64,000 nucleotides of DNA from Oscillospiraceae bacterium (GTDB lineage Bacteria; Bacillota; Clostridia; Oscillospirales; Oscillospiraceae), in contig JAFRLZ010000069.1 in assembly GCA_017430985.1 (NCBI GenBank), forward strand, positions 302-64,301, given 5' to 3'. Each line of letters opens with the position of its first letter. Within the stretch, counting starts at the first letter, position 1. Shown here one piece after another: positions 1 to 64,000 of this stretch. The translations under genes were made by a program, and so were the position numbers. The notes beneath the pieces were generated by a model. It had not been told where the DNA came from. It saw only the letters and a program-made list of their open reading frames with translations, and searched no databases.

Positions 1-1
1 G

Positions 2-415
2 TACGGTTTCAAGTTCCATTATCCGACTCATGAGCACAACTACTTTGCGCTCTATAGCAAGAACATCGACGGAGAATATGAGCTCTGGATCTTCCACTAC
101 GAGGACAAGGACTACATCGAGGTAGCAGGGAACACAGATCAACTGAACATCTGGCTCAGTGAGACCCGCTCGGATCTTACGATGGAGCAGGTCTGCGACT
201 TCGTTGCCGAGCTTTCCAAAATCGGCAATCGGCGTCTCGTCTACAATTGGGCCGAGATGCACAGCGAAGAAGACTGGAAGCAGAAGCTGCCGTTCAGCCT
301 CGTTGTGGACTGGGAGGATATTCAGGAGATGCCGCACAGCGATCCCGCCTTCGACCTGTTCGACGGCACGAATATCGACGAGTGCGTCAGAGCTTATATC
401 GAGTCCAAGAAGTAA
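2..415 (+). CDS. hypothetical protein, 5' end outside window
   Basis: Frame is open from the window edge (YGFKFHYPTHEHNYFALYSK...) to the stop at 413-415. Co-oriented with the following element genes. No family recognised. Confidence 0.45.
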   Translation, partial: YGFKFHYPTHEHNYFALYSKNIDGEYELWIFHYEDKDYIEVAGNTDQLNIWLSETRSDLTMEQVCDFVAELSKIGNRRLVYNWAEMHSEEDWKQKLPFSLVVDWEDIQEMPHSDPAFDLFDGTNIDECVRAYIESKK

Positions 416-474
416 AAAACGAAATTACGTCCGGGAGCTCCTTGTTGAGCTCTCGGACGGGAAAGGAAAACAAC

Positions 475-1527
475 ATGGCAATATGGAAAACCAATGGCGA
501 GCAAGTGAAGCTCATCGGGATTCTGGCAGACGGATTCGTTTACAACGTCGTTGTTGTTGAACGGAACTGCGGAACCCTTCTGGTGCTCGATGTCGAGGAA
601 TTCGATTGCGCCGGGTATGAGCTGCATAGGGAGACGCCTTATGATGCGCTTCCGCCAGGCTACATCCGCCTGAAGGAAATGGTTTCCTTCGGCGTGCGCA
701 ACAGAAGCATGCTTCCGATAACCCCTGAGCAGGCTGCGAACTTCTTCCCTGAACCGATACCCGTGTACCGACTTTCGCGGAACGCTACGGTTCGTTTGGT
801 GGAGAACGCGGAAGAGATCTCCGAGGGCAAGGATGAAATGTACGGGATCACGGTGCAAGACTGGTACACGTACATCGGCCGCTCGGATGATGGTAAGATC
901 GTCCGCTATGACGAAAACGAGCAGCCCATCGAAACGGCGGAGCCCGTTCAGTCCGCTGCTGACGCGGCGCTTCTGGCGGAATACCGCAGGACGGGGCTTT
1001 CACCGGACGATCTCAATGAAGTCGCTGATCTGTTCAGGAGTATTCCTGACGCGGACATCCCGGCCGAGATCAAAGGCTGGGTCGCACGAGGCGCATGGCA
1101 AGCCCGCAGGTGTGCGGAGCTGGAGAAAAAGCTGCAGCTTATGGAGATGGAGCTGACGCAGCTCCATGTTCGGGAGGCCAAGACCCTCAAGGTGCAGCTG
1201 ATCGACCGCCTGAGCGCTGAGAAGGATCGGATCGTCGCCAATATCTTCGATGAAGTAGACGGCGGGGGAGAGGCTGCGGTAAAACACGCTGCTCTCGCAT
1301 CTGCCAATCAGATCGCTCTTCTCAACGCGATCATACACGTCTTCATCCACTGTGATCTCCAGTACATTCAGTGCCGGGAGCTCGCCCGTATTCCGGAGAA
1401 GATCTCTATTATCGAACGGCTGTATCTGACGCTTCTGCCGGAAAACGGAAGTTCGAATAAGCTCTTCTTCGGCGAAAAAGAAATCCAGGATGCGATCTTC
1501 GATATGATCGCAAAACTGGGCGTTTGA
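475..1527 (+). CDS. hypothetical protein (350 aa)
   Basis: ATG at 475 follows a purine-rich RBS-like tract (GGGAAAGGAAAA). The longer 247 start of the ORF track would overlap the previous ORF. Begins MAIWKTNGEQ. No family recognised. Confidence 0.6.
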   Translation: MAIWKTNGEQVKLIGILADGFVYNVVVVERNCGTLLVLDVEEFDCAGYELHRETPYDALPPGYIRLKEMVSFGVRNRSMLPITPEQAANFFPEPIPVYRLSRNATVRLVENAEEISEGKDEMYGITVQDWYTYIGRSDDGKIVRYDENEQPIETAEPVQSAADAALLAEYRRTGLSPDDLNEVADLFRSIPDADIPAEIKGWVARGAWQARRCAELEKKLQLMEMELTQLHVREAKTLKVQLIDRLSAEKDRIVANIFDEVDGGGEAAVKHAALASANQIALLNAIIHVFIHCDLQYIQCRELARIPEKISIIERLYLTLLPENGSSNKLFFGEKEIQDAIFDMIAKLGV

Positions 1528-1554
1528 ATAAAACATGAAAGGAAAGATAAAACA

Positions 1555-2097
1555 ATGAAAAACAAACAGAAAAAAATGATTTCCGGCGTTATCGCTTTCA
1601 CGCTTATGCTCTGCCTTATGATCGTCCCGGCGCTGGCCGCCTGCGGTGCGGTGAGTGAACCGAACCCCGCTCAGGAGCCGGCAATCGCCGACCGCTTCGG
1701 TCTGATCTATCAGGGTGCCTTCGCTACTGCCGGCACTGAGATGGATCGCTCGCTGCCCTTTACAGACGACGTGGATAATGTCTACCTCGATCTGGACGAC
1801 GAGTATCCCTTTATCAGTGGCAGGATGGCCATGGATATGAGCGTGATCGACGACGCCTATGTCGTTGAGCGGATCGAGTGCTATAACTGCGACAGATACC
1901 CTCTCACGCACAACGGCGACAAGGAAATGAAGACGGTGAACGATATCTCGGATATTCTCGGCGAGCCCTCGGCCACGAGAGATGATCCTGACGGCATCAC
2001 GCATCGCTTTATGTGGGTGACCGACAGTTATTCACTTGCGGTGGCCACCGAAAACGATAGTGATGAGATCACCGCATACATGATCAATGCGATCTGA
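1555..2097 (+). CDS. putative lipoprotein (180 aa)
   Basis: N-terminal signal peptide MKNKQKKMISGVIAFTLMLCLMIVPALAAC with lipobox L-A-A-C. Followed by an intrinsic terminator. Confidence 0.65.
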   Translation: MKNKQKKMISGVIAFTLMLCLMIVPALAACGAVSEPNPAQEPAIADRFGLIYQGAFATAGTEMDRSLPFTDDVDNVYLDLDDEYPFISGRMAMDMSVIDDAYVVERIECYNCDRYPLTHNGDKEMKTVNDISDILGEPSATRDDPDGITHRFMWVTDSYSLAVATENDSDEITAYMINAI

Positions 2098-2112
2098 CAG
2101 TACAACATTGTC

Positions 2113-2141
2113 GGCCGGGGAGAAATCCCCGGCCTTTTTTT
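2113..2141 (+). terminator. intrinsic terminator after the lipoprotein gene
   Basis: GGCCGGGG / CCCCGGCC stem with a 6-nt loop, followed by TTTTTTT. Confidence 0.8.
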
Positions 2142-2150
2142 ATGGGGAAA

Positions 2151-2304
2151 TTGACAAAGAAATATATTTGCGGTATTATATACTCGTACTATGGTAGTTA
2201 AGGTTTACTGTGGCTTAGTGCCGCAGTAAACCTTTTCTGCTATAGCTATACTCCGCTTTCACAGACTCACTGTTTCCCCATTTTGGGGCAGTGGGTCTGT
2301 TTTT
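2151..2304 (+). promoter_or_regulatory. promoter plus structured leader/terminator module, copy A
   Basis: TTGACA (2151-2156), 17-nt spacer, TATTAT (2174-2179). Hairpin 1 at 2202-2232 has a 13-bp stem and 5-nt loop, then TTTTCT. Hairpin 2 at 2262-2299 is followed by TTTTT. No ORF. Near-identical copy at 5491-5646. Confidence 0.7.
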
Positions 2305-2341
2305 ATATATACACTTCAAATAAAGGAAGGGAAAGAAACAA

Positions 2342-2770
2342 ATGGACTATGTAAATCCGAACAAGAAGCTGTTTTGCTTCGAGAACTACGTAAAGCTGGC
2401 CGAAGCGCTTGGTGCCGCCGCAAAGACGGGGGACTATGACGCGCAGCAGGACAGCAGAGACTTCGCGCGCGCCTGCGAGTCCTTCCATGAATACGTGCTG
2501 AACGTAGACATGAGCGAGACGCAGATCCGCCTGGCGTACGCGAGATTCGAGGGCGCAGAGCTCCGTGATCGTGTTTCGCACTACGACTCCATGCGTCGTG
2601 CCTATCACGAGCGGGCCATCGCCAACACCTCTTTGGTCAACAACATGGCCAGATTCTACGGCATCGAAAAGATCTTTCTCGGCGACAACGCAGACCGTTA
2701 CGAAGTGGCGGACTTCTGCCTGCAGATCACCAACGAGATCTTTCTGAATCGCCGCGGAGCAAAAAACTAA
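2342..2770 (+). CDS. hypothetical protein (142 aa)
   Basis: ATG preceded by AGGAAGGGAAAG. First ORF after leader copy A. No family recognised. Confidence 0.6.
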   Translation: MDYVNPNKKLFCFENYVKLAEALGAAAKTGDYDAQQDSRDFARACESFHEYVLNVDMSETQIRLAYARFEGAELRDRVSHYDSMRRAYHERAIANTSLVNNMARFYGIEKIFLGDNADRYEVADFCLQITNEIFLNRRGAKN

Positions 2771-2795
2771 AAACTTCATATTGGAGGAAAAGACA

Positions 2796-3131
2796 ATGGA
2801 AACCACCGAAATCAAGGAAGTCGTTTTCTACTACACAGGGAACGACAAGGGCGAGCACCTGATCGCCGGCATCTTTGATGATGTCAAGGAAGCTGTCCGC
2901 ACTGCCCGCGCGGATTTCGAGCGAGTATGCAGGATTATCCGGGACAAGCATCCGAACATCCAGGATGACCCGAACGGTGCCTTCGATCACTTCACCGGCT
3001 TCAACGACTACGATCCGGTAGTCGGCGGCGGCTGGAATGCTTGGGACGGCGAAGAGACGGTCTTTATCGGAGCCCTCATCCCGCGGCTGTGCAAGGTCGG
3101 CTCGGGCATTTTCGAGCCCTGCCATTGCTGA
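2796..3131 (+). CDS. hypothetical protein (111 aa)
   Basis: ATG at 2796 lies about 9 nt after GGAGG. The TTG at 2781 in the ORF track is unlikely. Begins METTEIKEVVFYY. Confidence 0.55.
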   Translation: METTEIKEVVFYYTGNDKGEHLIAGIFDDVKEAVRTARADFERVCRIIRDKHPNIQDDPNGAFDHFTGFNDYDPVVGGGWNAWDGEETVFIGALIPRLCKVGSGIFEPCHC

Positions 3132-3147
3132 GGCAGGAGGTGAGATC

Positions 3148-3786
3148 ATGCACGTACGCAGATATCTTCTGCTTACCGGCGGGTACAGCGCCGCTCGCGG
3201 CCGTGTGTCAGGCCCTGACATCGTGGAGCTTCCGCACGAGACCCTGAAAGCTGCTTCCGACGCGCTTCGAACCGAGTTTGAGGCGGTTGTTAAGCGGGTC
3301 TTTGGGGAAGATCATCAGATCCAGTACGGCTTCTTCGGGGAGGCCAAGTATGGCGTTCGCGGCGAGATCTCCGGATACAACTTCGAGCCGGCACAGTACT
3401 TCTTTGCTGTGATTGCGGAGTCCGGAGAGATCAGCGTCGGCACTCTGAAAGAAATCACTGTCGAACTGAGCGCCTGTGAGCAGGAAACGGCTTACCGAAT
3501 GCAGGAGCGACGCTATCTTCTCATGGATGCGGAATCTCATCTTATGGAACATGTGGGGTATGACCCGGAGCCCGAGACAGACGAAGATGCCGCCGAGAAC
3601 GAGAAGGCGGAACAGAAGTTCCTCGCAGATTACGGCTTCTCGCTTTCTGACGCCATCTGCGAGGGCAGCGAATTCTTTATCCTCGACGAACTCGTCGAGG
3701 AATATCATCACGAATTCGACTGCAACATCGACATCAACGGTCTCTGGGAAGAGGTCGTTCGTGAAGTGCTGCGGAGGTACAAGTGA
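3148..3786 (+). CDS. hypothetical acidic protein (212 aa)
   Basis: ATG at 3148 after GGCAGGAGGTGAG. The C-terminal half is rich in D/E (PEPETDEDAAENEKAEQ...). No family recognised. Confidence 0.6.
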   Translation: MHVRRYLLLTGGYSAARGRVSGPDIVELPHETLKAASDALRTEFEAVVKRVFGEDHQIQYGFFGEAKYGVRGEISGYNFEPAQYFFAVIAESGEISVGTLKEITVELSACEQETAYRMQERRYLLMDAESHLMEHVGYDPEPETDEDAAENEKAEQKFLADYGFSLSDAICEGSEFFILDELVEEYHHEFDCNIDINGLWEEVVREVLRRYK

Positions 3787-3899
3787 TGGTACAGATCGCT
3801 GACGATCCGCGGATCGCATGGGTCATGGCTACCGGATACCCTTATCGCTATCCCGGCGCACATGACGACGAGGATGTCGAGGAAGACGACATCGAGTGA
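3786..3899 (+). CDS. possible small acidic ORF (37 aa)
   Basis: ATG overlaps the preceding stop (GTGATG). Reads MVQIADDPRIAWVMATGYPYRYPGAHDDEDVEEDDIE. No independent support. Confidence 0.25.
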   Translation: MVQIADDPRIAWVMATGYPYRYPGAHDDEDVEEDDIE

Positions 3900-3950
3900 A
3901 CAAACAAGGCCGACAGGGGATAACCTCTGCCGGCCGGAAAGGAACAAAGC

Positions 3951-4949
3951 ATGTCATACACAATCGTATATGACCGGCGCTTTCTCCGCTGCGGAGATCG
4001 GTTTATTCCGATGTGCCTGTACGGAGACAACAATGTTTCCGAGACGAACTATCGGACTGGGCGAGAGGTGCGTGCCCGCGACTGGGGCACCTTCGTATAC
4101 TCGGACGATATGCTCCTCGGCACAGCCGACGAGATCCTGAAAATCGCACGCAAATTTCACCCGGCTTATTCCACAGATACCTGTGGCGGCGTTAAGTTCC
4201 ACGGTAAATTCCTGAATGATGAAGAGATGTACCGCTTCTTCAAAAACGGGATTGCCGGAGCAATAACGCTGGAGGATCTGCTGATCCAGACGACCATCGG
4301 CTCGATTCAGGGGAAGCTGGAGGTCTATGGCCCAGAAAACGGCCGCGACAATGCATTTGACGACGATACGGCCTATCTGCGGACCTCGGCTGAACTGTCC
4401 AACTGGGTCAATGAGGCGAAGACGAGAAAAGCTCAGATCCTCCAGTCCGGCCGCAAATGCCATGTCTACATTTGTCTCTACATGGCTACAACCAGAGACC
4501 CGCTTCAGGTCAGCGTGTTTGCAGATAGGACGGCGCCGGTTGTAGCATACGAAATGGAGTCCGGCAGAAAGAAGCGCAGTTATGTCAAGAGCTTCACGGA
4601 GACAAGCACTTCCTTTACTGTGGACTTCACTGAGGCATTCGTATTCGACAATATCGACGACGCCTATTTGAGCCTCCCGAAATGGTCTGCCAAGAGCCTC
4701 AGGTTCTGCTATGCGGACAAAGAGAAGGAGCGCGCTGAAAGGGAGCCGGGGAAATACGTTGTTTCGGCAACGTACCTTGGTCGGCGGGTGTATATCTATC
4801 AGAAATACCGGAACAAAATTGCTTTCTCTCATGTCAAGGGGAACGATCTGCGCCGCTTTAGCTCTGAGAAAATGGCGCTGAAATGGTTTGAGGAGAAAAT
4901 ACACGCTGCTCAACCCTTGTTCACCGATCCTGTCGTGGAAGAACTTTAA
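3951..4949 (+). CDS. hypothetical protein (332 aa)
   Basis: Long ORF preceded by GGAAAGGAACAAAGC. No family recognised. Confidence 0.6.
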   Translation: MSYTIVYDRRFLRCGDRFIPMCLYGDNNVSETNYRTGREVRARDWGTFVYSDDMLLGTADEILKIARKFHPAYSTDTCGGVKFHGKFLNDEEMYRFFKNGIAGAITLEDLLIQTTIGSIQGKLEVYGPENGRDNAFDDDTAYLRTSAELSNWVNEAKTRKAQILQSGRKCHVYICLYMATTRDPLQVSVFADRTAPVVAYEMESGRKKRSYVKSFTETSTSFTVDFTEAFVFDNIDDAYLSLPKWSAKSLRFCYADKEKERAEREPGKYVVSATYLGRRVYIYQKYRNKIAFSHVKGNDLRRFSSEKMALKWFEEKIHAAQPLFTDPVVEEL

Positions 4950-4965
4950 GAAAGGGGACGCCAAA

Positions 4966-5223
4966 ATGAAACAGTCCAAAGAACTCATGCGTGTCGCCAT
5001 TGCCAATGTCGAGGAAACACGGGCATTCTGGCAAAAATCTGTTGATGACAGCATGGCTGCGCTTCGCTATCAGATCAACCAGCAGCTGACGGCCAAGAAT
5101 ATCTTCGACGGAAGCATGGACGGTCAGATCAACGAGGTCAAACGCAGATACGCCAGGCTCGCCACCTGCGACGAGATCCTGAGCAATATGCGGTCGGTGC
5201 TCGCCAAGATGGAAGCCGAATAA
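4966..5223 (+). CDS. hypothetical protein (85 aa)
   Basis: ATG at 4966 after AAAGGGGA. Predicted helical/coiled-coil composition. Confidence 0.5.
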   Translation: MKQSKELMRVAIANVEETRAFWQKSVDDSMAALRYQINQQLTAKNIFDGSMDGQINEVKRRYARLATCDEILSNMRSVLAKMEAE

Positions 5224-5294
5224 GATTTCGTAGAATGGCCGCATTGACAACATGCGAGAATCGCGTATAAGAACAGGAAGATGAAAACAACCCA

Positions 5295-5402
5295 ATGGGT
5301 AAAAAAGAATTCGAAGAAAGAATCGATCATTTTCGCATTCTTGACGACACCTTTATGAACGAGGTTTTCAAGGGCCAGAAAGCAATTCGACCAAGCGTAT
5401 GA
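5295..5402 (+). CDS. short ORF (35 aa), possibly a truncated gene remnant
   Basis: Reads MGKKEFEERIDHFRILDDTFMNEVFKGQKAIRPSV. A possible own promoter lies upstream (TTGACA 5244-5249, 16-nt spacer, TATAAG 5266-5271). RBS is weak. Confidence 0.25.
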   Translation: MGKKEFEERIDHFRILDDTFMNEVFKGQKAIRPSV

Positions 5403-5454
5403 ACTTTACAAGGCGATGCTTTTGAAACAATAAATTGGGAGAACAAAGCACAAA

Positions 5455-5481
5455 GCAAGGAGGAAACTCCTTGCTTTTTTT
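5455..5481 (+). terminator. intrinsic terminator ending the ORFan operon
   Basis: GCAAGGAG / CTCCTTGC stem with GAAA loop, followed by TTTTTTT. Confidence 0.8.
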
Positions 5482-5490
5482 ACGCCAAGA

Positions 5491-5646
5491 TTGACAAGAT
5501 TACACATTTGCGGTATTATATGATCGTACTATGGTAGTTAAGGTTTACTGTGGCTCAGTGCCGCAGTAAACCTTTTCTGCTGTAGATAAATCCCGCGTTC
5601 ACAGACTCACTGTTTCCCCATATTGGGGCAGGTGAGTCTGTTTTTT
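5491..5646 (+). promoter_or_regulatory. promoter plus structured leader/terminator module, copy B
   Basis: TTGACA (5491-5496), 17-nt spacer, TATTAT (5514-5519). Hairpin 1 at 5542-5572 and hairpin 2 at 5602-5640, followed by TTTTTT. Every element is offset by exactly 3340 nt from copy A. Confidence 0.7.
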
Positions 5647-5691
5647 ATATACGTTTGCTTAAAACGAGAAAAAACATGGAGGTAGAGACAA

Positions 5692-5949
5692 ATGACTTTT
5701 TCGTTATCTCAGATTGCGAGGTGCTACGCTGCCACGGTCGGCAGAGATTCGTACACCTCCGAAAAAGATGTGACCATGCGGTTGAAATCGAGCATTTCTC
5801 GTCAGCAGACCAATGTTCTCGATGACGACCGCGACATCCGAAATCCGAAGGAGATCTATGACCAGACCATCGGAGCGGAGTGCAGCAAGAAGAGCGGCAA
5901 ACTGCCGTTGAAGAGACTTCAGGGAAAGCACTTCGTCGCTCTTGCCTGA
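5692..5949 (+). CDS. hypothetical protein (85 aa)
   Basis: GGAGG lies 9 nt upstream of the ATG. First ORF after leader copy B. Confidence 0.55.
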   Translation: MTFSLSQIARCYAATVGRDSYTSEKDVTMRLKSSISRQQTNVLDDDRDIRNPKEIYDQTIGAECSKKSGKLPLKRLQGKHFVALA

Positions 5950-5976
5950 AGGAAAAAAAGAATAGGAGGGAAAAAC

Positions 5977-7190
5977 ATGTGCAAACCCCAATCTCTTGAC
6001 TCCTACGAAACTCTTTTTGGGAAAGACCGTTTTGCGGATCTTATCAAAGAAGTCGAGGAGATGGAAGCCAACTCCAAGTGGATTCCCGACGTGGAGACCG
6101 CGGGCATGACGGTGAAGACCGTCGATGGCCGTCCGCTCTTCGTGACCGAGGAAGCCAAGGAACCTTCGTGACCGAGGAAGCCAAGGAACTCGGCGCCGAC
6201 GAGGAGCTCACGGAGGAAACCGGCATCACCGGCTCCGGCCTTGCTCTTCAGCTGCCGAATGGACGCACCGAGCTGTTGAGGGACACTGCTATGTCAGGTC
6301 TTCTCAACGCCGGCAAGATCGACGGCAAGTGGCAGAGCTATGTCACCAAGCCGGAATTCTGCCTGATCATGAACACGATCTTTCCCCATATCCGCACGAA
6401 ACGCCTTGTGCTGGAACGTTGGGGGAAGGTGAGCGCCATTCATTCTCAGGCGGATGGCGGTTACGAGATCATCCCGATCTCGGCTGCCCTTGAGATCGCC
6501 GTAGACGCACTCAGAAAGCGCTTCGGAAAGCTGGTGTTCACGAGCGGGTACAACTCCCACTCGCGCACAGAGGCCGTCTGGGAGCTTCCAGACGCCCAGA
6601 GCGCCCTGTGTCAGAAGTATCAGGATGCGCTCGACGGTACGATGTCTCAGGTTCCGGTCAACTTCATGCCGGTCGTGCGTTTCCGCTCCTCGGATACGGC
6701 GAACTCCGCTGTCACTCTGGTGCCGGGTTTCAGAAAGCCCGGCGACAAAGCGATCATCAGCTTTGTGCCCGGAGCAAGGACTGAGCACACAAAGGGCGGC
6801 AAGGAGGAAGACGTTTCCGGTCTTGATCTGTTCAGAGAGGACGCGGGAATGATCTATTCCCAGTTCGAGAAGAGCATGGAGAAAATCGCCGCGCTCAAGG
6901 ACATCGAGATCAAGCACGGCTGCAATGCCGTGATCGGCCTGGCGAAAAAGCTGGTGATCTCGCGCAAGTACGCGGAAGCCGCTCGTTCGACCATGGAGAT
7001 GTTCACCGACGGCGACATCGGCAATCCCGTGACCGGCCATGACCTCTATTTGGCGATGACCGAATGCATTTCTGAGGCAGTGCGTTCCGGCGCCTCCCAG
7101 AAGACGATCATGGACACGGAGGAGAAGGTCTACCGGATGCTCAAATTCGATCTGACCGAGTATGACAAAGGTGGTGTGGTGGCCTGGTGA
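5977..7190 (+). pseudogene. DUF932-like phage/plasmid protein gene split by a 26-bp tandem duplication (frameshift)
   Basis: ORFs 5977-6171 and 6078-7190 both read FVTEEAKE across the duplicated unit. Deleting one unit gives a continuous 395-aa ORF. The DUF932 assignment is tentative and rests on RFRSSDTANSAVTL-type segments. Confidence 0.7.
6138..6189 (+). repeat. perfect 26-bp tandem duplication (2 units)
   Basis: CTTCGTGACCGAGGAAGCCAAGGAAC occurs at 6138-6163 and again at 6164-6189. Confidence 0.95.
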
Positions 7191-7238
7191 TCCAGGCTGC
7201 CACCTTCCGAAAAAAAGTAAATAGGAGATGAAACAAAA

Positions 7239-8672
7239 GTGTTCTTCGAATGTAATCTTCCGAGGTCACTGATCCCGGTCTATCAGCCCTGGCTCTATCA
7301 GGCGCTGGAGAGCACGATCAGGACGGTGTATCAGAGGACGAAAAAACTCAACGCCGCGCTGGATTATCTCAATCGCTGCGGCTGTCCCATGCAGCCGGAA
7401 ACGTTTCAGCTTTGGGCGAGCTCCGTCTTTAAGCTGAATCCCGGCCGCTTCGATGCGCTTTCGCACGCGGAGCTGGCAACGCTCTGCATGTCGCTGTACG
7501 ACGGCGAGGAGCAGCCGAAGCGTCTGGAGTTTCCCAATGCCATTGTGCTGTATGATACCGCCTTTGTCACGACGAAGGATTGGGAGATCCTGCGGCACAT
7601 CGGGCTCGGCGGCTCGGACAGCTCGGTCACGAACGGTGCTTCCGAGTTCCAGACCGAAGAAGGGCTTTTCTATGAAAAGCTCGGCTATACGGATCTGCTG
7701 GCGGCTGCCGGGAAGAGACTCTCGGACGACAAAGGCGGCGCCGTATTCGAACGCGGTCATAACGTGGAAGATAAGGTGATCTCCATTTTCTGCGAAATGA
7801 CCGGAGCTGTTCGAATCCGTGAAACGCGCATGTTCCAGAGCAAGCGTTACCCCGCTTGCACGGCCAACGTGGACGCAATCCTCAGGATGCCTGACGGCGA
7901 AACGGTTCCCTTCGAGGCCAAGTCCACGATAGACCAGTACACCACGAAGCAGAAGTGGTTCGGCGATGCGGTTCCCATGTACTATCTCACGCAGGTGCAT
8001 CAGTATCTCGGCGTGCTCGACGATCCGCGCATCAAGCGTGCGTTTATCGGTTGCCTGCCGGTCAACGATGTCATTCTGGCGGATAAGTACATCGCCAGCG
8101 AGCCGGCCTACTTCAATGGTGAGCGTCAGTATTTCCATCAGGAAATCAAACGGGATCTGGAGATGGAAACCGCGGTCATGACCAATGCCCAGAATTTCTG
8201 GGACAGGTATATCGCCATGAATCTCAAGCCGAATCCCAGCGGGAAAGCGGACATGGATCACTATGTCGCGCTGCATTTCCGCCCTTCGCCTTTGACGGAC
8301 GACGCTGCTGCAGACCTTGAGACGCCCATCAATATCGCCTACGGCGATGTGGAGGACGACTACGCCCAGTTCAAAAAGCTGGATGCCGAGATCTCTTCGC
8401 TGCAGGAACGCATCAAGACGCTGGACGAGGGCCGGAAGGTTCTCAAGGATAAGCTGGCAAATCTTATGGGAGATTCCGTAGCCGCCACCGTGATCGATCA
8501 CGACGGTAACCCGATCTTCTATATGACCAACAAGCCCGGCGCCAAGATCACCTATGATCGGGAGATCCTTGAGAAATATTTCCCGGAGGCGGAAGAGAAA
8601 GCGAGGCGGGTTTCCTCCTATCTCACGCTCCGCGTAACGGAGAAGGCGCCCAAGAAGAAAAAGACCAAGTAA
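7239..8672 (+). CDS. YqaJ-like (lambda-exonuclease fold, PD-(D/E)XK) recombination exonuclease domain protein, 477 aa
   Basis: GLGGSDSSV...FYEKLGY...FERGHNVEDKV...ANVDAIL...FEAKST...VPMYYLTQVHQYLGV matches the YqaJ motif order. GTG start after GGAG. Has an extra N-terminal region of about 110 aa and a C-terminal coiled coil. Confidence 0.7.
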   Translation: MFFECNLPRSLIPVYQPWLYQALESTIRTVYQRTKKLNAALDYLNRCGCPMQPETFQLWASSVFKLNPGRFDALSHAELATLCMSLYDGEEQPKRLEFPNAIVLYDTAFVTTKDWEILRHIGLGGSDSSVTNGASEFQTEEGLFYEKLGYTDLLAAAGKRLSDDKGGAVFERGHNVEDKVISIFCEMTGAVRIRETRMFQSKRYPACTANVDAILRMPDGETVPFEAKSTIDQYTTKQKWFGDAVPMYYLTQVHQYLGVLDDPRIKRAFIGCLPVNDVILADKYIASEPAYFNGERQYFHQEIKRDLEMETAVMTNAQNFWDRYIAMNLKPNPSGKADMDHYVALHFRPSPLTDDAAADLETPINIAYGDVEDDYAQFKKLDAEISSLQERIKTLDEGRKVLKDKLANLMGDSVAATVIDHDGNPIFYMTNKPGAKITYDREILEKYFPEAEEKARRVSSYLTLRVTEKAPKKKKTK

Positions 8673-8747
8673 ATCCCGGAAAGGGGAGAGGGACATGAAA
8701 GAATTTCTGCTCCCCTCGCGGGCCGCTCCTGTAGAGGGGGTGACTCT

Positions 8748-10931
8748 GTGACGGGAGAAGAGAACCAGAAGCAGTTGGAAACTCTGGAAGCAACATTCCA
8801 ATCCAGCATCTTTGAGGCAGCGGACAAGAGCTTCTGCATTTACCGGTATATGCGTTCAGACGGATCGCAGGTGATCGCAGTCGGAACGGATCTGCCGAAT
8901 CGCAGACAGCTCCCCGTACTGCTGCATGGAACGTGGGAGATCTCCAAGAAAACCGGCGGCAAGCAGCTGCGCGTTGCTTACTCGGAAGCGGCGCCTGTGC
9001 GCGACAGGGATCAGGTCATTTCCTACCTGTGCTCTTTGAAGTGCGGGATCGGGAAAATGAAAGCCATGGCCATCTGGAAACGCTACGGTGAAGCCAGCTG
9101 GGACGTTCTGGACAACGATCCGGATAAGATGGTGAAAGACAAGCTTATTTCGCCAAAAATCCTTGAAAAGCTGATGGATGCGCAGAAAAGCGCGATCTTG
9201 TCCCGCAATCTGCTGAAGCTGTTCGCGGAGGCGAACATCCCGGTAGGCGGAGACATGATCCACCGTCTGATCGAAAGACACGGAGAAAAAGCCGATGTGC
9301 TGCTCCGTGATAACCCGTATATCGCCATCTCGCGCGATGAGCTGTCCTTCGAGAAGGCAGATGCGCTCGCTGATGCTCTCGGTTTTGCCAAAAACGATCC
9401 CCGCCGCATGGCCGCTGTGATCGTGAAGGTTCTGGATGACGCGGCTGTGAACGGTCATGTATGCGTTCCAAAGGAAATGCTGCTGGATATGGTCAAAACC
9501 TATACCGGCTGCCCTATGGAGGAATGCGTCAAGGCCATCAATGCCGCATGCCGTGAGAAAAAAGCTGTTTATAGCAGCGGCTTTGTGTATGCCAAAAGGC
9601 GATACGACGAAGAAACTGCCATAGCAGACAACATCCAGAGACTGATGACGGCCTGCTCCGATCCGGTCCGCGGCCTGGATGCGTTCATCTCAGACTACGA
9701 ACGCGAGAACTTCTCGCTTGCGGAATCGCAGCGGGAAGCGATCCTGCGCGTCTTCGAGTCCGGCGTGAGCGTGATCACAGGCGGCCCCGGCACAGGCAAG
9801 AGCACCGTCACGAACGCGATCCTGTATGTCCACAAAAAGGCGTATGGGGAGTCGAGCGAGCCGATCCTGCTCGCGCCGACCGGGAAAGCCGCAAGGCGTC
9901 TTGGAGAAGCGAGCGGCTGCGGCGCGCAGACGATCCACTCCGCCGTGGGCTGGCGCGGCGATGAAGTCGAGGCAGAGCCGTGCTCTCTGCACGGGAACCT
10001 CTTCATCATCGACGAGAGCTCCATGATGGATCAGTTCGTTTGCGATATCTTGCTGGAGGCCATCCCGAGCGGCGCCCGCGTCGTCTTCGTAGGTGACTGC
10101 GACCAGCTTCCGTCTGTCGGATGCGGCAATGTCCTGAGTGATTTCATCTCCTCGGAGGTGATCCCCACGACGAGGCTGCACGTCATCTTCCGTCAGGCCG
10201 AAGACAATCCGATCATCGAGAACGCCCGCCGAATGAACGAAGGCGACTCGAACCTCATATACACCGATACGTTTCGGTTTTATGAGGCGCACAGCTCCGA
10301 CGAGCTGTTCGAGTCCGCCTGTGATTTCTATGCGCGCTGTGTGGAAGCATACGGGATCACGAATGTGATGCTCTTGAACCCACAACGCAACCACAGTGAT
10401 CTGACTGTGGACCGGTTCAACGCCGCGCTTCAGGAACGCATCAACCCACCCTCCGACGACAAGAACGAAATCCGGATCGGTCGTCAGATCTTTCGGGAAG
10501 GGGATCGCGTCATGGAGCTGCGGAACACCGAGCGTTCCAAGAACGGCGATACAGGCGTGATCCACCGGATCGAGAAGCGGGAAAGCAGCACTGATCCTCC
10601 CGAGTTCTACAGCGTGGCCATCATCGAATTCAACGACGACGGCGTTCTGCTGGATTACAATGCGGACGACCTGCATCATGTGACGCTGGCCTATGCCAAT
10701 ACCGTCCACAAGGCGCAGGGCGAAGAGTTTCAGACCGTGATCATGGTCATCACAAAGGCCCATTACGCGATGCTTCGCCGGAATCTCGTTTATACGGCTG
10801 TTACGAGAGCCAAGCAGCATGTCGTACTTATGGGTCAGCTGGATGCGTTGGACACGGCCGTGAAAAACAATCAGGCGGATGTGAGGTATACCTTGCTGGC
10901 CGCCAGATTGAGGCACAAACTGAAGAAATAG
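8748..10931 (+). CDS. RecD-like (RecD2/SF1B) ATP-dependent DNA helicase, 727 aa
   Basis: Walker A GGPGTGKST, Walker B IIDESSM, VGDCDQLPSVGCGNV, TVHKAQGEEF, VYTAVTRAKQHVVLMG. GTG start after AGAGGGGG. Confidence 0.85.
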   Translation: MTGEENQKQLETLEATFQSSIFEAADKSFCIYRYMRSDGSQVIAVGTDLPNRRQLPVLLHGTWEISKKTGGKQLRVAYSEAAPVRDRDQVISYLCSLKCGIGKMKAMAIWKRYGEASWDVLDNDPDKMVKDKLISPKILEKLMDAQKSAILSRNLLKLFAEANIPVGGDMIHRLIERHGEKADVLLRDNPYIAISRDELSFEKADALADALGFAKNDPRRMAAVIVKVLDDAAVNGHVCVPKEMLLDMVKTYTGCPMEECVKAINAACREKKAVYSSGFVYAKRRYDEETAIADNIQRLMTACSDPVRGLDAFISDYERENFSLAESQREAILRVFESGVSVITGGPGTGKSTVTNAILYVHKKAYGESSEPILLAPTGKAARRLGEASGCGAQTIHSAVGWRGDEVEAEPCSLHGNLFIIDESSMMDQFVCDILLEAIPSGARVVFVGDCDQLPSVGCGNVLSDFISSEVIPTTRLHVIFRQAEDNPIIENARRMNEGDSNLIYTDTFRFYEAHSSDELFESACDFYARCVEAYGITNVMLLNPQRNHSDLTVDRFNAALQERINPPSDDKNEIRIGRQIFREGDRVMELRNTERSKNGDTGVIHRIEKRESSTDPPEFYSVAIIEFNDDGVLLDYNADDLHHVTLAYANTVHKAQGEEFQTVIMVITKAHYAMLRRNLVYTAVTRAKQHVVLMGQLDALDTAVKNNQADVRYTLLAARLRHKLKK

Positions 10932-10943
10932 GAGGAGATGAAA

Positions 10944-11162
10944 ATGCCGGAAATCAAACGGCGTTACGTGTACAATGGCGCGGTCTCCTCGTATGACCGC
11001 GTTATCTGTGACAGGTGCGCAGAGGTCGTCACCTGGGCAAGCTCCGCTTCAAAAGCGGAATCCAATGTCAAATTCCAGCTCCGCAGGCGCTGGAACATGG
11101 CGCAATACGTCCCTTTGAAACTTTTGGACAAGATCAGGGAAGCCCCTGCTTCTCCTGCCTAA
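10944..11162 (+). CDS. hypothetical protein (72 aa)
   Basis: GGAGG at 10931-10935 is spaced 8 nt from the ATG at 10944, so this start is preferred over 10938. Confidence 0.45.
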   Translation: MPEIKRRYVYNGAVSSYDRVICDRCAEVVTWASSASKAESNVKFQLRRRWNMAQYVPLKLLDKIREAPASPA

Positions 11163-11165
11163 AAG

Positions 11166-11194
11166 TGGACAAGAAAGCGTCAATGTGGTATAAT
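11166..11194 (+). promoter_or_regulatory. internal sigma-A-type promoter
   Basis: TGGACA, 17-nt spacer, extended -10 TGTGGTATAAT. Confidence 0.55.
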
Positions 11195-11223
11195 AAAACA
11201 AAAAAAGAAGAAGGAGAATCATC

Positions 11224-12267
11224 ATGGGTTACAACAACGGCAATGGCTACAGCTACAACAATGGCAGCGGCGGCTACGCTCCCCAGGGGCAGCCGCAGAA
11301 CGCGGCTCCTCAGGGCGGATACCCGCAGCAGACCCCTGCGCAGAACTATCCTCCTCAGGGACAGGCGCCCCAGTACGGCACCCCTCAGGGCGGATACCCG
11401 CAGCAGGCTCCAGCTCAGAATCCGGGTTACGCGCCCGCTCCCAACGGCAGCTACGGTCAGGCGCCTCAGCAGAGCGGCTACCAGCAGCAGGGGAGCGGCA
11501 GGGAGAAGGTGCAGTATAGCTCCTATATTGTGAACATTCCGGAAAACGCTTCCTGTCTGGAGGACACTCAGGTAACGGTCGCTCTGAACAACATCGACAA
11601 GAGCCTGAACCTGTATATCGAGCAGCTGACGAGCAAGAACAACAACCGCTGCGTCAAGTTCTCGTTCGATCTCACGATGGCGGACAGCGAGTGCAGCCGG
11701 CTCCTCGGCAAAGATGCCGTGGCGCCCGACCACAAGATACGCTTCGAAGCGCTCATGGCCGGCTGGGATGCGGAAAACTTCCTGAAGTATATCCCGCACT
11801 GCAGCAAGACCATCGTTCTGATGCTTCGGAAGCTGAAGCTCGATTCCTTCACTCGCAGGGACGGTTCATCGGTGCCGAAAGTGGATTGCCTGGTCAGCGG
11901 CTACTTCGTCGTGAACATGAGCAGCAAGTACAAGGCCGCTGCGATCAAGGCGGCGAATCTGGAAGAATCCAAGCCCTACCATGTGAACGTCCGCAAGCCC
12001 AAGAACGATGGCGGCGGCGCTCCCGCTCAGGCCCCGTATTCTCAGCAGAGCGCTCCCTATGGCGCTCCGCAGGGCGGATACCCGCAGCAGGCGCCCGCGC
12101 AGAACACCGGCTACACGCCCGCACCCAACGGCGCTTATGGCCAGCCGCCTCAGCAGAGCGGCTACCAGCAGCCGGGCGGCAACGGCTACGGCTACGGTGC
12201 TCCGCCTCAGAACGGTATGCCCGGCGCTACGCAGTACGGCGGAAGCGGCGGGAAACTCCCGTTCTAA
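11224..12267 (+). CDS. SSB-like OB-fold protein with Q/G/P/Y-rich N- and C-terminal low-complexity tails, ending in LPF
   Basis: The core segment IRFEALMAGWDAENFLKYIPHCSKTIVLMLRKLKLDSFTRRDGSSVPKV resembles the SSB pattern F..a.WG..AE....Y..KGS.v.V.G.L....f..rdG. The C-terminus GGSGGKLPF resembles the SSB ...LPF tip. The tails resemble an SSB Gly/Gln/Pro linker. Confidence 0.45.
   Translation: MGYNNGNGYSYNNGSGGYAPQGQPQNAAPQGGYPQQTPAQNYPPQGQAPQYGTPQGGYPQQAPAQNPGYAPAPNGSYGQAPQQSGYQQQGSGREKVQYSSYIVNIPENASCLEDTQVTVALNNIDKSLNLYIEQLTSKNNNRCVKFSFDLTMADSECSRLLGKDAVAPDHKIRFEALMAGWDAENFLKYIPHCSKTIVLMLRKLKLDSFTRRDGSSVPKVDCLVSGYFVVNMSSKYKAAAIKAANLEESKPYHVNVRKPKNDGGGAPAQAPYSQQSAPYGAPQGGYPQQAPAQNTGYTPAPNGAYGQPPQQSGYQQPGGNGYGYGAPPQNGMPGATQYGGSGGKLPF
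11383..11487 (+). repeat. 105-nt intragenic direct repeat, N-terminal copy
   Basis: Encodes PQGGYPQQAPAQNPGYAPAPNGSYGQAPQQSGYQQ. Paired with 12067-12171. Confidence 0.9.
12067..12171 (+). repeat. 105-nt intragenic direct repeat, C-terminal copy
   Basis: Encodes PQGGYPQQAPAQNTGYTPAPNGAYGQPPQQSGYQQ, which matches the N-terminal copy at 31 of 35 residues. Confidence 0.9.
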
Positions 12268-12293
12268 GCGTCAGGTCAACACAATACCGAGAA

Positions 12294-12327
12294 GGCGCAC
12301 AGAGTATATCTCTGTGCGCCTTTTTTT
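12294..12327 (+). terminator. intrinsic terminator after the SSB-like gene
   Basis: GGCGCACAGA / TCTGTGCGCC stem followed by TTTTTTT. Confidence 0.85.
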
Positions 12328-12348
12328 GCTTTTTGAAGCGCCGTTTAG

Positions 12349-12377
12349 TTGACAAGAAAATGCAGATATGGTAGAGT
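12349..12377 (+). promoter_or_regulatory. sigma-A-type promoter of the integration module
   Basis: TTGACA, 17-nt spacer, TG-extended TAGAGT. Confidence 0.6.
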
Positions 12378-12410
12378 GAAAACACCAACAAAAAAAGAAG
12401 GGAACCGGGC

Positions 12411-13244
12411 ATGGAACGCGAAGAAATTGATCTGACCATAAAAAATCTGGACAGGTTTTTTGACCAAGAAAGCGTAAAAATGGCGGACGATCTCGCCGAT
12501 ATCGCCGACAGCATTTTGCCAATCCTCTCCAAAGGCCCGTGGCAGCTTCCGGCCAGCTGTATCATCTCTGATGAAGGCAGAAAACTCGTCGCCAGAGATC
12601 CGGACCTTGGGAAACAAACTCTGGAACAGCTTGTAATCACGGAAAAAGATCTTTTTGATCCAAAGGCGCGAAGTTTCATTGCTACTCATACGCCAAGAGA
12701 GATCATAGACGAAGTTTTCGATTCAAACGGCGGAATAGGCCGTACGCACCTTGCTCTCTGCATCAGAGCAGCAAAGCAGCAGTACATTGCCGATGTCGTT
12801 GCCAGATTTGCCGACGATAAAAAAATCTCGTTCATTGAAGCTGCTTTCTATGTCAAAGCGCTTCACGTATGCAACGATTTTTGGTTCGTGATCCAACAAG
12901 GATATAAACTAAAAAAATACTTTTGGAAACCGGAACCGGCGATCCCGACGGAAGAAATGTCTCCCGCGCCTGTAAAGCCGAAAAAGAAAAAGCCTTCCGG
13001 CGCGAAAGCGACCTTTAAGCTCTCGAAGGATCTGCCGGAGTGCCCGGTCTGCAGCAGCAAGGCCATCATGCTGCGGGGCGGGGAGCGAGGCATGCAGTGG
13101 CAGGCTTGCTGCACAGACCCGGAGCAGAAGTGTGAAAACTATTTATTAAAGGAAACATGGTATCCCTCGGAAAAAGCAGCTGTTTCTGCATGGAAGAAAA
13201 TCGTGAAATCATGCGCAGCGAGAAATGAAACCAGCCGCTCATAA
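12411..13244 (+). CDS. hypothetical protein with C-terminal Lar-like (restriction alleviation family) zinc ribbon, 277 aa
   Basis: The C-terminus LPECPVCSSKAIMLRGGERGMQWQACCTDPEQKCENYLLKETWYPSEKAAVSAWKK fits the Lar-family pattern CPxC...C..C...eeA..aWn.r. The N-terminal 200 aa are unassigned. Confidence 0.5.
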   Translation: MEREEIDLTIKNLDRFFDQESVKMADDLADIADSILPILSKGPWQLPASCIISDEGRKLVARDPDLGKQTLEQLVITEKDLFDPKARSFIATHTPREIIDEVFDSNGGIGRTHLALCIRAAKQQYIADVVARFADDKKISFIEAAFYVKALHVCNDFWFVIQQGYKLKKYFWKPEPAIPTEEMSPAPVKPKKKKPSGAKATFKLSKDLPECPVCSSKAIMLRGGERGMQWQACCTDPEQKCENYLLKETWYPSEKAAVSAWKKIVKSCAARNETSRS

Positions 13245-13288
13245 TACGTCCTTGAGATGGGTAAAATGGCTCAAAAGGAGCATTTGAA

Positions 13289-13501
13289 ATGGATGATAAA
13301 AATGTAATAACCTATACCAAAGGCGAAGGCCAAATTATGGTTAAGAGATCCTTCTGCAATAACGCAAAACCGGTATCCGAAGCGATTAAAGATGTGATAA
13401 TTAAGAAAGCGCATGAAAAAAACATTTTGACGAGTCCGCAAAATCTTGATATGATGTTATCGTATATCGGAGAGCCGACTTGCATCCAAGAAGGAGGGTA
13501 A
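13289..13501 (+). CDS. hypothetical small protein (70 aa) immediately upstream of the recombinase
   Basis: AT-rich ORF. Its stop lies 2 nt before the recombinase ATG, and the recombinase RBS is inside its 3' end. Confidence 0.45.
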   Translation: MDDKNVITYTKGEGQIMVKRSFCNNAKPVSEAIKDVIIKKAHEKNILTSPQNLDMMLSYIGEPTCIQEGG

Positions 13502-13503
13502 AA

Positions 13504-15171
13504 ATGGGACGGCAAGCGGCAACAGATGCAGTTGGATATTATCGACTATCTGATGAAGACGATCTTGAAGGAGAAAGCGGAAGTATAAAAAACCAGCGAA
13601 AAATCGTCAGACAGTACGCCCGAGAACATGGCATCAGAATAGTGCGGGAATTTGTCGATGATAATTTTTCTGGTGCAACAACAAAAAGACCTGGTTTTCA
13701 AGAGATGCTTAGATTTCTTGAGACAGAAAAAACCATTAGTATTGTCATTACAAAAGATCTTTCGCGCCTTGGACGCAGTATTCAGGAAACATCTTTTTAC
13801 GCTGAAGTTTACTTTCCAGACCACGGTATTCGTTACCTTGCCCCGGATGACGGGTTTGATACGGACCGCGATAATGACATGGCTCCGTTTCTTTTTGCTG
13901 TCAACGATTTTTACCTACGGAACGGATCGAAAAAGGTTAAATCTGCCTTTCATATTATGGCAAGTCGAGGCGAGTTTTGCTTTAGAGCGCCCTATGGATA
14001 TAAAAAAGATCCGCAGGATAACCATAAGTTAATTCCAAATGAAGACACCGCACCTGTAGTTAAGCAAATATTCAGCATGGCATGCAGTGGTGCTTCTTCT
14101 TGGAGCATAGCTGAAGAACTAACTAAACAAGGTATCGATCCTCCGTTGAAATATCGTGTTGTCAATATCGAAAGCGCTTCATCTAAAAATGCAAAAATGG
14201 TGAGCGACGAATGGAACAACACAACGGTAAAACGTATCTTGACAAACCCGGTGTATCTTGGCCACACGTTTCTCATTAAAACAACAAAGAAACTGAAAGA
14301 GACCAAAAAAAGACCGGTGCCTGAAGACAAATGGCTCAAAACCTATAACACGCACGAGCCGTTGGTTTCTCAAGAGGATTTTGAGCTGGCTCACAGGTTT
14401 TTGGGGAAGCGAAGAAAAGACTACGAAGAAAACGATCAAGTAAGGATCAATGTTCTCAGCGGGCTTATCTTTTGCAAAACGTGTGGATCTGCCATGTGTT
14501 CCTCTGGAACAGTGTATAAGGGCGAACGGGAACGCTATTGGTATCTGTCGTGTTTGAATGCGCCGGCACGAAGTAAACATCGTTGCGAAGACCCGGCGAG
14601 GATCAAATATGATCTTATAATCGAAGTTGTCAAGGAAGATCTTAATGCACTTATTTCTCTTTCAGCAGAAGAAAAAAACAGCATTATTTGCCAAGCAATA
14701 CGTGAATATTCAAACCGCTATTCTCAACAAGATATCGACAAACGAATCAATGAGATAAAAAAACGCATCGATACAATTTCGGCCATGTCAGTAAGAGTAT
14801 ATGAAGATCTTCTGGAAGAAAAAATCTCACAATCTATTGTTTCGCAAATGATGAACAAGCTCAATAAAGAAGACGAAGATCTGAAAAAAGAACTAAAAAC
14901 TTTGGTCGGGAAAAAACAAACAACAGAGGATATCATAAGCGCCTATCGAAAGTTCTTTGAATTAACTGAGGCTTCAACAATAATAGAGGATTTAACACAT
15001 GAAGTTGTTGCCAAGTTTATTGAAAGAATTGAAATCGGCCCGAAAAAGTATCCGCCAGGAACCGGGAAAGTCTACGCGCGAAGCAAGGTTCCATATACCC
15101 AGGAAGTCAACATAAAGTATAAATACATTGGCTTCCAAAGCATGGGCAATGATAATATCACTGTCAAATAA
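13504..15171 (+). CDS. large serine recombinase (555 aa)
   Basis: Resolvase-type N-terminal domain (VGYYRLSDEDD with catalytic Ser, DLSRLGRS). Recombinase domain, Cys-rich zinc ribbon (CKTCGSAMCSS...C...C) and a C-terminal coiled coil. ATG at 13504 after GAAGGAGGG. Confidence 0.9.
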   Translation: MGRQAATDAVGYYRLSDEDDLEGESGSIKNQRKIVRQYAREHGIRIVREFVDDNFSGATTKRPGFQEMLRFLETEKTISIVITKDLSRLGRSIQETSFYAEVYFPDHGIRYLAPDDGFDTDRDNDMAPFLFAVNDFYLRNGSKKVKSAFHIMASRGEFCFRAPYGYKKDPQDNHKLIPNEDTAPVVKQIFSMACSGASSWSIAEELTKQGIDPPLKYRVVNIESASSKNAKMVSDEWNNTTVKRILTNPVYLGHTFLIKTTKKLKETKKRPVPEDKWLKTYNTHEPLVSQEDFELAHRFLGKRRKDYEENDQVRINVLSGLIFCKTCGSAMCSSGTVYKGERERYWYLSCLNAPARSKHRCEDPARIKYDLIIEVVKEDLNALISLSAEEKNSIICQAIREYSNRYSQQDIDKRINEIKKRIDTISAMSVRVYEDLLEEKISQSIVSQMMNKLNKEDEDLKKELKTLVGKKQTTEDIISAYRKFFELTEASTIIEDLTHEVVAKFIERIEIGPKKYPPGTGKVYARSKVPYTQEVNIKYKYIGFQSMGNDNITVK

Positions 15172-15200
15172 AAGAGCTTTTTGATGTAAAGAGTACACCA

Positions 15201-15323
15201 AGAGAGGTTGGCGTCAACCTGAAGAACGGTTACAACGGCGAGCTCACCAGCCGTCAGGCCGGTTCCATCGGCGGTCAGATGGTTCGTAAGATGATCGAGT
15301 CTTACGAGAACGGTATGAAGTAA
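15201..15323 (+). pseudogene. 3' fragment (40 codons) of an alpha/beta-type small acid-soluble spore protein gene, separated from its 5' part by the element
   Basis: Reads REVGVNLKNGYNGELTSRQAGSIGGQMVRKMIESYENGMK*, matching the SASP core (E.GV....TSR.nGSvGGemvkrmv). No ATG/GTG/TTG lies in frame between the upstream stop (15153-15155) and this segment. Has its own terminator downstream. Confidence 0.8.
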
Positions 15324-15343
15324 GCTCTTTTAGAGCAAACGGG

Positions 15344-15380
15344 ATTGCAGGGAAGCATGAGCCTCCCTGCAATTTTCTTT
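15344..15380 (+). terminator. intrinsic terminator of the SASP gene
   Basis: ATTGCAGGGA / TCCCTGCAAT stem followed by TTTCTTTT. Confidence 0.75.
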
Positions 15381-15390
15381 TGGAAAAATG

Positions 15391-15420
15391 TTGACAGTAC
15401 ATCTGAAAATGTCTTATCAT
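15391..15420 (+). promoter_or_regulatory. sigma-A-type promoter
   Basis: TTGACA, 18-nt spacer, TATCAT. Confidence 0.55.
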
Positions 15421-15471
15421 AAACTTTAAGATTGTATCTTTCGGTATTCAGAGAAAAGAGGAGTGGATAGC

Positions 15472-17469
15472 ATGGGAAAGCACGAAGCGCCGAAAAACAG
15501 CGCGAAGCATGCCCGTCCGGCGGAGAAGAACAGAGCTTCCGCGCCGCTGCGTATGCCCGATCTCTCCGGGATCGCAAGCCGCCTGACCGGGTGGATCCGC
15601 AGGCCGGCGCGCGCTGCGGAGAAGCATGAGCGCAGGGAATACGAGTTCAATATGCAGAACGTCGCCACGGTCGCCGTCGGCGCGCTGCTGTTCGCCGTAG
15701 CCTCTCTGCTCCCGACCAAGGGCTGGGTGCGCCTGCTGGTCTTTTTCGTGCCCTATCTTCTGCTCGGCCTCGATACGCTGCGCGACGCGCTCGTCGAGGC
15801 GCTGGACAGGGAATTTTTCGGTAGTGATCTGCTGATCGCAGCGGCCACGATCGCCTGCTTCGGCATTGGCCAGTGGCAGAGCGCCGTCTTTGTCATGCTG
15901 ATCTACCGGGTCGTCGTCATGGCCTGCGCCTACGCGACGGGCGAGCGGAGCCGCATGGCTGACGAGCTGTGCATCCCGCTGCCCGATACGGCCAAGGTCG
16001 AGACCGGCGCCGGCCTGACGGAGAGCGAACTCTCCGCCGTTGCGGTGGGCAGCATCGCGGTCGTGGAACCCGGTGAGATCATCCCGCTCGACGGCATCGT
16101 CGTGGACGGCGTCTCCAGCGTCGAGCTCTCTCCGCTGACCGGTGGCGACACGATCCGCAACGTTGCGACCGGCAGCGCCGTATATGCCGGCAGCGTCAAC
16201 CGCACGAACGAACTCCGCATCCGCACGACGGCCGAGAACTATGCCTCGCTTGCGGAGAAGGCGAGCCGTATCGCCGGACAAGCCGCCGAATCGCAGACGC
16301 GCTCCGGCCAGCCGCTGCGCTATGCCGCGCGTCTGATTCCCGTGCTCTTCACGGTCGCCGCCCTTGTCGTCGGCGTTCTCGTGCCCGTCCTGGGCGGGAA
16401 TTGGAGCACCTGGCTTTACCGCGGCGTGCTGCTGCTGTGCGTCGCCGGGAGCGCTCCGCTGCTCCTGGCGCTGTCTCTCGCGTCCCACACGGCCGTTTGC
16501 CGCGCGGCAGGCCTCGGAGCATATCTGCGCAGCGTCGACGCGCTGGACAGCCTCTCGCGCGCGGAAACGATGATCTTCACGAAGACCGGGACCGTCACGG
16601 AGGGCCACTATGTGGTCGAGGCCGTCTATCCCGAGAAATACAGCGAGAAGGATCTTCTCACGATCGCCGCGCTGGCGGAGTGCCAGTCTCTGCACCCCAT
16701 CGCGCAGGCGCTGCGCGAGGCCTGCGGGATCGGGATCCACCGCCGCGAGGACATCCATCTTGTGGAGGAGGTCCCCGGCCGCGGCGTCAGCACGCTTTTC
16801 TCCGGCCGCAGCGTCTATGTGGGCAATGCGGCGCTGCTCCTGGAGCATGACGTCCAGTTCTCCGTGCCCTCCCGCAGCGGCACCGTGGTCCACGTCGCCG
16901 TCGACGGGGAATATGCCGGACATATCGTCCTCAACGACAAGGTGCGCGAAGGCGCCTTCGACGCGGTGGAGGAGCTGCGCATCCGCGGCGTCCGCTCGAC
17001 CGTGATGCTGACGGGGGACATGCGGTCCGTGGCGCGGCCGATCGCCTCCTCGCTCAACTTCGACCTGGTCAAATGCGAACTCTCGCCGGACGCGAAGATC
17101 TCCGCGCTGGAATATCTCCAGGCATCCAAGGGCAGCCAGGCCGCCATCGCCTGTGTCAGCTGCAAGGACAGGGACGAAGAGTTGCTCAAGCGCGCCGACG
17201 TCGGCATCCTCTTTGCCGCGCTCGATCAGAACCGTGCGCTGGAAGCGGCGGATATCTCGATCCTTGACAACAGCATCCACCGCCTCCCCAAGCTGTATGC
17301 GATCGCCAAGAGCATGTCCCTGCGCTTCCGCGAGGATCTGATCGCGTATTTCGCCGTGAAGGCGCTGCTGCTTCTCCTCGGGATCCTGGGCGTGCTGAGC
17401 ATCTGGGCGGCGGTGCTGCTCGACCTTCTGGCTGCGGTGGCCGTCCTGTTCAACGCTTTTCGGAAGTGA
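15472..17469 (+). CDS. P1B-type (heavy-metal) P-type ATPase homolog with degenerate catalytic motifs
   Basis: Collinear with CadA/ZntA-type pumps: HP motif SLHPIAQA, TGD in MLTGDMRS, and C-terminal TM helices. However DKTGT reads FTKTGT, TGES reads LTGGD, CPC reads CVAGSAP, and GDGxND reads SCKDRDE. ATG at 15472 after AGGAG. Confidence 0.75.
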   Translation: MGKHEAPKNSAKHARPAEKNRASAPLRMPDLSGIASRLTGWIRRPARAAEKHERREYEFNMQNVATVAVGALLFAVASLLPTKGWVRLLVFFVPYLLLGLDTLRDALVEALDREFFGSDLLIAAATIACFGIGQWQSAVFVMLIYRVVVMACAYATGERSRMADELCIPLPDTAKVETGAGLTESELSAVAVGSIAVVEPGEIIPLDGIVVDGVSSVELSPLTGGDTIRNVATGSAVYAGSVNRTNELRIRTTAENYASLAEKASRIAGQAAESQTRSGQPLRYAARLIPVLFTVAALVVGVLVPVLGGNWSTWLYRGVLLLCVAGSAPLLLALSLASHTAVCRAAGLGAYLRSVDALDSLSRAETMIFTKTGTVTEGHYVVEAVYPEKYSEKDLLTIAALAECQSLHPIAQALREACGIGIHRREDIHLVEEVPGRGVSTLFSGRSVYVGNAALLLEHDVQFSVPSRSGTVVHVAVDGEYAGHIVLNDKVREGAFDAVEELRIRGVRSTVMLTGDMRSVARPIASSLNFDLVKCELSPDAKISALEYLQASKGSQAAIACVSCKDRDEELLKRADVGILFAALDQNRALEAADISILDNSIHRLPKLYAIAKSMSLRFREDLIAYFAVKALLLLLGILGVLSIWAAVLLDLLAAVAVLFNAFRK

Positions 17470-17478
17470 CCGTTTTTT

Positions 17479-18042
17479 GTGAACACCTACGATTTTGACA
17501 AGACCATCTATGTGCGCGACAGCTCCGTGGATTTCTGGCTCTATTGTCTGCGCCGTCATCCCGGTCTGCTGCTGCCCACGCTTCCGGGGAGCCTGCGCGC
17601 GGCGCTTCGATACCGGCGCGGGCGGATCGGGACCAAAGAGCTGAAGGAACAGCTCTTCTCCTTCCTCCCCGGTCTGGACGCGCAGGCGGAGGCGGAGCGC
17701 TTCTGGCAAACGCACCGGGAGGGGATCGGCGCCTGGTATCGCGCAAAGCGCCGCCCCGACGATCTGATCCTCTCGGCCTCGCCGGAATTCCTGCTGCGCC
17801 CGATCGCGCGGGAACTGGGCGTTCGCCTGATCGCGACGCCCATGGACCCCGCGACCGGCAGGATCCTCGGCCTCAACTGCCATGACGAGGAGAAGGTCCG
17901 CCGCTTTACCGCGGAATTCCCCGGCGCGCATTCCGAGGACTTCCATTCCGATTCCCTGTCGGACGCGCCCATGGCGCGGATCTCCGACAGAGCGTTTCTG
18001 GTCAGGAGAGGCAGGCTGTCTCCCTGGCCGACAGATCGATGA
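17479..18042 (+). CDS. HAD-superfamily (HAD-IB-like) hydrolase
   Basis: N-terminal motif I YDFDKTIY (DxD). 187 aa. GTG start. Confidence 0.65.
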   Translation: MNTYDFDKTIYVRDSSVDFWLYCLRRHPGLLLPTLPGSLRAALRYRRGRIGTKELKEQLFSFLPGLDAQAEAERFWQTHREGIGAWYRAKRRPDDLILSASPEFLLRPIARELGVRLIATPMDPATGRILGLNCHDEEKVRRFTAEFPGAHSEDFHSDSLSDAPMARISDRAFLVRRGRLSPWPTDR

Positions 18043-18064
18043 AGACAAAAAGGAGGAGCGCGAT

Positions 18065-18625
18065 ATGAGTTCGTCTACAAAAGAAGCCCTGGGCGCCGCG
18101 CTCAAGCAGATGCTGGCGATCAAGCCGATCGAAAAGATCACCATCAAGGATCTTGTCGAGATCTGCGGCGTCAACCGCCAGACCTTCTATTATCACTTCG
18201 ACGACGTATATGATCTTTTGGAATGGGTCTTCGAGGAGGACGCCAACCGCGTCCTGCCGCACGAGGTCGTCTACGAGAACTGGCGCGAGGACGTCCAGCT
18301 GTTTTTTACCTATCTGCAGGACAACAGCAGCTTTGCGCTGAATATCTACAATTCCCAGAGCCGCACCTATATGCTCCGCTATTTCAAGGCCCGCCTGCAG
18401 AGCTGCATCCGCAGCTTCGCGGTGATCGTGTGCGAGACGCGCAACATTGACCGGGCCGATTTCGAATTTGTCGTGGAGCTCTATGCCAATGTGATCGTTG
18501 GGCTGATCTCCCAGTGGCTCGACCGCGGGATGCAGGTCCCCAAGGACTTCACAAAGGACCGTCTGCTGCGTGTGCTGGACAACAGCGTGGAAAACATCCT
18601 GGACCGCTTTCAGATCCTGGATTGA
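18065..18625 (+). CDS. TetR/AcrR family transcriptional regulator
   Basis: N-terminal HTH ITIKDLVEICGVNRQTFYYHFDDVYDLLEW. ATG at 18065 after AAGGAGGAG. Confidence 0.85.
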   Translation: MSSSTKEALGAALKQMLAIKPIEKITIKDLVEICGVNRQTFYYHFDDVYDLLEWVFEEDANRVLPHEVVYENWREDVQLFFTYLQDNSSFALNIYNSQSRTYMLRYFKARLQSCIRSFAVIVCETRNIDRADFEFVVELYANVIVGLISQWLDRGMQVPKDFTKDRLLRVLDNSVENILDRFQILD

Positions 18626-18646
18626 CCCTTCGTTTTGTTCCCGAGC

Positions 18647-18698
18647 GCCGCGGGAAGGACCGGGGCCTGCGCTCCGTCGTTCCGCGGCTTTCTGTTTT
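18647..18698 (+). terminator. intrinsic terminator (or attenuator) between the TetR gene and glnN
   Basis: GCCGCGGGAA ... TTCCGCGGC long hairpin followed by TTTCTGTTTT. Confidence 0.55.
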
Positions 18699-18736
18699 GA
18701 GCGTTCAGAGAGAAGCTGTGCGTGAGGAGGATCGTG

Positions 18737-20830
18737 ATGAATAAAATATCTGAGCTGTTTGGCGAAATGGTCTTCAACGACTCGGTCATGCGGGAGCGTC
18801 TGCCCAAGGCCGTGTTTGAACAGGTCCAGCGCTCCATCAACGAGGGGCGCCGGCTCGACAGCGAAGCGGCCAACGTCGTCGCCAACGCGATGAAGGACTG
18901 GGCCATCGAAAAGGGCGCCACGCATTTCACGCACTGGTTCCAGCCCATGACGGGCATCACGGCCGAAAAGCACGACAGCTTCATTTCGCCCGTGGGCGGC
19001 GGCCGCGTCATCATGGAGTTCTCCGGGAAAGAGCTCATCCAGGGCGAGCCGGACGCCTCCAGCTTCCCCTCGGGCGGTCTGCGGGCTACCTTCGAGGCGC
19101 GGGGCTATACCGCCTGGGACCCGACCTCCTATGCCTTCATCAAGGACAGCGTCCTCTGCATCCCCACGGCCTTCTGCTCCTACGGCGGCGAGGCGCTGGA
19201 CAAGAAGACGCCGCTGCTGCGCTCCATGGAGGCGATCAACCGCCAGGGCATGCGCGTGATCCGGCTCTTCGGCAACACCGAGGTGCGCTCCATCCGGACG
19301 ACCGTCGGCCCCGAGCAGGAGTATTTCCTCATCGACCGGGAGATGTTCGAGCGCCGCAAGGACCTCGTCTACACCGGACGGACCATCTTCGGCGTCAGAC
19401 CTCCCAAGGCGCAGGAGCTGGACGACCATTATTTCGGCGCGATCAAGCCGCGCGTGGCCGCCTTCATGCAGGAGCTGGACGAGGAGCTCTGGAAGCTCGG
19501 CATCATGGCGAAGACCGAGCACAACGAGGTCGCGCCGGGGCAGCACGAGCTGGCGGTGATCTACACCACGACCAACATCGCGGCCGACCACAACCAGCTG
19601 ACCATGGAGATCATGCAGAAGATCGCCCGCAAGCACGGGATGGTCTGCCTCCTGCACGAAAAGCCCTTCGCCGGCGTGAACGGAAGCGGCAAGCACAACA
19701 ACTGGTCCATCACGACCGATACGGGCGTCAATCTGCTGGAGCCGGGCGACACGCCCTATGCCAACGCGCAGTTCCTGCTCTTCCTCTGCGCCGTGATCCA
19801 GGCCGTGGACGATTATCAGGACCTGCTGCGCATCTCAGTCGCCTCCGCCTCGAACGATCACCGTCTCGGCGCGAACGAAGCGCCGCCCGCCGTGGTGTCC
19901 ATTTTCCTCGGCGACGAGCTCGAGGCCATCCTCAGCGCCATTGAGAACGACACGCCCTACGGCGGCCGAGAGAAGGAGCTTCTCCGCATCGGCGTCCACG
20001 CCCTCCCCAAGTTCCCCAGGGATATGACCGACCGCAACCGCACCTCGCCCTTTGCCTTCACCGGGAACAAATTTGAATTCCGTTCGCTCGGCGCGTCACA
20101 GTCCCTTTCCGGTCCGAACGTCGTGCTCAATACCGTCGTGGCCGAATCGCTGCGCCAGTATGCCGACGAGCTGGAGGGCTCTGCGGACTTCGAAAACGAC
20201 CTGCATGCGCTCATCCGCCGCGTGATCTCTGCGCACAGGCGCATCATCTTCAACGGCAACGGCTACGACGAGGCTTGGCTGGCAGAAGCGGAGCGCCGCG
20301 GCCTGCTGAACCTGCCCACCACGCCGGACTGCACGCGCTACTACGACAGCGAGAAGAACCGCGCGCTCTTCGCGCGGCACCGCGTCTACACGGAGACCGA
20401 GCTGCGCGCCCGCTGCGAGATCAAGCTGGAGGGCTACTGCAAGGTGCTGCGGATCGAGGCGCTGACCATGCTCGATATGGCGCGGAAGGACGTGCTCCCC
20501 GCCGTCAGCGCGTATTCTGCGTCGCTCGCGGCGGCGGCGCTGAGCAAGAAGGCTCTCAGCCCGGCTATAGACTGCAGCTTCGAGGAGGAACTGACGGCGC
20601 GGCTGAGCCGCCTCGCGGCCGAGACCGCGCGCTGTGTCCGCGTGCTCGACAGCGCCGTTTCGGGGAGCGCCTCCGTCAGCGGCGCGCTCGCACAGGCCGA
20701 GTATTTCCGCGATGCGGTGCTCCCGGCCATGACCGGGCTGCGCGCCGCGGTGGACGAACTGGAGACCATCACGGCATCCGGATACTGGCCCTGGCCCTCC
20801 TACGGCGATATCCTGTTCAGCGTGAAATAA
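18737..20830 (+). CDS. glnN: glutamine synthetase, type III
   Basis: About 700 aa. The N-terminus [17 protein letters not shown]...[38 protein letters not shown] is typical of GSIII. ATG at 18737 after GAGGAGG. Confidence 0.9.
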
Positions 20831-20834
20831 GAAG

Positions 20835-20875
20835 AAGCCTCCCGGGAGACGAGATCTTCCGGGAGGCTTTTTTCC
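20835..20875 (+). terminator. intrinsic terminator after glnN
   Basis: AAGCCTCCCGG / CCGGGAGGCTT stem followed by TTTTT. Confidence 0.85.
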
Positions 20876-20882
20876 GCATATG

Positions 20883-20916
20883 AAAAACGGAGCTGTGGCT
20901 GCACAGCTCCGTTTTC
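20883..20916 (-). terminator. intrinsic terminator of the minus-strand membrane protein gene (bidirectional shape)
   Basis: ACGGAGCTGTG / CACAGCTCCGT stem with a 4-nt loop. The A-run on the + side gives a U-run on the minus strand. Confidence 0.75.
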
Positions 20917-20921
20917 TCGTT

Positions 20922-21398
20922 TCAGTCTTCCTTTTTGAAATCCGGCACCATATCGCGCTTGAGGTCCATGTTGTAAAGCCTCTGCTTGATCTTGCCGGGG
21001 TCCTTGTTGAACATGGCGGTGCGCAGCTCGTCGTCCGGCACGAAGCGGTAGTAGGTGCCGCAGAAGGCGTCGAACATGGCGCGGTTTTCCACCCTCGTTC
21101 TGGAGATGAGGAGGAGCGTGGCGATCAGGGCGCCGGAAAAGAAGCTGATCAGCAGATAGAGCTTGCAGAAGCGTATGACGACAAAGCCGAAGACCAGCAA
21201 AAAGAAGCTGCAGACGACCATGGAGATCAGCGTGTACTTCATTGCGCCGGCTCCGATCAGCTCGGGATCGGCGGCCCTCATCTTCCGAATGGTCGGATAG
21301 GCCGTCTGCAGATTGAACAGGATCTGACGGATAAAGAAATAAGCATAGAGCCAGCCGCCGAGAAAGATCGCGCCGGCAAACAGGATCTTCATTTGCAT
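20922..21398 (-). CDS. hypothetical integral membrane protein (158 aa)
   Basis: MQMKILFAGAIFLGGWLYAYFF... with about 4 hydrophobic helices. AGGAGG lies 9 nt upstream of the ATG at 21398. The 438-aa ORF-track version is an upstream overextension. Confidence 0.7.
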   Translation of the reverse strand: MQMKILFAGAIFLGGWLYAYFFIRQILFNLQTAYPTIRKMRAADPELIGAGAMKYTLISMVVCSFFLLVFGFVVIRFCKLYLLISFFSGALIATLLLISRTRVENRAMFDAFCGTYYRFVPDDELRTAMFNKDPGKIKQRLYNMDLKRDMVPDFKKED

Positions 21399-21458
21399 AA
21401 CGGTTTTCCTCCTTGCAGGGATATTATGAATCTTAGCACAAGCGTCGGTAAGATTCAA

Positions 21459-21487
21459 GAATAATGTTTGTCCCCGTCCAATACAAT
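21459..21487 (+). promoter_or_regulatory. candidate sigma-E-type promoter of the spoIIIA operon
   Basis: GAATAAT ... AATACAAT resembles the remembered -35 xxATATT / -10 CATACAxT consensus. Spacing and consensus could not be verified here. Confidence 0.3.
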
Positions 21488-21506
21488 GAGCACAGGGAGT
21501 GAGACG

Positions 21507-22373
21507 ATGGACGCATACGAAAGCGCGCTGCGGCTGATCCCGCCGCGCTATATCGATATCTGCCGCCGCAGCTGCGCCGGTGCGGAGGAGTTCCGCCTCC
21601 GCGTCGGACAGGGCATGACGGCGCTCTGCGCGGGACGGGAGCGGCGTCTCCCGGGCGATCCGCTTCGGGAGGAAGAGCTGCTGCGGGTCCTGGAGAAGGC
21701 CACGGGAGCGTCGGTTCACAGCGCTGCCGCAGAGATGGCGCGCGGCTTCGTGTCCTGGCAGGGGCTGAGGATCGGCCTGTGCGGCGTCGCCGTGGAGCAC
21801 GACGGCGCTTTCAGGGGCTTTCGCAGCTACAGCTCGCTGTCGATCCGCATCCCGCACGAGGCCCGCGGGGCCTGCGACGGGATCTTTCGCACCATGCGGG
21901 ACGGGAGCTTCGTCAACACCCTGATCCTGTCGCCGCCGGGCGGCGGGAAGACGACGGCGCTGCGCGAGCTCATCCGTCTGTTCGCCAACAGCGGCCGGCG
22001 CGTCGGCGTCGTCGACGAGCGCGGAGAGATCGCCGCCGTCTGCGGCGCGCGTCCCGGCTTCGATCTGGGACAGGCCTGCGACGTGATGAGCCTCTGCGGG
22101 AAGCGGGAAGGCGCGATGATGCTCCTCCGAGGGATGAACGAGCAGATCCTCGCCATGGACGAGATCACACAGCCGGAGGACCTGGCGGTGATCCGGGAGA
22201 TCGTCGGCTGCGGCGTGGGGATCCTGGCGACGGCGCACGCCGCGGGCGCGGTCGAGCTGAGGCAGAGACCGCTCTATGCCTCGCTTCTGGATGAGCAGCT
22301 CTTCACACGGGCGGTGCTGATCCGCCAGACGGGCGGGGAGCGCCGCTACGAGCTGTGCGCGCTGCCGGCATGA
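21507..22373 (+). CDS. spoIIIAA: stage III sporulation protein AA (ATPase)
   Basis: Walker A SPPGGGKTT, then VGVVDERGEIA. First gene of an 8-gene spoIIIA-ordered cluster. Confidence 0.9.
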   Translation: MDAYESALRLIPPRYIDICRRSCAGAEEFRLRVGQGMTALCAGRERRLPGDPLREEELLRVLEKATGASVHSAAAEMARGFVSWQGLRIGLCGVAVEHDGAFRGFRSYSSLSIRIPHEARGACDGIFRTMRDGSFVNTLILSPPGGGKTTALRELIRLFANSGRRVGVVDERGEIAAVCGARPGFDLGQACDVMSLCGKREGAMMLLRGMNEQILAMDEITQPEDLAVIREIVGCGVGILATAHAAGAVELRQRPLYASLLDEQLFTRAVLIRQTGGERRYELCALPA

Positions 22374-22879
22374 ACCTGTGCGGAGCCGCGCTCGTCCTGC
22401 TCGGCTGCCTCTATGGGGCCGTCTCCATGACGAGAGAGCAAAAGCGGCGTGTCGCGGCGCTCCGGGAGATGGATGCGGCGCTTGAGCGGCTCGGCGCTGA
22501 GATGGCGCTGAGACTCAGCGGCCTGCCGGATCTGACGGCGCTCCTGGCCGGGAGCTCGCACGGAGCGGCGGCACGCTTTTTCACCTGTCTGCACGGCCTG
22601 CTTTCCGAGCTCGGGAACAAGCCCTTTCATGTTTTGTGGGAGACCGCCGTCGAGCGGAGTTTGCAGGAGCTGTCGGCTGAGGACAGAAGCGAGCTTCTCC
22701 GCCTCGGGGAATGTCTCGGCCGGTATGAACTGGCCGAGCAGCTCAAGGCGCTCGACGCCTGCCGGGCACAGCTCGGGCGCAGCATCGAGGCGCGGAGATC
22801 CGGCCTGACGGATCAGAGACGCCTGATCTTCGGGCTGTGGCTGGCTGCGGGCGGACTGCTCTGTATCGTGTTGTTGTGA
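22370..22879 (+). CDS. spoIIIAB: stage III sporulation protein AB
   Basis: ATGA overlap with spoIIIAA. About 170 aa with N- and C-terminal TM segments. Assigned partly from position in the operon. Confidence 0.8.
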   Translation: MNLCGAALVLLGCLYGAVSMTREQKRRVAALREMDAALERLGAEMALRLSGLPDLTALLAGSSHGAAARFFTCLHGLLSELGNKPFHVLWETAVERSLQELSAEDRSELLRLGECLGRYELAEQLKALDACRAQLGRSIEARRSGLTDQRRLIFGLWLAAGGLLCIVLL

Positions 22880-22887
22880 GGGAAGCT

Positions 22888-23082
22888 ATGGATGTGGATC
22901 TGATCTTCAAGATCGCTGCCGTGGGAGTCGTCGTCGCGGTGATGAATCTGCTGCTGCAGCGCGCCGGGCGGGACGAGCTTGCCCTGATGACGACGATCGC
23001 GGCGCTCGTCGTCGTGCTGACGATGGTGGTCCAGCGGATCAGCGATCTCTTTGCGCTGATCCGTCAGCTTTTCGGGTTTTAG
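22888..23082 (+). CDS. spoIIIAC: stage III sporulation protein AC
   Basis: 64-aa two-TM protein reading MDVDLIFKIAAVGVVVAVMNLLLQRAGRDE... Confidence 0.9.
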   Translation: MDVDLIFKIAAVGVVVAVMNLLLQRAGRDELALMTTIAALVVVLTMVVQRISDLFALIRQLFGF

Positions 23083-23468
23083 TGGAGCTCGTCCTGCGCG
23101 CGGGAGCGCTCGCGCTCTGCGGCGCCTTTGTCGTGCTGCTGCTCCGCCGCAGCGCGCCCGAGCTCGCTCTTCCGCTCTCGGCGGCGGCCGTCGTCGTGAT
23201 CTTGACTGTCACGCTCGGCTTTCTGGGCGGGATACGCGATCTGGAAAAAGCCGCGCACGACAGCTTCGGCGTCTCGGACCTGTATACACAGCCGATGCTC
23301 AAATGCCTGGGGATCGCGCTCGTGACGAGATTTGCCGCCGACCTCTGCCGCGACGCCTCGCAGAGCGCGGCGGCCTCCGCCGTGGAGCTCGCGGGCGCCG
23401 CCTGCGCGCTCGGGGTGGTCCTGCCGCTGCTGACGGGCGTTTTGAAAACCATCGGAGGACTGCTGTGA
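23082..23468 (+). CDS. spoIIIAD: stage III sporulation protein AD
   Basis: 128-aa polytopic membrane protein directly after spoIIIAC. GTG start. Confidence 0.85.
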   Translation: MELVLRAGALALCGAFVVLLLRRSAPELALPLSAAAVVVILTVTLGFLGGIRDLEKAAHDSFGVSDLYTQPMLKCLGIALVTRFAADLCRDASQSAAASAVELAGAACALGVVLPLLTGVLKTIGGLL

Positions 23469-24553
23469 GAAAAGCGTTTCTGTTCATGCTGCTCGGCTTA
23501 CTGTTTCTGACGAACGCGCCGGCCGTTTGCGCCGAGGAGCCTCCGCTGGACGTCAGCGCGGTGGAGGAGGCGCTGACGGAGGAGGCGCGCGAGGTGGGCG
23601 GGACGCTGACGCTGGACGGCAGCTACGACGGCGCAGGGGCGCTGTCGCGCCTGTGGCGGCAGCTTTTGGACAAGCTGCGCGAAGCGGTCCAGGAATGCGC
23701 CTCTCCGGCGGCCACGCTGCTGGCGATCGCTTTTCTGAGCGCCTTGGCGGCCGGGATCGCGCCGGAGCCGAAAACAGCCGAGCTGATCCACACGGCGGCC
23801 GCCGCGGCCGCCGCCCTCAGCATGATCGCCGGCATCGACAGCCTCGCGTCACGCGCGCTCGAGGCGATCGAGCAGCTCGCGGACTATTCGCGCGCGGCGC
23901 TCCCGGCGGTGTTCACCGCGGCCGCGGCGACGGGGTCGGTCCTGACGGCTTCCGCGCGTTATGCCGCCGTCTGCCTTTCGCTGGACGTGCTCATGGCGGT
24001 CACAAAGCGCTTGACACTTCCGCTTATTTATTCGTTCTTCGCCGTTTCGATCAGCGGCGGCGTATTTCCGCACCCCTTTCTGAGGGCGGCCGGAAAACTG
24101 CTCAAGCGCCTTGCGACCATGGTGATGACAGGTCTTACCACGGCTTTTACGGCGTATATCGGCGTGACCGGCCTCGTCACCGGCAGCGCGGACGCCGCTG
24201 CTGTCAAGACGGCGAAAAGCGTTATCTCCGGCGCGCTCCCGGTCGTTGGCGGGATCCTGTCCGACGCGGCCTCCGCCGTGCTGTCCGCCGCAAGCCTTAT
24301 CAAGAACTCGGCGGGCGCTTTCGCGTTGGTTTCCGTCTGCGCATTGTGCGCGGCGCCCTTTGCGCTGCTCTCGATCCGGATGCTGCTGTTTCAAGTCGCG
24401 GCCGCCGTCGCGGAGGCTGTCCCGGGCGGGCGGCTCGCGGCCCTGCTGGGCGATCTGTCCGCGGGGATGGCGATGCTGCTCGGTCTGGTCGGCTCCTTCG
24501 GCGTGATGCTGTTTTTCTCTGTCCTGGCGGCGATCAAGGTGGCGGCGGCATGA
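23465..24553 (+). CDS. spoIIIAE: stage III sporulation protein AE
   Basis: GTGA overlap start. Signal peptide VRKAFLFMLLGLLFLTNAPAVCA, then multiple TM helices. 362 aa. Confidence 0.85.
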   Translation: MRKAFLFMLLGLLFLTNAPAVCAEEPPLDVSAVEEALTEEAREVGGTLTLDGSYDGAGALSRLWRQLLDKLREAVQECASPAATLLAIAFLSALAAGIAPEPKTAELIHTAAAAAAALSMIAGIDSLASRALEAIEQLADYSRAALPAVFTAAAATGSVLTASARYAAVCLSLDVLMAVTKRLTLPLIYSFFAVSISGGVFPHPFLRAAGKLLKRLATMVMTGLTTAFTAYIGVTGLVTGSADAAAVKTAKSVISGALPVVGGILSDAASAVLSAASLIKNSAGAFALVSVCALCAAPFALLSIRMLLFQVAAAVAEAVPGGRLAALLGDLSAGMAMLLGLVGSFGVMLFFSVLAAIKVAAA

Positions 24554-25035
24554 CGGCGGCGCTGCGTCTGCTGTGCGCGCTGGCGGTCTTCTGCGGCGCG
24601 CTGCTGAGCGTGATGCCCGAGGGGAGCGTCAAGCGCATCGCCGCGATCGGCTGTACGGCCGCGATGCTCCTGGCCGTGCTGGGCGCGCTGCGCGAGCTGG
24701 ACCCGGGCGACTTCACCCTGGAGCTCGCCCGTTACCGTGAACTCGGCAGAGAACTCGCCGTTCGCTCGGAAGAGGTCAGGGACAGGCTGAACCGCAGCGT
24801 CATAGAGGAAGAGTACGAGGCATATATATGTGACGAAGCAAAGCGCTTCGGGGCCGACGGCATCCGCGCGGAGGTCACGCTGCGCTGGGATATGGCCGGC
24901 GTGTGGCTTCCGTATGAGATCAGGCTGAGCGGGCGAGCTGACCGCGATGCGGTCGCCCGGCTGCGCGAGCGGATCGGCGCGGAGCTCGGCGTGCCGCCGG
25001 AGAGGATAAGCTGGGACGATGAAGAGCGAGGATAA
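24550..25035 (+). CDS. spoIIIAF: stage III sporulation protein AF
   Basis: ATGA overlap with spoIIIAE. Two N-terminal TM helices plus a soluble domain. Assigned partly from operon position. Confidence 0.75.
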   Translation: MTAALRLLCALAVFCGALLSVMPEGSVKRIAAIGCTAAMLLAVLGALRELDPGDFTLELARYRELGRELAVRSEEVRDRLNRSVIEEEYEAYICDEAKRFGADGIRAEVTLRWDMAGVWLPYEIRLSGRADRDAVARLRERIGAELGVPPERISWDDEERG

Positions 25036-25351
25036 ACTGCGACAGATCATTTTGAAATATCGATATCCGCTCTTGATCCTGCTTCTGGGCGTCGTTCTGC
25101 TGCTGTCTTCCGGCCGGAGTTATGCGCATACGGAAAAGCCGGAGGGCAGCGCCGAGGAGCGTCTGCAGGAGCTGCTCGCCGCCACGGAGGGCGTCGGGGA
25201 GGCCCGCGTGCTCATCTCCGAAAGCGGCGTGATCGTCGCCTGCCGAGGCGCGGACGACGCGCAGACCAAGCTGAACATCCTGCGCGCCGTCAACTCGTTT
25301 ACCGGTTTCGGATCGGATAAGATCACCATATTGAAGCTGAGGGGAGCATGA
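25019..25351 (+). CDS. spoIIIAG: stage III sporulation protein AG (short form, 110 aa)
   Basis: N-terminal TM helix, then EGVGEARVLISESGVIVACRGADDAQTKLNILRAV...ITILK, a ring-building-motif-like core. Assigned partly from operon position. Confidence 0.75.
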   Translation: MKSEDKLRQIILKYRYPLLILLLGVVLLLSSGRSYAHTEKPEGSAEERLQELLAATEGVGEARVLISESGVIVACRGADDAQTKLNILRAVNSFTGFGSDKITILKLRGA

Positions 25352-25369
25352 AAGGGAGGAATCGGAGTT

Positions 25370-25906
25370 ATGAAAAACAAAAAGCGAAATCTGACGCTGC
25401 TGGCCGTGCTGCTGTTCGTCGGAGCGGCCGTCCTGCTCAACTGGTCGTACAACAACCGCTGGGGGAAACCGGACGCGGAGCTCGTATCGGCCGAAGACAA
25501 GGGGATCGCGGAGGCCGTCGCACAGACAGGGAACGGCGATGCCGTCACGTCGGCATACTTTTCCGAGGCCAGGCTGACGCGGCAGGTCTCGCGGGATGAA
25601 GCGCTGGAGCTCCTGCAGACGGCGGCCTCGGCGGAGACGGCCTCGCAGGAGACCATCGACAGCGCCATGAACGCGATCTCCGTCATGGCGACGACCTCGA
25701 TGAAGGAGGCGCAGATCGAGAACCTGCTCATCGCCAAAGAATTCGCCGACTGCGTGGTCTACATCGGCAACAACGCCGTCACCGTGGCCGTTCCGGCTCC
25801 CCAGGAGGGGTTGAGCGAGGAGGCCGTGGCGCGCATCACGGACATCATCGTGAGCGAAACGGAATACGACGCGACGCAGCTCAACATCATCGAAGTGAAA
25901 GGCTGA
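25370..25906 (+). CDS. spoIIIAH: stage III sporulation protein AH
   Basis: N-terminal TM helix (LTLLAVLLFVGAAVLL) plus a soluble domain. Last gene of the cluster, followed by a terminator. Confidence 0.75.
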   Translation: MKNKKRNLTLLAVLLFVGAAVLLNWSYNNRWGKPDAELVSAEDKGIAEAVAQTGNGDAVTSAYFSEARLTRQVSRDEALELLQTAASAETASQETIDSAMNAISVMATTSMKEAQIENLLIAKEFADCVVYIGNNAVTVAVPAPQEGLSEEAVARITDIIVSETEYDATQLNIIEVKG

Positions 25907-25911
25907 GAAGG

Positions 25912-25944
25912 ACGCCCTGCCGTGGTCGGCAGGGTGTTTTTTTG
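25912..25944 (+). terminator. intrinsic terminator after spoIIIAH
   Basis: CCCTGCCG / CGGCAGGG stem followed by a T-run. Confidence 0.8.
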
Positions 25945-26009
25945 TTTTGCTCTTTCTTTTTCCGCTCTGGCGTGGTACAATACAATGAAATCATATTGGG
26001 AGGCGCGCT

Positions 26010-26372
26010 ATGAACGACAACTACATTAGCTGCCAGGAAGAAAACGGAAGCATCAACATCTCGGAAGATGTGATCTACAGCATGGTCAGAACGGTCATCA
26101 CCGAGGTGGACGGGGTCGCGGGCCTGGCGAACACGGCCGGCGCGGAGCTGGCGGAGCTTCTCGGGCTCAAGACGGTCTCCAAGGGCGTCAAGGTGCAGCT
26201 GAACGACAACCAGATCATAGTGGACGCCATCATCAACGTTTCCTATGGCTGCAACATCGTCAAAGTCGCGCAGCAGGTGCAGGATCGGGTCACGAACGCG
26301 ATCCAGGCGACGACCGGCTTTGAAAAGCCGCAGGTCAACGTCCACGTTTCCGGAATCTCGTTTGATAAGTGA
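26010..26372 (+). CDS. Asp23/Gls24 family envelope stress protein
   Basis: INISEDVIYSMVRTVITEVDGVAGL...VKVQLNDNQIIVDAIINVSYG. Occupies the same position as yqhY in the Bacillus spoIIIA-nusB region. Confidence 0.85.
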   Translation: MNDNYISCQEENGSINISEDVIYSMVRTVITEVDGVAGLANTAGAELAELLGLKTVSKGVKVQLNDNQIIVDAIINVSYGCNIVKVAQQVQDRVTNAIQATTGFEKPQVNVHVSGISFDK

Positions 26373-26386
26373 TCGGAGGAAGAACG

Positions 26387-26854
26387 ATGACAAGGACCGT
26401 CGCGCGCGAGCTGGCGATCCAGCTCTGCTTTGCCGCCGCCGCTTCCGGCCGTGAGCCGGACGAGCTTGCGGACGAGTTTTTTTCCGCCGAGCATTTCGAG
26501 ACGCTCTCCGAGGAAGGCGAGCTCTACGCCGAGCTGCCGGATCAGCGTCAGATGGCCTATATCCGTCGGCTGACGGCAAAGATCGCCGAGAAGCGCCCGG
26601 AGCTCGACGAGATCGTCGAGCGCTACGCGAAGGACTGGCGCGTGGACAGGCTCTCCCGCACGGCTTTGGCGGTGCTCCGCTGCGCGGTGTGCGAGATCCT
26701 GTATCTGGACGACGTGCCGACCGGCGCTGCGATCAACGAGGCCGTGGAGCTCGACAAGAAATATGACGAGCCGGAGACGGTCGCTTTCGTCAACGGCGTT
26801 CTCGGCGCTTTCGCGCGCGATCTCGCGCGGGAGTCCGCCGACGGGGAAGCATGA
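26387..26854 (+). CDS. nusB: transcription antitermination factor NusB
   Basis: ARELAIQLCF...WRVDRLSRTALAVLRCAVCEILYLDDVP...INEAVELDKKY...FVNGVL. Confidence 0.9.
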   Translation: MTRTVARELAIQLCFAAAASGREPDELADEFFSAEHFETLSEEGELYAELPDQRQMAYIRRLTAKIAEKRPELDEIVERYAKDWRVDRLSRTALAVLRCAVCEILYLDDVPTGAAINEAVELDKKYDEPETVAFVNGVLGAFARDLARESADGEA

Positions 26855-28080
26855 ACATGGATCGCCCGGTGCTGAGCGTCACAGAGCTCAACGAGCGCAT
26901 CAAGGGCCTGCTTGACCGGGACCCGCTGCTCTCCGAGGTCTGCGTGAGGGGCGAGCTGTCCAACTACAAGATCTACCCCTCCGGGCATCATTATTTCACG
27001 CTCAAGGACAGCGAAAGCAGCCTGCGCTGCGTGATGTTCCGCACGCAGGCCTCGAAGCTGCGCTTCCGCCCGGAGAGCGGGATGGGCGTGACGGCTTACG
27101 GACGCGTGACGGTTTATCCGCGCGACGGCGCCTATCAGCTCTACTGCACGCAGCTCATGCCCGAGGGGATGGGCGACTTGCAGGTCGCCTACGAGCAGCT
27201 CAAGGCCAGGCTCGAGGCGGAGGGGCTTTTTGACCCTGCGCACAAAAAGCCGCTGCCCCTCTTCCCGCAAAAGATCGCGATCGTCACCTCGTCCGCCGGC
27301 GCCGCCGTGCACGACATGATGCGCATCCTTGGCCGACGCTGGCCGATGTCGAAGCTGCTGGTGCTTCCGGTGCGCGTGCAGGGGGCGGAGGCTCCGGCCG
27401 AGATCGCCGGCGCGATCCGCTATGCCAACGAATTCAAGGTGGCCGACCTCATCATCACGGGACGCGGCGGCGGTTCGATCGAGGACCTCTGGGCCTTCAA
27501 CGACGAGCGTGTCGCCAGGGCGATCTTTGCCTCCGAGATCCCGGTGATCTCTGCGGTCGGGCATGAGCCGGACGTGACGATCTCCGATTATGTGGCGGAT
27601 CGCCGCGCCTCCACGCCGTCCAACGCGGCCGAGATCGCGGTCCCCGACCAGAACGAGATCCGGGAAGTCCTCGCCGGCTACGCGCTGCGCGCCGATCAGT
27701 CCGAGCGCAAACGGCTGGAAGCGCTGCGCGAGCGCCTGCGTGCGCTGGAGGACAAGCGCGTGCTGAACGACCCGTCCGCCGCGCTGGAGATGCGCCGTCA
27801 GGATCTGGATCACAGGCTGCAGCGCCTCCTGTCCGCGGAGGAGCGGATCGTGTCCGCAAGGAGGCAGAGTTTTGTCCGCCTTGCCGCCTCGCTCGACGCC
27901 ATGAGCCCGCTGCGCGTGCTTCGGCGCGGCTATGCGGTGGCCACGGACGACCGGGGCGCGCTCGTGCGCTCGGCCGCGGCGCTGAGCGCGGGGGACCGCG
28001 TAAAGCTCCGCTTCACAGACGGCGCGGCCGACTGCCGCGTGGAGACGGTGGAAAACGATACGGAGGAACGATATGTCTGA
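26851..28080 (+). CDS. xseA: exodeoxyribonuclease VII large subunit
   Basis: VLSVTELNERIKGLL...VRGELSN...SGHHYFTLKD...IAIVTSSAGAAVHD...GRGGGSIEDLW. Confidence 0.92.
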   Translation: MNMDRPVLSVTELNERIKGLLDRDPLLSEVCVRGELSNYKIYPSGHHYFTLKDSESSLRCVMFRTQASKLRFRPESGMGVTAYGRVTVYPRDGAYQLYCTQLMPEGMGDLQVAYEQLKARLEAEGLFDPAHKKPLPLFPQKIAIVTSSAGAAVHDMMRILGRRWPMSKLLVLPVRVQGAEAPAEIAGAIRYANEFKVADLIITGRGGGSIEDLWAFNDERVARAIFASEIPVISAVGHEPDVTISDYVADRRASTPSNAAEIAVPDQNEIREVLAGYALRADQSERKRLEALRERLRALEDKRVLNDPSAALEMRRQDLDHRLQRLLSAEERIVSARRQSFVRLAASLDAMSPLRVLRRGYAVATDDRGALVRSAAALSAGDRVKLRFTDGAADCRVETVENDTEERYV

Positions 28081-28303
28081 TAAAGAGCTCAGTTTTGAAC
28101 AGTCTCTCGCCCGGCTGGACGAGATCGTCCGCCATCTGGAAAAGGGCGATCTGCCGCTGCAGGATTCGCTGACTCTGTTTACGGAAGGCACGGCCCTGCT
28201 CAAACGCTGCAACGAGATGCTCGACGCGGCGGAGCAGACGGTCGTGAAGCTGAAGAAGGGTCCGGACAGAGAGCCGGTCGAGCTGCCCTTTGAGGACGAG
28301 TGA
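28073..28303 (+). CDS. xseB: exodeoxyribonuclease VII small subunit
   Basis: SFEQSLARLDEIVRHLEKGDLPLQDSLTLFTEG. 76 aa. Confidence 0.92.
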   Translation: MSDKELSFEQSLARLDEIVRHLEKGDLPLQDSLTLFTEGTALLKRCNEMLDAAEQTVVKLKKGPDREPVELPFEDE

Positions 28304-28304
28304 T

Positions 28305-29171
28305 ATGACGGCGAGCGAATACAAACGGCAGATCGACGCCGCGCTGGAGGAGTACTTCCGCGCGGAGGATTTTCCTTTCCGGGGACTGGCAGAGGCCATG
28401 CGCTACAGCCTGCTGGCCGGAGGGAAACGCATCCGCCCCATGCTGGTGCTGGAGTTCTGCCGCGTGAGCGGCGGTGACCCCGAGGCCGCCATGCCGGTCG
28501 CCTGCGCCGTGGAGATGCTGCACACCTACAGCCTCATTCATGACGACCTGCCCTGCATGGATAACGACGATCTGCGCCGCGGCCGCCCGACCAACCACAA
28601 GGTGTATGGGGAGTGCACGGCCACGCTGGCGGGCGACTGCCTGCAGGCCGAGGCCTTCGGCGCCATTTTGCGCTCCGGGCTTCCCGCCGGGCGACGCGCG
28701 AAGTGCGCGGAGATCCTGGCCGACGCCGCCGGACTGGACGGTATCTGCGGCGGCCAGTATCTGGACATGATCGGCGAGGGGAAAGAACTGAGCCACGAAG
28801 AACTCAACGAGATCAACAACCGCAAGACCGGCGCGCTGCTGATTGCGGCCTGCCGGATGGGCGTGGCCGCGGCCGGCGGGAGCGAGGCCATGCTGGAGGC
28901 TGCCGGGCTCTATGCCGCGGCGGTCGGCGCCGCTTTCCAGATCCGGGACGACATGCTGGACGTGCTCGCCACCGAAGCCGAGCTGGGCAAACCCATCGGC
29001 TCCGATGAGAAAGAAAAGAAGAACACCTTTATGGCGCTCTACGGCGAGGAGAAATGCCGCGCCATGATCGAGCGGCTGACGAAGGCGGCGAAGGACGCGC
29101 TTTCCGGCGCCTTTGCCGATACGCGCTTCCTTTGCGAGCTGGCGGATTCGCTGGCTGAGAGAAAGAATTAA
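28305..29171 (+). CDS. ispA: polyprenyl (farnesyl/geranylgeranyl) diphosphate synthase
   Basis: First DDxxD motif LIHDDLPCMDNDDLRRG and second motif FQIRDDMLD. Confidence 0.9.
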   Translation: MTASEYKRQIDAALEEYFRAEDFPFRGLAEAMRYSLLAGGKRIRPMLVLEFCRVSGGDPEAAMPVACAVEMLHTYSLIHDDLPCMDNDDLRRGRPTNHKVYGECTATLAGDCLQAEAFGAILRSGLPAGRRAKCAEILADAAGLDGICGGQYLDMIGEGKELSHEELNEINNRKTGALLIAACRMGVAAAGGSEAMLEAAGLYAAAVGAAFQIRDDMLDVLATEAELGKPIGSDEKEKKNTFMALYGEEKCRAMIERLTKAAKDALSGAFADTRFLCELADSLAERKN

Positions 29172-29190
29172 CGACAGGGAGTCACTTGTC

Positions 29191-31038
29191 TTGAGTATAT
29201 TAGAGAGAATCCAATCATCGGATGACGTCAAACAGCTCACGCCAGAGGAGCTGCCTGTACTGTGCGCGGAGATCCGCAGCGAGCTGGTGCAGACCGTGTC
29301 CCGAACGGGCGGCCATCTGGCCTCCAATCTCGGCGCGGTCGAGCTGAGCGTCGCGCTGCACCGCGTGTATAACAGCAAAAAAGACCGGATCGTTTTTGAC
29401 GTCGGTCATCAGTGCTATGTGCACAAGCTGCTCACGGGGCGCCGCGAGCAGTTTGGCAGCCTGCGGCAATTCGGCGGTCTGTCCGGTTTCCCGAAGCCCT
29501 ACGAGGCGGCTGACGACGCCTTTATCGCCGGCCATGCCTCGAACTCCGTCTCCGTCGCGCTGGGGATGGCGCGCGCCCGCAGCCTGCAGAAGCAGGATTA
29601 CGACGTCGTGGCCGTCATCGGCGACGGCGCCATGACGGGCGGCCTGTCCTTCGAGGGCCTGAGCAACGCGGCGGCCAGCGGAGAGCCGCTTTTGATCATT
29701 CTGAACGACAACAGCATGTCCATCAGCCACAACGTCGGCGGGACGGACAATCTGCTGCAGCGCATGCGCTTCACGCCCGGCTATCTGCGCTTTAAGGGCG
29801 TCTATCGCTCCGTGTTCGAGCATATGCCGAAGGTCTACCGTTTCAACCACCGCGTCAAGGAGCGCGTCAAGGACCTCGTGCTGTCGGACAATATCTTTAC
29901 CGAGATGGGGATGAACTATCTCGGCCCGGTGGACGGGCACGATCTGCAAGAGCTGGAGACGGCGATCCGCCTGGGGCGGGATATGCGCGTGCCGGTCCTG
30001 CTTCACGTCATCACCCAGAAGGGCAAGGGCGTGTTCTATGCCGAAAAGCATCCCGAGCGCTATCACGGTGTAGGCTCTTTCGATCCGGAGACGGGCCTGC
30101 TGCCCCCGGAAAAGCCCAGCTTTTCCAGCTGCTTCGGGCAGTCGCTCTGCGAGCTGGCCGAGCGGGATGAGCGCATCGTCGCCGTCACGGCGGCCATGGC
30201 CTCCGGCACGGGGCTCGACGGCTTTGCCGGAGCATATCCCAGGCGCTTCTTCGACGTCGGGATCGCCGAAGGCCACGGCGTCACGATGGCGGCTGCGATG
30301 GCCAAGCAGGGGCTTCTGCCCGTCTTCGCGGTGTATTCCAGCTTCCTGCAGCGCGGCTACGATATGCTGCTGCACGATATCTCGATCCAGGGGCTGCATG
30401 CCGTCTTCGCGGTGGACCGCGCTGGCCTCGTCGGAAACGACGGCGAGACGCACAACGGCTGCTTCGACGTGAACTATCTCGGCGCGATCCCCGGGATGAC
30501 GCTGTACTGTCCCGCGAGCTTCCGCGAGCTGCGCGTCATGCTGGAAAAAGCGATCTTTGAGACCGAGGGGCCCGTTGCCCTGCGCTATCCACGCGGCGGC
30601 GAGGGGCGCTACCGGGACCTGCATCCCGAGGACGAGGCGATTTTGCGCGAGGGCTTTGACCTCACGCTCGTGTGCTACGGGACGCGTGTGAACGACGCGC
30701 TCGACGCCTGCGATCTTCTGCAGGCGCAGGGCGTCTCCGCGGAGCTCATCAAGCTCGGCGTATTGAAGCCCAACGCCTTTCCGGAGACGCTGCGTTCCCT
30801 GGAAAAGACCGGGCGGCTGCTGATCGCCGAGGACGTATGCGCGGCCGGCTGCGTGGGCGAGCGGCTGCTGGCGGCCGCCGCAGCCCGCGGCCTCAGGCTG
30901 AAGGCCTCGCGCCTTATCAACGTGGGCGACGGCATCGTGCCGCAGGGCTCCGTCCCGGAACTCCTGCGCGAATACGGTCTGGACGGCGAGGGGATCGCGC
31001 GGGCAGCGCGCTCTCTCCTGCGCGGTGACGAGCCATGA
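29191..31038 (+). CDS. dxs: 1-deoxy-D-xylulose-5-phosphate synthase
   Basis: GGHLASNLGAVELSVALH...FDVGHQCYVHKLLTGR...IGDGAMTGG. TTG start 9 nt after GGGAG. Confidence 0.92.
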   Translation: MSILERIQSSDDVKQLTPEELPVLCAEIRSELVQTVSRTGGHLASNLGAVELSVALHRVYNSKKDRIVFDVGHQCYVHKLLTGRREQFGSLRQFGGLSGFPKPYEAADDAFIAGHASNSVSVALGMARARSLQKQDYDVVAVIGDGAMTGGLSFEGLSNAAASGEPLLIILNDNSMSISHNVGGTDNLLQRMRFTPGYLRFKGVYRSVFEHMPKVYRFNHRVKERVKDLVLSDNIFTEMGMNYLGPVDGHDLQELETAIRLGRDMRVPVLLHVITQKGKGVFYAEKHPERYHGVGSFDPETGLLPPEKPSFSSCFGQSLCELAERDERIVAVTAAMASGTGLDGFAGAYPRRFFDVGIAEGHGVTMAAAMAKQGLLPVFAVYSSFLQRGYDMLLHDISIQGLHAVFAVDRAGLVGNDGETHNGCFDVNYLGAIPGMTLYCPASFRELRVMLEKAIFETEGPVALRYPRGGEGRYRDLHPEDEAILREGFDLTLVCYGTRVNDALDACDLLQAQGVSAELIKLGVLKPNAFPETLRSLEKTGRLLIAEDVCAAGCVGERLLAAAAARGLRLKASRLINVGDGIVPQGSVPELLREYGLDGEGIARAARSLLRGDEP

Positions 31039-31829
31039 AAAAGCAGCGTTTGGACCAGCTCGTGTTCGAGCGCGGCTTCACCGACAGCCGCGAGCGCGCC
31101 AAAACGACGGTGATGAGCGGGCTCGTCTTCGTTGACGGGCAGCGTGTGGACAAGCCGGGCGCGCCCGTATCGCCCGAAGCGGTGATCGAAGTGCGCGGCG
31201 AGGCCATTCCCTTCGTCAGCCGCGGCGGCTTCAAGCTGGACAAGGCGCTGAAGGTCTTTCCCGTCGATCCCGCCGGCCTGTGCTGCATCGACTGCGGCGC
31301 GTCGACCGGCGGCTTTACCGATGTGCTCCTGCAGCACGGAGCGGCGAAGGTCTATGCCGTGGACGTGGGCTACGGCCAGCTCGCGTGGAAGCTGCGCAAC
31401 GACCCGCGCGTCGTCAACCTCGAGCGCACCAATCTGCGCTATGTGACCGAGGAACAGGTCCCGGAAAAGCTGGACCTCGCCGTGATGGACGTGTCCTTCA
31501 TCTCCGTGCGTCTGGTGATCCCCGCGGTGAAGGAGCTGCTCAAGCCCGGCGCTTCGCTCATCTGTCTCATCAAGCCGCAGTTTGAAGCCGGCCGGGAAGA
31601 GGTCGGCAAAAAAGGCGTCGTGCGTGACGCCGCGGTGCACCGCGAGGTTATCGAGACGGTGCTCGCCTTTGCGCGCGAGAGCGGCTGGAGCGTCATGGGC
31701 CTGGACTTTTCCCCGATCCGCGGACCGGAAGGAAACATCGAATTCATCTGTTATTTGAAAAACGGCGCGTTCGACGCGCCGGAGATCGACGCGGCCGCCG
31801 TGGTGGAGGCTGCGCACGCGGCTTTTTGA
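31035..31829 (+). CDS. tlyA: TlyA family rRNA (cytidine-2'-O)-methyltransferase
   Basis: S4 domain (RLDQLVFERGF..SRERAK) plus an FtsJ-like SAM motif (IDCGASTGGFTDVLL). Confidence 0.88.
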   Translation: MKKQRLDQLVFERGFTDSRERAKTTVMSGLVFVDGQRVDKPGAPVSPEAVIEVRGEAIPFVSRGGFKLDKALKVFPVDPAGLCCIDCGASTGGFTDVLLQHGAAKVYAVDVGYGQLAWKLRNDPRVVNLERTNLRYVTEEQVPEKLDLAVMDVSFISVRLVIPAVKELLKPGASLICLIKPQFEAGREEVGKKGVVRDAAVHREVIETVLAFARESGWSVMGLDFSPIRGPEGNIEFICYLKNGAFDAPEIDAAAVVEAAHAAF

Positions 31830-31841
31830 AAGGAGCCGGCC

Positions 31842-32687
31842 ATGATTGCCATTTGCCCCAATCCCTACCGAGATCTCCGCTGCGAGACTGCGCAGCGTGT
31901 CGCCGCGCTTTTGTCCGAGGCCGGTTTTGAGAGCCTGATCTGCCCCATCTACAGCGGCGCGGACGACGGCGCCGTCCCGGCACAGCTTTCCACGGGCGTG
32001 CTGGAGGAAGCGGCGGAAAGCTGCTCGCTCGCCGTCGTCATCGGCGGCGACGGCACGATCCTGGAGGCGGTCCGCAAGCTGCACGGCGCGCGTGTCCCGA
32101 TCCTGGGCGTCAATCTCGGCACCAAGGGCTTTATGACGACGCTCGAACAGGACGAACTGCCGCTGATCGTTCAGGCGGCCCGCGGCGAATACAAGCTCAG
32201 CCGCCGGATGATGCTCCATGTCGAGCTTCGCCGCGGCGGGGAGACCGTCTTCTGCGACCACGCGCTCAACGACGCGGTGGTGCACGGCTACGGAGAATGC
32301 GTCAAGATCACGGCCTGGTGCGAGGGGGACCGCATGACCGGCTTCACCGGCGACGGCGTGATCCTGTCCACGCCAACCGGATCGACGGGTTATTCCATGT
32401 CGGCCGGCGGCCCGATCGTGGAGCCCGATGCGGAGAACATCATCCTCAGCCCCATCTGCGCTCACGTCATGGGCGCGCGCAGCTTTGTGCTCGACCCCTC
32501 GCGGGTCGTCACGATCCTGACGGAGCTGCAGCACGGCCGGCGGGCCTATCTCTCGGTAGACGGCGCCCCGGGCGTCGAGCTGCTGAGCGGAGACGAGCTG
32601 CTCGTCAGACGCGCGCGGCACGTCACGCAGATGGTGGATATGGGAAGAAAGAGCTTTTACGAGCTCGCCTTTGAAAAGCTCACCTGA
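31842..32687 (+). CDS. nadK: NAD(+) kinase
   Basis: VVIGGDGTILEA...GVNLGTKGFM...NDAVV...DGVILSTPTGSTGYSMSAGGPIV. Confidence 0.9.
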   Translation: MIAICPNPYRDLRCETAQRVAALLSEAGFESLICPIYSGADDGAVPAQLSTGVLEEAAESCSLAVVIGGDGTILEAVRKLHGARVPILGVNLGTKGFMTTLEQDELPLIVQAARGEYKLSRRMMLHVELRRGGETVFCDHALNDAVVHGYGECVKITAWCEGDRMTGFTGDGVILSTPTGSTGYSMSAGGPIVEPDAENIILSPICAHVMGARSFVLDPSRVVTILTELQHGRRAYLSVDGAPGVELLSGDELLVRRARHVTQMVDMGRKSFYELAFEKLT

Positions 32688-32704
32688 AAGATTGGAGGAC
32701 GCGG

Positions 32705-33160
32705 ATGAAACCCGGAAGACAGAATGTGATCCTTGAGATCATTTCCGAACAGGATATCGAAACGCAGAAGCAGCTGATCCAGGCGCTCTCCGAGCGCGGC
32801 ATCCGCAGCACCCAGGCCACGCTTTCCAGGGACATCAAGGACATGGGCCTTGTCAAACAGCTCGGGCCGAACGGCGCATACCGCTACGTCGTCTCGGGGC
32901 GCGCCTCCGATGAAGAGGCACGGCAAAAGCTGAAGACGATCTTCCGCGAGAGCGTGATCTCCTACGATCTGGCGCAGAACCTGCTTGTCATCAAGACGCT
33001 GCCGGGCCTTGCCTCCGCGGCCTGCTCGGCTATCGACGCCAATCACATCGAAAATCTGGTGGGCAGCATCGCCGGAGACGATACGGCATTTCTCGCCATG
33101 AGAGACGCGGAAGCGGCCAAGGAGCTTTACCGTGCGCTCTCGGCGCTGTTTGAGAGGTAA
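32705..33160 (+). CDS. argR: arginine repressor
   Basis: RQNVILEIISEQDIETQKQLIQAL..GI..TQATLSRDIKDMGLVK...GSIAGDDT. Confidence 0.9.
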   Translation: MKPGRQNVILEIISEQDIETQKQLIQALSERGIRSTQATLSRDIKDMGLVKQLGPNGAYRYVVSGRASDEEARQKLKTIFRESVISYDLAQNLLVIKTLPGLASAACSAIDANHIENLVGSIAGDDTAFLAMRDAEAAKELYRALSALFER

Positions 33161-33170
33161 GCGCGACGCC

Positions 33171-34862
33171 ATGCTGAACGACCTGCACATAGAAAATATT
33201 GCGGTCATCGAGAGAGCGGACATCAGCTTTTCTCCGGGCATGAACGTCTTGACCGGCGAGACGGGCGCGGGCAAATCGATCGTGATCGACGCGATCGGCG
33301 CCGTGCTCGGCGAGCGGGTCAGCCGCGAGCTCGTGCGCGGCGGCGCTGAAAAGGGCCTTGTCACCGCCTCCTTCGATCCCGCCGCGGCCGAGGACTGGCT
33401 GCGCGACAACGAGATCGACTGCGACGGCGAGCTGATCCTGCAGCGGCGCATCAGCGCCGACGGCAAGAGCAGCGCCCGCGTCTGCGGCGTTCCCGTCGCG
33501 GCGGCGCAGATGAAGGAGCTCGCCGCCCTGCTCGTCGACATCCACGGGCAGAACGACGGCCGCCGTCTGCTTGACGAGAGCCGCCATCTGGACTATCTCG
33601 ACCGTTTCGGCCGCTATCCGGACAAGCTCTCCGCCTATGCGGAGCAGTACGGCCGGTATTGCGGGCTGAAGGCGGAGATCGCGCGGCTGAGCATGGACGA
33701 GATTGAAAAAGAACGCCTGAGCGACAGCCTCCGCTATCAGATCGACGAGCTGGAAAAGGCCGAGCTCAAGGCGGGGGAGAAGGAAGAGCTGAACGCCCGG
33801 CGCGAGCTTCTGCGCAACGCGGAAAAGCTGACCGAGGCGATCGACGCCGCCTACGCGGTTTTGTACGGAGACGAGGAAAACGCCGTCTCCATGGCGCAGA
33901 ACGCCGCCTTCTACGCCCGTCGGGCCGCCGCGATCGCGGAGGAGCTGGGCGAGGCGGAAAGCAGCGTCAACGAGGCTGTCTTTTCTCTGACGAACGCCGC
34001 GGAGCTTCTGAGCGATTTTCGCGGCCGCCTGGATTTCTCCCCGAGCGAGTATGACCGCATGGAGTCCAGACTGGCGCTGTTGAGCAGGCTCGAGCGCAAG
34101 TACAAGCGTGACGCGGAAGAGCTCCCGGCTTATCTGCAGAGCTGCCGCGCCAAGCTGGACGAGATCGAATACGCCGACGAGAGACTGGCAAAGCTCGAAA
34201 AGGAGCGGCAGGCGCAGATCGAGCGCTGCCGCGACGCGGCGCGTGCGCTCAGCGAGGCGCGCCATACGGCGGCCGAAGAGCTGGAAAAGCGCATCGTCAG
34301 GGAACTGCGGGAGCTGAACATGCCCTCGGTCCGTTTTCTTGTGCAGTTCGATCCGATCCCGGGCGAGCCGGGCTTTACGGCCGAGGGGATGGAGCAGGTC
34401 TGCTTCCTGATGTCCGCCAACGCCGGCGCCGAGCCGGGGAGGATCAGCCGGATCGCCTCCGGCGGCGAGCTGAGCCGCATCATGCTGGCGATGAAAAACG
34501 TCTTTGCCGAGCACGATCCCGTCCCGACCATGATCTTCGACGAGATCGATACCGGCGTGTCCGGCGTTGCCGCGCAGAGGGTAGGAGAAAAGCTCTATAA
34601 CGTCTCCCGCGGCAAGCAGGTGCTCTGTGTGACGCATCTGCCGCAGATCGCCGCGATGGCGGATGCGCATCTGCTCGTCAGCAAATCCGAGCGCGCCGGG
34701 CAGACCTACACGGAGGTCGAGACGCTCGACCATGAGGGCCGCAAGCGGGAGCTGGCGCGGCTGCACGGCGGCGAGAACGTGACGCTGCTGACGCTGGCGA
34801 GCGCCGAGGAGCAGCTCGAGGCCGCGCAGCACTATAAAACGGCGGCGGAGGTCAAGGCATGA
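33171..34862 (+). CDS. recN: DNA repair protein RecN
   Basis: MLNDLHIENIAVIERADISFSPGMNVLTGETGAGKSI...ASGGELSRIMLA...IFDEIDTGVSG. Confidence 0.92.
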   Translation: MLNDLHIENIAVIERADISFSPGMNVLTGETGAGKSIVIDAIGAVLGERVSRELVRGGAEKGLVTASFDPAAAEDWLRDNEIDCDGELILQRRISADGKSSARVCGVPVAAAQMKELAALLVDIHGQNDGRRLLDESRHLDYLDRFGRYPDKLSAYAEQYGRYCGLKAEIARLSMDEIEKERLSDSLRYQIDELEKAELKAGEKEELNARRELLRNAEKLTEAIDAAYAVLYGDEENAVSMAQNAAFYARRAAAIAEELGEAESSVNEAVFSLTNAAELLSDFRGRLDFSPSEYDRMESRLALLSRLERKYKRDAEELPAYLQSCRAKLDEIEYADERLAKLEKERQAQIERCRDAARALSEARHTAAEELEKRIVRELRELNMPSVRFLVQFDPIPGEPGFTAEGMEQVCFLMSANAGAEPGRISRIASGGELSRIMLAMKNVFAEHDPVPTMIFDEIDTGVSGVAAQRVGEKLYNVSRGKQVLCVTHLPQIAAMADAHLLVSKSERAGQTYTEVETLDHEGRKRELARLHGGENVTLLTLASAEEQLEAAQHYKTAAEVKA

Positions 34863-35167
34863 GATCGGTCAAACGCTTTCTGTATACGATCCTCATGGCT
34901 CTGGCGAGCCTGTTCGGCTGTCTCAGTTTCCTGTGGCTGCTGGCGCTCATTGCCGCGGCGCATGAGCAGTCGTCCGGCGGACCGGTCCTGAGCGCGCTGG
35001 CCGCCCAGGGCGATTTCTGGCGCGCGCTGTGCTTCACGCTGCTGTTCACCGCCGCGATCGCTCTTCTGATCTGGCGGATGCGGCGCGAGAGGAAGCAGCG
35101 CAGCGCGGAGGTCGACAGCCAGCTGCTCCACGAGTTCGAGGTCGATCCAAAGGATCTTGAACAATGA
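34859..35167 (+). CDS. hypothetical membrane protein (102 aa)
   Basis: ATGA overlap with recN. Two hydrophobic helices. Confidence 0.5.
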   Translation: MRSVKRFLYTILMALASLFGCLSFLWLLALIAAAHEQSSGGPVLSALAAQGDFWRALCFTLLFTAAIALLIWRMRRERKQRSAEVDSQLLHEFEVDPKDLEQ

Positions 35168-35168
35168 G

Positions 35169-35472
35169 TTGACAAGCGCCGAAGCATCGATTATAATGCA
35201 GGCAACGCTGAGAAGAACAGGAGTAACCGCGTTTTCTCTGCACAGAGAGCCCCCGTTTGCTGAAAGGGGGAGAGAGGCGCGCGGCGAATACGGTTCGGAG
35301 CGGCACACCGAAGTCCTTTGGGGATGCGTAGGCTGTGACGGGCGCGCCCGATATCGCGCAGGAGTGCCGCAGGGCACTCGCCGAGGCTCTTTCCGCGAGG
35401 AAAGAGCGCACAGAGGTGGTACCGCGTATACCATACGCCCTCTGTCCGAAAGGACAGAGGGCGTTTTATTTT
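35169..35472 (+). promoter_or_regulatory. promoter plus T-box leader, predicted Tyr specifier (UAC at 35289-35291)
   Basis: TTGACA-17-TATAAT at 35169-35197. Stem I elements AGGAGUA and CAGAGAG. GAA-UAC-G specifier context. T-box sequence GGUGGUACCGCG at 35415-35426. Terminator GCCCTCTGTCC/GGACAGAGGGC plus T-run at 35437-35472. Confidence 0.85.
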
Positions 35473-35488
35473 GAGGAGGTGTGATGAT

Positions 35489-35854
35489 ATGGCATTGTCT
35501 GAGGAAGCTGTGAAGCTCCACGCTCAGGGCTTCAACTGCGCGCAGTGCGTCCTCTTGATGTCCGGAAAGTATACGGGGCTGGAGGAGGATACGGCAAAAA
35601 AGATCGCCGCAGGCTTCGGCGGCGGCCTGCGCAGCGGCGAGATCTGCGGCGCGATCTCCGGCGCGGTGATGGCGCTGGGTCTTTTGGAAGAGGACAAGAA
35701 AAGCATCGCCGTGCTTGCGCGCAACTGTGTGGATGCGTTCCGGGAGCAATTCGGCTGCGTCCGCTGCGCGGAGCTCAAGCCCGCGGTCAGCTGCGACGAG
35801 CTGATCTCCTTCGGCGCGGCGCATGTGGAAAACTATGCGAAAAATAAGGAATAA
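35489..35854 (+). CDS. C_GCAxxG_C_C family protein
   Basis: FNCAQC..., GEICGAISGAVMALG (the CGAxxG core), and FGCVRCAELK. ATG lies 9 nt after GAGGAGG. Confidence 0.75.
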   Translation: MALSEEAVKLHAQGFNCAQCVLLMSGKYTGLEEDTAKKIAAGFGGGLRSGEICGAISGAVMALGLLEEDKKSIAVLARNCVDAFREQFGCVRCAELKPAVSCDELISFGAAHVENYAKNKE

Positions 35855-35868
35855 AGGAATGAACGGAT

Positions 35869-37092
35869 ATGGGGATTTATGAGGAACTCGTCGCGCGCGG
35901 TCTGATCGCGCAGGTGACGAACGAGGATGAGATCCGCGAGATGGTCAACGCCGGCAAGGCGACCTTCTACATCGGCTTTGACTGCACGGCCGACAGCCTC
36001 ACGGCGGGCCACTTCATGGCGCTGACGCTGATGAAGCGTCTGCAGCAGGCGGGCAACAAGCCCATCGCCCTCATCGGCGGCGGCACCACCATGATCGGAG
36101 ACCCCAGCGGCCGCACCGACATGCGCAAGATGCTCACCCGCGAGGACATTGACCACAATGCCGAATGCTTCAAGCGGCAGATGGAGAAGTTCATCGAGTT
36201 CGGCCCGGGCAAGGCGATCATGCTCAACAACGCCGACTGGCTGCTCGACCTCAACTATGTCGAGCTGCTGCGCGAGGTCGGCGCCTGCTTCTCGGTCAAC
36301 AACATGCTGCGCGCGGAGTGCTACAAGCAGCGCATGGAAAAGGGCCTGAGCTTTTTTGAGTTCAACTACATGATCATGCAGAGCTACGACTTCTACTACC
36401 TGTTCCAGCACTACGACTGCAACATGCAGTTCGGCGGGGACGACCAGTGGAGCAATATGCTCGGCGGCACGGAGCTGATCCGCAAAAAGCTCGGCAAGGA
36501 CGCCCACGCGATGACCATCACGCTTTTGACGGATTCGCACGGCAAGAAGATGGGCAAGACTGCGGGCAACGCCGTCTGGCTCGACCCGAACAAGACCAGC
36601 CCCTACGACTTCTACCAGTACTGGCGCAACGTCGAGGACGCGGACGTGATGAAGTGCATCCGCATGCTGACCTTCCTGCCGCTCGAGCAGATCGACGAGA
36701 TGGCAAAGTGGGAGGGCAGCCAGCTCAACCGCGCCAAGGAGATCCTGGCCTTTGAGCTGACGCGGATGGTCCACGGCGAGGAGGAGGCCCGGAAGGCCGA
36801 GGCCTCGGCCAAAGCCCTCTTTGCCGGCGCGGGCAGCAGCGAGAATATGCCCACGACCGAGCTGACGGAGGCCGACCTAGCGGACGGCGCGATCGACGTG
36901 CTGACGCTGCTCGTCAAGACCGGGCTCTGCCCCTCCAAGTCCGACGCCCGACGCAATGTGCAGCAGGGCGGCGTGACCGCGAACGACCAGAAGGTCACGG
37001 ACATCGGCGCGACCTTCTCGGCCGAACAGCTCAAGTCCGGACTGCTTCTCAAGCGCGGCAAGAAGAGCTTCAACAAGGTGATCTTGAAGTAA
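35869..37092 (+). CDS. tyrS: tyrosine--tRNA ligase
   Basis: YIGFDCTADSLTAGHF (HIGH-type motif), KMGKT (KMSKS-type motif), and a C-terminal S4-like domain. Confidence 0.93.
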   Translation: MGIYEELVARGLIAQVTNEDEIREMVNAGKATFYIGFDCTADSLTAGHFMALTLMKRLQQAGNKPIALIGGGTTMIGDPSGRTDMRKMLTREDIDHNAECFKRQMEKFIEFGPGKAIMLNNADWLLDLNYVELLREVGACFSVNNMLRAECYKQRMEKGLSFFEFNYMIMQSYDFYYLFQHYDCNMQFGGDDQWSNMLGGTELIRKKLGKDAHAMTITLLTDSHGKKMGKTAGNAVWLDPNKTSPYDFYQYWRNVEDADVMKCIRMLTFLPLEQIDEMAKWEGSQLNRAKEILAFELTRMVHGEEEARKAEASAKALFAGAGSSENMPTTELTEADLADGAIDVLTLLVKTGLCPSKSDARRNVQQGGVTANDQKVTDIGATFSAEQLKSGLLLKRGKKSFNKVILK

Positions 37093-37097
37093 AAAAG

Positions 37098-37131
37098 AAA
37101 ACTCCTGCTTCAACGAAGCAGGAGTTTTTTT
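37098..37131. terminator. bidirectional intrinsic terminator between tyrS and the convergent ybaK-like gene
   Basis: ACTCCTGCTTC / GAAGCAGGAGT stem flanked by an A-run and a T-run. Confidence 0.85.
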
Positions 37132-37137
37132 GCTGTT

Positions 37138-37608
37138 TTATTCCGGCAGCTTGCAGACGTCCACCCATTCGAGCGCCTTGGAATAGCGGAACAGCTCGTC
37201 GAGATCGAGCTCGATGGCGCTGCTCGGGCTTCCGACGGCGGGGAAGACGGTGGTGAAGCGCTTGAGGCTCTCGTCCAGATACACCGGCACGCCCTCGTTG
37301 CAGCCGAAGGGACACACGCCGCCGACCGGATGACCGACCAGCACGGGCACCTCCTCCGCGGAGAGCATGCGGGCCTTGAAGTGGAATGTATCGCGGAACT
37401 TGTGGTTGTCGATGCGCGCGTCGCCCGCGGCGAGGATCAGCATACAGCCCGTCTCGGTCTTGAACGAGAGGGTCTTCGCGATGCGCGCGCCCTCCACGCC
37501 AAGCGCCTGCGCGGCCAGCTCAACCGTGGCGGAGGAGACGTCGAACTCCTGCACGCGGTCTTCCATACCCAGCGCGCGGAAATACGCGCGCCCTTTTTCT
37601 ATCGACAT
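37138..37608 (-). CDS. YbaK/EbsC-type aminoacyl-tRNA editing (deacylase) domain protein
   Basis: IAKTLSFK...ILAAGDARIDNHKF...HPVGGVCPFG. Confidence 0.75.
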   Translation of the reverse strand: MSIEKGRAYFRALGMEDRVQEFDVSSATVELAAQALGVEGARIAKTLSFKTETGCMLILAAGDARIDNHKFRDTFHFKARMLSAEEVPVLVGHPVGGVCPFGCNEGVPVYLDESLKRFTTVFPAVGSPSSAIELDLDELFRYSKALEWVDVCKLPE

Positions 37609-37609
37609 C

Positions 37610-38776
37610 TCAGCCCTTCATCTCCAGGAGCTTCTGCTTGAGCTCGCCCTCGATGCGGCCGAGCTCTTCCTCGGCGGCGGCGCGGCGGGCACGACCGTCG
37701 TTCTGGATCTGGGTGACCTCCTCGAGGGTCTTGATGAGCTCGTCGTTGGTCTTCTTCAGAGTCTCGAGATCGACGATGCCGCGCTCGGACTCCTTGGCGA
37801 TGGCGACGCTGCCCTGATGCAGGGTCTCGGCGTTCTTCTTCAGCAGTTCATTCGTCACGTCGGTCACCTCACGCTGCGCTTTCATGGCCTGCTCGGAGTG
37901 GTACAGAGACAGGGCCATGACCATCTGATTTTTCCACAGAGGGATGGTGTTGACGATCGAGGTGCGGATCTTCTCGGCCATGAGGCTGTCGTTGTTCTGC
38001 ACCATGCGGATCTGCGGCGCCATCTGGACGGAGATCGTGCGGGTCAGCTCCAGGTCGTAGATCTTCTTTTCAAAGCGGCCGATGAGGTTGGCAAAATCGT
38101 TGGCGGCCTGCGCATCCTCCGGCAGCCCCGTCTCCTCGGCCTTGGCGATCTTCTCAGGCAGCTCGACATTGCGCAGATGCTCGATCTTGAGCTTGCCGGC
38201 CAGGATGTACATGGTCAGCTCCTTCATGTACTCCTGGTTCTTGTCGTACATCTTGTCCATCATGGTGATGTCCTTGAGAAGCGTGACCTCGTGCTTTTCA
38301 AGCTGCTCCACGATCTTGTCGACGTTGACCTCGGCCTTGTCGTACTGCGCCTTGAGAGAGGCGATGTTCTGCGTGGCCTTCTTGAAGATCCCGCGCAGGC
38401 CCTTCTTCTCCTCGGCGTCAAAGTTGAGGCCCTTGAGCTCGATGACCAGATCGCCCAGCATCTGACCCGTCTCGCCGAGGTCCTTGGTGCGCACGCTGGA
38501 GAGCGCGGCGTCCGAGAACTCGGAGATGTTCTTCTGCGCGGCGGCGCCGTAGGTCATGACCTGCTCGGTGTTGGTGATATCGATCTTTTCGGAGAACTCC
38601 GTCACGGCGGCCTGCTCGGCCGGGCTGAGCATGCTCAGATCGAGCTTCTCAATGGGAGCGTCTTCCTTTTTCGCTTCCTCGACCTTGGCCTCTTCCTCGG
38701 CTGCGGCGGCAGCGGCGGCGGTGCCGTTGGGATCCAGCGTCAGGCTGGGGATAAAGCTTTCGTTTTCAGCGCTCAT
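37610..38776 (-). CDS. TelA/YaaN family toxic anion resistance protein
   Basis: Long helical protein with ...MTYGAAAQKNISEFSD..L..VRTKDLGETG..L..L.... Paired with an XpaC-like gene, as in Bacillus yaaN-xpaC. Confidence 0.7.
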   Translation of the reverse strand: MSAENESFIPSLTLDPNGTAAAAAAAEEEAKVEEAKKEDAPIEKLDLSMLSPAEQAAVTEFSEKIDITNTEQVMTYGAAAQKNISEFSDAALSSVRTKDLGETGQMLGDLVIELKGLNFDAEEKKGLRGIFKKATQNIASLKAQYDKAEVNVDKIVEQLEKHEVTLLKDITMMDKMYDKNQEYMKELTMYILAGKLKIEHLRNVELPEKIAKAEETGLPEDAQAANDFANLIGRFEKKIYDLELTRTISVQMAPQIRMVQNNDSLMAEKIRTSIVNTIPLWKNQMVMALSLYHSEQAMKAQREVTDVTNELLKKNAETLHQGSVAIAKESERGIVDLETLKKTNDELIKTLEEVTQIQNDGRARRAAAEEELGRIEGELKQKLLEMKG

Positions 38777-38791
38777 GATTCCTGTCCTTTC

Positions 38792-39613
38792 TTATTTCAT
38801 TTCCTGAACCATGGTTTGACCCATGGGCTTATCAGTTTTTTCCTTGACCTGCGGCTTGATGACGAAATCCTTCTGCCCGGTCAGTCCCTCGCGGGCGAGC
38901 ATCTTGTTCATCACGTCGATCTCCGTCTCGATATCCAGCGCCTGGTTGTCAAAGAGAGAGTCCAGATGGCGCTTGAAGGCCTCGATCGCGGTGTCGAGCA
39001 TCTCGTTGATGCTCTTCATGCTCTTGTCGAGGTTCTCGCCCTCGATGCCCTGCGCGCTCATGCGGTCGTAGGTGTTGAGCAGCTTGATCGTCGTGGGCAG
39101 GTAGTAGTTGAGGAACTTTTTGATCTGGGGGATATCGCTCGGATCGGCGATCGCGTCCTGCACGATCTTGTCCGTGATGCGCATGAGCTCGTTGACCTTC
39201 TGCTTGACCTCGGGGTCCTTGATGGACAGATACAGCCTGCCCATTTCGCTCAGCGCGCGGTTGCCTTCCTCGATGATCGGGTCGATCTCCGGGCCGTAGC
39301 TCTTCTTCGGGGCGGCGGTCTTCGGTTTCTCGGCGACGGTCTCGGTCTTTGTCACGGAAGAGGCCTTCTGCGTCTTCTGCGCGCCGGTGGTCCGGGGCGC
39401 GGTCTTCTTCGCGCTCTCGGAGGAGGTCTCCTTGGCGGCTGCGTTTTTGCCTGTGGCGTGGCCGATCAGGAAGGCGACGCCGCCGACGAGCGCGGCCAGC
39501 AAAAGCGATACCCAGATCTCAAAATTTTCAAAGACCGCCGACAGGATCGCAAAGGTGATGATGAAGCTGAACAGCGATGACAGAGGGCTTTTTCTTCTTC
39601 TGCGGCTTGCCAT
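38792..39613 (-). CDS. XpaC-like (5-bromo-4-chloroindolyl phosphate hydrolysis family) membrane protein
   Basis: N-terminal two TM helices plus a helical C-terminal domain. ATG at 39613 after GGAGGGAAACAC. Assigned partly from adjacency to the telA-like gene. Confidence 0.5.
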   Translation of the reverse strand: MASRRRRKSPLSSLFSFIITFAILSAVFENFEIWVSLLLAALVGGVAFLIGHATGKNAAAKETSSESAKKTAPRTTGAQKTQKASSVTKTETVAEKPKTAAPKKSYGPEIDPIIEEGNRALSEMGRLYLSIKDPEVKQKVNELMRITDKIVQDAIADPSDIPQIKKFLNYYLPTTIKLLNTYDRMSAQGIEGENLDKSMKSINEMLDTAIEAFKRHLDSLFDNQALDIETEIDVMNKMLAREGLTGQKDFVIKPQVKEKTDKPMGQTMVQEMK

Positions 39614-39633
39614 GTGTTTCCCTCCATAAAAAT

Positions 39634-39662
39634 CTTTCAAATTATTGTATATCGAATTGCCT
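39634..39662 (-). promoter_or_regulatory. sigma-A-type promoter of the xpaC-telA-ybaK-like operon
   Basis: The minus strand reads TTGACG, 17-nt spacer, TACAAT. Sits back-to-back with the valS promoter. Confidence 0.5.
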
Positions 39663-39679
39663 GCCGCGTCAAGTTGAGA

Positions 39680-40012
39680 TTGACAAAAAGCTGAAACTAT
39701 GGTATAACTCAGCCATATTTGTGCGAGGAAGAGCAGGAGTACGCGTGCGGCGGATCGCAGAGAGAGGGCGGACGGTGCAAGCCCTTGTGAAGCGGCGCGG
39801 AAGGTCGGCTCGGAGCATCCGGCGTGAGGAGACGTAGCGCCGGCGTGAGGCTCGCGTTAAGGGCTCAAGAGCGCTGCTTTGTCATTCTGAGCGCAGCGAA
39901 GAATCCAAAGGATCCTTCGTCGTTGTGCTCCTCAGGATGACAGGCGGCGGACTTCAGGTGGTCCCGCGGTATTTTTATCGCCCTGAGGTTTTTCCTCAGG
40001 GCGTGTTTTTTT
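39680..40012 (+). promoter_or_regulatory. promoter plus T-box leader, predicted Val specifier (GUC at 39804-39806)
   Basis: TTGACA-17-TG-extended TATAAC. AGGAGUA, CAGAGAGAG and GGUGCAA stem I elements. Variant T-box sequence GGUGGUCCCGCG at 39957-39968. Terminator GCCCTGAGG/CCTCAGGGC plus T-run at 39980-40012. Confidence 0.8.
39881..39941. repeat. imperfect inverted repeat (long hairpin) embedded in the valS T-box leader
   Basis: GTCATTCTGAGCGCAGCGAAGAATCC - AAA - GGATCCTTCGTCGTTGTGCTCCTCAGGATGAC. The arms are largely reverse-complementary. Confidence 0.7.
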
Positions 40013-40118
40013 GGAGGGGGCGATCACGTGGAGAACAGAGCGCTGTCAATCGGCGGACTTCTCCGATCCGTTGCGTCTTCAAGCGGAATACGGGAAAACG
40101 AAAGGAATGGAGAATGAT

Positions 40119-42740
40119 ATGAAAGAACTGCCGAAAACCTACGACCCGAAGCTGGTCGAAAAGAAAATATACGAACTGTGGGAGAAAGGCGGCTGGTTCA
40201 AGGGCGTCATCGACCCGGAGAAGAAGCCCTTTTCCATCGTCATGCCGCCCCCCAACGTGACGGGGCAGCTGCACATGGGCCACGCGCTCGACGCGACGCT
40301 GCAGGATATCCTCACGCGCTATAAGCGTATGCAGGGCTACGCGGCGCTGTGGCTTCCCGGCGTTGACCACGCCGGCATCGCCACGCAGATCCGCGTGGAG
40401 CAGGAGCTGCGCGAGAAGGAGGGCCTCAGCCGCTACGATCTCGGCCGCGAGAAGTTCCTCGAGCGCGTCTGGGACTGGAAGGCCCAGTACGGCGACCGCA
40501 TCGTCGAGCAGCAGAAGAGCATGGGCGTCTCCTGCGACTGGGACCGCAGCCGCTTCACGATGGACGATACCTGCGTCAAGGCCGTGCGCGAGACCTTCTG
40601 CGACCTTTATGAGAAGGGCCTCATCTACAAGGGCAGCCGCATCATCAACTGGTGCCCGCACTGCCGCACCGCGCTCTCCGACGCGGAGGTCGAATATAAG
40701 GATATGCCGGGTCACTTCTGGCACATCCGTTATCCGATCGAGGACTCCGACGAGGAGTTCATCATCGCCACCACCCGTCCCGAGACCATGCTGGGCGACA
40801 CGGGCGTGGCCGTCCACCCGGACGACGAGCGCTACAAGCACCTCGTCGGGAAGAACGCCATCCTGCCGCTCGTGGGCCGGAAGCTCCCCATCGTGGCTGA
40901 CGACTACGTCGAGCTCGGCTTCGGCACCGGCGCCGTGAAGATGACGCCCTGCCACGACCCCAACGACTATGAGGTCGGTCTGAGGCACGATCTGGAGCAG
41001 GTGCAGTGCATCGACGAGGACGCGCGCATCATCAACGGCGGCAAGTACGACGGCATGGACCGCTACGAGGCGCGCAAGGCCATCGTGGCCGATCTGGAGG
41101 AGCAGGGCTATCTCGTGAAGGTCGAGCCCTACAGCCACAACGTCGGCTGCTGCTACCGCTGCGGCACCGTGGTGGAGCCGCTCACGAGCCCCCAGTGGTT
41201 CGTGAAGATGGCACCTCTGGCGAAGAAGGCCATCGAGGTCGTGAAGGACGGGCGCATCAAGTTCGTGCCGGAGCGCTTTTCCAAGACCTACCTGAACTGG
41301 ATGGAGAACGTGCATGACTGGTGCATCTCCCGTCAGCTCTGGTGGGGCCATCAGATCCCCGCCTGGTACTGCGAGGACTGCGGCCACATCACCGTCTCGC
41401 GCACGGACGCCTGCGAGTGCGAGGCCTGCCGCAGCAAAAACATCCGCCGCGAAGAGGACGTGCTGGACACCTGGTTCTCCTCCGCTCTCTGGCCCTTCTC
41501 CACGATGGGCTGGCCGGACAAGACCGCCGAGCTCGGTTACTGGTATCCCACGACCGTCATGGTCACGGGCTATGACATCATCTTCTTCTGGGTCGCCCGC
41601 ATGATCTTCTCCGGTATGGAGCAGATGGACAAGGAGCCCTTCCACACGGTGTTCATCCACGGCCTGGTGCGCGACAGCCTCGGCCGCAAGATGTCCAAGT
41701 CCCTCGGCAACGGCATCGACCCGCTGGACATGGTCGAGAAGTACGGCGCGGACGCGCTGCGCTACAACCTCATCACCGGCAACAGCCCCGGCAACGACAT
41801 GCGCTTCTACGTCGAAAAGTGCGAGGCCATGCGCAACTTCTGCAATAAGCTCTGGAACGCCAGCCGCTTCGTGATGATGAACCTCACCATCGACAAAAAC
41901 GAGCTGCCCGAGACGCTGGAGATCGAGGACAAGTGGATCCTCTCCAAGCTCAACGACACGGTCAGGGAAGTCTGCGAGAACATGGACAGCTTCGAGCTGG
42001 GCGTGGCCGCGGGCAAGATCTACGACTTCATCTGGGACAGCTTCTGCGACTGGTATATCGAGCTGACCAAGCCCCGCCTCAACGGTGAGGACGAGGCGTC
42101 GAAGCTCGGCGCGCAGAAGGTGCTGCTGTATGTACTGACCGAGATCTTGAAGCTCGCGCATCCCTTCATGCCCTTCATCACCGAGGAGATCTGGCAGGCG
42201 CTGCCGCACGAGGGCGAGGCGCTGATGATCGAGCGCTACCCGGCCTGGTCCGAGGCGCTGAGCTTCCCGGCCGACGAGCAGAGCTTCGAAATGGTGATGA
42301 ACGCCATCAAGGCCGTGCGTGCCCGCCGCAGCGAAATGAACGTGCCGCCCTCCCGCAAGGCGCACCTCATCATCGCCACGGAAAAGAAGGCGGCCTTCGA
42401 GGCCGGCGTCAGCTACATCTGCAAGCTGGCCTACGCGAGCGAGGTGAGCGTTGTCGACGCCGCGCCGGAAGGAAGCGAGAGCATGGTCTCCGTCGTGACG
42501 GACAACGCCCGCATGTTCATGCCGATGGCCGACCTCGTCGACCTCGACAAGGAGCGCGAGCGCATACGCAAGGAGCTGGCCAACGCCGAAAAGCAGCTCG
42601 CCGCGCAAAACGGCAAGCTCGCCAATCAGAACTTCGTCACCCGCGCGCCGGAGGCGGTCGTCAATGCCGAGCGGGAGAAGAAGGCCAGGCTGGAGGCGCT
42701 GATCGAAAATCTGAACGCGAGCCTTGCGGCTCTCGGCTGA
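40119..42740 (+). CDS. valS: valine--tRNA ligase
   Basis: [32 protein letters not shown] (HIGH), KMSKSLGN, and a C-terminal coiled coil. Confidence 0.95.
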
Positions 42741-42772
42741 TCCGACAAAAACCGCGCGAACAAAGAGATAAA

Positions 42773-42809
42773 ATGACCCTGCACAGCGATTGTGCAGGGT
42801 CATTTTTTC
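42773..42809 (+). terminator. intrinsic terminator after valS
   Basis: ATGACCCTGCACA / TGTGCAGGGTCAT stem with a 5-nt loop, followed by TTTTTT. Confidence 0.85.
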
Positions 42810-42827
42810 AGGAAAGGGAGAGAGAAC

Positions 42828-43157
42828 ATGACAATCAGCAGCAGCTGTTCCGCCGGGCGGCTCACAGTCTACCTGAGCGGAGAGCTGGATCATCACGAGG
42901 CGCGTTACACCGTGGAAGCCATCGAGGAACTGATCGAGGAATATCTGCCGCGCGACTGTGTGCTCGACCTGTCCGGGCTGAGCTTTATGGACTCGTCCGG
43001 CATTGCGGTCATCGTGCGCGCGATGGAACGGATGCGGGCGCTGCGGGGACGCATCTCGGTGGAGAACCCGCCCAGACAGGCGCTGCGCGTCATCGACGCG
43101 GCAGGGATCGACCGGCTCGTGCCGGTCAGCAGCGGACAAGCAGGAGGCTTGCTATGA
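42828..43157 (+). CDS. spoIIAA: anti-sigma F factor antagonist (STAS domain)
   Basis: LTVYLSGELDHH...LDLSGLSFMDSSGIAVIV. First gene of a spoIIAA-AB-sigF triplet. Confidence 0.9.
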   Translation: MTISSSCSAGRLTVYLSGELDHHEARYTVEAIEELIEEYLPRDCVLDLSGLSFMDSSGIAVIVRAMERMRALRGRISVENPPRQALRVIDAAGIDRLVPVSSGQAGGLL

Positions 43158-43594
43158 AGGAACAAAACTACATAAAGCTGGAATTTCCCAGCAGGAGCTG
43201 CAACGAGGCCTTCGCGCGCGCGGCGGCGGCCGCCTTTGCCGCGCAGCTCGACCCGAGCATGGAAGAGCTCGGGGATATCCGTACGGCCGTCAGCGAGGCC
43301 GTCACGAACGCCATCGTCCACGCGTACCCGGACACGATCGGCCGGATCTCCATGCGGCTGCGCATCCTGGAGGGACAGACCCTCGAGATCAGCGTGCGCG
43401 ACTGGGGCTGCGGCATCGAAAACGTCGAGCAGGCGAGAAAGCCTCTCTACACGACCGGCGGCCATGAGCGCAGCGGCATGGGCTTTACGATCATGGAGAG
43501 CTTCATGGACAAGCTGCGCGTGCGCTCCGCGCCCGGACGGGGCACGACGGTCGTCATGCGCCGTGCGATCTGTCCGCGGATCGGCCTGAAATGA
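43154..43594 (+). CDS. spoIIAB: anti-sigma F factor (serine kinase)
   Basis: ATGA overlap with spoIIAA. AVSEAVTNAIVHAY...DWGCGI...ERSGMGFTIMESFMD. Confidence 0.92.
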   Translation: MKEQNYIKLEFPSRSCNEAFARAAAAAFAAQLDPSMEELGDIRTAVSEAVTNAIVHAYPDTIGRISMRLRILEGQTLEISVRDWGCGIENVEQARKPLYTTGGHERSGMGFTIMESFMDKLRVRSAPGRGTTVVMRRAICPRIGLK

Positions 43595-44307
43595 ACGACG
43601 ACATGCTGTCCGCCATCCGGGCGGCGCAGGAGGGAGATCGGGAGGCCGCGGGGCGGCTCGTGGAGGAAAACGCCGGGTTGATCTGGAGCATCGCACGGCG
43701 CTTTTTCGGACGCGGCGCGGACCCGGACGACCTCTATCAGCTGGGCTGCGTCGGCTTTCTCAAGGCGATCGACGGCTTCGACGAGAGCTTCGGCACCCGC
43801 TTTTCCACCTACGCCGTTCCGAAGATCGCAGGCGAGATCCGGCGTTTTCTGCGGGACGACGGCATGGTCAAGGTCAGCCGCGGGATCAAGGAGCGCGCCA
43901 TGCTCCTTCGCGCGTCCCGGCTGGAGCTGGAGCAGCGACTCGGCCGGGAACCGAGCATCTCGGAGCTGTCCCGCGAGACGGGAATCAGCCCGGAGGACAT
44001 CGCCTTCACGGAGACGGCGGCCGGCCCGACCGAGAGCCTCCAGCGAGAGACGGGGGAGGACGGCTTCAGCCTCGAACAGGTCCTGGGCGACAGCTCGTCC
44101 GAGGAGAAAATGGTGGAGCGCGTGGCGCTGCGCGCGGCGATCGATCAGCTGCCGGAGCGGGAGAAGCAGATCGTGGCCCTGCGCTATTATCACGGCATGA
44201 CGCAGCAGAGCTGCGCCCGTGTGCTGCATGTGTCGCAGGTGCAGATCTCGCGTCTGGAACGCCGCGCCGTCGAGCGCCTGCGCGAGCTGATGGACGAGGG
44301 CGGATGA
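43591..44307 (+). CDS. sigF: RNA polymerase sporulation sigma factor F
   Basis: LIWSIARRF...DDLYQLGCVGFLKAIDGFD...FSTYAVPKIAGEIRRFLRDDG, with a region 4 HTH (MTQQSCARVLHVSQVQISRLE). Confidence 0.9.
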   Translation: MNDDMLSAIRAAQEGDREAAGRLVEENAGLIWSIARRFFGRGADPDDLYQLGCVGFLKAIDGFDESFGTRFSTYAVPKIAGEIRRFLRDDGMVKVSRGIKERAMLLRASRLELEQRLGREPSISELSRETGISPEDIAFTETAAGPTESLQRETGEDGFSLEQVLGDSSSEEKMVERVALRAAIDQLPEREKQIVALRYYHGMTQQSCARVLHVSQVQISRLERRAVERLRELMDEGG

Positions 44308-44318
44308 GAAGATAGCCC

Positions 44319-44347
44319 TTGTTTACTCCGGCGAATTGTGGTACAAT
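44319..44347 (+). promoter_or_regulatory. candidate sigma-A-type promoter of pcrA
   Basis: TTGTTT, 17-nt spacer, TG-extended TACAAT. The -10 ends 7 nt before the pcrA ATG. Confidence 0.4.
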
Positions 44348-44354
44348 CCACCAC

Positions 44355-46724
44355 ATGATGACTGATTTCGACAAGCGCTTTATCCGGGCGCGCCGCGCTG
44401 TGATCCGCGCGGATTTCAAACAACTGAACGACTGCCAGCAGGAGGCCGTCCTCGCCACCGAGGGCCCGCTGCTGATCCTCGCGGGAGCGGGCAGCGGCAA
44501 GACGACCGTGCTCATCAACCGCATCGCCAACCTTCTGCGCTACGGCCGCGCCTCGGACAGCGACGAGCTGCCGGACGGGGCCGACGAAGCCATGCTGTCC
44601 GCTCTGGAAGCGGGCGGCGAGCGGGCGCGCTGTGCCGCCGTGCTCGATCCGGTGGAGCCCTGGCGCATCCTCGCCATCACCTTTACCAACAAGGCGGCGG
44701 GCGAGCTGAAGGATCGTCTCGAGCGCATGCTCGGGCCGGATGCGGCGGACGACGTCTGGGCCTGCACCTTTCACTCGGCCTGCGTGCGCATCCTGCGGCG
44801 CGACGCCGAGCGGCTGGGCTTCCCCTCGAATTTCACGATCTATGACGCGGCGGACAGCCAGAGCCTCGTCAAGCATATCATCCGGGACATGGATCTGGAT
44901 GAGAAGAGCTTCCCGCCGCGCTCTCTGCTCGCGGAGATCAGCCGCGCGAAGGACGCGCAGATCGGAGCCTCCGAGTTCCTGAATCAGGCGAGAGCCGCCG
45001 GCGATATCCGGCGCAGGCGCGTGGGCGAGGTCTACGCCGAGTACATGCGGCGGATGTTCGCCGCCGGGGCGATGGATTTCGACGATCTCATCTCCTTTAC
45101 CGTCAAGCTCCTGCAGGAGCACGAGGACGTGCGCGAGCACTGGCAGCGCCGCTTCCGCTATGTGCTGATCGACGAGTATCAGGACACCAACCACCTCCAG
45201 TACCTGCTTGCCTCCATTCTGGCAGAGGGCTGGGGCAACATCTGCGTCGTGGGCGACGACGACCAGAGCATCTACAAGTTCCGCGGGGCGACCATCGAGA
45301 ACATCCTCTCCTTCGAGGAGCAGTACAAGCATTGCCGCGTCATCCGGCTCGAGCAGAACTACCGCAGCACGGGCCACATCCTCGACGCCGCCAACGCCGT
45401 CATCCGCAACAATGTCGGGCGCAAGGGCAAGGAGCTTTGGACGGAAAAGGACAGCGGCGAGCTCATCAAGCTTTATGTGGCCGACAACGAAAACGACGAG
45501 GCGCAGTACGTCGCCTCCTGCATCATGGGGGAGTACGGCCGCGGCGCGAACTGGCGCGACCATGCGATCCTCTACCGCATGAACGCCCAGTCGAACCAGC
45601 TGGAATACGCCTTCAAGCGCAACGGGATCCCGTACCGGATCATCGGCGGCACACGCTTCTTCGACCGCGCCGAGGTCAAGGACGTGCTGGCCTACCTCTG
45701 CGTGATCTCGTCTCCGAGCGACGATCTGCGCCTGACGCGCATCATCAACAACCCGCCGCGCGGCATCGGCCCGCGCAGCGTGGAACTGGCGCAGCAGATC
45801 GCGGCCCGGGAGCAGACGAGCCTGTACGATGTTCTGTGCCGCGCGGATCGATTTGAAGAGCTCAGCCGCTCCGCGCTGCGCATGCGGCAGTTTGCCGCCC
45901 TGATCGGCGAGCTGCACGAAAAGGCGGGCGAGACCGGGCCGGACCTGCTGCTCGACGAGCTGCTGGACAAAACGGGTTACCTCCGCATGCTGGAGGAAAA
46001 GAACACCGTGGAGGATACGGCCCGCGCCGAGAACGTGCGCGAGCTCAAATCCAGCATCCTCGGCTATATGAAGGAGTCCGGCGACAATACGCTGGAGGGC
46101 TTTTTGGCCGACGTCGCGCTCTATACCGATCTGGACGCCTATGACAAGGACGCCGACTGTGTGGTGATGATGACCATGCACAGCGCCAAGGGGCTGGAAT
46201 TTCCCACCGTCTTTCTCGTCGGCATGGAGGAGAGCATCTTCCCGAGCATCCGCGCGATCGGGGAACCCGAGGAGATGGAAGAGGAGCGGCGGCTCTGCTA
46301 TGTGGCGATCACCCGCGCCATGCGGCGGCTGCATATCGTCTGCGCCCGGCAGCGCATGCTCTTCGGCCGCACGACGGCCAACCGCGTCTCCCGTTTTGTA
46401 GACGAGATCCCGGAGGAGCATATCGAAAAGAAGAACGTGCCCAAGGGTTACGGCTACCGCGACAAGAGGGAAGAGACGAGCTTGGCCTATCGCGCCCCCA
46501 AGCCGCAGACGCACCGCGTTTCGGCGCCCTCCGCGGCGCCCGCCGCGAAGACGCCGCCGGCCTTTGCCGTGGGAGATCACGTCGTTCACAAGGCCTTCGG
46601 GCCGGGCGTTTTCCGGAAGATGACGCCGATGGGCGGCGATTTCCTGATCGAAGTGGAGTTTGAAAAGGTCGGGACAAAGAAGCTGATGCTGCGCGTCGCC
46701 GCGCAGATGATGAAGAAGGCCTGA
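44355..46724 (+). CDS. pcrA: ATP-dependent DNA helicase PcrA/UvrD family
   Basis: LNDCQQEAV..EGPLLILAGAGSGKTTVL, FTNKAAGELKDR, VLIDEYQDTN, VGDDDQSIYKFRGA, LEQNYRS, MTMHSAKGLEF, YVAITRA. Confidence 0.92.
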   Translation: MMTDFDKRFIRARRAVIRADFKQLNDCQQEAVLATEGPLLILAGAGSGKTTVLINRIANLLRYGRASDSDELPDGADEAMLSALEAGGERARCAAVLDPVEPWRILAITFTNKAAGELKDRLERMLGPDAADDVWACTFHSACVRILRRDAERLGFPSNFTIYDAADSQSLVKHIIRDMDLDEKSFPPRSLLAEISRAKDAQIGASEFLNQARAAGDIRRRRVGEVYAEYMRRMFAAGAMDFDDLISFTVKLLQEHEDVREHWQRRFRYVLIDEYQDTNHLQYLLASILAEGWGNICVVGDDDQSIYKFRGATIENILSFEEQYKHCRVIRLEQNYRSTGHILDAANAVIRNNVGRKGKELWTEKDSGELIKLYVADNENDEAQYVASCIMGEYGRGANWRDHAILYRMNAQSNQLEYAFKRNGIPYRIIGGTRFFDRAEVKDVLAYLCVISSPSDDLRLTRIINNPPRGIGPRSVELAQQIAAREQTSLYDVLCRADRFEELSRSALRMRQFAALIGELHEKAGETGPDLLLDELLDKTGYLRMLEEKNTVEDTARAENVRELKSSILGYMKESGDNTLEGFLADVALYTDLDAYDKDADCVVMMTMHSAKGLEFPTVFLVGMEESIFPSIRAIGEPEEMEEERRLCYVAITRAMRRLHIVCARQRMLFGRTTANRVSRFVDEIPEEHIEKKNVPKGYGYRDKREETSLAYRAPKPQTHRVSAPSAAPAAKTPPAFAVGDHVVHKAFGPGVFRKMTPMGGDFLIEVEFEKVGTKKLMLRVAAQMMKKA

Positions 46725-46725
46725 C

Positions 46726-47223
46726 ATGGACGGGAAAACGCTTTCCTTTGTGAGAGCCTCGGAGGAGGACGCGCCGCTTTTGTCCCGTTTGCGGCAGCGC
46801 ATGTGGGCGACGACTTACCGCGGCATCTACCCGGATGAGGAGATCGACGACTACGACTACGCCGTGCACGAGGCGCGCGACCTCGCCCGCCTGCGCGATC
46901 CGGCTTACCGCATCTTTCTCGTGAAGGACGGAGAGGAGAGCGTCGGCTATTTTGGCCTGCGCTGCGGCGAAACGCTCTACATCCAGTCGCTCTATTTTCT
47001 GCCGGAATACCGCCGCCGCGGCCTCGGCCGCCGGGTGTTCGATCTCGTGAAGAGCTGCGCCGCGGAGCAGGGAAGGAACAGCTTCTGCTGCAGCTGCAAC
47101 GCCCACAACGAGCCGGCTCTCGCCTTCTACCGCGCGATGGGCGGTAGGGCCGTCTCCGAGGACCTCGGGCACGAGAACAGGCAGGAGGACCAGATCGGCT
47201 TCGTTTTCCCCGTAAATGAATGA
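46726..47223 (+). CDS. GNAT family N-acetyltransferase
   Basis: LYFLPEYRRRGLGRRVF (Q/RxxGxG/A motif) ...NEPALAFYRAMG. Confidence 0.8.
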   Translation: MDGKTLSFVRASEEDAPLLSRLRQRMWATTYRGIYPDEEIDDYDYAVHEARDLARLRDPAYRIFLVKDGEESVGYFGLRCGETLYIQSLYFLPEYRRRGLGRRVFDLVKSCAAEQGRNSFCCSCNAHNEPALAFYRAMGGRAVSEDLGHENRQEDQIGFVFPVNE

Positions 47224-47230
47224 AAAACTG

Positions 47231-47265
47231 TCGCCGGAGAAGCAAAAATCTTTGCTTTTCCGGCG
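47231..47265 (+). other. long hairpin without a U-tract between the GNAT gene and prfC
   Basis: TCGCCGGAGAAGCAAA - AATC - TTTGCTTTTCCGGCGA. Function unassigned. Confidence 0.4.
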
Positions 47266-47314
47266 AAACTATGTTAGCATAAAGCGTCTGATTATTCTGT
47301 ACGAGGATCATCGT

Positions 47315-48910
47315 ATGTCTGAACGTTTACAAAAAGAAATCGAACGGCGGAGGACCTTCGCCATCATCTCGCACCCGGACGCGGGCAAGACCACGCTGAC
47401 GGAGAAGCTGCTGCTCTACGGCGGCGCGATCCAGCTGGCCGGCTCCGTCAAGGGCAAGGCCACGGCGCGGCACGCGGTGTCGGACTGGATGGAGCTTGAA
47501 AAACAGCGCGGCATCTCCATCACCTCGTCCGTCATGCAGTTTGAATACGAGGGTTACTGTATCAACATCCTCGACACCCCCGGGCACCAGGACTTTTCGG
47601 AGGACACCTACCGCACGCTGATGGCGGCCGACAGCGCCGTCATGGTCATCGACGCGGCCAAGGGCATCGAACCGCAGACCCGCAAGCTCTTCAAGATCTG
47701 CGCCATGCGGCACATCCCGATCTTCACCTTCATCAACAAGCTCGACCGCGAGGCCCGCAGCCCCTACGATCTGATGTCGGAGCTGGAGCAGGAATTCGGC
47801 ATCGGCACCTATCCGATGAACTGGCCCATCGGCTGCGGCCAGGATTTCAAGGGCGTGTACGACCGGGAAAAGAAGGAGATCCTCGCCTTCAACGAGTTCC
47901 ACCGCGGGCAGAGCAAGATCCATGCGATCGAGTGCTCCCTGGACGACACGGAGAAGCTCGACGAGCTGATCGGCCCTCGTCTGCGGCAGACCCTGCAGGA
48001 CGACGTGGAGCTGCTGGACGGCGCGGGCTACGAGTTCGACCTCGAGCTCGTGCGGAGCGGCGAGCTCAGCCCGGTCTTTTTCGGCTCGGCGCTCAACAAC
48101 TTCGGCGTGGAGCCCTTCCTGGAGAGCTTTCTCCACATGACCATGCCGCCGCTGCCCCGCGAGACCGAGAGCGGGACGGTCGACCCCTTTGACGAACGCT
48201 TCTCGGCCTTCGTCTTCAAGATCCAGGCGAACATGAACAAGGCGCACCGCGACCGCATCGCGTTCATGCGCATCTGCTCCGGCCGTTTTGAGCGCGACAA
48301 GGAGTATTTCCACGTCCAGGGCGGCAAGGCGCTGCGCCTGGCGCAGCCGCAGCAGCTGATGGCGCAGGAGCGCGCCATCATCGACGAGGCCTACGCCGGC
48401 GACATCATCGGCGTCTTCGACCCCGGGATCTTCTCGATCGGCGACACGATCTGCGAGAAAGGCATGAACGTGGCCTTCGAGGGCATCCCGACCTTTGCGC
48501 CGGAGCATTTTGCCGCCGTCGAGCGTGTGGACACCATGAAGCGCAAGCAATTCGAAAAGGGCATCCTGCAGATCGCGCAGGAGGGCGCCATCCAGATCTT
48601 CCACGAGCCCTTCACCGGCGTGGAGGAGGTCATCGTCGGCGTCGTCGGCGTGCTGCAGTTCGAAGTGCTGGAATACCGGCTCAAGACCGAGTACGGCGTG
48701 GATATCCGCCGGCGCGCCATGCCTTTCGAGCTGGTCCGCTGGGTCGAGGGCGAGAACGTCGATATCCCCGCGCTCAACCTCACGAGCGATACCAAGTGGG
48801 TGCAGGACTTCCGGGGCAACAACCTGCTGCTGTTTACCTCCGAATGGTGCATCCGCTGGGCGCTCCAGAAGAATGAGGGACTATCCCTCCGTGAATTCAA
48901 CAGGAACTGA
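47315..48910 (+). CDS. prfC: peptide chain release factor 3
   Basis: RRTFAIISHPDAGKTTLTEKLLL..GAI..AG.VKG....HA.SDWME.E..RGISI, DTPGHQDF, FINKLDR. Confidence 0.93.
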   Translation: MSERLQKEIERRRTFAIISHPDAGKTTLTEKLLLYGGAIQLAGSVKGKATARHAVSDWMELEKQRGISITSSVMQFEYEGYCINILDTPGHQDFSEDTYRTLMAADSAVMVIDAAKGIEPQTRKLFKICAMRHIPIFTFINKLDREARSPYDLMSELEQEFGIGTYPMNWPIGCGQDFKGVYDREKKEILAFNEFHRGQSKIHAIECSLDDTEKLDELIGPRLRQTLQDDVELLDGAGYEFDLELVRSGELSPVFFGSALNNFGVEPFLESFLHMTMPPLPRETESGTVDPFDERFSAFVFKIQANMNKAHRDRIAFMRICSGRFERDKEYFHVQGGKALRLAQPQQLMAQERAIIDEAYAGDIIGVFDPGIFSIGDTICEKGMNVAFEGIPTFAPEHFAAVERVDTMKRKQFEKGILQIAQEGAIQIFHEPFTGVEEVIVGVVGVLQFEVLEYRLKTEYGVDIRRRAMPFELVRWVEGENVDIPALNLTSDTKWVQDFRGNNLLLFTSEWCIRWALQKNEGLSLREFNRN

Positions 48911-48924
48911 AAGGGGCATCGAAC

Positions 48925-49533
48925 ATGGCTGAGAAGATCGTGATCGAGATCTACAGGAAAAAGAATCCCGACGAGCTGACCGCGGCTTTGGCCGATCCGG
49001 ACGGCAAGCTGGATATCGCGAGCGGCGCCGCGCTCACGGCGGCCGAGGCCTGTGCTCTGGGGCTGCGTGCGGCGCGTCTTGCTCAGGGCGACGCGGAGCG
49101 GATGGACTATCTGCGCCGCAACCTCGAAAAGCTGAGAGGCTATATGGTCTATCTGATCGACGAGGACCTGAAGGGCCGCAGCATCATGGCGCGCGCCAAA
49201 AAGGAGGGCGATCCGCAGAAGGTCGACGCCGCCATCCACGCGGTCTGCGCGATCAGCGACGAGATCATCAACATGATGTGCAATCTGCTCGATATGCTGC
49301 TGGAGCTTTCGGAGATCGACACGGCGGCCTGCGCGCCCTATCTCGGCAGCGCGGTTCATCATGCGCTCGCTGCGTTCAGGAGCTGCCGGCTATTTGTGGT
49401 CAACGCCGCGCAGAAGAGCTCGGACAGGACATACGCCTTTATCACCCGCCGTGAAAACGAGATCCGCTGGGCCGAATACGAGCCGAAGACACAGAAGATC
49501 CTCGAGCGTGTCGAGCAGGCGATCATGGCCTGA
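48925..49533 (+). CDS. hypothetical helical protein, weakly reminiscent of cyclodeaminase/cyclohydrolase (FTCD_C-like) proteins
   Basis: 202-aa ORF. ASGAALTAAEACALGLRAARLA resembles the GSGS.AAL.GALGAAL segment of that family. Unverified. Confidence 0.35.
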   Translation: MAEKIVIEIYRKKNPDELTAALADPDGKLDIASGAALTAAEACALGLRAARLAQGDAERMDYLRRNLEKLRGYMVYLIDEDLKGRSIMARAKKEGDPQKVDAAIHAVCAISDEIINMMCNLLDMLLELSEIDTAACAPYLGSAVHHALAAFRSCRLFVVNAAQKSSDRTYAFITRRENEIRWAEYEPKTQKILERVEQAIMA

Positions 49534-49540
49534 CCCCATC

Positions 49541-49576
49541 AAGACCGTCTGCAGAACGCAGGCGGTCTTTCCTTCA
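49541..49576 (+). terminator. probable intrinsic terminator
   Basis: 12-bp stem AAGACCGTCTGC / GCAGGCGGTCTT (one G-U pair) followed by TTCCTTC, a weak U-tract. Confidence 0.5.
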
Positions 49577-49599
49577 GAATTCTTCATAAGCCGCCGCCC

Positions 49600-49628
49600 T
49601 TGTCAAGAGCGTCGGAGGGGTGTATAAT
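49600..49628 (+). promoter_or_regulatory. sigma-A-type promoter
   Basis: TTGTCA, 17-nt spacer, TG-extended TATAAT. Confidence 0.6.
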
Positions 49629-49659
49629 ATTTTATCAAACTGTAATGAGGAGCCTGGCT

Positions 49660-50376
49660 ATGGAAGACGCGGTTTTGACTTTGAAAAAATGGATCGACGA
49701 GAGCGACAACGTCGTGTTCTTCGGCGGCGCGGGCGTCAGCACGGAGAGCGGGATCCCCGATTTCCGCAGCGTGGACGGCCTGTACAACCAAAAGTGGAAA
49801 TATCCGCCGGAAGAGATCCTAAGCGCGAGCTTTTTCGAGCGCGACCCGGCGGAGTACTACCGCTTCCACAGGGAAAAGCTCGTCATCGACGGCGTCAAGC
49901 CCAACCGGGCGCATCTGCGCCTTGCCGAGTTGGAAAAGGAGGGGCATCTCCGCGCGGTCATCACGCAGAACATCGACGGGCTCCATCAGGCCGCTGGAAG
50001 CAAAAACGTGCTGGAGCTGCACGGCAGCATCCTGCGCGCCTATTGCAGCCGTTGCCGCCGGCCCTATCCGGCTGAGGTCATCAATCATGGCGAGGGCGTG
50101 CCGCGCTGCAGCTGCGGCGGCGTCATCCGCCCGGACATCGTGCTGTACGAGGAGCCGCTGGATCAGGACGTGATGAGCAAGGCTCTCCACTATATCCGTC
50201 AGGCCGAGGTGTTGATCATCGGCGGGACTTCGCTGAACGTCTATCCGGCCGCGGGACTGATCCGCTATTACCGGGGGAATAAGCTGGCGCTCGTCAATCT
50301 CAGCGCCACCCCGTACGACAGTTTTGCCGATCTTGTGATCCACCAGAAGATCGGGGAGTTGTTCAGCCGTATATGA
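49660..50376 (+). CDS. cobB: NAD-dependent protein deacylase (Sir2 family)
   Basis: GAGVSTESGIPDFRS, TQNIDGLHQ, ELHGS, and a CxxC...CxCGG zinc site. Confidence 0.9.
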   Translation: MEDAVLTLKKWIDESDNVVFFGGAGVSTESGIPDFRSVDGLYNQKWKYPPEEILSASFFERDPAEYYRFHREKLVIDGVKPNRAHLRLAELEKEGHLRAVITQNIDGLHQAAGSKNVLELHGSILRAYCSRCRRPYPAEVINHGEGVPRCSCGGVIRPDIVLYEEPLDQDVMSKALHYIRQAEVLIIGGTSLNVYPAAGLIRYYRGNKLALVNLSATPYDSFADLVIHQKIGELFSRI

Positions 50377-51101
50377 GCAGGGTAGAAGTATGCGGCATCG
50401 AATTTGACGATCTGAGCATCCGGGAGGCCGTCGAAAAGGCCCTCTGGCTCATGGAGGAAGCGCGCAGCGTGATCGCTGTCACGCCGAATGCCGAGATCGT
50501 GCTGGAAGCGCAGAGAAACCGCGCGCTGCGCGCGGTGATCCGCTCGGCGGAGCTCGTCCTGGCGGACGGCACGGGCGTGCTGCAGGCGTCCAGACTCCAG
50601 GGGAAGCCCCTGCATCATCGCGTTCCCGGCATCGATTTCTGCTCCGCGCTGCTGGCGCGCATGGCCGAGCTTGGGCAGCGGGTGTTCCTGCTCGGCGGCG
50701 TGGAGGGGGTGGCCGAGGAGGCGGGCGAACGCCTGTCGGCCAGGTATCCCGGCCTCGTTATCGCCGGGACGCACAACGGATATTTCGACGCGGAGGAGTC
50801 CTATGAGCTTATCGAGCAGATCAACGCCGCCGCGCCGGATCTGTTGATCGTCTGCCTCGGCTCGCCGAAGCAGGAGATCTGGATGAAGCGCTGTCAGGAG
50901 CGGCTGCTGGTCGGCATGATGATCGGCCTCGGCGGGACGCTGGACGTCTACGCGGGGCGTGTGAAGCGTGCGCCGGAGCGCTGGCGCAGCCTGGGGCTTG
51001 AATGGCTGTATCGGCTGCTCCACGAGCCGAAGCGCCTGCGGCGCGTCCTTCGCCTGCCGGCGATCTACGCGCTGGCGCTCTTCAGGAGGTTAGTGAAGTG
51101 A
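50373..51101 (+). CDS. WecB/TagA/CpsF family glycosyltransferase
   Basis: VTPNAEIV...ADGTGVLQASRL.G...RVPGIDF...LLGG......YPGL.IAG.HNGYF...PDLL.VCLGSPKQE.W. Confidence 0.85.
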   Translation: MSRVEVCGIEFDDLSIREAVEKALWLMEEARSVIAVTPNAEIVLEAQRNRALRAVIRSAELVLADGTGVLQASRLQGKPLHHRVPGIDFCSALLARMAELGQRVFLLGGVEGVAEEAGERLSARYPGLVIAGTHNGYFDAEESYELIEQINAAAPDLLIVCLGSPKQEIWMKRCQERLLVGMMIGLGGTLDVYAGRVKRAPERWRSLGLEWLYRLLHEPKRLRRVLRLPAIYALALFRRLVK

Positions 51102-51769
51102 GCAAGGGAAAACTGATCGTTTTAGAGGGGATCGACGGCAGCGGGAAGTCCGCGCAGTACCGCCGGCTCTGCGCCCGGATGGAGAAGGACGGGATCGACT
51201 ATCACCATATCGTCTTTCCCCGTTATGAGAAGGACAGCAGCGCGCTGATCCGCCTGTATCTCGGCGGGAGCTTCGGCAGCCATCCCGGCGACGTCAACGC
51301 CTACGCAGCCTCCGTGTTCTTCGCGGCGGACCGCTATGCCTCGTTCCGGGACGACTGGGGCCGCGTTTACGAACAGGGCGGGTTGATCCTCTCCGACCGA
51401 TACACCACCTCCAACGCCGTTCACCAGGGCTCGAAGCTGCCGGAGGAGCAGCTGCCGGAGTTTTTCAGCTGGCTCTCCGATTTTGAATACGGGAAACTGG
51501 GCCTTCCGGAGCCTGATCTTGTGATCTACCTGGACGTGGATCTGAAGACCTCGCTCGCGCGCATGAAGCGCCGCCAGGAGAAGACCAACACCCACGCGGA
51601 TATCCATGAAAAGGACGTCGCTTATCTCGAACGCTGCCTGCGCACGGCCGACCGCGCCGCCGATTATTACGGCTGGACGAGGATCCCCTTCATGCAGCAC
51701 GGGGTCGAGCGCGACGTGGATGAAAAAAACGGCGAGATCTATCGTCTGATCCGCCGGTATTTGGGATAA
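51098..51769 (+). CDS. tmk: dTMP (thymidylate) kinase family protein
   Basis: P-loop LEGIDGSGKS, then FADRYAS. GTG start overlaps the upstream stop, 8 nt after CAGGAGG. Confidence 0.7.
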   Translation: MSKGKLIVLEGIDGSGKSAQYRRLCARMEKDGIDYHHIVFPRYEKDSSALIRLYLGGSFGSHPGDVNAYAASVFFAADRYASFRDDWGRVYEQGGLILSDRYTTSNAVHQGSKLPEEQLPEFFSWLSDFEYGKLGLPEPDLVIYLDVDLKTSLARMKRRQEKTNTHADIHEKDVAYLERCLRTADRAADYYGWTRIPFMQHGVERDVDEKNGEIYRLIRRYLG

Positions 51770-51773
51770 GATC

Positions 51774-51799
51774 AAAAAAGGGGCTTCATGCGAAGCCCC
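51774..51799 (-). terminator. intrinsic terminator of the Cys/Gly peptide gene
   Basis: GGGGCTTC / GAAGCCCC stem. The A-run on the + strand gives a U-run on the minus strand. Confidence 0.75.
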
Positions 51800-51813
51800 G
51801 AACGCAAGCGCTC

Positions 51814-51963
51814 TCAGCAGCCGCAGCCGCAACCGCAGTTGTTGTCGCAGCCGCAGCCGTTGCCGCAGCCACAGCCGCAGCCGTTGCCGTTCCATCCGAA
51901 GAGGATGATGATCAGGATGATGAGCCACAGCGTGCTGTTGTTATTGCAGGAATTGCAGAACAT
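51814..51963 (-). CDS. 49-aa Cys/Gly-repeat membrane peptide
   Basis: MFCNSCNNNSTLWLIILIIILFGWNGNGCGCGCGNGCGCDNNCGCGCGC. GGAGAAAGG RBS upstream and its own terminator downstream. Confidence 0.55.
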   Translation of the reverse strand: MFCNSCNNNSTLWLIILIIILFGWNGNGCGCGCGNGCGCDNNCGCGCGC

Positions 51964-52118
51964 GACCGGTCCTTTCTCCGCGCTGAGGAAGTGGATACGC
52001 CCGCGGCCCGCGCGGCGGCCTGTCGGCGTATGAGTTTCGCGGTTTCCCGCGCGCTCGTGCCATCCTATGCAGGCCCTCGCGGAGCGGTGCAAGGACAAGA
52101 CCCCTGAGGAGGACAGAT

Positions 52119-53654
52119 ATGTCTGACGAATTTGAAAAGATCAACGAAATATTCCGTATGCACGAGGAAAAGGTGACGGAGCTTTCCGCCGAGGAAGAGA
52201 AAGCCGAGCCCGATGCGGAGGCTGGGGAGCCCGCGGAGGAGAGCGTCAAAGCTGTTGAGGAAGCCGCTCCGACCGAGCCGGAGACGAGCCCGGCTGCTTC
52301 GCCCGACAAGCAGGAGGACGAGGAGACGCCGCCTGACCGGGATGATAACGCCGTTCCGGCCAGGAAACCGGTCAGACGCTCGGCCAAGGAGGCGCTTCAT
52401 GAAGTCGGCAAGTACGCCGCCTCGGTCGACAAGCTCTTTCTTGACAACAGCGAGGAGCAGGAGGGAGAGTCCTCCAACTACACCGGAGACGAGACCAGCG
52501 AGCGGGATTATCGCCCTGTTCGTCAGAGCCGGGAATACCGATCTGGCTGCCTCGGCGGCGTGATGTATGCCGTGTTCATCGTCTGCCTCAGCGTCATCCT
52601 GGCCTGCTTTGCCTGGATGGCGGCCAGCGACGCGCTTGCGCTCAATCAGGAGAGCTTCACCGCCATGGTCACGCTCCCGAGCTCCGTGTTCGAGACGAAG
52701 ACGATCGACACCTTTGATGAAAACGGCAACAAGACGGGTACGACGCGCGTGACCTCGGCGGATATCGACTATGTCTCGACCGCGCTGAAGGAAGCAGGCT
52801 TGATCGAATACCGCTGGCTGTTCGAGTTCTTCTGCAAGATCTCGCATGCGGACACCAAGCTGACCCCGGGCAGCTACGAGCTCAAATCGACCTTCGACTA
52901 TCGCGCGCTGATCCAGAATATGCGCGCCGGCTCGGGCGCGGCCCAGACGATCAAGGTCACCATCCCGGAGGGCTTTACGCTGCACCAGATCTTCAAGCGG
53001 CTCGAGGAAAACGAGGTCTGCAGCTATGAAGCGCTCGTCGAGGCCGCGGCGGGCTATAAGTACAACTATTCCTTCCTTGAGGGTCTCGGCCCGGGCAACA
53101 TGGCCCGGCTGGAGGGCTTCCTGTTCCCGGACACCTATGAATTTTACGTCGGCATGCAGGCCTCCAGCGCCATCAACAAGTTCCTGCAGCGCTTCCACTA
53201 TATCCTGACCGCCGACATGCTCAAGCAGGCGGAGGACCGCGGGCTCACGCTGCGCCAGGTCGTCACGATCGCGTCGATGATCGAGAAGGAAGCGGCGGTC
53301 GATCCCGAGGCCGGTGTGGACGAGCGCGCCCGTATCGCCTCCGTCATCTACAACCGTCTGAACGCGGGCATGACGCTCGGCATCGACGCCACGGTGCTCT
53401 ATGAGTTCCCGGATCACACAGGCTATCCGACGGCGGAGATGATCGCATACGACTCTCCGTACAACACGCGTCTGTATGGCGGCCTCCCGCCCACGCCGAT
53501 CTGCAACCCCGGTCTCGACGCCATCAACGCGGCGCTGAACCCGGAAGCGACGGGCTATTATTACTATGCTCTCGACACGGCCACGGGCACCCACCGCTTC
53601 TTCACCAACGAGACGGAGTTCAACAACTTCACGGCGACGCAGAACTATGGCTGA
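52119..53654 (+). CDS. mltG: endolytic transglycosylase MltG (YceG family) with a long acidic N-terminal extension
   Basis: IPEGFTLHQIF..L......LEGFLFPDTYEF........ASMIEKEA......IASVIYNRL...M.LGIDATV.Y....YNT....GLPP.PICNPG. Confidence 0.9.
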   Translation: MSDEFEKINEIFRMHEEKVTELSAEEEKAEPDAEAGEPAEESVKAVEEAAPTEPETSPAASPDKQEDEETPPDRDDNAVPARKPVRRSAKEALHEVGKYAASVDKLFLDNSEEQEGESSNYTGDETSERDYRPVRQSREYRSGCLGGVMYAVFIVCLSVILACFAWMAASDALALNQESFTAMVTLPSSVFETKTIDTFDENGNKTGTTRVTSADIDYVSTALKEAGLIEYRWLFEFFCKISHADTKLTPGSYELKSTFDYRALIQNMRAGSGAAQTIKVTIPEGFTLHQIFKRLEENEVCSYEALVEAAAGYKYNYSFLEGLGPGNMARLEGFLFPDTYEFYVGMQASSAINKFLQRFHYILTADMLKQAEDRGLTLRQVVTIASMIEKEAAVDPEAGVDERARIASVIYNRLNAGMTLGIDATVLYEFPDHTGYPTAEMIAYDSPYNTRLYGGLPPTPICNPGLDAINAALNPEATGYYYYALDTATGTHRFFTNETEFNNFTATQNYG

Positions 53655-54864
53655 GCGAGCTGAGCTTCTCTGCCCTGCGGGGGATCGGGAGCGCCTGGAT
53701 ATGGCGCTGCTTTATGGGGCGGACGCCGTCTATCTGGCCGGACGCGAGTTCGGCATGCGCGCCTCGGCGGGGAATTTCTCCGACGAGGCGCTCGCCTCTG
53801 CGATCACGGCGGCGCACGGGAAAGGCGTTCGCGTCTATGTGACCTGCAACACGCTCCCGCGCGAAAACGAGCTGGAACGCCTGCCGGCCTATCTCAGTTT
53901 TCTGCAGGAGGCCGGGGCGGATGCGATCATCGCCGCGGATCTCGGCGTGATCGCGCTGGCAAAAAAATATGCGCCGCTTGTGCCGCTGCATATCAGCACG
54001 CAGTTCGGCGTCGTCAGCAGCGCCGCGGCCAACGCGCTGTATGAGCTGGGGGCCGACACGGTCGTCCTCGCCCGCGAGCTTTCGCTTGACGAGATCCGCG
54101 CCATCCGCGCGCACACGCCGCGCGAGCTGCGTCTTGAAGCCTTCGTGCACGGCGCGATGTGCGTCTCTTTTTCCGGCCGCTGCGTCCTGTCCAACTATCT
54201 GACCGGGCGCGACGCCAATCGCGGAGAATGCGCCCAGCCCTGCCGCTGGAAATATCATCTGGTGGAGGAAAAGCGCCCCGGCGAGTTTTTCGAGATCAGC
54301 GAGGACGGCGGCGCCTTTATCCTTAACTCCCGAGATCTCTGTATGATCGAGCATCTGCCGGAGCTTCTCGACGCGGGCGTGACGAGCCTGAAGATCGAGG
54401 GGCGCATGAAATCAGCCTATTACACGGCGGCCGTCACCAACGCCTACCGCCATGCCCTGGATGCGGCCATGGCCGGACGGCCGCTGGAAAAGCTGTGGCG
54501 GGACGAAGTCGACATGCTCAGTCACCGCCCCTACAGCACCGGCTTTTATTTCGGACAGCCCGGCCAGTACACGGACGACGCGCGCTATGAATCCGCGGCG
54601 GACGTTGTGGCGGTCGTGGAAACCTGTGAGGCGGACACCGCGCTTTTGACGCAGCGCAACAAGTTTCTGCGCGGAGACGAGCTGGAGCTGCTCGTTCCCG
54701 GCGGCGATCCGGTCGCTTTCATCGCTTCCGAGCTCTATGACGCCGACGGTCTTCCGATCGCAGATGTGCGACGTGCGATGATGCCCTTCCGGATGCCGCT
54801 GCCGTTTCGGGTCCCGGCGGGAACGGTGCTGCGAAAACGGCGGGAAACGCCCGCAGGCGCTTGA
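53647..54864 (+). CDS. peptidase U32 family protein
   Basis: ELLCPAGD.E.L..A...GADAVYLAG..FGMRA....F....L..A....H..G.RVYVT.N, and later EAFVHGAMCVSFSGRC.LS. Confidence 0.88.
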   Translation: MAERAELLCPAGDRERLDMALLYGADAVYLAGREFGMRASAGNFSDEALASAITAAHGKGVRVYVTCNTLPRENELERLPAYLSFLQEAGADAIIAADLGVIALAKKYAPLVPLHISTQFGVVSSAAANALYELGADTVVLARELSLDEIRAIRAHTPRELRLEAFVHGAMCVSFSGRCVLSNYLTGRDANRGECAQPCRWKYHLVEEKRPGEFFEISEDGGAFILNSRDLCMIEHLPELLDAGVTSLKIEGRMKSAYYTAAVTNAYRHALDAAMAGRPLEKLWRDEVDMLSHRPYSTGFYFGQPGQYTDDARYESAADVVAVVETCEADTALLTQRNKFLRGDELELLVPGGDPVAFIASELYDADGLPIADVRRAMMPFRMPLPFRVPAGTVLRKRRETPAGA

Positions 54865-55116
54865 CAAAAGCCGCTTTTATGGTATAGTTACATACGGCGT
54901 TGACGAAACGAGATGTACGCGCTGCTTTCCAGAGAGGAGCCGGTCGCTGCGAGGCTCCGGGCCGCCGTGCATCGGCCACTTCCGAGCCACCCCGCGAGAG
55001 CGGGGCGTCTGCCCGCGTTAAGGGCGCTGAGAGGCCGCTTCGGCGGCGAATCAGGGTGGTACCGCGAACAAAATTCGCCCCTGTTCCGTTTTTCGGGACA
55101 GGGGTATCTTTTTTTG
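54861..55116 (+). promoter_or_regulatory. promoter plus T-box leader, predicted Ala specifier (GCC at 54975-54977)
   Basis: TTGACA, 16-nt spacer, TG-extended TATAGT. CCAGAGAGG AG-bay-like element. T-box sequence GGUGGUACCGCG at 55055-55066. Terminator CCCCTGTTCCG/CGGGACAGGGG plus T-run at 55078-55116. Confidence 0.8.
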
Positions 55117-55132
55117 GGAAAGAGGATGGCAT

Positions 55133-57757
55133 ATGGAAAAATATGGACTCAATCAACTGCGTGAAATGTTTTTGAGCTTCTTCGAGACGAAGGGGCATCT
55201 GCGCCTGCCGAGCTTTTCGCTCATTCCGCAGAACGACAAATCCGTTCTGCTCATCAACGCTGGCATGACGCCGATGAAGCCCTGGTTCAAGGGGGAGGAG
55301 GAGCCGCCGCGCCGCCGCGTCTGCACCTGTCAGAAGTGCATCCGCACCGGCGATATCGACAACGTCGGCCACACCTCCCGCCACGGCACCTATTTCGAGA
55401 TGCTCGGCAACTTTTCCTTCGGGGACTACTTCAAGCATGAGGCCATCGCCTGGAGCTGGGAATTCCTGACGAGCCCCGAGTGGGTCGGCCTTGATCCGGA
55501 TCGGCTCTATCCCTCCGTCTACAAGGACGACGACGAGGCCTGGGAGATCTGGAACAAGGAGATCGGCATCCCGCCCGAGCGCATCTTCCGCTTCGGCAAG
55601 GAGGACAACTTCTGGGAGCACGGCGCCGGACCCTGCGGACCCTGCTCGGAGATCTACTACGACCGTGGCGCGCAGTACGGCTGCGGCAAGCCCGACTGTA
55701 CCGTCGGCTGCGACTGCGACCGCTATATCGAGGTCTGGAACAACGTTTTTTCGCAGTTCGACAACGACGGCAACGGCAACTACACCGAGCTCAAGCAGAA
55801 GAACATCGACACCGGCATGGGCCTGGAACGTCTGGCCGTCGTCTGCCAGGGCGTGAACTCGCTCTTCGACGTCGATACCGTGATGAACATCACCCACAAG
55901 GTCAGCGAGCTGACGGGCGCGTATTACGGCAAGAGCCACAAGATGGACGTGTCCCTGCGCGTCATCACCGACCACATCCGCAGCGGCGTCTTCATGATCT
56001 GCGACGGGGTGCTGCCCTCCAATGAGGGCCGCGGCTATGTGCTGCGCCGCCTGCTGCGCCGCGCCGCGCGCCACGGCAAGCTCCTGGGGGTGAACGAGCC
56101 CTTCCTCTACAAGGTCATCGACACGGTCGTGCATGAAAACGAGTGCCAGTATCCGGAGCTGCGCGAAAAGCAGGAGTATATCACCAGAGTCGTCAAGACC
56201 GAGGAGGAGAACTTTGCCCGTACCATCGACGCGGGCATGCGCATCTTCTCGGAGATGCTCGCCGAGCACAAGGCCAAGGGCGAGAACACCTTCTCCGGAG
56301 CCGACGCCTTCAAGCTCTACGACACCTACGGCTTCCCGATCGACCTGACGCGCGAGATGAGCGCCGACGAGGGCATGTCCGTGGATGAGGACGGCTTCAA
56401 AAAGCTGATGGAGGAGCAGCGCGTCCGCGCCCGCAAGGCGCGTGAGGCGCTGGGCGACCTCGGCTGGGCGGGCGTCAGCTTCGGCAAGGAGATCCCCGAC
56501 ACCGTGTTCGTCGGCTATGAGCAGCCTCGGGCCGAGGCGAAGGTCCTCGCGATCGTGGCCGAGGGCGAGGCCAGAGACGAGATCACCGCCGGAACGGATG
56601 CGATCATCGTGCTGGACAAAACGCCGTTCTACGCCGAAATGGGCGGCCAGACGGCCGATCACGGCCGGATCGGCGCGTTCAAGGTCGACGACGTGCAGAA
56701 GAACAAGGGCGGCAAGATCATGCACTACGGTACGCTGACGGAGGGAACGCTCTCCGTGGGCGACGTGCTCGCCGCCGAGATCGACGGCGCCCGCCGCGAG
56801 GCGATCCGCCGCGCTCACAGCGCCACGCATCTGCTGCAGTCCGCGCTGCGCGAGGTGCTGGGCGATCACGTGCATCAGGCGGGCTCTCTGGTCGAGCCGG
56901 ACCGGCTGCGCTTCGACTTCACGCATTTCTCCGCCGTGACGGCGGAGGAGCTGCGCCGCGTTGAAGACCTCGTCAACGCCGCCATCCTGCGCGGCTACGC
57001 CGTCGACGTGCGCGAGATGCCGATCGCCGAGGCCCGTGCGGCCGGCGCCACGGCGCTCTTCGGCGAGAAATACGGCGACGTCGTCCGTGTTGTGAACATG
57101 GGCGGCTACAGCGTGGAGCTCTGCGGCGGCACACATCTGGACAACACGGCGAAGGCCGGGGCGTTCCATATCGTCTCCGAAGCCTCCGTCGCCTCCGGCG
57201 TGCGCCGGATCGAAGCCGTCACGGGCCTGGAGACCCTGCGTGCTCTCCGCGCGGGACAGGAGACGCTCGACGAGCTCTCCGCCCGCTTCAAGGCCAGCCC
57301 CGCCGATCTCGCCGCGCGCGTGGAGCAGCAGGCGGCCGAGCTGCGCGAGGCGCGCCGCGTCATCGAGCAGTACAAGGCCAGGGAATCTGCCGGCGGCGCC
57401 GACGATATGCTGAAAAAGGCAAAAGAGCTTGGCGGACTTCACATCGTCACCTGCAGCCAGGACGGCTGCGACGCGGCGAAGCTGCGCCAGATCGGGGACG
57501 TGCTGAGAGACAAGGACAACGCGGTCGTCGCGGTCATCGCGGCGGTCAACGGCGACAAGATCACGTTCCAGTGCGTCTGCGGCAAGGACGCGGTCGCAAA
57601 GGGCGTACGCGCCGGGGACATCATCAAGAACGTGACCGCGATCGCCGGCGGAAGGGGCGGCGGCAAGCCGGACTCCGCCATGGGCGGCGGCAACGACGTG
57701 AGCAAGCTGAAAGAGGCGCTGGAGTCTGTGGAAGGCTTCGTGGCCGGGAAACTCTGA
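55133..57757 (+). CDS. alaS: alanine--tRNA ligase
   Basis: LREMFLSFFE.KGH...PS.SLIP..D.S.L..NAGM..FK..F, FEMLGNFSFGDYFK, editing-domain HSATHLL, and a C-terminal GGG(K/R). Confidence 0.95.
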   Translation: MEKYGLNQLREMFLSFFETKGHLRLPSFSLIPQNDKSVLLINAGMTPMKPWFKGEEEPPRRRVCTCQKCIRTGDIDNVGHTSRHGTYFEMLGNFSFGDYFKHEAIAWSWEFLTSPEWVGLDPDRLYPSVYKDDDEAWEIWNKEIGIPPERIFRFGKEDNFWEHGAGPCGPCSEIYYDRGAQYGCGKPDCTVGCDCDRYIEVWNNVFSQFDNDGNGNYTELKQKNIDTGMGLERLAVVCQGVNSLFDVDTVMNITHKVSELTGAYYGKSHKMDVSLRVITDHIRSGVFMICDGVLPSNEGRGYVLRRLLRRAARHGKLLGVNEPFLYKVIDTVVHENECQYPELREKQEYITRVVKTEEENFARTIDAGMRIFSEMLAEHKAKGENTFSGADAFKLYDTYGFPIDLTREMSADEGMSVDEDGFKKLMEEQRVRARKAREALGDLGWAGVSFGKEIPDTVFVGYEQPRAEAKVLAIVAEGEARDEITAGTDAIIVLDKTPFYAEMGGQTADHGRIGAFKVDDVQKNKGGKIMHYGTLTEGTLSVGDVLAAEIDGARREAIRRAHSATHLLQSALREVLGDHVHQAGSLVEPDRLRFDFTHFSAVTAEELRRVEDLVNAAILRGYAVDVREMPIAEARAAGATALFGEKYGDVVRVVNMGGYSVELCGGTHLDNTAKAGAFHIVSEASVASGVRRIEAVTGLETLRALRAGQETLDELSARFKASPADLAARVEQQAAELREARRVIEQYKARESAGGADDMLKKAKELGGLHIVTCSQDGCDAAKLRQIGDVLRDKDNAVVAVIAAVNGDKITFQCVCGKDAVAKGVRAGDIIKNVTAIAGGRGGGKPDSAMGGGNDVSKLKEALESVEGFVAGKL

Positions 57758-57769
57758 GGAGGGAACAAC

Positions 57770-58114
57770 ATGAAGAACAACTGCCTGTTTTGCGCGATCA
57801 TCGCCGGGGAGATCCCCAGCACGAAGGTCTACGAGGACGAGAACGTTTTCGCGTTCCGCGACATCAATCCCCAGGCACCCGTGCATGTGCTGGTGCTGCC
57901 GAAGAAGCATATCGCCTGCGCCGACGAGATCGACGCGGGCAACGCCGCGCTTGTCGGAAACTGCTTTGAAGCGATCGCGAAGATCGCGCGCGCCGAGGGC
58001 CTTAAGAGCGGCTATCGCGTGATCAACAACTGCGGGGAAGACGGCGGCCAGAGCGTTATGCATCTGCATTTTCATCTGATCGGCGGCCGCAAGCTGGGCG
58101 AAAAGATCATATAA
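57770..58114 (+). CDS. HIT family (histidine triad) protein
   Basis: CLFCAIIAGEIPS.KVYEDE and HLHFHLIGG (HxHxHxx). Confidence 0.9.
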   Translation: MKNNCLFCAIIAGEIPSTKVYEDENVFAFRDINPQAPVHVLVLPKKHIACADEIDAGNAALVGNCFEAIAKIARAEGLKSGYRVINNCGEDGGQSVMHLHFHLIGGRKLGEKII

Positions 58115-58119
58115 GGATC

Positions 58120-58157
58120 AACCTGCCGTGGGCGTTCGCCCTGCGGCAGGTTTTTTA
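58120..58157 (+). terminator. intrinsic terminator after the HIT gene
   Basis: AACCTGCCG...CGGCAGGTT hairpin followed by TTTT. Confidence 0.8.
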
Positions 58158-58165
58158 CAGACAGA

Positions 58166-60433
58166 ATGAGACGATTGGCATGGGCGGCCGGAGCCTTCTC
58201 TGCGGCGATCATCGCGGCAAATTATCTTCCCGCGGGCGGCTGGCTCCTGCCGTCCGCGGCCGTCCTGCTGCTGTTCGGCCTTGCGCTTGCCACGCTGCGC
58301 CGCCGCTGGCTGCGCGCGGCGGTCATCTCCTGTATCGCGGCCGCGCTCGGCCTCGGCTGCTTCGCGCTCCATGCGCAGACGCACACGATCCCGGCCAAAA
58401 GCATCGATAAGGAGACGCGCTTTTTCACGGCGACAGTCATGGAGTACCCCGTCGTGCACGAGGGGTATATCCGTGTCGAGCTGCGCGTCAGGACCGACGT
58501 CACGCCGCCGCTCCGATGCATCTTTTATGACAGAAGCGGCGCGACGGCAGACGCGGAGCCCGGAGACAGGCTCTCCGGGGAAGCCCGCTTTACCGCTGCG
58601 GATACGCGTTACGGGAGGAGTTACAGCGCCTATCACGCGCAGGATATCTATCTGCAGGCCAACGCGAGCGAAGGGGTCACGCTGGAAAAGACCTCCGGAT
58701 TTCGCCTGTCCGCCTTTGCCGCCAAGATGAACCGCGCCCTGACCGATCAGGTCGCGCAGCTCTTCCCGGAGGATGTTTCCGGCTTCTTTCTCGCGCTGAT
58801 GCTCGGGGAGAAAGGAGAGCTGTATCGGGACGACGCCATGTATACCGCGCTCAACCGCTCCGGCATCATGCACATCGTCGCGGTCTCCGGCATGCACGTC
58901 GCTTTTCTCGTAGGTCTGCTGCAGCTGCTGCTGGGGAACAATCGCCGCAGCGCGCTGCTCGGCATCACGCTGGTTTGGCTTTTTGTGGCGGTCACGGGCG
59001 GAAGCCCCTCTGCCGTGCGGGCGGCCTTCATGCAGACGACACTGCTGCTCGCGCCGATCTTGCGACGCGAGAACGATCCGCCGACCTCGCTGTTCACGGC
59101 GCTCGCCGTACTGCTCCTGTTCAATCCCCGCGCCGCCGCGAGCGTGAGCCTGCAGCTGTCCTTCGCCTCTGTTTCCGGGCTCCTGCTGTTCTCCCGGCAT
59201 CTGTTCGAGGCGCTTCACCCCAGGCGTGCGCAGGGGCTTCTGCGTATCCTGCTGAGCTATCTGGCGGGAAACGCGGCGGCCTCTTTCAGCGCTCTTGTCT
59301 TTGCGATCCCGCTGATCGCGATCTATTTCAACAGCATCCCGCTCCTTTCGCCCCTGACGAATATACTGGTCCTGTGGTGCGTTCCGATCTGCTTCGGAGG
59401 GGCCTATCTGGCCTGCGGGATCTCCTTTCTGCTGCCATGGCTCGGGTCGGCCCTGGCTCTTCTGGTCTCCTGGCCGGCGCGTTATCTCCTGGCTGCGGCG
59501 GGGCTGATCGCAAAGATCCCCTTTGCGTCTCTGTATCTCAGCGACCGCTTGATGCCGTATTGGCTGGCCCTGACCTACATTTTGCTCCTGTCCGCTTTGA
59601 TCGGGAAGCGGCGCAGACGCGGCCGCTGGCTCGTTCCCGCTTTGGTCTCGCTTCTTACGCTGTGCATCGCGCTGCTGGCCGCGCGCGTCTATTATGCTTC
59701 CGGCACGGGCTTCATCACCGCTCTTGACGTCGGGCAGGGCCAATCGCTGGCCGTCTTCTCGGGCGACAGCACCGTTGTTGTCGATTGCGGCAACATCAAC
59801 AGCACCGAAAACGCCGGGGAGATCACGGGGGATTTCCTCCTTGGCTGCGGACGCCGCCGGGTCGACGTCCTGCTCCTGACGCATCTGCATACCGATCATG
59901 CCGACGGCGTGCTGCGATTGATGGAGTTGATCCCGGTGCGCTGCATCCTCATGCCGCCGGACGTCGGCGAAGAGGACAGCCTGTATGGACCGATCTGTGC
60001 GTCTGCCGACCGGCACGGGACAACCTTGGTCTATGTCAGCGAAGACGGCGTGCTTGAGGCGGGGACGATCCGCATGGAGCTGTACGCGCCGGGAGAGGCT
60101 GGACGCGCCGACAAGCGCTGCCTGACGACAAAGATCTCCCTGGGCGACTATGATATGCTCGTCACGGGCGACATCGACGCGGCGGCGGAGCGGGAACTTC
60201 TCTCCGGGCATGAGATCGAGGATGTGGAGTTGCTCATCGTCGGGCATCACGGCTCGCGCTATTCCAGCTGCAGGGAGCTCCTCAGCTCAATCGGCGCCGA
60301 TACCGCGATCATCAGCGTCGGGTACAACAGCTACGGCCATCCGACCGAGGAAACACTTGAACGGTTGGATACTTACGGGTATACTGTATACAGGACAGAT
60401 CTGGACGGCAGGATCGAAATACGCGTAGCATAG
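58166..60433 (+). CDS. comEC: DNA internalization-related competence protein ComEC/Rec2
   Basis: Polytopic membrane core (GIMHIVAVSGMHVAFL) plus a C-terminal metallo-beta-lactamase domain (LDVGQGQS..., LLLTHLHTDHADG, VGHHGS). Confidence 0.88.
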   Translation: MRRLAWAAGAFSAAIIAANYLPAGGWLLPSAAVLLLFGLALATLRRRWLRAAVISCIAAALGLGCFALHAQTHTIPAKSIDKETRFFTATVMEYPVVHEGYIRVELRVRTDVTPPLRCIFYDRSGATADAEPGDRLSGEARFTAADTRYGRSYSAYHAQDIYLQANASEGVTLEKTSGFRLSAFAAKMNRALTDQVAQLFPEDVSGFFLALMLGEKGELYRDDAMYTALNRSGIMHIVAVSGMHVAFLVGLLQLLLGNNRRSALLGITLVWLFVAVTGGSPSAVRAAFMQTTLLLAPILRRENDPPTSLFTALAVLLLFNPRAAASVSLQLSFASVSGLLLFSRHLFEALHPRRAQGLLRILLSYLAGNAAASFSALVFAIPLIAIYFNSIPLLSPLTNILVLWCVPICFGGAYLACGISFLLPWLGSALALLVSWPARYLLAAAGLIAKIPFASLYLSDRLMPYWLALTYILLLSALIGKRRRRGRWLVPALVSLLTLCIALLAARVYYASGTGFITALDVGQGQSLAVFSGDSTVVVDCGNINSTENAGEITGDFLLGCGRRRVDVLLLTHLHTDHADGVLRLMELIPVRCILMPPDVGEEDSLYGPICASADRHGTTLVYVSEDGVLEAGTIRMELYAPGEAGRADKRCLTTKISLGDYDMLVTGDIDAAAERELLSGHEIEDVELLIVGHHGSRYSSCRELLSSIGADTAIISVGYNSYGHPTEETLERLDTYGYTVYRTDLDGRIEIRVA

Positions 60434-60442
60434 GATAAAACG

Positions 60443-61486
60443 ATGGCAAAGAAGAAAGAAGAACAAAAACTGAATTATCGGGAAGAGCTGCAGAAGCTGA
60501 AGAGCGACGGCCCGCAGCGGCTGTATCTTCTCTGGGGCGCGGAGGATTATTTGCGCGAGCAGTATTTGATCCAACTAAAAAAGCTGTGCCTCCCGGAGGG
60601 GGAGGACAGCTTCAGCTACAAGCGCCTGGATGGACCGGAGTTGGCGCGTGAGGCGCTGCTGCAGGCGATCGACACGCCGCCCTTCCTTTCGGAGCGGAGC
60701 TTTGTCGAGCTGCGGGACGTCGACCTCAATCATCTCTCCGAGCCGGAGAAGATTCTGGCCGTGCTTTCCGAGATCCCGGACTATTGTACGATCGCCTTTG
60801 TGCAGAGCGCGCAGTTTGAGCCGGACGGGCGTTTGAAGCTCATCAAGGGGCTTCGGGAGCTCGCGCGGGAGCTCCATTTCACGCGGCAGTCGCAGGGCGC
60901 TCTGACAGACTGGGTCTCCCGGCGCTTTGCCGCGGCGGGGAAGTCGATCGACCTGGAAGCCGCACAGAGGCTGATCTTCGTCAGCGGCGATCTGATGAGC
61001 CGCCTGATCCCGGAGATCGAGAAGGTCGCGGCCTATGCAAAGGGCGAGCGAGTCACGTCCGCCGACGTCGACGCCGTGGCCAACCATATCCCTGAGGCCG
61101 TCATCTTTGAGATGACCGATTATATTGCCAGGCGGGAATACAACGCCGCCCTTTCCGTCCTGTCGGAGCTTCTGGCGGACAAGAACAACACGCCCATCGC
61201 GATGCTCGCCATGCTCGGCCAGCAGATGCGCCGTCTCTACGCGGCGCGGCTGGCGGTCGACAAAAAGCTGGGCACAGACTACGTCATGGAGGTCTGCGCC
61301 CTGCGTTACGACTATCTGGCGACAAAGCTGACGGCGTCCGCGCGCGGTTTCACGCCGGGGCAGCTCAAGCGCGCCGTCGAGCTCTGCGCCGAGGCCGACT
61401 ATCAGATGAAGAGCAGCTCGGTCGACGATCTTGAGCTGCTGAAGGAGCTCGTCACGCGCATCATGGCGGGAGAGACCGATGCTTAG
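60443..61486 (+). CDS. holA: DNA polymerase III subunit delta
   Basis: YLLWGAEDYLREQ......PPFLSERSFVELRD. About 347 aa. Sits in the conserved comEC-holA arrangement. Confidence 0.8.
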   Translation: MAKKKEEQKLNYREELQKLKSDGPQRLYLLWGAEDYLREQYLIQLKKLCLPEGEDSFSYKRLDGPELAREALLQAIDTPPFLSERSFVELRDVDLNHLSEPEKILAVLSEIPDYCTIAFVQSAQFEPDGRLKLIKGLRELARELHFTRQSQGALTDWVSRRFAAAGKSIDLEAAQRLIFVSGDLMSRLIPEIEKVAAYAKGERVTSADVDAVANHIPEAVIFEMTDYIARREYNAALSVLSELLADKNNTPIAMLAMLGQQMRRLYAARLAVDKKLGTDYVMEVCALRYDYLATKLTASARGFTPGQLKRAVELCAEADYQMKSSSVDDLELLKELVTRIMAGETDA

Positions 61487-62105
61487 TATCAAAGAGGTCA
61501 TCGTGGTCGAGGGCCGCTACGACAAAAACGCCCTCTCCCAGGTCGTGGACGCCGTGATCCTGGAAACGGACGGCTTCGGCATTTTCAACGACCGGCAAAA
61601 GCAGAAGCTGCTGCGGCGCATGGCGGAGAGCAGGGGACTGATCGTCCTCACGGACTCCGACGGCGCGGGCTTCTTGATCCGCAGCTTCATCAAGGGCTGC
61701 GTCGATCCGAAATTCGTCAAGCACGCCTATATCCCGGACGTGTACGGAAAGGAACGCCGCAAGAGCCTCCCGTCAAAGGAAGGGAAGCTCGGCGTCGAAG
61801 GCATGGAGCCGGAGGTCCTGCTGGAAGCGCTGCGCCGCGCCGGGGCCTCGCTTGAGCCGGACAGCGCGCCCGCGCATCCGATCACGAAGGCGGATCTCTA
61901 CGCGTGTGGGCTGAGCGGGAGAGAGGGCAGCGCGCAGCGGAGGCAGGTGCTGCTGAAGGAACTGGATCTGCCGGAGCGCCTGACGGCGGATGCTCTGCTG
62001 GATGTGCTCAACGCGACCATGAGCCGGGAGGAATTCTACGACCTGCGGCTGCAGATGTCTTCCAGACAGACGGAGACGAGCAGTCCGATCAGCAGCACGC
62101 TCTGA
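61479..62105 (+). CDS. Toprim domain protein (RNase M5-like)
   Basis: IKEVIVVEGRYDKNAL and LIVLTDSDGAG (Toprim E and DxD motifs). 208 aa. Confidence 0.6.
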   Translation: MLSIKEVIVVEGRYDKNALSQVVDAVILETDGFGIFNDRQKQKLLRRMAESRGLIVLTDSDGAGFLIRSFIKGCVDPKFVKHAYIPDVYGKERRKSLPSKEGKLGVEGMEPEVLLEALRRAGASLEPDSAPAHPITKADLYACGLSGREGSAQRRQVLLKELDLPERLTADALLDVLNATMSREEFYDLRLQMSSRQTETSSPISSTL

Positions 62106-62290
62106 GGCAACTCATAAAGAGCCGCCGCGAGCTGTTTCGCCGCGTGGTCTCCCGCGGCGAATACGCCCGTATGTAGCAGCAGAGACGCAAAAAGCAGCGC
62201 GCAGCTGAGCTGCAGACTGACAAGGAAGATCCGCCACGCCGCCGGGCACATGCCGAGCATGCGACGATAGACGGCTTTGATGGTTTTCAT
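62036..62290 (-). CDS. possible small membrane protein (84 aa)
   Basis: ATG after GAGGTGA. Two hydrophobic helices. It overlaps the convergent Toprim gene by 70 nt and starts directly after the trxB terminator, so support is weak. Confidence 0.3.
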   Translation of the reverse strand: MKTIKAVYRRMLGMCPAAWRIFLVSLQLSCALLFASLLLHTGVFAAGDHAAKQLAAALYELPQSVLLIGLLVSVCLEDICSRRS

Positions 62291-62313
62291 CGCGTTCACC
62301 TCAAATCCAGTGT

Positions 62314-62349
62314 AAAAAAAGTGCCGCTTGTTTTCAAGCGACACTTTTT
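62314..62349. terminator. intrinsic terminator after trxB (bidirectional shape)
   Basis: GTGCCGCTTG / CAAGCGACAC stem flanked by an A-run and a T-run. Confidence 0.75.
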
Positions 62350-62363
62350 GGCATTTTTGAGGC

Positions 62364-63266
62364 TTATCTGTCCAGCCAGCGGCAGGCGGCCAGCGCGGCC
62401 ACGGCTCCGTCGGCCGCAGCGGTCGTGATCTGGCGGACGGCCTTGGCACGGCAGTCGCCGGCGACGAAAAAGCCCGGCGTCGGCGTCAGACAGTCCTCGC
62501 CGGAGGCGGCGTAGCCGCCCTTGTCGAGCGCCAGGAACTCCGCGAACGCGGCGTTGTCCGGCTCGTGCCCTACGGCCACGAAAAGCCCGTCCAGCGCGAG
62601 TTCTTCCCGCAGCCCGTCATGCTCCACGACGATGCCCGTGAGCTCGTCCTTGCCCAGCAGCGCCTTCACAGAGGCGCCGAGCAGGAAGCTCACGTTATCC
62701 TTGCCGCGCAGCGTCTCGACGAGCTTAGCCTCGCCCCGGAAGCTGTCGCGGCGGTGGATGACCGTCACATGCTCGCAGCTCTCGCTCAGCAGGACGGCGT
62801 CCTGCAGCGCGCTGTTGCCGCCGCCGCAGACGGCGACGCGCTTCCCCTTGTAAAAGGCGCCGTCGCACACGGCGCAGAAGCTGACGCCGCTGCCGACAAG
62901 GTTTTCCTCGTTTTCGACCCCCAGCAGACGGGGCTTCGCGCCCGTGGCGAGAATGACGGCGCGGCCGTCGAAGGACGCGCCGGAGAGGCAGTTGACGCGG
63001 AAACCGTCTTCGAGCTTCTCGACGCCGGAGACCTCCTCCAGCTCGACCTCGGCGCCCTGCTCCATGGCCTGCTCCAACAGCTTATCGCCCAGCTCCGTGC
63101 CGGAGATGGAGACGAAACCGGGGAAGTTTTCCACACGCGGGGACCAGGTGATCTGGCCGCCGAAAGCATTTTTTTCCACGACGAGCGCGCTCTTCTCCGC
63201 GCGGCGCAGATAGGTCGCCGCGGTCAGACCGGCGGGGCCGCCGCCGATGATGATAACGTCATACAT
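62364..63266 (-). CDS. trxB: thioredoxin-disulfide reductase
   Basis: YDVIIIGGGPAGLTAA (FAD), redox-active CAVCDG, GGGNSA (NADPH). ATG at 63266 lies 7 nt after GGAGGAAC. Confidence 0.92.
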   Translation of the reverse strand: MYDVIIIGGGPAGLTAATYLRRAEKSALVVEKNAFGGQITWSPRVENFPGFVSISGTELGDKLLEQAMEQGAEVELEEVSGVEKLEDGFRVNCLSGASFDGRAVILATGAKPRLLGVENEENLVGSGVSFCAVCDGAFYKGKRVAVCGGGNSALQDAVLLSESCEHVTVIHRRDSFRGEAKLVETLRGKDNVSFLLGASVKALLGKDELTGIVVEHDGLREELALDGLFVAVGHEPDNAAFAEFLALDKGGYAASGEDCLTPTPGFFVAGDCRAKAVRQITTAAADGAVAALAACRWLDR

Positions 63267-63339
63267 GTTCTGTTCCTCCATAGGGAACGGGCCGCCGCGG
63301 CGCTTTTGCCGGGCGGCCCGTTTCCGGTTCTGTTCGTTT

Positions 63340-63999
63340 TTACTGGGCGATCTGGCTGACGTACTGCTTGATCGCGCCCGCGCCCGCGATCTTGCGGGGC
63401 TCGCCGTTCTCGCTGACGATCAGCGTGGGCGCCTGCTTGACGCCGTACTGCTTGGCGAGCTCCGGATGCTCGTCGGCCATCAGCTTGTCGTAGGCGAAGC
63501 CGGCCTTATCCATATACTGGCAGGCGATGCGGCAGTTGGGGCAGGTGGGCGTAGCGAAGAGGATGGCCTTCTGCGCGGCGGCCGGTTTCTCGACGGCCAC
63601 GGGCGCTTCGCCAAGAGAAAGCTCTTCCTTCGGCCCCTTGTGGGTCAGATGAGAGTTTTCGATGACGTACTCGCGGCGATCCTGGTATTCCTTCGTCTTG
63701 CCCTCGTTCCAGTTCTGCACCGGGCGGTAGTAGCCGGTGATGCGGCTGTAGACCTCGGCGCTCTTGCCGCAGATCGGGCAGGTGAACTGCTCGCCGTTGA
63801 GATAGCCGTGGTCCTTGCACACCGAGTAGGTGGGGGACATGGTGTAGTAGGGCAGACGGTAATTCTCCGCGATGGTGCGCACGAGGTGCGCCGCGGCCTG
63901 CCAGTCGGGCAGCTTCTCGCCCAGGAAGGCGTGGAAGACGGTGCCGGAGGTATAGCGGGTCTGGAGCTCGTCCTGGATGTCCAGCGCGGCGAAGATGTC
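63340..63999 (-). CDS. nrdD: anaerobic ribonucleoside-triphosphate reductase (class III, NrdD), C-terminal part, fused to a thioredoxin/glutaredoxin-like domain; 5' end outside window
   Basis: ...LQTRYTSGTVFHAFLGE...AENYRLPYYTMSPTYSVCKDHGYL.GE...CP.CG...EVYSRITGYYRPVQNWNEGK (Zn site plus glycyl-radical loop). A linker follows, then ILFATPTCPNCRIACQYMDKAGF...APTLIV with a CxxC. The frame stays open to the window edge. Confidence 0.88.
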   Translation of the reverse strand, partial: DIFAALDIQDELQTRYTSGTVFHAFLGEKLPDWQAAAHLVRTIAENYRLPYYTMSPTYSVCKDHGYLNGEQFTCPICGKSAEVYSRITGYYRPVQNWNEGKTKEYQDRREYVIENSHLTHKGPKEELSLGEAPVAVEKPAAAQKAILFATPTCPNCRIACQYMDKAGFAYDKLMADEHPELAKQYGVKQAPTLIVSENGEPRKIAGAGAIKQYVSQIAQ

Positions 64000-64000
64000 C

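Follow-up and report, generated by a model that had tools for sequence, protein, structure and literature searches.

Several operons of an integrated mobile element in an Oscillospiraceae bacterium are headed by a compact cassette of about 150 bp in which a strong promoter is followed by a conserved 7-nt box, a long hairpin (hairpin 1), and in many members a second hairpin with a U-run (hairpin 2). Taken together, alignments, predicted folds, and searches of related loci indicate that this module is an undescribed, covariation-supported RNA leader family that occurs in multiple copies across diverged mobile elements of gut Clostridia. The window, the whole stretch of 64,000 nucleotides that we analyzed, holds two copies, A and B. 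Our preferred interpretation, to which we give slightly less than even confidence, is that the module is a cis-acting leader attenuator of a regulon, in which a trans-acting factor is needed for read-through and a short RNA arises as a by-product.

Anatomy of the cassette in the window

The features of copies A and B and of their immediate surroundings are as follows (window coordinates).

2113-2141, + strand: intrinsic terminator of the upstream gene (1555-2097); 9-bp, 8-GC stem at 2113-2134, then TTTTTTT
2151-2179, + strand: copy A promoter; −35 TTGACA at 2151-2156, 17-nt spacer, −10 TATTAT at 2174-2179; 11/12 match
2186-2199, + strand: copy A 5' leader, with the conserved box ATGGTAG at 2191-2197
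2200-2234, + strand: copy A hairpin 1 core; 15-bp stem 2200-2214/2220-2234, loop TTAGT at 2215-2219
2235-2260, + strand: copy A lower-stem 3' side and linker; CTGCTATAG at 2237-2245, single-stranded CUCCGC/UCCC-type linker at 2246-2260
2261-2304, + strand: copy A hairpin 2, intrinsic terminator; hairpin at 2261-2300, U-run at 2301-2304, then AUAUA
2322-2344, + strand: RBS AAGGAAGGG and ATG (2342) of the first gene of the copy A operon, which encodes a DUF3232 protein (2342-2770)
5452-5480, + strand: intrinsic terminator closing the copy A operon, directly before copy B; stem and TTTTTTT, read from the sequence
5491-5519, + strand: copy B promoter, TTGACA-17-TATTAT; 11/12 match
5526-5600, + strand: copy B leader; box ATGGTAG at 5531-5537, hairpin 1 core at 5540-5574, loop TCAGT
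5529-5537/5577-5585, + strand: copy B lower stem, followed by a linker with UCCCGC at 5586-5600; from fold and sequence
5601-5646, + strand: copy B hairpin 2 terminator and U-run (5641-5646); the first gene starts at 5692

An earlier, sequence-only reading of this DNA had placed a near-consensus σA promoter at 2151-2179 (TTGACA, 17 nt, TATTAT), and the sequence is as it described. In our promoter scan, the promoters of copies A and B were the best promoter-like sites in the first 16 kb. The box begins 11 nt past the −10 hexamer in copy A, a spacing that is kept in most copies (10 to 14 nt in a few). The terminator at 2113-2141 would shield copy A against incoming transcription. Downstream, the RBS of the first gene lies 38 to 46 nt past each window module, with no other promoter-like site in between.

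Hairpin 1 was originally given a 13-bp stem at 2202-2232. That stem is real, but the structure is larger and consists of a 15-bp upper stem and a 9-bp lower stem. In the predicted fold of copy A, the lower stem pairs 2189-2197 with 2237-2245, includes three G·U pairs, and is separated from the upper stem by two U·U mismatches; in modules of the window type, the box is the 5' side of this lower stem. Within the upper stem, a U·G wobble sits at the fourth pair from the loop. The hairpin is followed by UUUUCU only and was not listed by the terminator scan. Since the tail after hairpin 1 (UUUUCUGCUAUAG) pairs with the box instead, hairpin 2 is taken to be the terminator in the window type.

The terminator shape ascribed to hairpin 2 was borne out: in copy A, the hairpin at 2261-2300 and its T-run were flagged by the terminator scan with 16 pairs, and the module has what defines an intrinsic terminator, a GC-containing hairpin followed by a U-run on the transcribed strand. 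Hairpin 2 of copy B is absent from the scan list and rests on fold and sequence. For the hairpin at 5452-5477, the scan lists the − strand only, and the + strand terminator is a reading by eye. The base of hairpin 2, (A)CAGAC/GUCUG(U), is conserved and its interior is variable.

Both copies fold far better than expected by chance. Their minimum free energies are −65.3 (A) and −63.2 (B) kcal/mol, against about −28 ± 3.5 kcal/mol for dinucleotide shuffles; this corresponds to z scores of −10.5 and −10.3, and 0 of 200 shuffles per copy folded as well. The chance expectation for the hairpin 1 pattern in the window is 0.00 occurrences.

Two further statements of the sequence-only reading had to be changed. 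It took copy B for an exact recurrence 3,340 nt downstream of copy A; the spacing is correct, whereas the copies are similar and not identical, with differences in the spacer of the promoter, at a single base of a loop, in the linker, and along the 3' arm of hairpin 2. It also stated that the leader contains no ORF, while a 12-codon ATG ORF is in fact present at 2191-2229. This ORF is not conserved, being present only where the box reads ATGG, and a leader peptide was rejected since the ORF is missing where the box is ATAGAAG.

The host element and its module copies

Window positions 1-15171 are the right end of an integrated mobile element, composed mostly of ORFans on the + strand. Family matches within it include the following.

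7239-8672: YqaJ/RecE-type exonuclease (family match)
8748-10931: RecD2/Dda-type helicase (family match)
12411-13244: Lar-like protein (family match)
13480-15171: large serine recombinase (family match)

Two contigs, L032 and L157, extend the element 17.7 kb leftward and add SprT-like, DUF4314, SSB, and HD-exoribonuclease genes. L032 shows 2 mismatches to the window in 12,097 nt; L157 was linked to L032 through a common gene order and equal cmsearch scores, not base by base. The element may be a prophage or an integrative and conjugative element (ICE). Several relatives that share its recombination genes look phage-like and carry tRNA arrays, HU, and dUTPase (YopX on L002). Nearly all genes neighboring the modules are without any family match. 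The DUF3232 protein had only 4 homologues in a protein search and matched no informative solved structure, and downstream of copy B, a 26-bp duplication has put the window's gene for a 395-aa protein out of frame.

The module had been counted as occurring twice. The element contains at least four copies, two of which lie 5.7 and 14.8 kb left of the window start, on L032 and L157. Building a covariance model had been suggested as a check, and our model R1, built from ten copies, recovers the four copies in the element, with hits in L157 coordinates starting as follows.

2904
12016
19871 (copy A, with copy B 3,340 nt further downstream)

These four copies head consecutive transcription units of about 9.1, 7.9, 3.3, and 5.7 kb. 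All copies are on the gene strand, and every copy found lies 25 to 70 nt upstream of a co-oriented gene. At copy C, the preceding gene ends 22 nt before the −35 hexamer, unlike the terminator-preceded modules of the window. Two other good promoters in the element (11166 and 12349) have plain leaders of about 25 nt without the module; the module would mark a separate promoter or regulatory class within the element.

Among the four copies of this element, the box and hairpin 1 are near-identical, and the promoter spacer and hairpin 2 interior drift. At finer resolution, the box and the hairpin 1 lower stem are fixed, and the variation falls in the upper stem, loop, promoter spacer, and hairpin 2 interior. 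Copy B is a mosaic that shares its left part with copy C and its hairpin 2 interior with copy A. Similarly, the sole difference between L005 and L004 over 1,238 bp is a replacement of about 33 nt inside hairpin 2. The cassette appears to be a site of recombination between gene cassettes, and the identity of box and hairpin 1 among copies could reflect gene conversion instead of selection by a factor.

A wider family in related elements

Related elements were retrieved with the 395-aa protein as a handle. Their neighboring proteins are only 35 to 45% identical, and they share the same cassette plan, located in 180- to 260-nt gaps upstream of genes for the 395-aa homologues and of DUF3232 genes. 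The promoter of the relatives is TTGACA-17-TAAAAT. The 7-nt box reads ATAGAAG in relatives, ATGGTAG in the window, and ATGGAAG in L024, with GTAGTAG also found among relatives, and the gap between box and hairpin 1 is 2 to 3 nt in all copies. Hairpin 1 of the relatives has 12 to 15 bp, a loop of about 5 nt (4 to 6), and a different sequence, with U5-7 directly after it. There often follow an AAAUCCC linker, a second hairpin with a CAGAC/GUCUG base, a U-run, and AUAUA; the linker motif (AAAUCCC/ACUCCGC) is conserved across clades.

Scanning metagenomes a second time, now with the box pattern, brought in L141, L144, L115, L135, and L106. Some members (L026, L115/L135, and one copy in L141) have hairpin 1 only, with the RBS following straight after; thus, box, hairpin 1, and U-run constitute the core of the family. 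Like the element in the window, relatives carry several copies by model R1: three in the close relative L002/L003, two in L020/L021, and two in L029/L030. They differ in gene content between modules, and the modules persist. The stem of hairpin 1 is 12 to 15 bp in 13 of 14 hairpins (conventionally paired) and 10 bp in L036c, and that of hairpin 2 is 12 to 17 bp. In the relative L020, hairpin 1 itself was flagged as an intrinsic terminator (15 pairs and TTTT).

In line with the sequence-only reading, which had recognized no T-box sequence or riboswitch core in the module, the window and seven related loci gave nothing relevant in Rfam at gathering or permissive thresholds, and the best scores were 8 to 20 bits against thresholds of 33 to 211, with E values of at least 0.17. 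A T-box at 35201-35445, unrelated to the module, is the only Rfam match in the window. The exact hairpin 1 pattern was found once in GTDB genomes, as a chance palindrome in a Bacteroidota MAG; in IMG/VR, it gave no match or AT-rich chance terminators only, and a first JGI metagenome scan gave none. The box pattern had 54 matches in IMG/VR, one of which was scored by the covariance model (24 bits, E value of 0.05) and lies in a coding region. BLASTN against GenBank phages and PLSDB plasmids produced no real match.

The RNA signature of hairpin 1

Pairs were counted on two alignments, of 10 and 16 distinct sequences. In hairpin 1, 98.6% (10 sequences) and 97.4% (16 sequences) of the cells were paired, compared with 34 to 51% in slid controls, and 10 and 11 pairs, respectively, of the 15-pair stem had changed on both sides. 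Conservation of the stems in related elements, on which the sequence-only reading had staked its proposal, was thus observed: the stems are kept, with covariation, in diverged relatives. A few clades supply most of the covariation, which limits it to a small or modest number of independent events. Across elements, the box stays while the hairpin 1 stem covaries, and the U·G that forms the fourth pair from the loop never changes (10/10 and 16/16 sequences).

The strand that carries the structure can be read from its wobbles. Among 14 distinct versions of hairpin 1 there are 26, all of G·U type when read on the + strand; for 13 of the 14 hairpins, the reverse strand gives the less stable fold. 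Since these 26 wobbles are viable on the + strand only, hairpin 1 would act as RNA and not as a DNA operator; it bears the signature of an RNA, or at least a + strand, structure. A single-stranded DNA promoter of a conjugative leading region was rejected, as it would need hairpins on the template strand, and that strand folds worse.

Proposed mechanism

In the attenuator that we propose, the constitutive near-consensus σA promoter would fire, and RNA polymerase would transcribe the box and the hairpin of about 15 bp. In the window type, polymerase would then stop at hairpin 2, giving an RNA of about 115 nt and leaving the downstream operon silent; in many relatives, it would stop already at hairpin 1, with its own U-run, and the RNA would be about 50 nt long. 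Only once a trans-acting factor lets polymerase through would the operon be expressed. The putative factor, encoded by the element or the host, would recognize the nascent RNA by its box and the lower portion of hairpin 1; at least four operons, which together span about 30 kb of the element, would belong to a single regulon. The terminated RNA would be a by-product, perhaps with a role of its own. The analysis itself shows the promoter, the hairpins at the RNA level, the terminator features, the number of copies, their conservation, and the lack of an RNA-only switch; efficient termination in vivo, regulated read-through, and the existence of a factor and its binding to box and hairpin 1 are what we infer from the arrangement.

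Several observations bear on this model. Because the upstream gene is terminated and no other promoter-like site precedes the ATG, the operon would be made only by read-through of one or two canonical terminators; promoter exclusivity here means that the scan found no other promoter-like site between the upstream terminator and the operon. When four modules were folded up to the loop of hairpin 2, no competing fold appeared and the 5' arm of hairpin 2 stayed free. With no RNA-only alternative pairing, a switch would need a trans factor, and judging from which segments are constrained, it is the 5' portion of the RNA that would be recognized in a sequence-specific manner. No Pfam or PHROG match to an antiterminator was found in about 45 kb of the element, where most ORFs have no match of any kind. 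Shortly upstream of copy C, at 11400-11965 of L157, two genes encode small Zn-ribbon proteins with sub-threshold Ogr/Delta-like similarity. The pair is our only lead toward a candidate factor gene.

The sequence-only reading had proposed either a conditional-termination leader or a stand-alone sRNA. Both stay the leading readings, whereas the processive N/Q-type logic invoked at the time fits poorly: a terminator of its own closes each window operon right ahead of the next module, which argues against N/Q-type processive antitermination. Moreover, resistance to processive antitermination is reported for 15-bp stems (PMC10325885), and the module hairpins might therefore defeat a nozzle-type factor. 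Considering the operon-end terminators, the lack of a conserved pause element visible by eye, the 15-bp stems, and the lack of a recognizable antiterminator, we favor local, hairpin-directed antitermination by a putative factor over a processive system, a preference held at close to, though below, an even chance. A more specific and clearly more tentative extension is that the box and hairpin 1, with its invariant U·G, are the docking site of a putative element-encoded protein or RNA regulator. Such a regulator would switch at least four insulated operons (about 30 kb), one promoter at a time, past leader terminators with unusually long stems, and the silent state would be kept by termination and not by a promoter-bound repressor; we consider this extension fairly unlikely.

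If the attenuator model is true, most of the accessory and recombination genes in a mobile-element family common in gut Oscillospiraceae and related Clostridia are under the control of a single short RNA cassette. Gene regulation in such elements is almost uncharted, and most of their genes are ORFans. The family is absent from Rfam, and its 150-bp cassette is a small, testable system in which the box, the U·G wobble, the length of the stem, and the U-runs are clear targets for mutation. Its study could uncover a novel antitermination factor or an abundant novel sRNA encoded by the element; if the docking-site extension is true, gut Clostridia mobile elements would possess a novel antitermination system. 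For annotation, the cassette is of practical use in marking where operons start in these elements.

Alternative explanations

The module may instead encode multicopy ("sibling") trans-acting sRNAs, with the 5' box or the UCCC linker as seed and leaky read-through as a secondary matter, a possibility that we rate as unlikely but as the closest to consider. A strong promoter, a structured body, and a Rho-independent terminator are classic sRNA architecture; among linear segments, conservation is highest in the 5' box and the linker (AAAUCCC/CUCCGC), the latter predicted to be single-stranded; at least four copies occur per element; and leader-terminated short RNAs such as StxS can regulate (PMC7547250). 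However, modules of the window type have their box engaged in pairing within the lower stem, and the box sequence differs by clade (AUAGAAG versus AUGGUAG), which fits a shared target poorly. Variants with hairpin 1 only are without the UCCC linker, the energies of linker-RBS duplexes are no better than those of shuffled linkers (z scores of −2.0 to +1.8), and no target was identified. In addition, every copy lies 25 to 70 nt before a co-oriented gene without a promoter of its own. A somewhat less probable explanation does without any factor: the module would be an attenuator or insulator and a recombination linker, like the PeSLs (PMC2839356, PMC4122927), with leaky terminators setting a fixed modest expression and the 150-bp repeats mediating cassette shuffling. 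Units of promoter and stem-loop do head blocks of ORFans that are each closed by a terminator, and both the mosaicism among copies (copy B, composed of the copy C left part and the copy A hairpin 2 interior, and L005/L004) and the persistence of modules amid varying gene content agree with this. Yet the stem-loop of a PeSL stops incoming transcription, while both module hairpins lie in the transcript of the module's own promoter, and an ordinary terminator is already present ahead of both window modules (not of copy C). The invariant U·G, the 12- to 15-bp stem, and the conserved box would be superfluous if the module were only a linker or terminator.

Repeated RNase III sites occur in T7 or SP82 early RNAs, and hairpin 1 might by analogy be an RNase III-type site or a protective 5' structure in an RNA processing or stability element, with the purine-rich box as a 5' stabilizer. 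The long duplex (15 bp, or 26 bp counting the lower stem in the window type), its small variation in length by clade (12 to 15 bp), the invariant wobble, the purine-rich 5' box, and the repetition at operon heads are compatible with this role; nevertheless, it is quite improbable, as it leaves the U-runs after both hairpins and the passage of polymerase unexplained, and the duplex of most relatives, only 15 bp, is short for RNase III. We assign a still lower probability, very low indeed, to hairpin 1 and the box being a double-stranded DNA palindromic operator for a master repressor, like the SPBRE/MrpR sites. The site is repeated at several promoters, just past the start site, as SPBRE is in SPbeta, and it is near-identical among copies of one element and different between elements, but the 26 non-Watson-Crick pairs in the 14 hairpins, of G·U type on the + strand, would be A·C mismatches on the other strand. 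Furthermore, a 35-bp perfect palindrome far exceeds what an operator needs, the sequence is unrelated to SPBRE, and the U-runs and terminator shape would go unexplained. Hardly credible, finally, is an RNA-only switch, either a riboswitch or a pLS20 zipper-type attenuator in which an extension of the central stem competes with the terminator. Although the layout is that of cATT of pLS20, with a long central stem-loop, a flanking extension, and a downstream terminator (PMC13401043), the extension of the module ends 15 nt before hairpin 2 and on its other side already goes as far as the RNA does. Nothing competes for the 5' arm of hairpin 2, and there was neither an Rfam riboswitch or leader match nor a conserved pocket-like multihelix junction.

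Two other ideas were dropped. For a CRISPR-repeat mimic (RNA anti-CRISPR), the window contains no array, and CRISPR repeats are unlike the full-length palindrome of hairpin 1. The box resembles an SP6/T7 promoter core (TATAGAAG), but no single-subunit polymerase gene supports that reading; BLASTP in the large ORFs tried found no YonO-like RNA polymerase.

Comparison with known systems

At the phage PR'-tR' locus, a constitutive promoter is terminated just downstream and yields a short RNA, StxS, until antitermination occurs, and StxS is functional (PMC7547250). The module, matched at the sequence level only, likewise has an always-active type of promoter that is closely terminated and a short RNA. 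It differs in being present in at least four copies per element instead of one, in its very long stems, and in its Gram-positive Clostridia host. By eye, the early transcribed regions of L020, L029, L026, and L024 have no Q-type −10-like (TAnnnT) pause element, and TACTAT/TACTGT is present in that region of the window type. About 45 kb of the element yielded no Q-like protein.

The nut sites of lambda N (boxA and boxB, at PL and PR) likewise place a linear box and then a hairpin after several promoters, and they share with the module a linear box common between elements and an element-specific hairpin sequence. There is no sequence similarity, and the box AUAGAAG is unlike the boxA consensus, which binds NusB/S10. 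The module hairpin has 15 bp and a variable loop, whereas boxB has 5 bp and a specific loop; most relatives have a U-run on hairpin 1; and the operons are closed by terminators, so that read-through does not look processive. No N-like, arginine-rich protein is recognizable in the element, and the module can only be said to resemble nut sites in layout.

Similar to cATT/conAn of the pLS20 family (PMC13401043, PMC8191782), the module is a leader from a Firmicutes mobile element with a long stem-loop and a terminator before the first gene. Unlike cATT, it has no complementarity between an upstream segment and the terminator, measures 115 nt against 456 nt, is multicopy, and is followed by no conAn1-like gene. 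With the T4-type PeSLs (PMC2839356, PMC4122927) it shares a repeated unit of about 100 to 150 bp, with a σ70-type promoter and a stem-loop, that lies before ORFan blocks and shows evidence of recombination between copies; the PeSL stem-loop, however, is upstream of or inside the promoter, while the module hairpins are past the −10 hexamer and have conserved RNA features. SPBRE, the site of MrpR in Bacillus phage SPbeta (PMC10516654), is also repeated, at about ten promoters near the transcription start. By the SPBRE sequences that we read from NC_001884, it is a 15-bp double-stranded DNA motif (AAATACAAAAAATATGTAT-like) with no hairpin or terminator, in contrast to the + strand RNA structure of the module.

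The stem of TerR of pLS20 is about 15 bp long, compared to an average of 9 ± 2 bp for Bacillus terminators (PMC10325885). The module stem, also of about 15 bp, falls within the same long-stem range (about 13 to 15 bp or more), but TerR closes an operon and the module hairpins open one. Altogether, the module departs from the Q, zipper, PeSL, and SPBRE systems in the very tests that define them, and in kind it groups with the leader terminators and antitermination sites of mobile elements.

Module copies along the element and neighboring genes

Two contigs that carry the window's element and extend it leftward, L032 and L157, were used to follow it beyond the window. L157 holds two more copies of the module, which consists of a sigma-A promoter, a conserved 7-nt box, hairpin 1, and the terminator hairpin 2.

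L157 2875-3037 (window -14817): module copy
L157 11987-12143 (window -5705): module copy C
L157 11400-11965: two small zinc-ribbon protein genes (121 and 61 aa), directly upstream of copy C
L032 755-1684, compared with L157 10001-10929: gene for a YhaM-like HD/OB-fold exoribonuclease

With the two copies in the window, the element carries at least four, each at the head of a consecutive operon; the count of two in the sequence-only reading is thereby superseded. Both zinc-ribbon proteins are kept in the related element on L002. Matches of the 61-aa protein were subthreshold and included an Ogr/Delta-like zinc finger (E = 0.004, below the cutoff); it is a possible candidate transcription factor for the module, and a lead only. 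The exoribonuclease is intact (309 aa) on one contig and split (269 and 49 aa) on others.

Integrity of the gene following copy B

Window 5977-7190: gene for a 395-aa protein, 3' of copy B
Window 6138-6189: perfect 26-bp tandem duplication inside this gene

The duplication shifts the reading frame of the gene; with one repeat taken out, the gene again encodes its whole protein, which shares 79% identity with the L002 homologue. The same frameshifted form is carried by L032, and the truncated 340-aa product is present on 14 contigs; thus, the duplication is not an assembly artifact.

The host part of the window also contains a T-box leader upstream of an ORF at 35869-37092.

Window 35201-35445, + strand: T-box leader, scoring 93.5 bits with Rfam RF00230, slightly over the gathering score

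Related elements

L024 15921-16740, L036 19221-19918, and L020 16430-17176: tRNA gene clusters
L029 16233-16303: single tRNA

These four contigs share a gene trio encoding a 391-aa protein, the exonuclease YqaJ, and the helicase RecD2, and an HU gene adjoins the tRNA cluster in L020 and L024. Such gene content suggests that the four elements are large phages. Further relatives with the same trio, L043 (with Rep3/ParA) and L040 (with YodL/PemK), look like plasmids or ICEs.

Hairpins, short ORF, and box

Window 2191-2229: 12-codon ORF (MVVKVYCGLVPQ and stop), beginning in the box and extending through hairpin 1
Window 11166-11194 and 12349-12377: two more good sigma-A-type promoters of the element

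The transcribed ~115 nt had been described as free of ORFs, which the 12-codon ORF corrects; it lacks a Shine-Dalgarno sequence and is not kept in relatives whose box reads ATAGAAG. Along 1,238 bp, contigs L004 and L005 differ only in a ~33-nt block within their copy A (alignment columns 262-295), where the hairpin 2 interior and the linker end are swapped out. This looks like gene conversion with another module copy as donor. In all hairpin 2 interiors, the 5' arm is pyrimidine rich and the 3' arm purine rich.

The two additional promoters have plain ~25-nt leaders without hairpins, so that the promoters of the element fall into two classes. One promoter in L020 (14650-14800) shares the -10, the 11-nt spacing, and the ATAGAAG box but leads into a different, pseudoknot-like fold in place of hairpins 1 and 2, so the box may itself be an element tied to the promoter. 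No single-subunit polymerase gene to match was seen; the box itself is similar to the SP6/T7 promoter core (TATAGAAG).

Follow-up and report, generated by a model that had tools for sequence, protein, structure and literature searches.

Late gene control in lambdoid phages relies on the promoter PR′, the qut site, the terminator tR′ and the antiterminator Q: The strong promoter is followed by a terminator within ~120-200 nt, the initial transcribed sequence is conserved, and only a short RNA is produced until a factor that has loaded near the promoter allows the polymerase to continue. Phage λ also possesses the N protein with its sites nutL and nutR, composed of boxA and boxB, and phage HK022 carries putL and putR; in these systems, structured RNA with a phage-specific hairpin lies just past the early promoters and is repeated at several operons. 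Among Gram-positive mobile elements, the plasmid pLS20 has the zipper-type attenuator cATT and conAn antitermination (PMC13401043, PMC8191782, PMC10325885), and the Firmicute integrative element Tn916 is subject to termination/antitermination control by canT (PMC11658703). T4-type phages contain PeSLs, dispersed repeats of a strong σ70-type promoter with a terminator-grade stem-loop, which are found in front of ORFan blocks and recombine between copies (PMC2839356). In a 64,000-nt stretch of a metagenome-assembled genome (MAG) from an Oscillospiraceae bacterium, hereafter the window, we analyzed a cassette whose design is of a known kind, namely promoter-proximal termination control, while its RNA and presumed factor are undescribed: We found no paper on the cassette RNA, and Rfam 15 holds no family for it, as a search gave no match at gathering score and, with E-values admitted up to 10, two chance matches (mir-1263, 19 bits; rli43, 16 bits).

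The cassette is ~155 nt long and is predicted to consist of a strong promoter, a very stable RNA hairpin and a subsequent stop signal, with each copy heading an operon (Table 1). A BLAST search of the whole MAG with copy B returned copy B itself and copy A only (91% identity over 139 nt, E 2.8e-51), and a repeat search assigned both copies to a direct repeat family of 173 nt that is 84% identical without gaps. Their flanks are unrelated, with 37% identity in the 60 nt upstream. An earlier note on this DNA had stated that each copy directly follows the terminator of the preceding unit and that the two copies head different operons; both statements agree with the sequence, the former also with a terminator scan. 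The differences that it listed between the copies reappear in our alignment as well: They comprise the promoter spacers, the hairpin loops (TTAGT vs TCAGT and ATTTT vs ATATT), the linker (CTATAGCTATACTCCGCT vs CTGTAGATAAATCCCGCG) and a single change in the terminator stem, by which a U-G pair in copy A corresponds to a U-A pair plus a bulged G in copy B. However, one of the substitutions attributed to the linker, the A-to-G change at 5582, sits in a 9-bp outer helix, where pairing is kept as a U-G wobble, and this helix extends hairpin 1 to a rod that is longer than originally described.

Table 1. Predicted features of the two cassette copies and their surroundings; positions refer to the window.
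Feature	Position	Strand	Remarks
Predicted terminator upstream of copy A	2113-2134 + T-run	+	
Copy A	2151-2305	+	Promoter 2151-2179, rod 2189-2245, linker 2246-2260, terminator 2261-2300 + T-run
Operon headed by copy A	start 2342		DUF3232/ORFan
Predicted terminator of the preceding (ORFan) operon	5453-5482 (stem-loop 5453-5476 + T-run)	+	10-bp stem AAGCAAGGAG/CTCCTTGCTT, GAAA loop; same palindrome in terminator scan
Copy B	5491-5646	+	
Copy B promoter	5491-5519	+	TTGACA, 17-nt spacer, TATTAT; 11/12 consensus matches
Copy B leader rod	5529-5585	+	Outer helix CUAUGGUAG (5529-5537) with CUGCUGUAG (5577-5585), RNAfold
Copy B hairpin 1	5540-5574	+	15-bp stem, loop UCAGU, conserved U-G as fourth pair from loop
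Copy B linker	5586-5600	+	Unpaired 15 nt, AUAAAUCCCGCGUUC; AAAUCCC core kept across diverged lineages
Copy B leader terminator T2	Hairpin 5601-5641, U-tract 5641-5646	+	11-bp basal stem ACAGACUCACU.., bulged G, apical CCCC(A)/(U)GGGG
RBS GGAGG and ATG of first gene (85 aa) behind copy B	5678-5694	+	
Operon headed by copy B	5692-12267		
Ungated promoter before serine recombinase gene	13427-13475	+	TTGACG-17-TATGAT, similar initial transcribed motif CGTATATCGGAGAG, without leader hairpins

In a consensus scan, the score of the copy B promoter is the highest within the first 16 kb, tied with three other sites, one of which is the promoter of copy A. All six close copies have the same hexamers, with a spacer identity of 56-66%. 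With a start ~7 nt past the -10 hexamer, the predicted transcript of copy B begins with UACUAUGGUAG. According to RNAfold, the rod has 24 bp and a folding energy of -36.9 kcal/mol, and is built from the 9-bp outer helix, a 2×2 UU/UU internal loop and the 15-bp hairpin 1. It is followed, past the linker, by T2, a predicted 16-bp intrinsic terminator located ~40-45 nt upstream of the first start codon. The whole copy B leader folds with -63.2 kcal/mol (z-score -10.3; range for the two copies -10 to -11), 17 kcal/mol better than its reverse complement, which reaches -46.3 kcal/mol and loses the outer helix. This antisense fold is weaker because the plus strand forms several of the stem pairs as G-U; the same strand-specific folding is seen in copy A. 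No second promoter-like site was detected by consensus scan between the leader terminator and the start codon in either copy. The operon behind copy B encodes the 85-aa protein, a 395-aa-family protein, a YqaJ nuclease, a RecD2-like helicase, a small basic protein and an SSB-like protein, and is closed by a terminator at 12289-12325. This terminator is unusually long (16 pairs), a length that has been reported to resist processive antitermination in pLS20 (PMC10325885).

A comparison with the described systems places the cassette close to several of them. As in λ PR′-tR′, an intrinsic terminator stands closely behind a promoter and before the genes, to judge by sequence prediction only. However, the Q system comprises one copy, whereas the cassette occurs at least four times per element and adds a long conserved hairpin and a linker, and no Q-like protein was found in the ORFs read. 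Candidate sequences for a -10-like pause element vary between lineages, with TATGGT in the copies of the window (4/6, with A2 and T6) and TATAGA or TTAAGA, without T6, in their relatives. The resemblance to N/nut and put concerns the position, repetition and element-specific sequence of the hairpin, but not its anatomy, since λ boxB has a stem of 5 bp closed by a GNRA-like pentaloop, whereas the cassette rod has 15 + 9 bp and a UUAGU or UCAGU loop and is at once followed by a terminator. No boxA-like sequence precedes the cassette hairpin, and HK022 put works without a protein and, unlike the cassette rod, is not directly followed by a terminator of its own. With cATT, the cassette shares its location in an operon leader of a Gram-positive mobile element, a long extendable central stem-loop and a terminator just before the first gene. 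[quoted passage not shown] Moreover, the cATT leader measures 456 nt and is present once per plasmid, and nothing resembling the large conAn RNA was seen. The canT RNA, likewise found once per element, is a cis-acting RNA of 341-452 nt, and the terminators of Tn916 insulate against outside transcription instead of gating each promoter. In PeSLs, finally, the stem-loop is situated upstream of or within the promoter, or just before the start, and stops upstream transcription; the cassette hairpins, in contrast, lie 10-120 nt downstream of the predicted start, and a separate ordinary terminator stands upstream of the promoter. By analogy, the cassette would work like λ PR′-tR′/Q or N/nut without being a member of either.

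The earlier note had further argued that selection acts on the RNA structure rather than on a protein, and had suggested a covariation check on homologous modules. Within the close group, which consists of six sequences including two from a relative with 81% identity (L012), 143 of 144 rod cells are paired. Five substitutions fall into paired columns; four of them keep the pairing via wobble, one breaks a pair, and none is part of a double change. As copies A and B show no double change, their comparison alone is weak evidence of structural selection. The diverged relatives (L015, L019-L021, L017, L030), whose 391-aa proteins are only 40-46% identical, retain the same cassette layout before the same gene and before a DUF3232 gene, with a different sequence of hairpin 1. 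For these, RNAalifold yields two helices with compensatory double changes in 17 of 28 pairs, divided into 10 of 14 in hairpin 1 and 7 of 14 in the terminator. Aligned on the basis of a model, 13 distinct sequences have 90.6% of their cells paired compared to 36-49% with the partners slid by 1-3 columns, and the covariation score is 0.571 compared to 0.10-0.15 in the slid controls, in a set that represents three or four lineages only and hence few independent events. Within T2, the basal stem is conserved in sequence while the apical stem covaries. The fourth pair from the loop is a 5′-U-G-3′ wobble in 13/13 distinct sequences, though its neighbors covary, and again in 12 of 15 distinct first hairpins across the wider clade; an asymmetry of this sort would not be maintained in a DNA palindrome. 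The diverged relatives thus support selection on the RNA structure instead of on a protein. A leader peptide can be dismissed: A 12-codon ORF is present inside hairpin 1 (ATG at 2193 in copy A and 5533 in copy B), but it loses its ATG in copy B of L012, the leaders of L015 and L019 have no ATG, and the loop changes are non-synonymous.

Two copies, as the earlier note had it, is correct for this MAG but not for the element. Via homologues of the 370-aa ORF behind copy B, we reached contigs that are near-identical and come from one NCBI MAG and from several ruminant-gut samples; they contain two further copies upstream (L050:7934-8094 and L052:8480-8640). Each of these again follows a terminator and precedes an operon, which brings the number of consecutive operons with a cassette to four. 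A comparison of the four paralogues gives 100% identity for the hexamers, for the initial transcribed motif and for either arm of hairpin 1, compared to 66% for the spacer, 80% for the linker and 37% for the 60 nt upstream. Because the initial transcribed motif and the hairpin 1 stem are identical while the promoter spacers are only 66% identical, one regulatory input shared by the operons, as the earlier note proposed, appears a reasonable inference. The apex of T2 exists in two versions, CUGUUUCCCC/GGGGCAG and UUUUCCC/GGGAGAG, both of which are fully paired. The copies are mosaic: Copy B has the discriminator and linker of the second copy, and the T2 apex of copy A and the first copy. It follows that recombination between the copies has occurred, to which their identity is owed in part.

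The design extends well beyond this element. A relative genome, the uncultured Clostridia MAG G401, contains at least 11 promoters over ~110 kb on one strand, which have the form TTGAC, 17 nt, TAAAAN, 8-9 nt, CACATAGNA, and most of which are directly followed by a 10-15-bp hairpin and a U-run. Many related units have a single hairpin that is itself the terminator, and three or four copies of the same design are present at the distant loci L023 and L025-L027. Without exception among the copies and lineages, a gene with an RBS starts 35-50 nt past the terminator, in an operon that lacks any other promoter. The initial transcribed motif is not restricted to gated promoters: It is also found at the one before the serine recombinase gene, which has the same TTGAC-17-TAnnAT geometry (Table 1), and in relatives at L019:16651, L015:16704 and G401 C1:320234, all of them without hairpins. 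The motif is consequently part of the promoter, and where a copy is gated, it is also paired with the 3′ flank of the first hairpin. In the diverged lineages, hairpin 1 itself is followed by UUUUUAUAUAG, and the leader there has two predicted terminators in tandem, each with a 14-16-bp stem and a U-run. The lineage of the window differs by an interruption of the first U-run (UUUUCUGCU) and by a stronger outer helix. The gene content between the cassettes differs among the relatives.

We tentatively favor, with slightly less than even confidence, the reading as a terminator-gated leader regulon that needs a putative trans-acting factor. The near-consensus, housekeeping-type promoter would fire, and the first ~60 nt of the transcript would fold into the very stable rod, in which the initial transcribed motif is paired with the 3′ flank of the 15-bp hairpin. 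Past the single-stranded linker, the long-stem T2 would stop most transcripts ~115-120 nt from the start and ~45 nt before the first gene, and the operon behind copy B would be expressed only when the factor lets RNA polymerase pass T2. Expression should require this read-through because the preceding unit is terminated and the cassette promoter is the sole promoter-like site, with no room for a second one. Neither a riboswitch-like nor a zipper-type alternative fold is built into the leader: When the 3′ arm of T2 is blocked during folding, the 5′ arm stays unpaired. As this arm has no alternative pairing partner, the switch cannot be intrinsic to the RNA. We infer both the termination itself and the existence of the factor, whose gene probably lies elsewhere on the element. 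Its target may be the linker, the promoter-proximal motif or the hairpin specific to the lineage. Given the identical recognition parts in the four copies, one factor would switch four consecutive operons together. A hairpin that is identical within the element, and different yet internally conserved in other lineages, corresponds to the pattern expected of a specificity determinant. It is conceivable, if on the unlikely side, that a new kind of antiterminator reads the lineage-specific long hairpin, the invariant U-G and the AAAUCCC core, and overcomes even long-stem terminators in an element-wide regulon. What counts against gating is the stem length of T2 and hairpin 1, which at 14-16 bp fall into the class that is resistant in pLS20, where this length protects the terminator TerR from conAn antitermination (PMC10325885); the terminators that end the preceding operons have stems of 9-11 bp. 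Further points against a trans-acting factor are that no candidate for it was found in the part of the element read, that the identity of the paralogues stems partly from recombination, and that processivity is not required, as the operon downstream showed no internal terminators. If the reading is true, a large mobile element of gut and rumen Clostridia would control its gene blocks by read-through of built-in stops and not by promoter repression, and the gated blocks would include ORFans, a nuclease, a helicase, SSB proteins and a restriction-alleviation-like protein. The cassette would then represent a compact, testable system of ~155 nt that comes with natural compensatory variants.

The main rival, unlikely in our estimation, dispenses with the factor and regards the cassette as a constitutive attenuator and stabilizer: A strong promoter would be damped to a constant low output by a leaky terminator, the rod would protect the read-through mRNA from decay that depends on the 5′ end or serve as an RNase III site, and the operons would be insulated from each other. 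This agrees with the 5′ end of the transcript, which is paired within 2-3 nt of the predicted start as in the Firmicute 5′ stabilizers of the aprE, ermC and SP82 leaders, and with the 24 bp of the rod, a duplex length sufficient for RNase III. Nevertheless, the tandem terminators of the relatives, with their 14-16-bp stems and U-runs, resemble a tight lock rather than a trim, and the reading leaves the lineage-specific hairpin with its identity among paralogues, the invariant U-G and the conserved linker unexplained.

A point in favor of this factor-free rival is that our searches of the genomes G000 and G401 and of the neighboring ORFs found no regulator. Neither genome has a NusG paralogue: Each contains a single NusG-domain gene, the housekeeping copy, on another contig and away from the cassette cluster, on the basis of which specialized NusG antitermination of the LoaP or RfaH type was rejected. 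In the element stretches read of both genomes, there is no match to sigma region 4, and a search of the sequence read for an RNA-polymerase-like catalytic motif was negative. An element-encoded RNA polymerase, suggested by the resemblance of the start motif to the SP6/T7 core TATAGAAG, was discarded, as a DFDGD-type motif is absent and the giant proteins give no polymerase match in Pfam; the fixed TTGAC-17-TAnnnT geometry instead fits the host σA. Pfam and PHROGs searches of the neighboring ORFs were uninformative and gave no Q-like match on the ORFs read, 20 further neighboring ORFs produced weak zinc-ribbon matches in Pfam only, and for the genes that come first behind the cassettes, Pfam gave no match. 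An ungated unit directly before the second copy (L050:7347-7912) encodes two small proteins with zinc ribbons, of 121 and 61 aa, which are possible regulator candidates; the smaller one has a sub-threshold Ogr/Delta-like match. The small basic protein (67-74 aa; window 10938-11162, L019:16794-16997) is kept in all related elements and always precedes the SSB-like gene, whose product ends with DDELPF. AlphaFold confidently predicts a β-β-β-β-α-β-β topology for it (pLDDT 84); without a significant PDB neighbor or a Pfam match, it cannot be called an RNA-binding factor. At the distant locus L027, a 323-aa protein composed of sigma-70 region 4 and the C-terminal domain of the RNA polymerase alpha subunit is encoded directly behind a cassette (L027:5501-6472), and a ProQ C-terminal-like protein behind another one.

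The remaining alternatives are less likely. It is improbable that rod and linker constitute a cis-acting antiterminator RNA similar to HK022 put or Tn916 canT, which would make the polymerase ignore T2 and later terminators, so that transcripts would be productive only with the leader of the element itself. Structured RNA just past early promoters, in several copies at different operons, is reminiscent of putL/putR, and canT demonstrates that such RNAs exist in Firmicute integrative elements (PMC11658703); yet every transcript that reaches T2, whether it began at the cassette promoter or stems from read-through further upstream, also carries the rod, so that T2 would never act and should not be conserved. 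Moreover, in the many related units with one hairpin this hairpin is itself the terminator, and neither canT with its several hundred nucleotides nor put with its two adjacent stem-loops resembles the anatomy of the cassette. Still more improbable is that the cassettes are genes for stable small RNAs of ~115 nt, acting as decoy, sponge or antisense RNA, with an incidental position before operons: A gene that begins with its RBS within 50 nt of the terminator in all copies and lineages, in an operon devoid of another promoter, speaks against it, as does the short single-stranded part of 15 nt, although the strong promoter, the very stable fold and the good terminator are all features of small RNA genes. 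Least probable is a role at the DNA level, be it hairpin 1 as palindromic operator, PeSL-like homology patches that shuffle gene blocks or a recent duplication, because the mosaic copies, the variable gene content between cassettes and the paired changes in both arms, which a palindromic operator would also be expected to show, are opposed by the T/G asymmetry in 13/13 sequences, by further G-U pairs that work only in the plus-strand RNA, by the terminator-like contiguous 15-bp arms followed by U-runs in relatives, by the divergence of spacer and flanks to 37-66% identity around an identical core, according to which the duplication is not recent, and by a promoter that is essentially single-stranded in the folded template strand, with few short long-range pairs, which rules out an Frpo-type fold-back promoter.

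The element itself had no match in phage and plasmid record collections (distant BLAST) or in pattern and protein scans of IMG/VR. At the DNA level, 400 genomes from the same family were searched and yielded no real copy, and a protein-alignment search of genome contigs gave one locus only. The giant proteins of a relative element contain PcfJ, Cna_B and Listeria-Bacteroides repeat domains, and the T4SS markers of G401 lie outside the stretch read; with its PcfJ-like and adhesin-like proteins, the element leans toward a conjugative rather than a viral nature. The operon that copy B heads contains a perfect tandem duplication of 26 nt at 6138-6189, which splits the 395-aa-family gene (5977-7190) into ORFs of 64 and 340 aa. 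The split ORF was read on 19 contigs, six of which come from at least five samples, and is therefore real and fixed in the lineage instead of being an assembly error; in the 81%-identical relative L012, the 395-aa gene is intact. A Cas9 gene adjoins one of the distant related elements (L025:1-1100), and the host part of the window contains a T-box leader at 35201-35445 (Rfam RF00230, 93.5 bits).

Follow-up and report, generated by a model that had tools for sequence, protein, structure and literature searches.

A 166-kb mobile element with a TndX-like large serine recombinase splits an alpha/beta SASP gene in an Oscillospiraceae-like bacterium

To our knowledge, all well-studied elements that split sporulation genes sit in genes of the mother cell. 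Excision in that cell is a dead end, with the element being retained in the spore, which is the basis of the 'soma versus germ line' reading of such systems. Skin in sigK, vfbin in spoVFB, vrin in spoVR and gin in gerE are excised precisely, and the sporulation ORF is thereby restored (PMC5595907, PMC6957869). 'Almost all' of the known intervening elements are located in mother-cell genes (Suzuki et al. 2020, PMC6957869), and the original prediction for the locus described here, which said that known elements interrupt genes of this compartment, agrees with that account. SPbeta is 134 kb long, has the large serine recombinase (LSR) SprA, and rebuilds spsM by exact excision (PMC4191935, PMC5499854). 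The recombinase TndX is sufficient for both integration and excision, has a central GA and a target in a conserved coding domain, a choice of target through which, it was argued, a promiscuous element finds a ubiquitous site (PMC4430133).

The window, which is the whole stretch of 64,000 nucleotides that was analysed, contains the right-hand end of a large element followed by part of an ssp gene and the host flank. The features at the junction are:

1–15205, + strand: right-hand end (15.2 kb) of an integrated element of 166,283 bp, delimited by GC content and by identity to other element contigs and attP contigs; the remainder lies to the left of the window
15178–15203, + strand: element-derived (attP-left) half of attR, with GATGTA at 15183–15188, identical in the attP contigs L004, L007 and L009
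15204–15205, + strand: GA crossover dinucleotide, in the alignment the sole sequence common to attL, attR, attP and attB
15204–15323, + strand: ssp 3' fragment (Pfam PF00269), codons 28–66 and the stop codon, with neither promoter nor start codon
15344–15381, + strand: ssp terminator, seen in the sequence itself, with stem ATTGCAGGGA/TCCCTGCAAT and then a T-run
15472–17469, + strand: E1-E2 (P-type) ATPase (Pfam), host flank, syntenic neighbour of ssp

The final 39 codons of an alpha/beta SASP gene lie directly 3' of the gene for a 555-aa recombinase, in a frame that reads ...STPREVGVNLKNGYNGELTSRQAGSIGGQMVRKMIESYENGMK* and ends at 15323. The SASP profile PF00269 matches this fragment with E=2.7e-18, and the match is confined to positions 21–59 of the 59 in the profile, which rules out a chance match and shows that it is a genuine 3' fragment. 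Its identity to the corresponding part of the intact ssp in contigs with an empty site (L040–L045) is 100%. The ssp-derived part begins at E28 (GAG, 15204–15206), and the 'PR' that precedes it is encoded by the attP arm of the element. The coordinates that had been read from this region beforehand all stand: the recombinase ORF (13504–15171) stops with TAA at 15169–15171, the codons from the in-frame stop at 15153–15155 up to 15200 (15156–15200) include no ATG, GTG or TTG, the PF00269 match shows that the frame at 15201–15323 is the C-terminal part of a SASP, and a terminator follows it, with a hairpin at 15344–15373 and a T-run to 15381. This terminator was missed by the terminator scanner because its loop is 10 nt. 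The first in-frame start codon past the stop at 15153–15155 belongs to an internal Met close to the C-terminus and is irrelevant.

The beginning of the gene had also been said to be absent, with about 25 codons missing; the absence is real, but the number is 27. No 5' ssp half was found inside the window by tblastn. It was expected, together with the promoter, beyond the left end of the element, and there it was found, at a distance of 166,283 bp upstream within the same metagenomic contig. This left junction, attL, carries a 35-aa SASP stub (27 SASP residues followed by DVGITQTY) that adjoins the left-end genes of the element. When attL and attR are joined at their common GA, the result is an intact 66-aa SASP ORF, as had been foreseen for excision, and it matches PF00269 over the full profile (positions 1–59 of 59, E=9.4e-29) and is identical at 65/66 residues to the intact syntenic orthologue in contig L024. 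Both ssp halves are undecayed, being 100% identical to the intact allele. As the 3' part is without promoter and start codon, this copy of ssp is off while the element is integrated. Upstream of ssp is GCATA-N17-AAAGATA, at best a weak sigma-G-like match. The alpha/beta SASP homologues studied in Bacillus and Clostridium have sigma-G for their transcription inside the forespore; by analogy with them the interrupted gene is probably forespore-expressed and sigma-G-dependent, with a product that would bind DNA in the spore.

The host is a presumably spore-forming, Oscillospiraceae-like bacterium with a GC content of about 63%, as compared to about 54% in the element part of the window. It carries an intact spoIIIA operon and therefore probably sporulates. 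The gene order ssp, ATPase, HAD, TetR, GlnA(III) is kept in related species as well as in the contigs with an empty site. The 80 closest ssp orthologues in GTDB come from 80 different genomes with no second copy within ±2.5 kb, a count that concerns this ssp type within that distance and not more divergent paralogues; a tandem second ssp gene was seen in one distant MAG. One copy of this type per genome in 80 relatives implies that the interrupted gene may be the main alpha/beta SASP gene, and if so a permanent knock-out would be costly and restoration of the gene favoured.

The insertion point is at ssp codon 27/28 (Ser-Glu). The attB site, TTCAAGATGGAGGCCGCCTCT-GA-GGTTGGCGTCAACCTGAAG, falls within the part of ssp that is conserved best, and 71 of the 80 closest orthologues in GTDB preserve it. 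All four junction forms were observed in natural samples. The empty-site contigs are from the same species as the interrupted gene, matching its left flank with 99.9% identity over 4,012 nt and its right flank with 100% over 4,097 nt, and on one of them (L041) the flanks overlap by exactly 2 nt, the GA at positions 4082–4083. In each of two hosts a single contig carries both attL and attR, directly oriented and separated by 166,283 bp; on contig k141_383113 of sample ERZ28018991 the integrated element extends from 15,024 to 181,306. The circular attP junction was present in the three independent assemblies L004, L007 and L009, and samples with attP include ERZ27256806 and ERZ28653717. Exchange thus takes place at a 2-bp core between a short attP and a short attB that are otherwise different, as is characteristic of LSRs. 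In attP the motif GATGTA is found about 17 nt to the left of the core, and in seven different elements (A)GATGTA occurs at a distance of 14–17 nt from the core. The distance from GATG to the core is 16–17 nt in attP as compared to 12 nt in attB, and half-sites of attP and attB usually differ by such an offset.

The presence of attP, attB, attL and attR in nature shows that both integration and excision occur in the wild. An assembly artefact can be rejected, as the four junction types have 2 bp only in common and were obtained repeatedly, with three assemblers and from more than 15 samples. A rearrangement that joined two elements in two ssp paralogues can be rejected as well, since both flanks of host A are found together on the empty-site contigs. 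The 29-mer of the attP junction was absent from IMG/VR and the JGI metagenomes, and an exact 36-mer from the left end of the element was absent from the GTDB genomes. One sample, ERZ27256806, contained attP (L007) and an empty attB (L044), with no attL or attR among the matches listed. This combination also fits excision inside cells or spores.

The recombinase is the last gene of a three-gene operon, and the features of this part of the element are:

7239–10931, + strand: cargo genes identified with Pfam and PHROGs, a YqaJ/RecE-like exonuclease (7239–8672) and a RecD2-like helicase (8748–10931)
12289–12377, + strand: intrinsic terminator (12289–12325) and then a sigma-70-like promoter (12349–12377, TTGACA-17-TAGAGT) that opens the recombinase operon
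12411–13244, + strand: 277-aa ORF, first gene of the operon, with a weak match to a Lar-like zinc ribbon (Pfam E=7.6e-4, under the curated cut-off)
13289–13501, + strand: 70-aa ORF directly 5' of the LSR gene, a candidate accessory or directionality factor
13427–13455, + strand: second sigma-70-like promoter (TTGACG-17-TG-TATGAT), 49 nt 5' of the LSR start, by consensus match only
13504–15171, + strand: TndX-like LSR of 555 aa, identified by its Pfam domains and its similarity to TndX

The LSR has the resolvase catalytic domain (PF00239, 1.7e-22), the recombinase domain (PF07508, 8.6e-23) and the zinc ribbon (Zn_ribbon_recom, PF13408, 5.9e-10) of large serine recombinases, followed by DUF4368 (2.7e-9), and the motif YYRLSDED...SIKNQ in its N-terminal region. 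Its best annotated relative is TndX, with 31% identity over 96% of the length (E=1e-65). Scans of GTDB and IMG/VR with this single protein gave no confirmed relatives, by a method that detects near-identical proteins only. The gene for the 277-aa ORF occurs in every copy of the element. Two other ssp-targeting elements have a 63-aa ORF in the position of the 70-aa ORF, and that of L021 shows weak similarity to it (E=0.005); neither the 70-aa ORF nor its 63-aa counterparts have a match in Pfam or NCBIfam. The LSR may need no separate directionality factor, as has been reported for TndX. The promoters detected near the LSR were sigma-70-like only, a consensus match and not evidence of regulation, and inspection by eye gave no convincing promoter of the sigma-F, G, E or K type, which are not reliably scorable.

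Up to position 15205 the window is 99.8–100% identical to element contigs of other samples and to the attP contigs. In a second species the element sits in the same ssp codon, 99.8% identical and with the same length, 166,283 bp, a size taken from contig coordinates in both hosts. The flanks of the two hosts are only 77–89% identical on the right side and unrelated on the left, and a near-identical element between such diverged flanks implies a recent transfer between species. Empty ssp alleles in the same species show that the element is not fixed. It is demonstrably active, and it moves between species.

Of the 166 kb, about 64 kb were accessible to reading, and in addition to the exonuclease and helicase the cargo comprises ParA, a sortase, an S26 signal peptidase, two tyrosine recombinases, SprT-like, SSB, DUF4314 and LPD34 proteins, a methyltransferase and long one-directional arrays of small ORFs. 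Within these 64 kb neither a relaxase nor a type IV secretion system was seen, and apart from one marginal PHROG match there was no terminase, portal, capsid, tail or lysis gene. When 30 element proteins were compared with PHROGs, the matches were to the RecE-like exonuclease, the helicase and a few families of unknown function, and most proteins had none; the sole match in a structural category was to a terminase small subunit (E=3.5e-4, marginal) on a guanylate-kinase-like protein. The RecD2-like helicase had no relative in IMG/VR, and its matches in phage records were at most 34% identical. Judged from this cargo, the element is most likely plasmid-like or conjugative integrative, and not a demonstrable phage. 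The remaining 100 kb or so could hold structural genes of a phage, a relaxase or type IV secretion system, a sporulation-controlled excision factor or a replacement ssp, much as SPbeta carries sspC.

The same site is used by other recombinases. Seven further LSR lineages, 37–53% identical to the LSR of the window and with different cargo, are joined to ssp at this position. Six of the seven have the identical GA (L018 and L021, 47–53%; L048–L052, 37–52%), while L053, the seventh (46%), has the opposite orientation, and the position of its core was not pinned down. Cargo of the sister elements differs, with Rep and FtsK in one and JetD-like (Wadjet-like) genes in another. A search of the full-text literature outside subscription journals found no description of ssp as an integration site.

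In recombinase architecture, including the C-terminal DUF4368, the closest likeness is to TndX of Tn5397 from Clostridioides difficile and TnpX of Tn4451. Similarity to TndX extends over the full length, and the central GA crossover dinucleotide and a conserved protein-coding target are also shared, but the target of TndX is a gene for a Fic domain and here it is ssp, and Tn5397 is a Tn916-like conjugative transposon of 21 kb as compared to 166 kb with plasmid-like cargo. With an identity of only about 31%, the recombinase of the window forms a clade separate from TndX. SPbeta of Bacillus subtilis is similar in being a very large LSR element (134 against 166 kb) that splits a gene used only in sporulation. 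However, spsM is a sigma-K gene of the mother cell and the target here is from a forespore gene family, and no phage structural genes were seen in the 64 kb that was read. Excision of SPbeta is confined to the mother cell by a sigma-E/K promoter on the directionality factor gene sprB, and no such factor or promoter was found here. Skin, vfbin, vrin and gin resemble our element in being serine-recombinase elements that interrupt a sporulation gene which is small or essential. Like them, our element brings a recombinase of its own, divides such a gene and restores the ORF by exact excision. In contrast to it, they lie in mother-cell genes and not in an alpha/beta SASP gene, and they are fixed or defective with proven developmental excision, whereas the present element is polymorphic and freshly mobile between species.

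It is quite likely that we are observing a site-specific integration of the ordinary reversible kind, into a gene that is conserved but not needed for growth. The original prediction, whose proposed checks by sequence all came out as expected, had left the choice between a simple knock-out of ssp and excision in the germ line. We lean to plain reversible integration because the LSR promoters are sigma-70-like, the element is not fixed and was recently transferred between species, and the recombinase is TndX-like. The LSR would recombine the short attP with the attB in ssp by strand exchange at the GA core. In the integrated state the promoter-bearing 5' part would give the 35-aa stub only, and the exact reverse reaction would return the intact 66-aa ssp together with a circular element. 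Excision would then accompany transfer or an episomal phase, and not the sporulation programme. A site that is nearly invariant across many Oscillospiraceae species would give a wide host range, and the reason for choosing it may be that ssp is silent and dispensable in vegetative growth.

A large temperate phage similar to SPbeta, with excision as lytic induction and with attP contigs derived from virions, is a rather unlikely alternative. The length of the element and its LSR do resemble SPbeta (PMC4191935), but no capsid, tail, portal or lysis gene accompanies the single marginal terminase match in the part that was read. The one-directional arrays of small unknown ORFs would suit a phage, as would the SSB, the RecE-like exonuclease, the Dda/RecD-like helicase and the methyltransferase, whereas ParA, sortase, signal peptidase, SprT-like, DUF4314 and LPD34 proteins are typical of conjugative or plasmid elements of Gram-positive bacteria, and no relative was found in IMG/VR, nor above 34% identity in phage records. 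It also fits a phage that attP contigs were assembled as the dominant form in three samples, and that the 46%-identical recombinase of L053 is on a faecal contig labelled 'Bacteriophage sp.'; however, that contig includes the junction with the host ssp, so it represents an integrated element and not a virion genome.

A developmental switch in the germ line seems improbable. The element would excise in the forespore, on a cue from sigma-F/G or on read-through that starts at the ssp promoter of attL, and ssp would be restored so that SASP is made; the circle would persist in the spore, maintained by ParA and possibly aided by Xer-like functions, and would re-integrate on germination. This would be of the 'active lysogeny' type, different from the mother-cell-only excision of skin and SPbeta. 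The conceptual model is phage phi10403S in comK of Listeria, where reversible excision reportedly turns the host gene on and the element is retained, but recombinase and trigger are different there, and no sign of regulated non-lytic excision was seen here. The exactness of the excision, which restores a full SASP, speaks for a switch, as do the probable sporulation of the host and the single orthologue per genome in the 80 relatives, which suggests that the gene may matter. Against this, no sporulation-type promoter or directionality factor was found, the recombinase operon has sigma-70-like promoters, and the element is polymorphic and recently transferred and not fixed like skin. The forespore promoter of ssp at attL is directed into the left end of the element, but a hairpin and, just after it, a perfect sigma-70 promoter follow the ssp stub, which suggests that the left-end genes are on their own signals. 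ParA and the two tyrosine recombinases are consistent with life as a free replicon, which would suit a switch. The sister recombinases are on ordinary mobile cargo (Rep/FtsK, Wadjet-like genes), which speaks against it. The attP and empty attB contigs in one sample (L007, L044) would be expected from a switch, and are equally explained by free or plasmid copies beside uninfected cells. The wider proposal, that a TndX-like clade is specialised on the main SASP gene of the Oscillospiraceae and that at least its plasmid-like member of 166 kb is a reversible germ-line switch, is very doubtful.

A dead relic, that is a decayed element with an ssp pseudogene and a non-functional recombinase, would account for a 3' fragment without start codon or promoter, but it is effectively refuted by the circular junctions in three assemblies and the 100% identity of both ssp halves to the intact allele, and also contradicted by the intact recombinase ORF with all its domains and the identical length (166,283 bp) and 99.8% identity in two species.

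As a pair, attP and attB, with their GA core and arms of 40–50 bp, constitute a naturally validated serine-integrase system for large cargo in gut Clostridia. Eight LSR lineages, including that of the window, target this forespore-type gene from unrelated mobile elements, and seven of them use the identical GA. If excision is non-developmental, sporulation genes would attract integrases simply through their conservation and their silence during growth; the adaptive readings of other cases would be weakened, and spores of carriers would be predicted to be short of SASP. If it is developmental, the logic would be a new one, a rearrangement in the germ line. All programmed rearrangements of this kind that we know of occur in a terminally differentiated cell, and a germ-line switch, if true, would be the first programmed DNA rearrangement in a bacterial 'germ line'.

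The ORF at 13504-15171, with its TAA stop at 15169-15171, encodes a large serine recombinase (LSR) with four Pfam domains, Resolvase, Recombinase, Zn_ribbon_recom and DUF4368, and the gene ends where the original prediction placed it. No ATG, GTG or TTG is present between an in-frame stop at 15153-15155 and a SASP-like stretch, whose frame terminates ...REVGVNLKNGYNGELTSRQAGSIGGQMVRKMIESYENGMK* at 15323. This peptide matches the alpha/beta SASP family (Pfam PF00269, E=2.7e-18) at profile positions 21-59 of 59 only, which implies that it is a genuine 3' gene fragment, of the gene here called ssp. Both the C-terminal SASP frame lacking a start codon and the terminator behind it had been predicted, and the latter is a hairpin followed by a T-run. 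The 5' half of ssp was not found within the window.

Features around the recombinase gene (window positions)
12289-12325, strong terminator
12349-12377, sigma-70-like promoter
13427-13455, second sigma-70-like promoter (consensus scan)
13504-15171, LSR, gene 3 of the operon that follows the strong terminator and the first promoter
15344-15381, hairpin and T-run 3' of the ssp fragment (seen in the sequence)

The att sites were traced by looking up the LSR in public assemblies and then aligning the contigs. Among the matches listed, the LSR contigs were of two kinds: most have the ssp fragment and a P-type ATPase gene 3' of the LSR, like the window, and L004, L007 and L009 have other genes there instead. 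Both kinds are identical through window position 15205 and divergent beyond it, so that L004, L007 and L009 must contain the element's junction in circular form (attP). A 158-aa ORF, the first gene past this junction, served as query for the left end. In the attL contigs, host genes and a 35-aa ORF matching the SASP Pfam family lie in front of it, and the 5' ssp fragment expected at the other element end is thus present. The sole sequence shared by all att sites in the alignment is GA, at window 15204-15205.

Attachment sites (core GA in each)
attL, GCCGCCTCT GA TGTAGGAATC
attR, ACACCAAGA GA GGTTGGCGTC
attP, ACACCAAGA GA TGTAGGAATC

Joining the left side of attL to the right side of attR gives MSTKNSNHLVNPAAREAMDKFKMEAAS followed directly by EVGVNLKNGYNGELTSRQAGSIGGQMVRKMIESYENGMK, a protein of 66 aa that covers the whole SASP profile (E=9.4e-29), so excision would restore an intact ssp ORF. 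The joined protein is 65/66 identical to the product of an intact gene that a related GTDB MAG carries 5' of its orthologous ATPase, and the exact reconstructed protein was found in public assemblies. In contigs L040-L045 the intact ssp is flanked to the left by an HpcH-type aldolase and obg and to the right by ATPase, HAD, TetR and GlnA, the same neighbours as at the occupied locus. These empty-site contigs match the left flank of attL at 99.9% over 4,012 nt, to position 4083, and the right flank of the window at 100% over 4,097 nt, from position 4082. The two matches meet at 4082-4083, which makes the insertion fully conservative at GA; excision is exact. The near-identical flanks also imply that the species is polymorphic for the element. 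More than one form is present in some samples, for instance ERZ27256806 with attP (L007) and empty attB (L044) among the matches listed, and in nature occupied, circular and empty forms occur together.

Several independent assemblies have contigs that end inside ssp (L060-L064, L012), L061 with the GA core as its very start and the others starting within ~55 nt of it; such breaks are the signature of mixed occupied and empty alleles in one sample. In L034 and L037 an ssp product 64/66 identical to the SASP of host A, the species carrying the element in the window, is encoded beside obg-rpmA-rplU, in the opposite orientation to this block compared with host A and with the aldolase gene missing. 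This arrangement may stem from an inversion or rearrangement of the chromosome, one end of which lies at ssp. Across the presumed -35/-10 region of ssp (L010 9553-9587, corresponding to L040 ~3925-3960) runs a perfect inverted repeat with arms of 9 nt, GTGCATATC-N17-GATATGCAC, which is also kept in host B, a second species with the same element; an operator or an RNA hairpin is possible.

The window was placed on contig ERZ28018991:k141_383113 at an offset of 166,102. There, attL is at ~15,023 and attR at ~181,306, which makes the element 166,283 bp, of which the window covers the last 15.2 kb only. The attL-attR spacing in the host B contig is likewise 166,283 bp and the element copy is 99.8% identical, whereas the right flank is merely 77-89% identical to host A and the left flank is unrelated, with LacI and alcohol dehydrogenase genes where host A has aldolase and obg. 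This shows that the element transfers between species, and that it recently entered the same ssp codon in both.

Element genes, from ~64 kb read of the 166,283 bp
Left end, DUF4942/Dam-like methyltransferase, RecG-like helicase, S26 signal peptidase, two tyrosine recombinases, YdjM, sortase, ParA
Right end, part 1, one-directional long arrays of small uncharacterised ORFs; LPD34, YodL/guanylate kinase, transglutaminase core, SprT-like
Right end, part 2, DUF5983, DUF4314, SSB, HD nuclease, RecE/YqaJ-like exonuclease, RecD2-like helicase

Neither phage structural or lysis genes nor conjugation machinery were found in the ~64 kb read. The sole match to a structural PHROG category was that of the guanylate-kinase-like protein to a terminase small subunit, which is marginal (E=3.5e-4), and PHROGs, IMG/VR and phage records held no close relatives. 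The element's partition, sortase, SprT and SSB genes tentatively place it among plasmid-like or conjugative integrating elements. A direct repeat of 173 nt, 84% identical, is located at 2119-2291 and 5459-5631, both intergenic in the element, and within the ORF at 11224-12267 a 54-nt coding repeat occurs three times (11292-12176). The composition falls into three layers, ~40% GC within the recombinase gene (13504-15171), ~54% in the remaining element (1-13000) and ~63% in the host to the right of the junction (15400-64000). This suggests that the recombination module and the cargo were gained separately, which would agree with the exchange of recombination units among mobile elements.

The closest annotated relative of the LSR, 31% identical across 96% of the length, is TndX of Tn5397, and both have the DUF4368 tail. 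TndX is described as carrying out integration as well as excision, with GA as the central dinucleotide and a strong preference for a conserved coding sequence, that of a Fic domain (PMC4430133); the GA core observed here fits the TndX subgroup. At attL, the ssp stub is separated from the first element gene by a hairpin, seen in the sequence, and then a perfect TTGACA-17-TATAAT promoter. The promoters and terminators at the LSR operon and attL gave no pointer to sporulation control, although consensus scans may miss it.

The ssp gene is a recurrent target. A homologue search returned several truncated SASPs with unrelated N-termini, each stopping exactly before EVGVNL, on contigs where other elements encode LSRs of 47-53% identity to that of the window. 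One such sister has Rep and FtsK/SpoIIIE and is inserted into an ssp gene at another locus, beside FTHFS, and JetD-like (Wadjet-type) genes are present in another. GTDB genomes were also scanned for the pattern GATGTA, 13-16 nt and then the start of the ssp 3' part, which gave five loci, all with an LSR (37-52% identical) followed by the ssp 3' fragment. In all, seven distinct attP arms join ssp at the identical GA, each with (A)GATGTA 14-17 nt from the core; attB has AAGATGGA at 12 nt, and 71 of the 80 closest GTDB orthologues show conservation of attB. Related recombinases of one clade, with unrelated cargo, share this target.

The cargo of the sisters L018/L019 (1-5870) and L021-L023 is very different, a JetD_C/DUF6063/1453-aa (Wadjet-like) cluster in one and Viral_Rep with FtsK/SpoIIIE in the other, the latter resembling a small mobilisable element. 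An ORF of 63-70 aa directly 5' of the recombinase is kept in all of them. In MT836041.1 (L053), deposited as a faecal virome 'Bacteriophage sp.', an LSR of 46% identity is adjacent to a 5' ssp fragment of opposite orientation (12290-12395), with the crossover core not pinned to the exact base. The host fragment next to the serine recombinase rules out a virion genome and implies an integrated element with its host junction. Two GTDB Clostridia MAGs from goat jejunum (L051/L052) have a second, tandem ssp ~110 nt downstream of the LSR-interrupted fragment (minus strand, 7115 to ~6790), with a ~190-nt insertion after EVGVN and broken again after GGQM. Both insertions share a repeated motif (gcgttaaaa..gcaatgc) and could be MITE-like or intron-like.

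The assembled sequences show that ssp contains an active 166-kb element, integrated at the GA core by a TndX-like LSR. The site would be favoured as it is near-invariant across hosts and silent in growth, a conserved-target argument that has been made for TndX (PMC4430133) and more generally for sporulation genes (PMC6957869), and excision would go with transfer or an episomal phase. The host is probably able to sporulate, since the spoIIIA operon (AA, AB, AC, AD, AE ... AH) is intact at 21468-25903, 6 kb downstream of the insertion and followed by nusB and xseA. It is conceivable that excision takes place in the forespore, where SASP synthesis would be regained at the cost of the element leaving the germ-line chromosome. 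The element encodes ParA and Xer-like genes, the ssp promoter points into it, and there is apparently one orthologue of this ssp type per related genome (80 closest GTDB orthologues), but we consider forespore excision improbable.

The mechanism is of a known kind, as LSR integration into conserved coding sequence and its exact reversal are already described. In full-text literature searches, no report came up in which the attachment site is an alpha/beta SASP gene or any other forespore gene. Nearly all intervening elements sit in mother-cell genes according to the Sato/Abe papers, where the wording 'almost all' bears out the original prediction on this point (PMC6957869).
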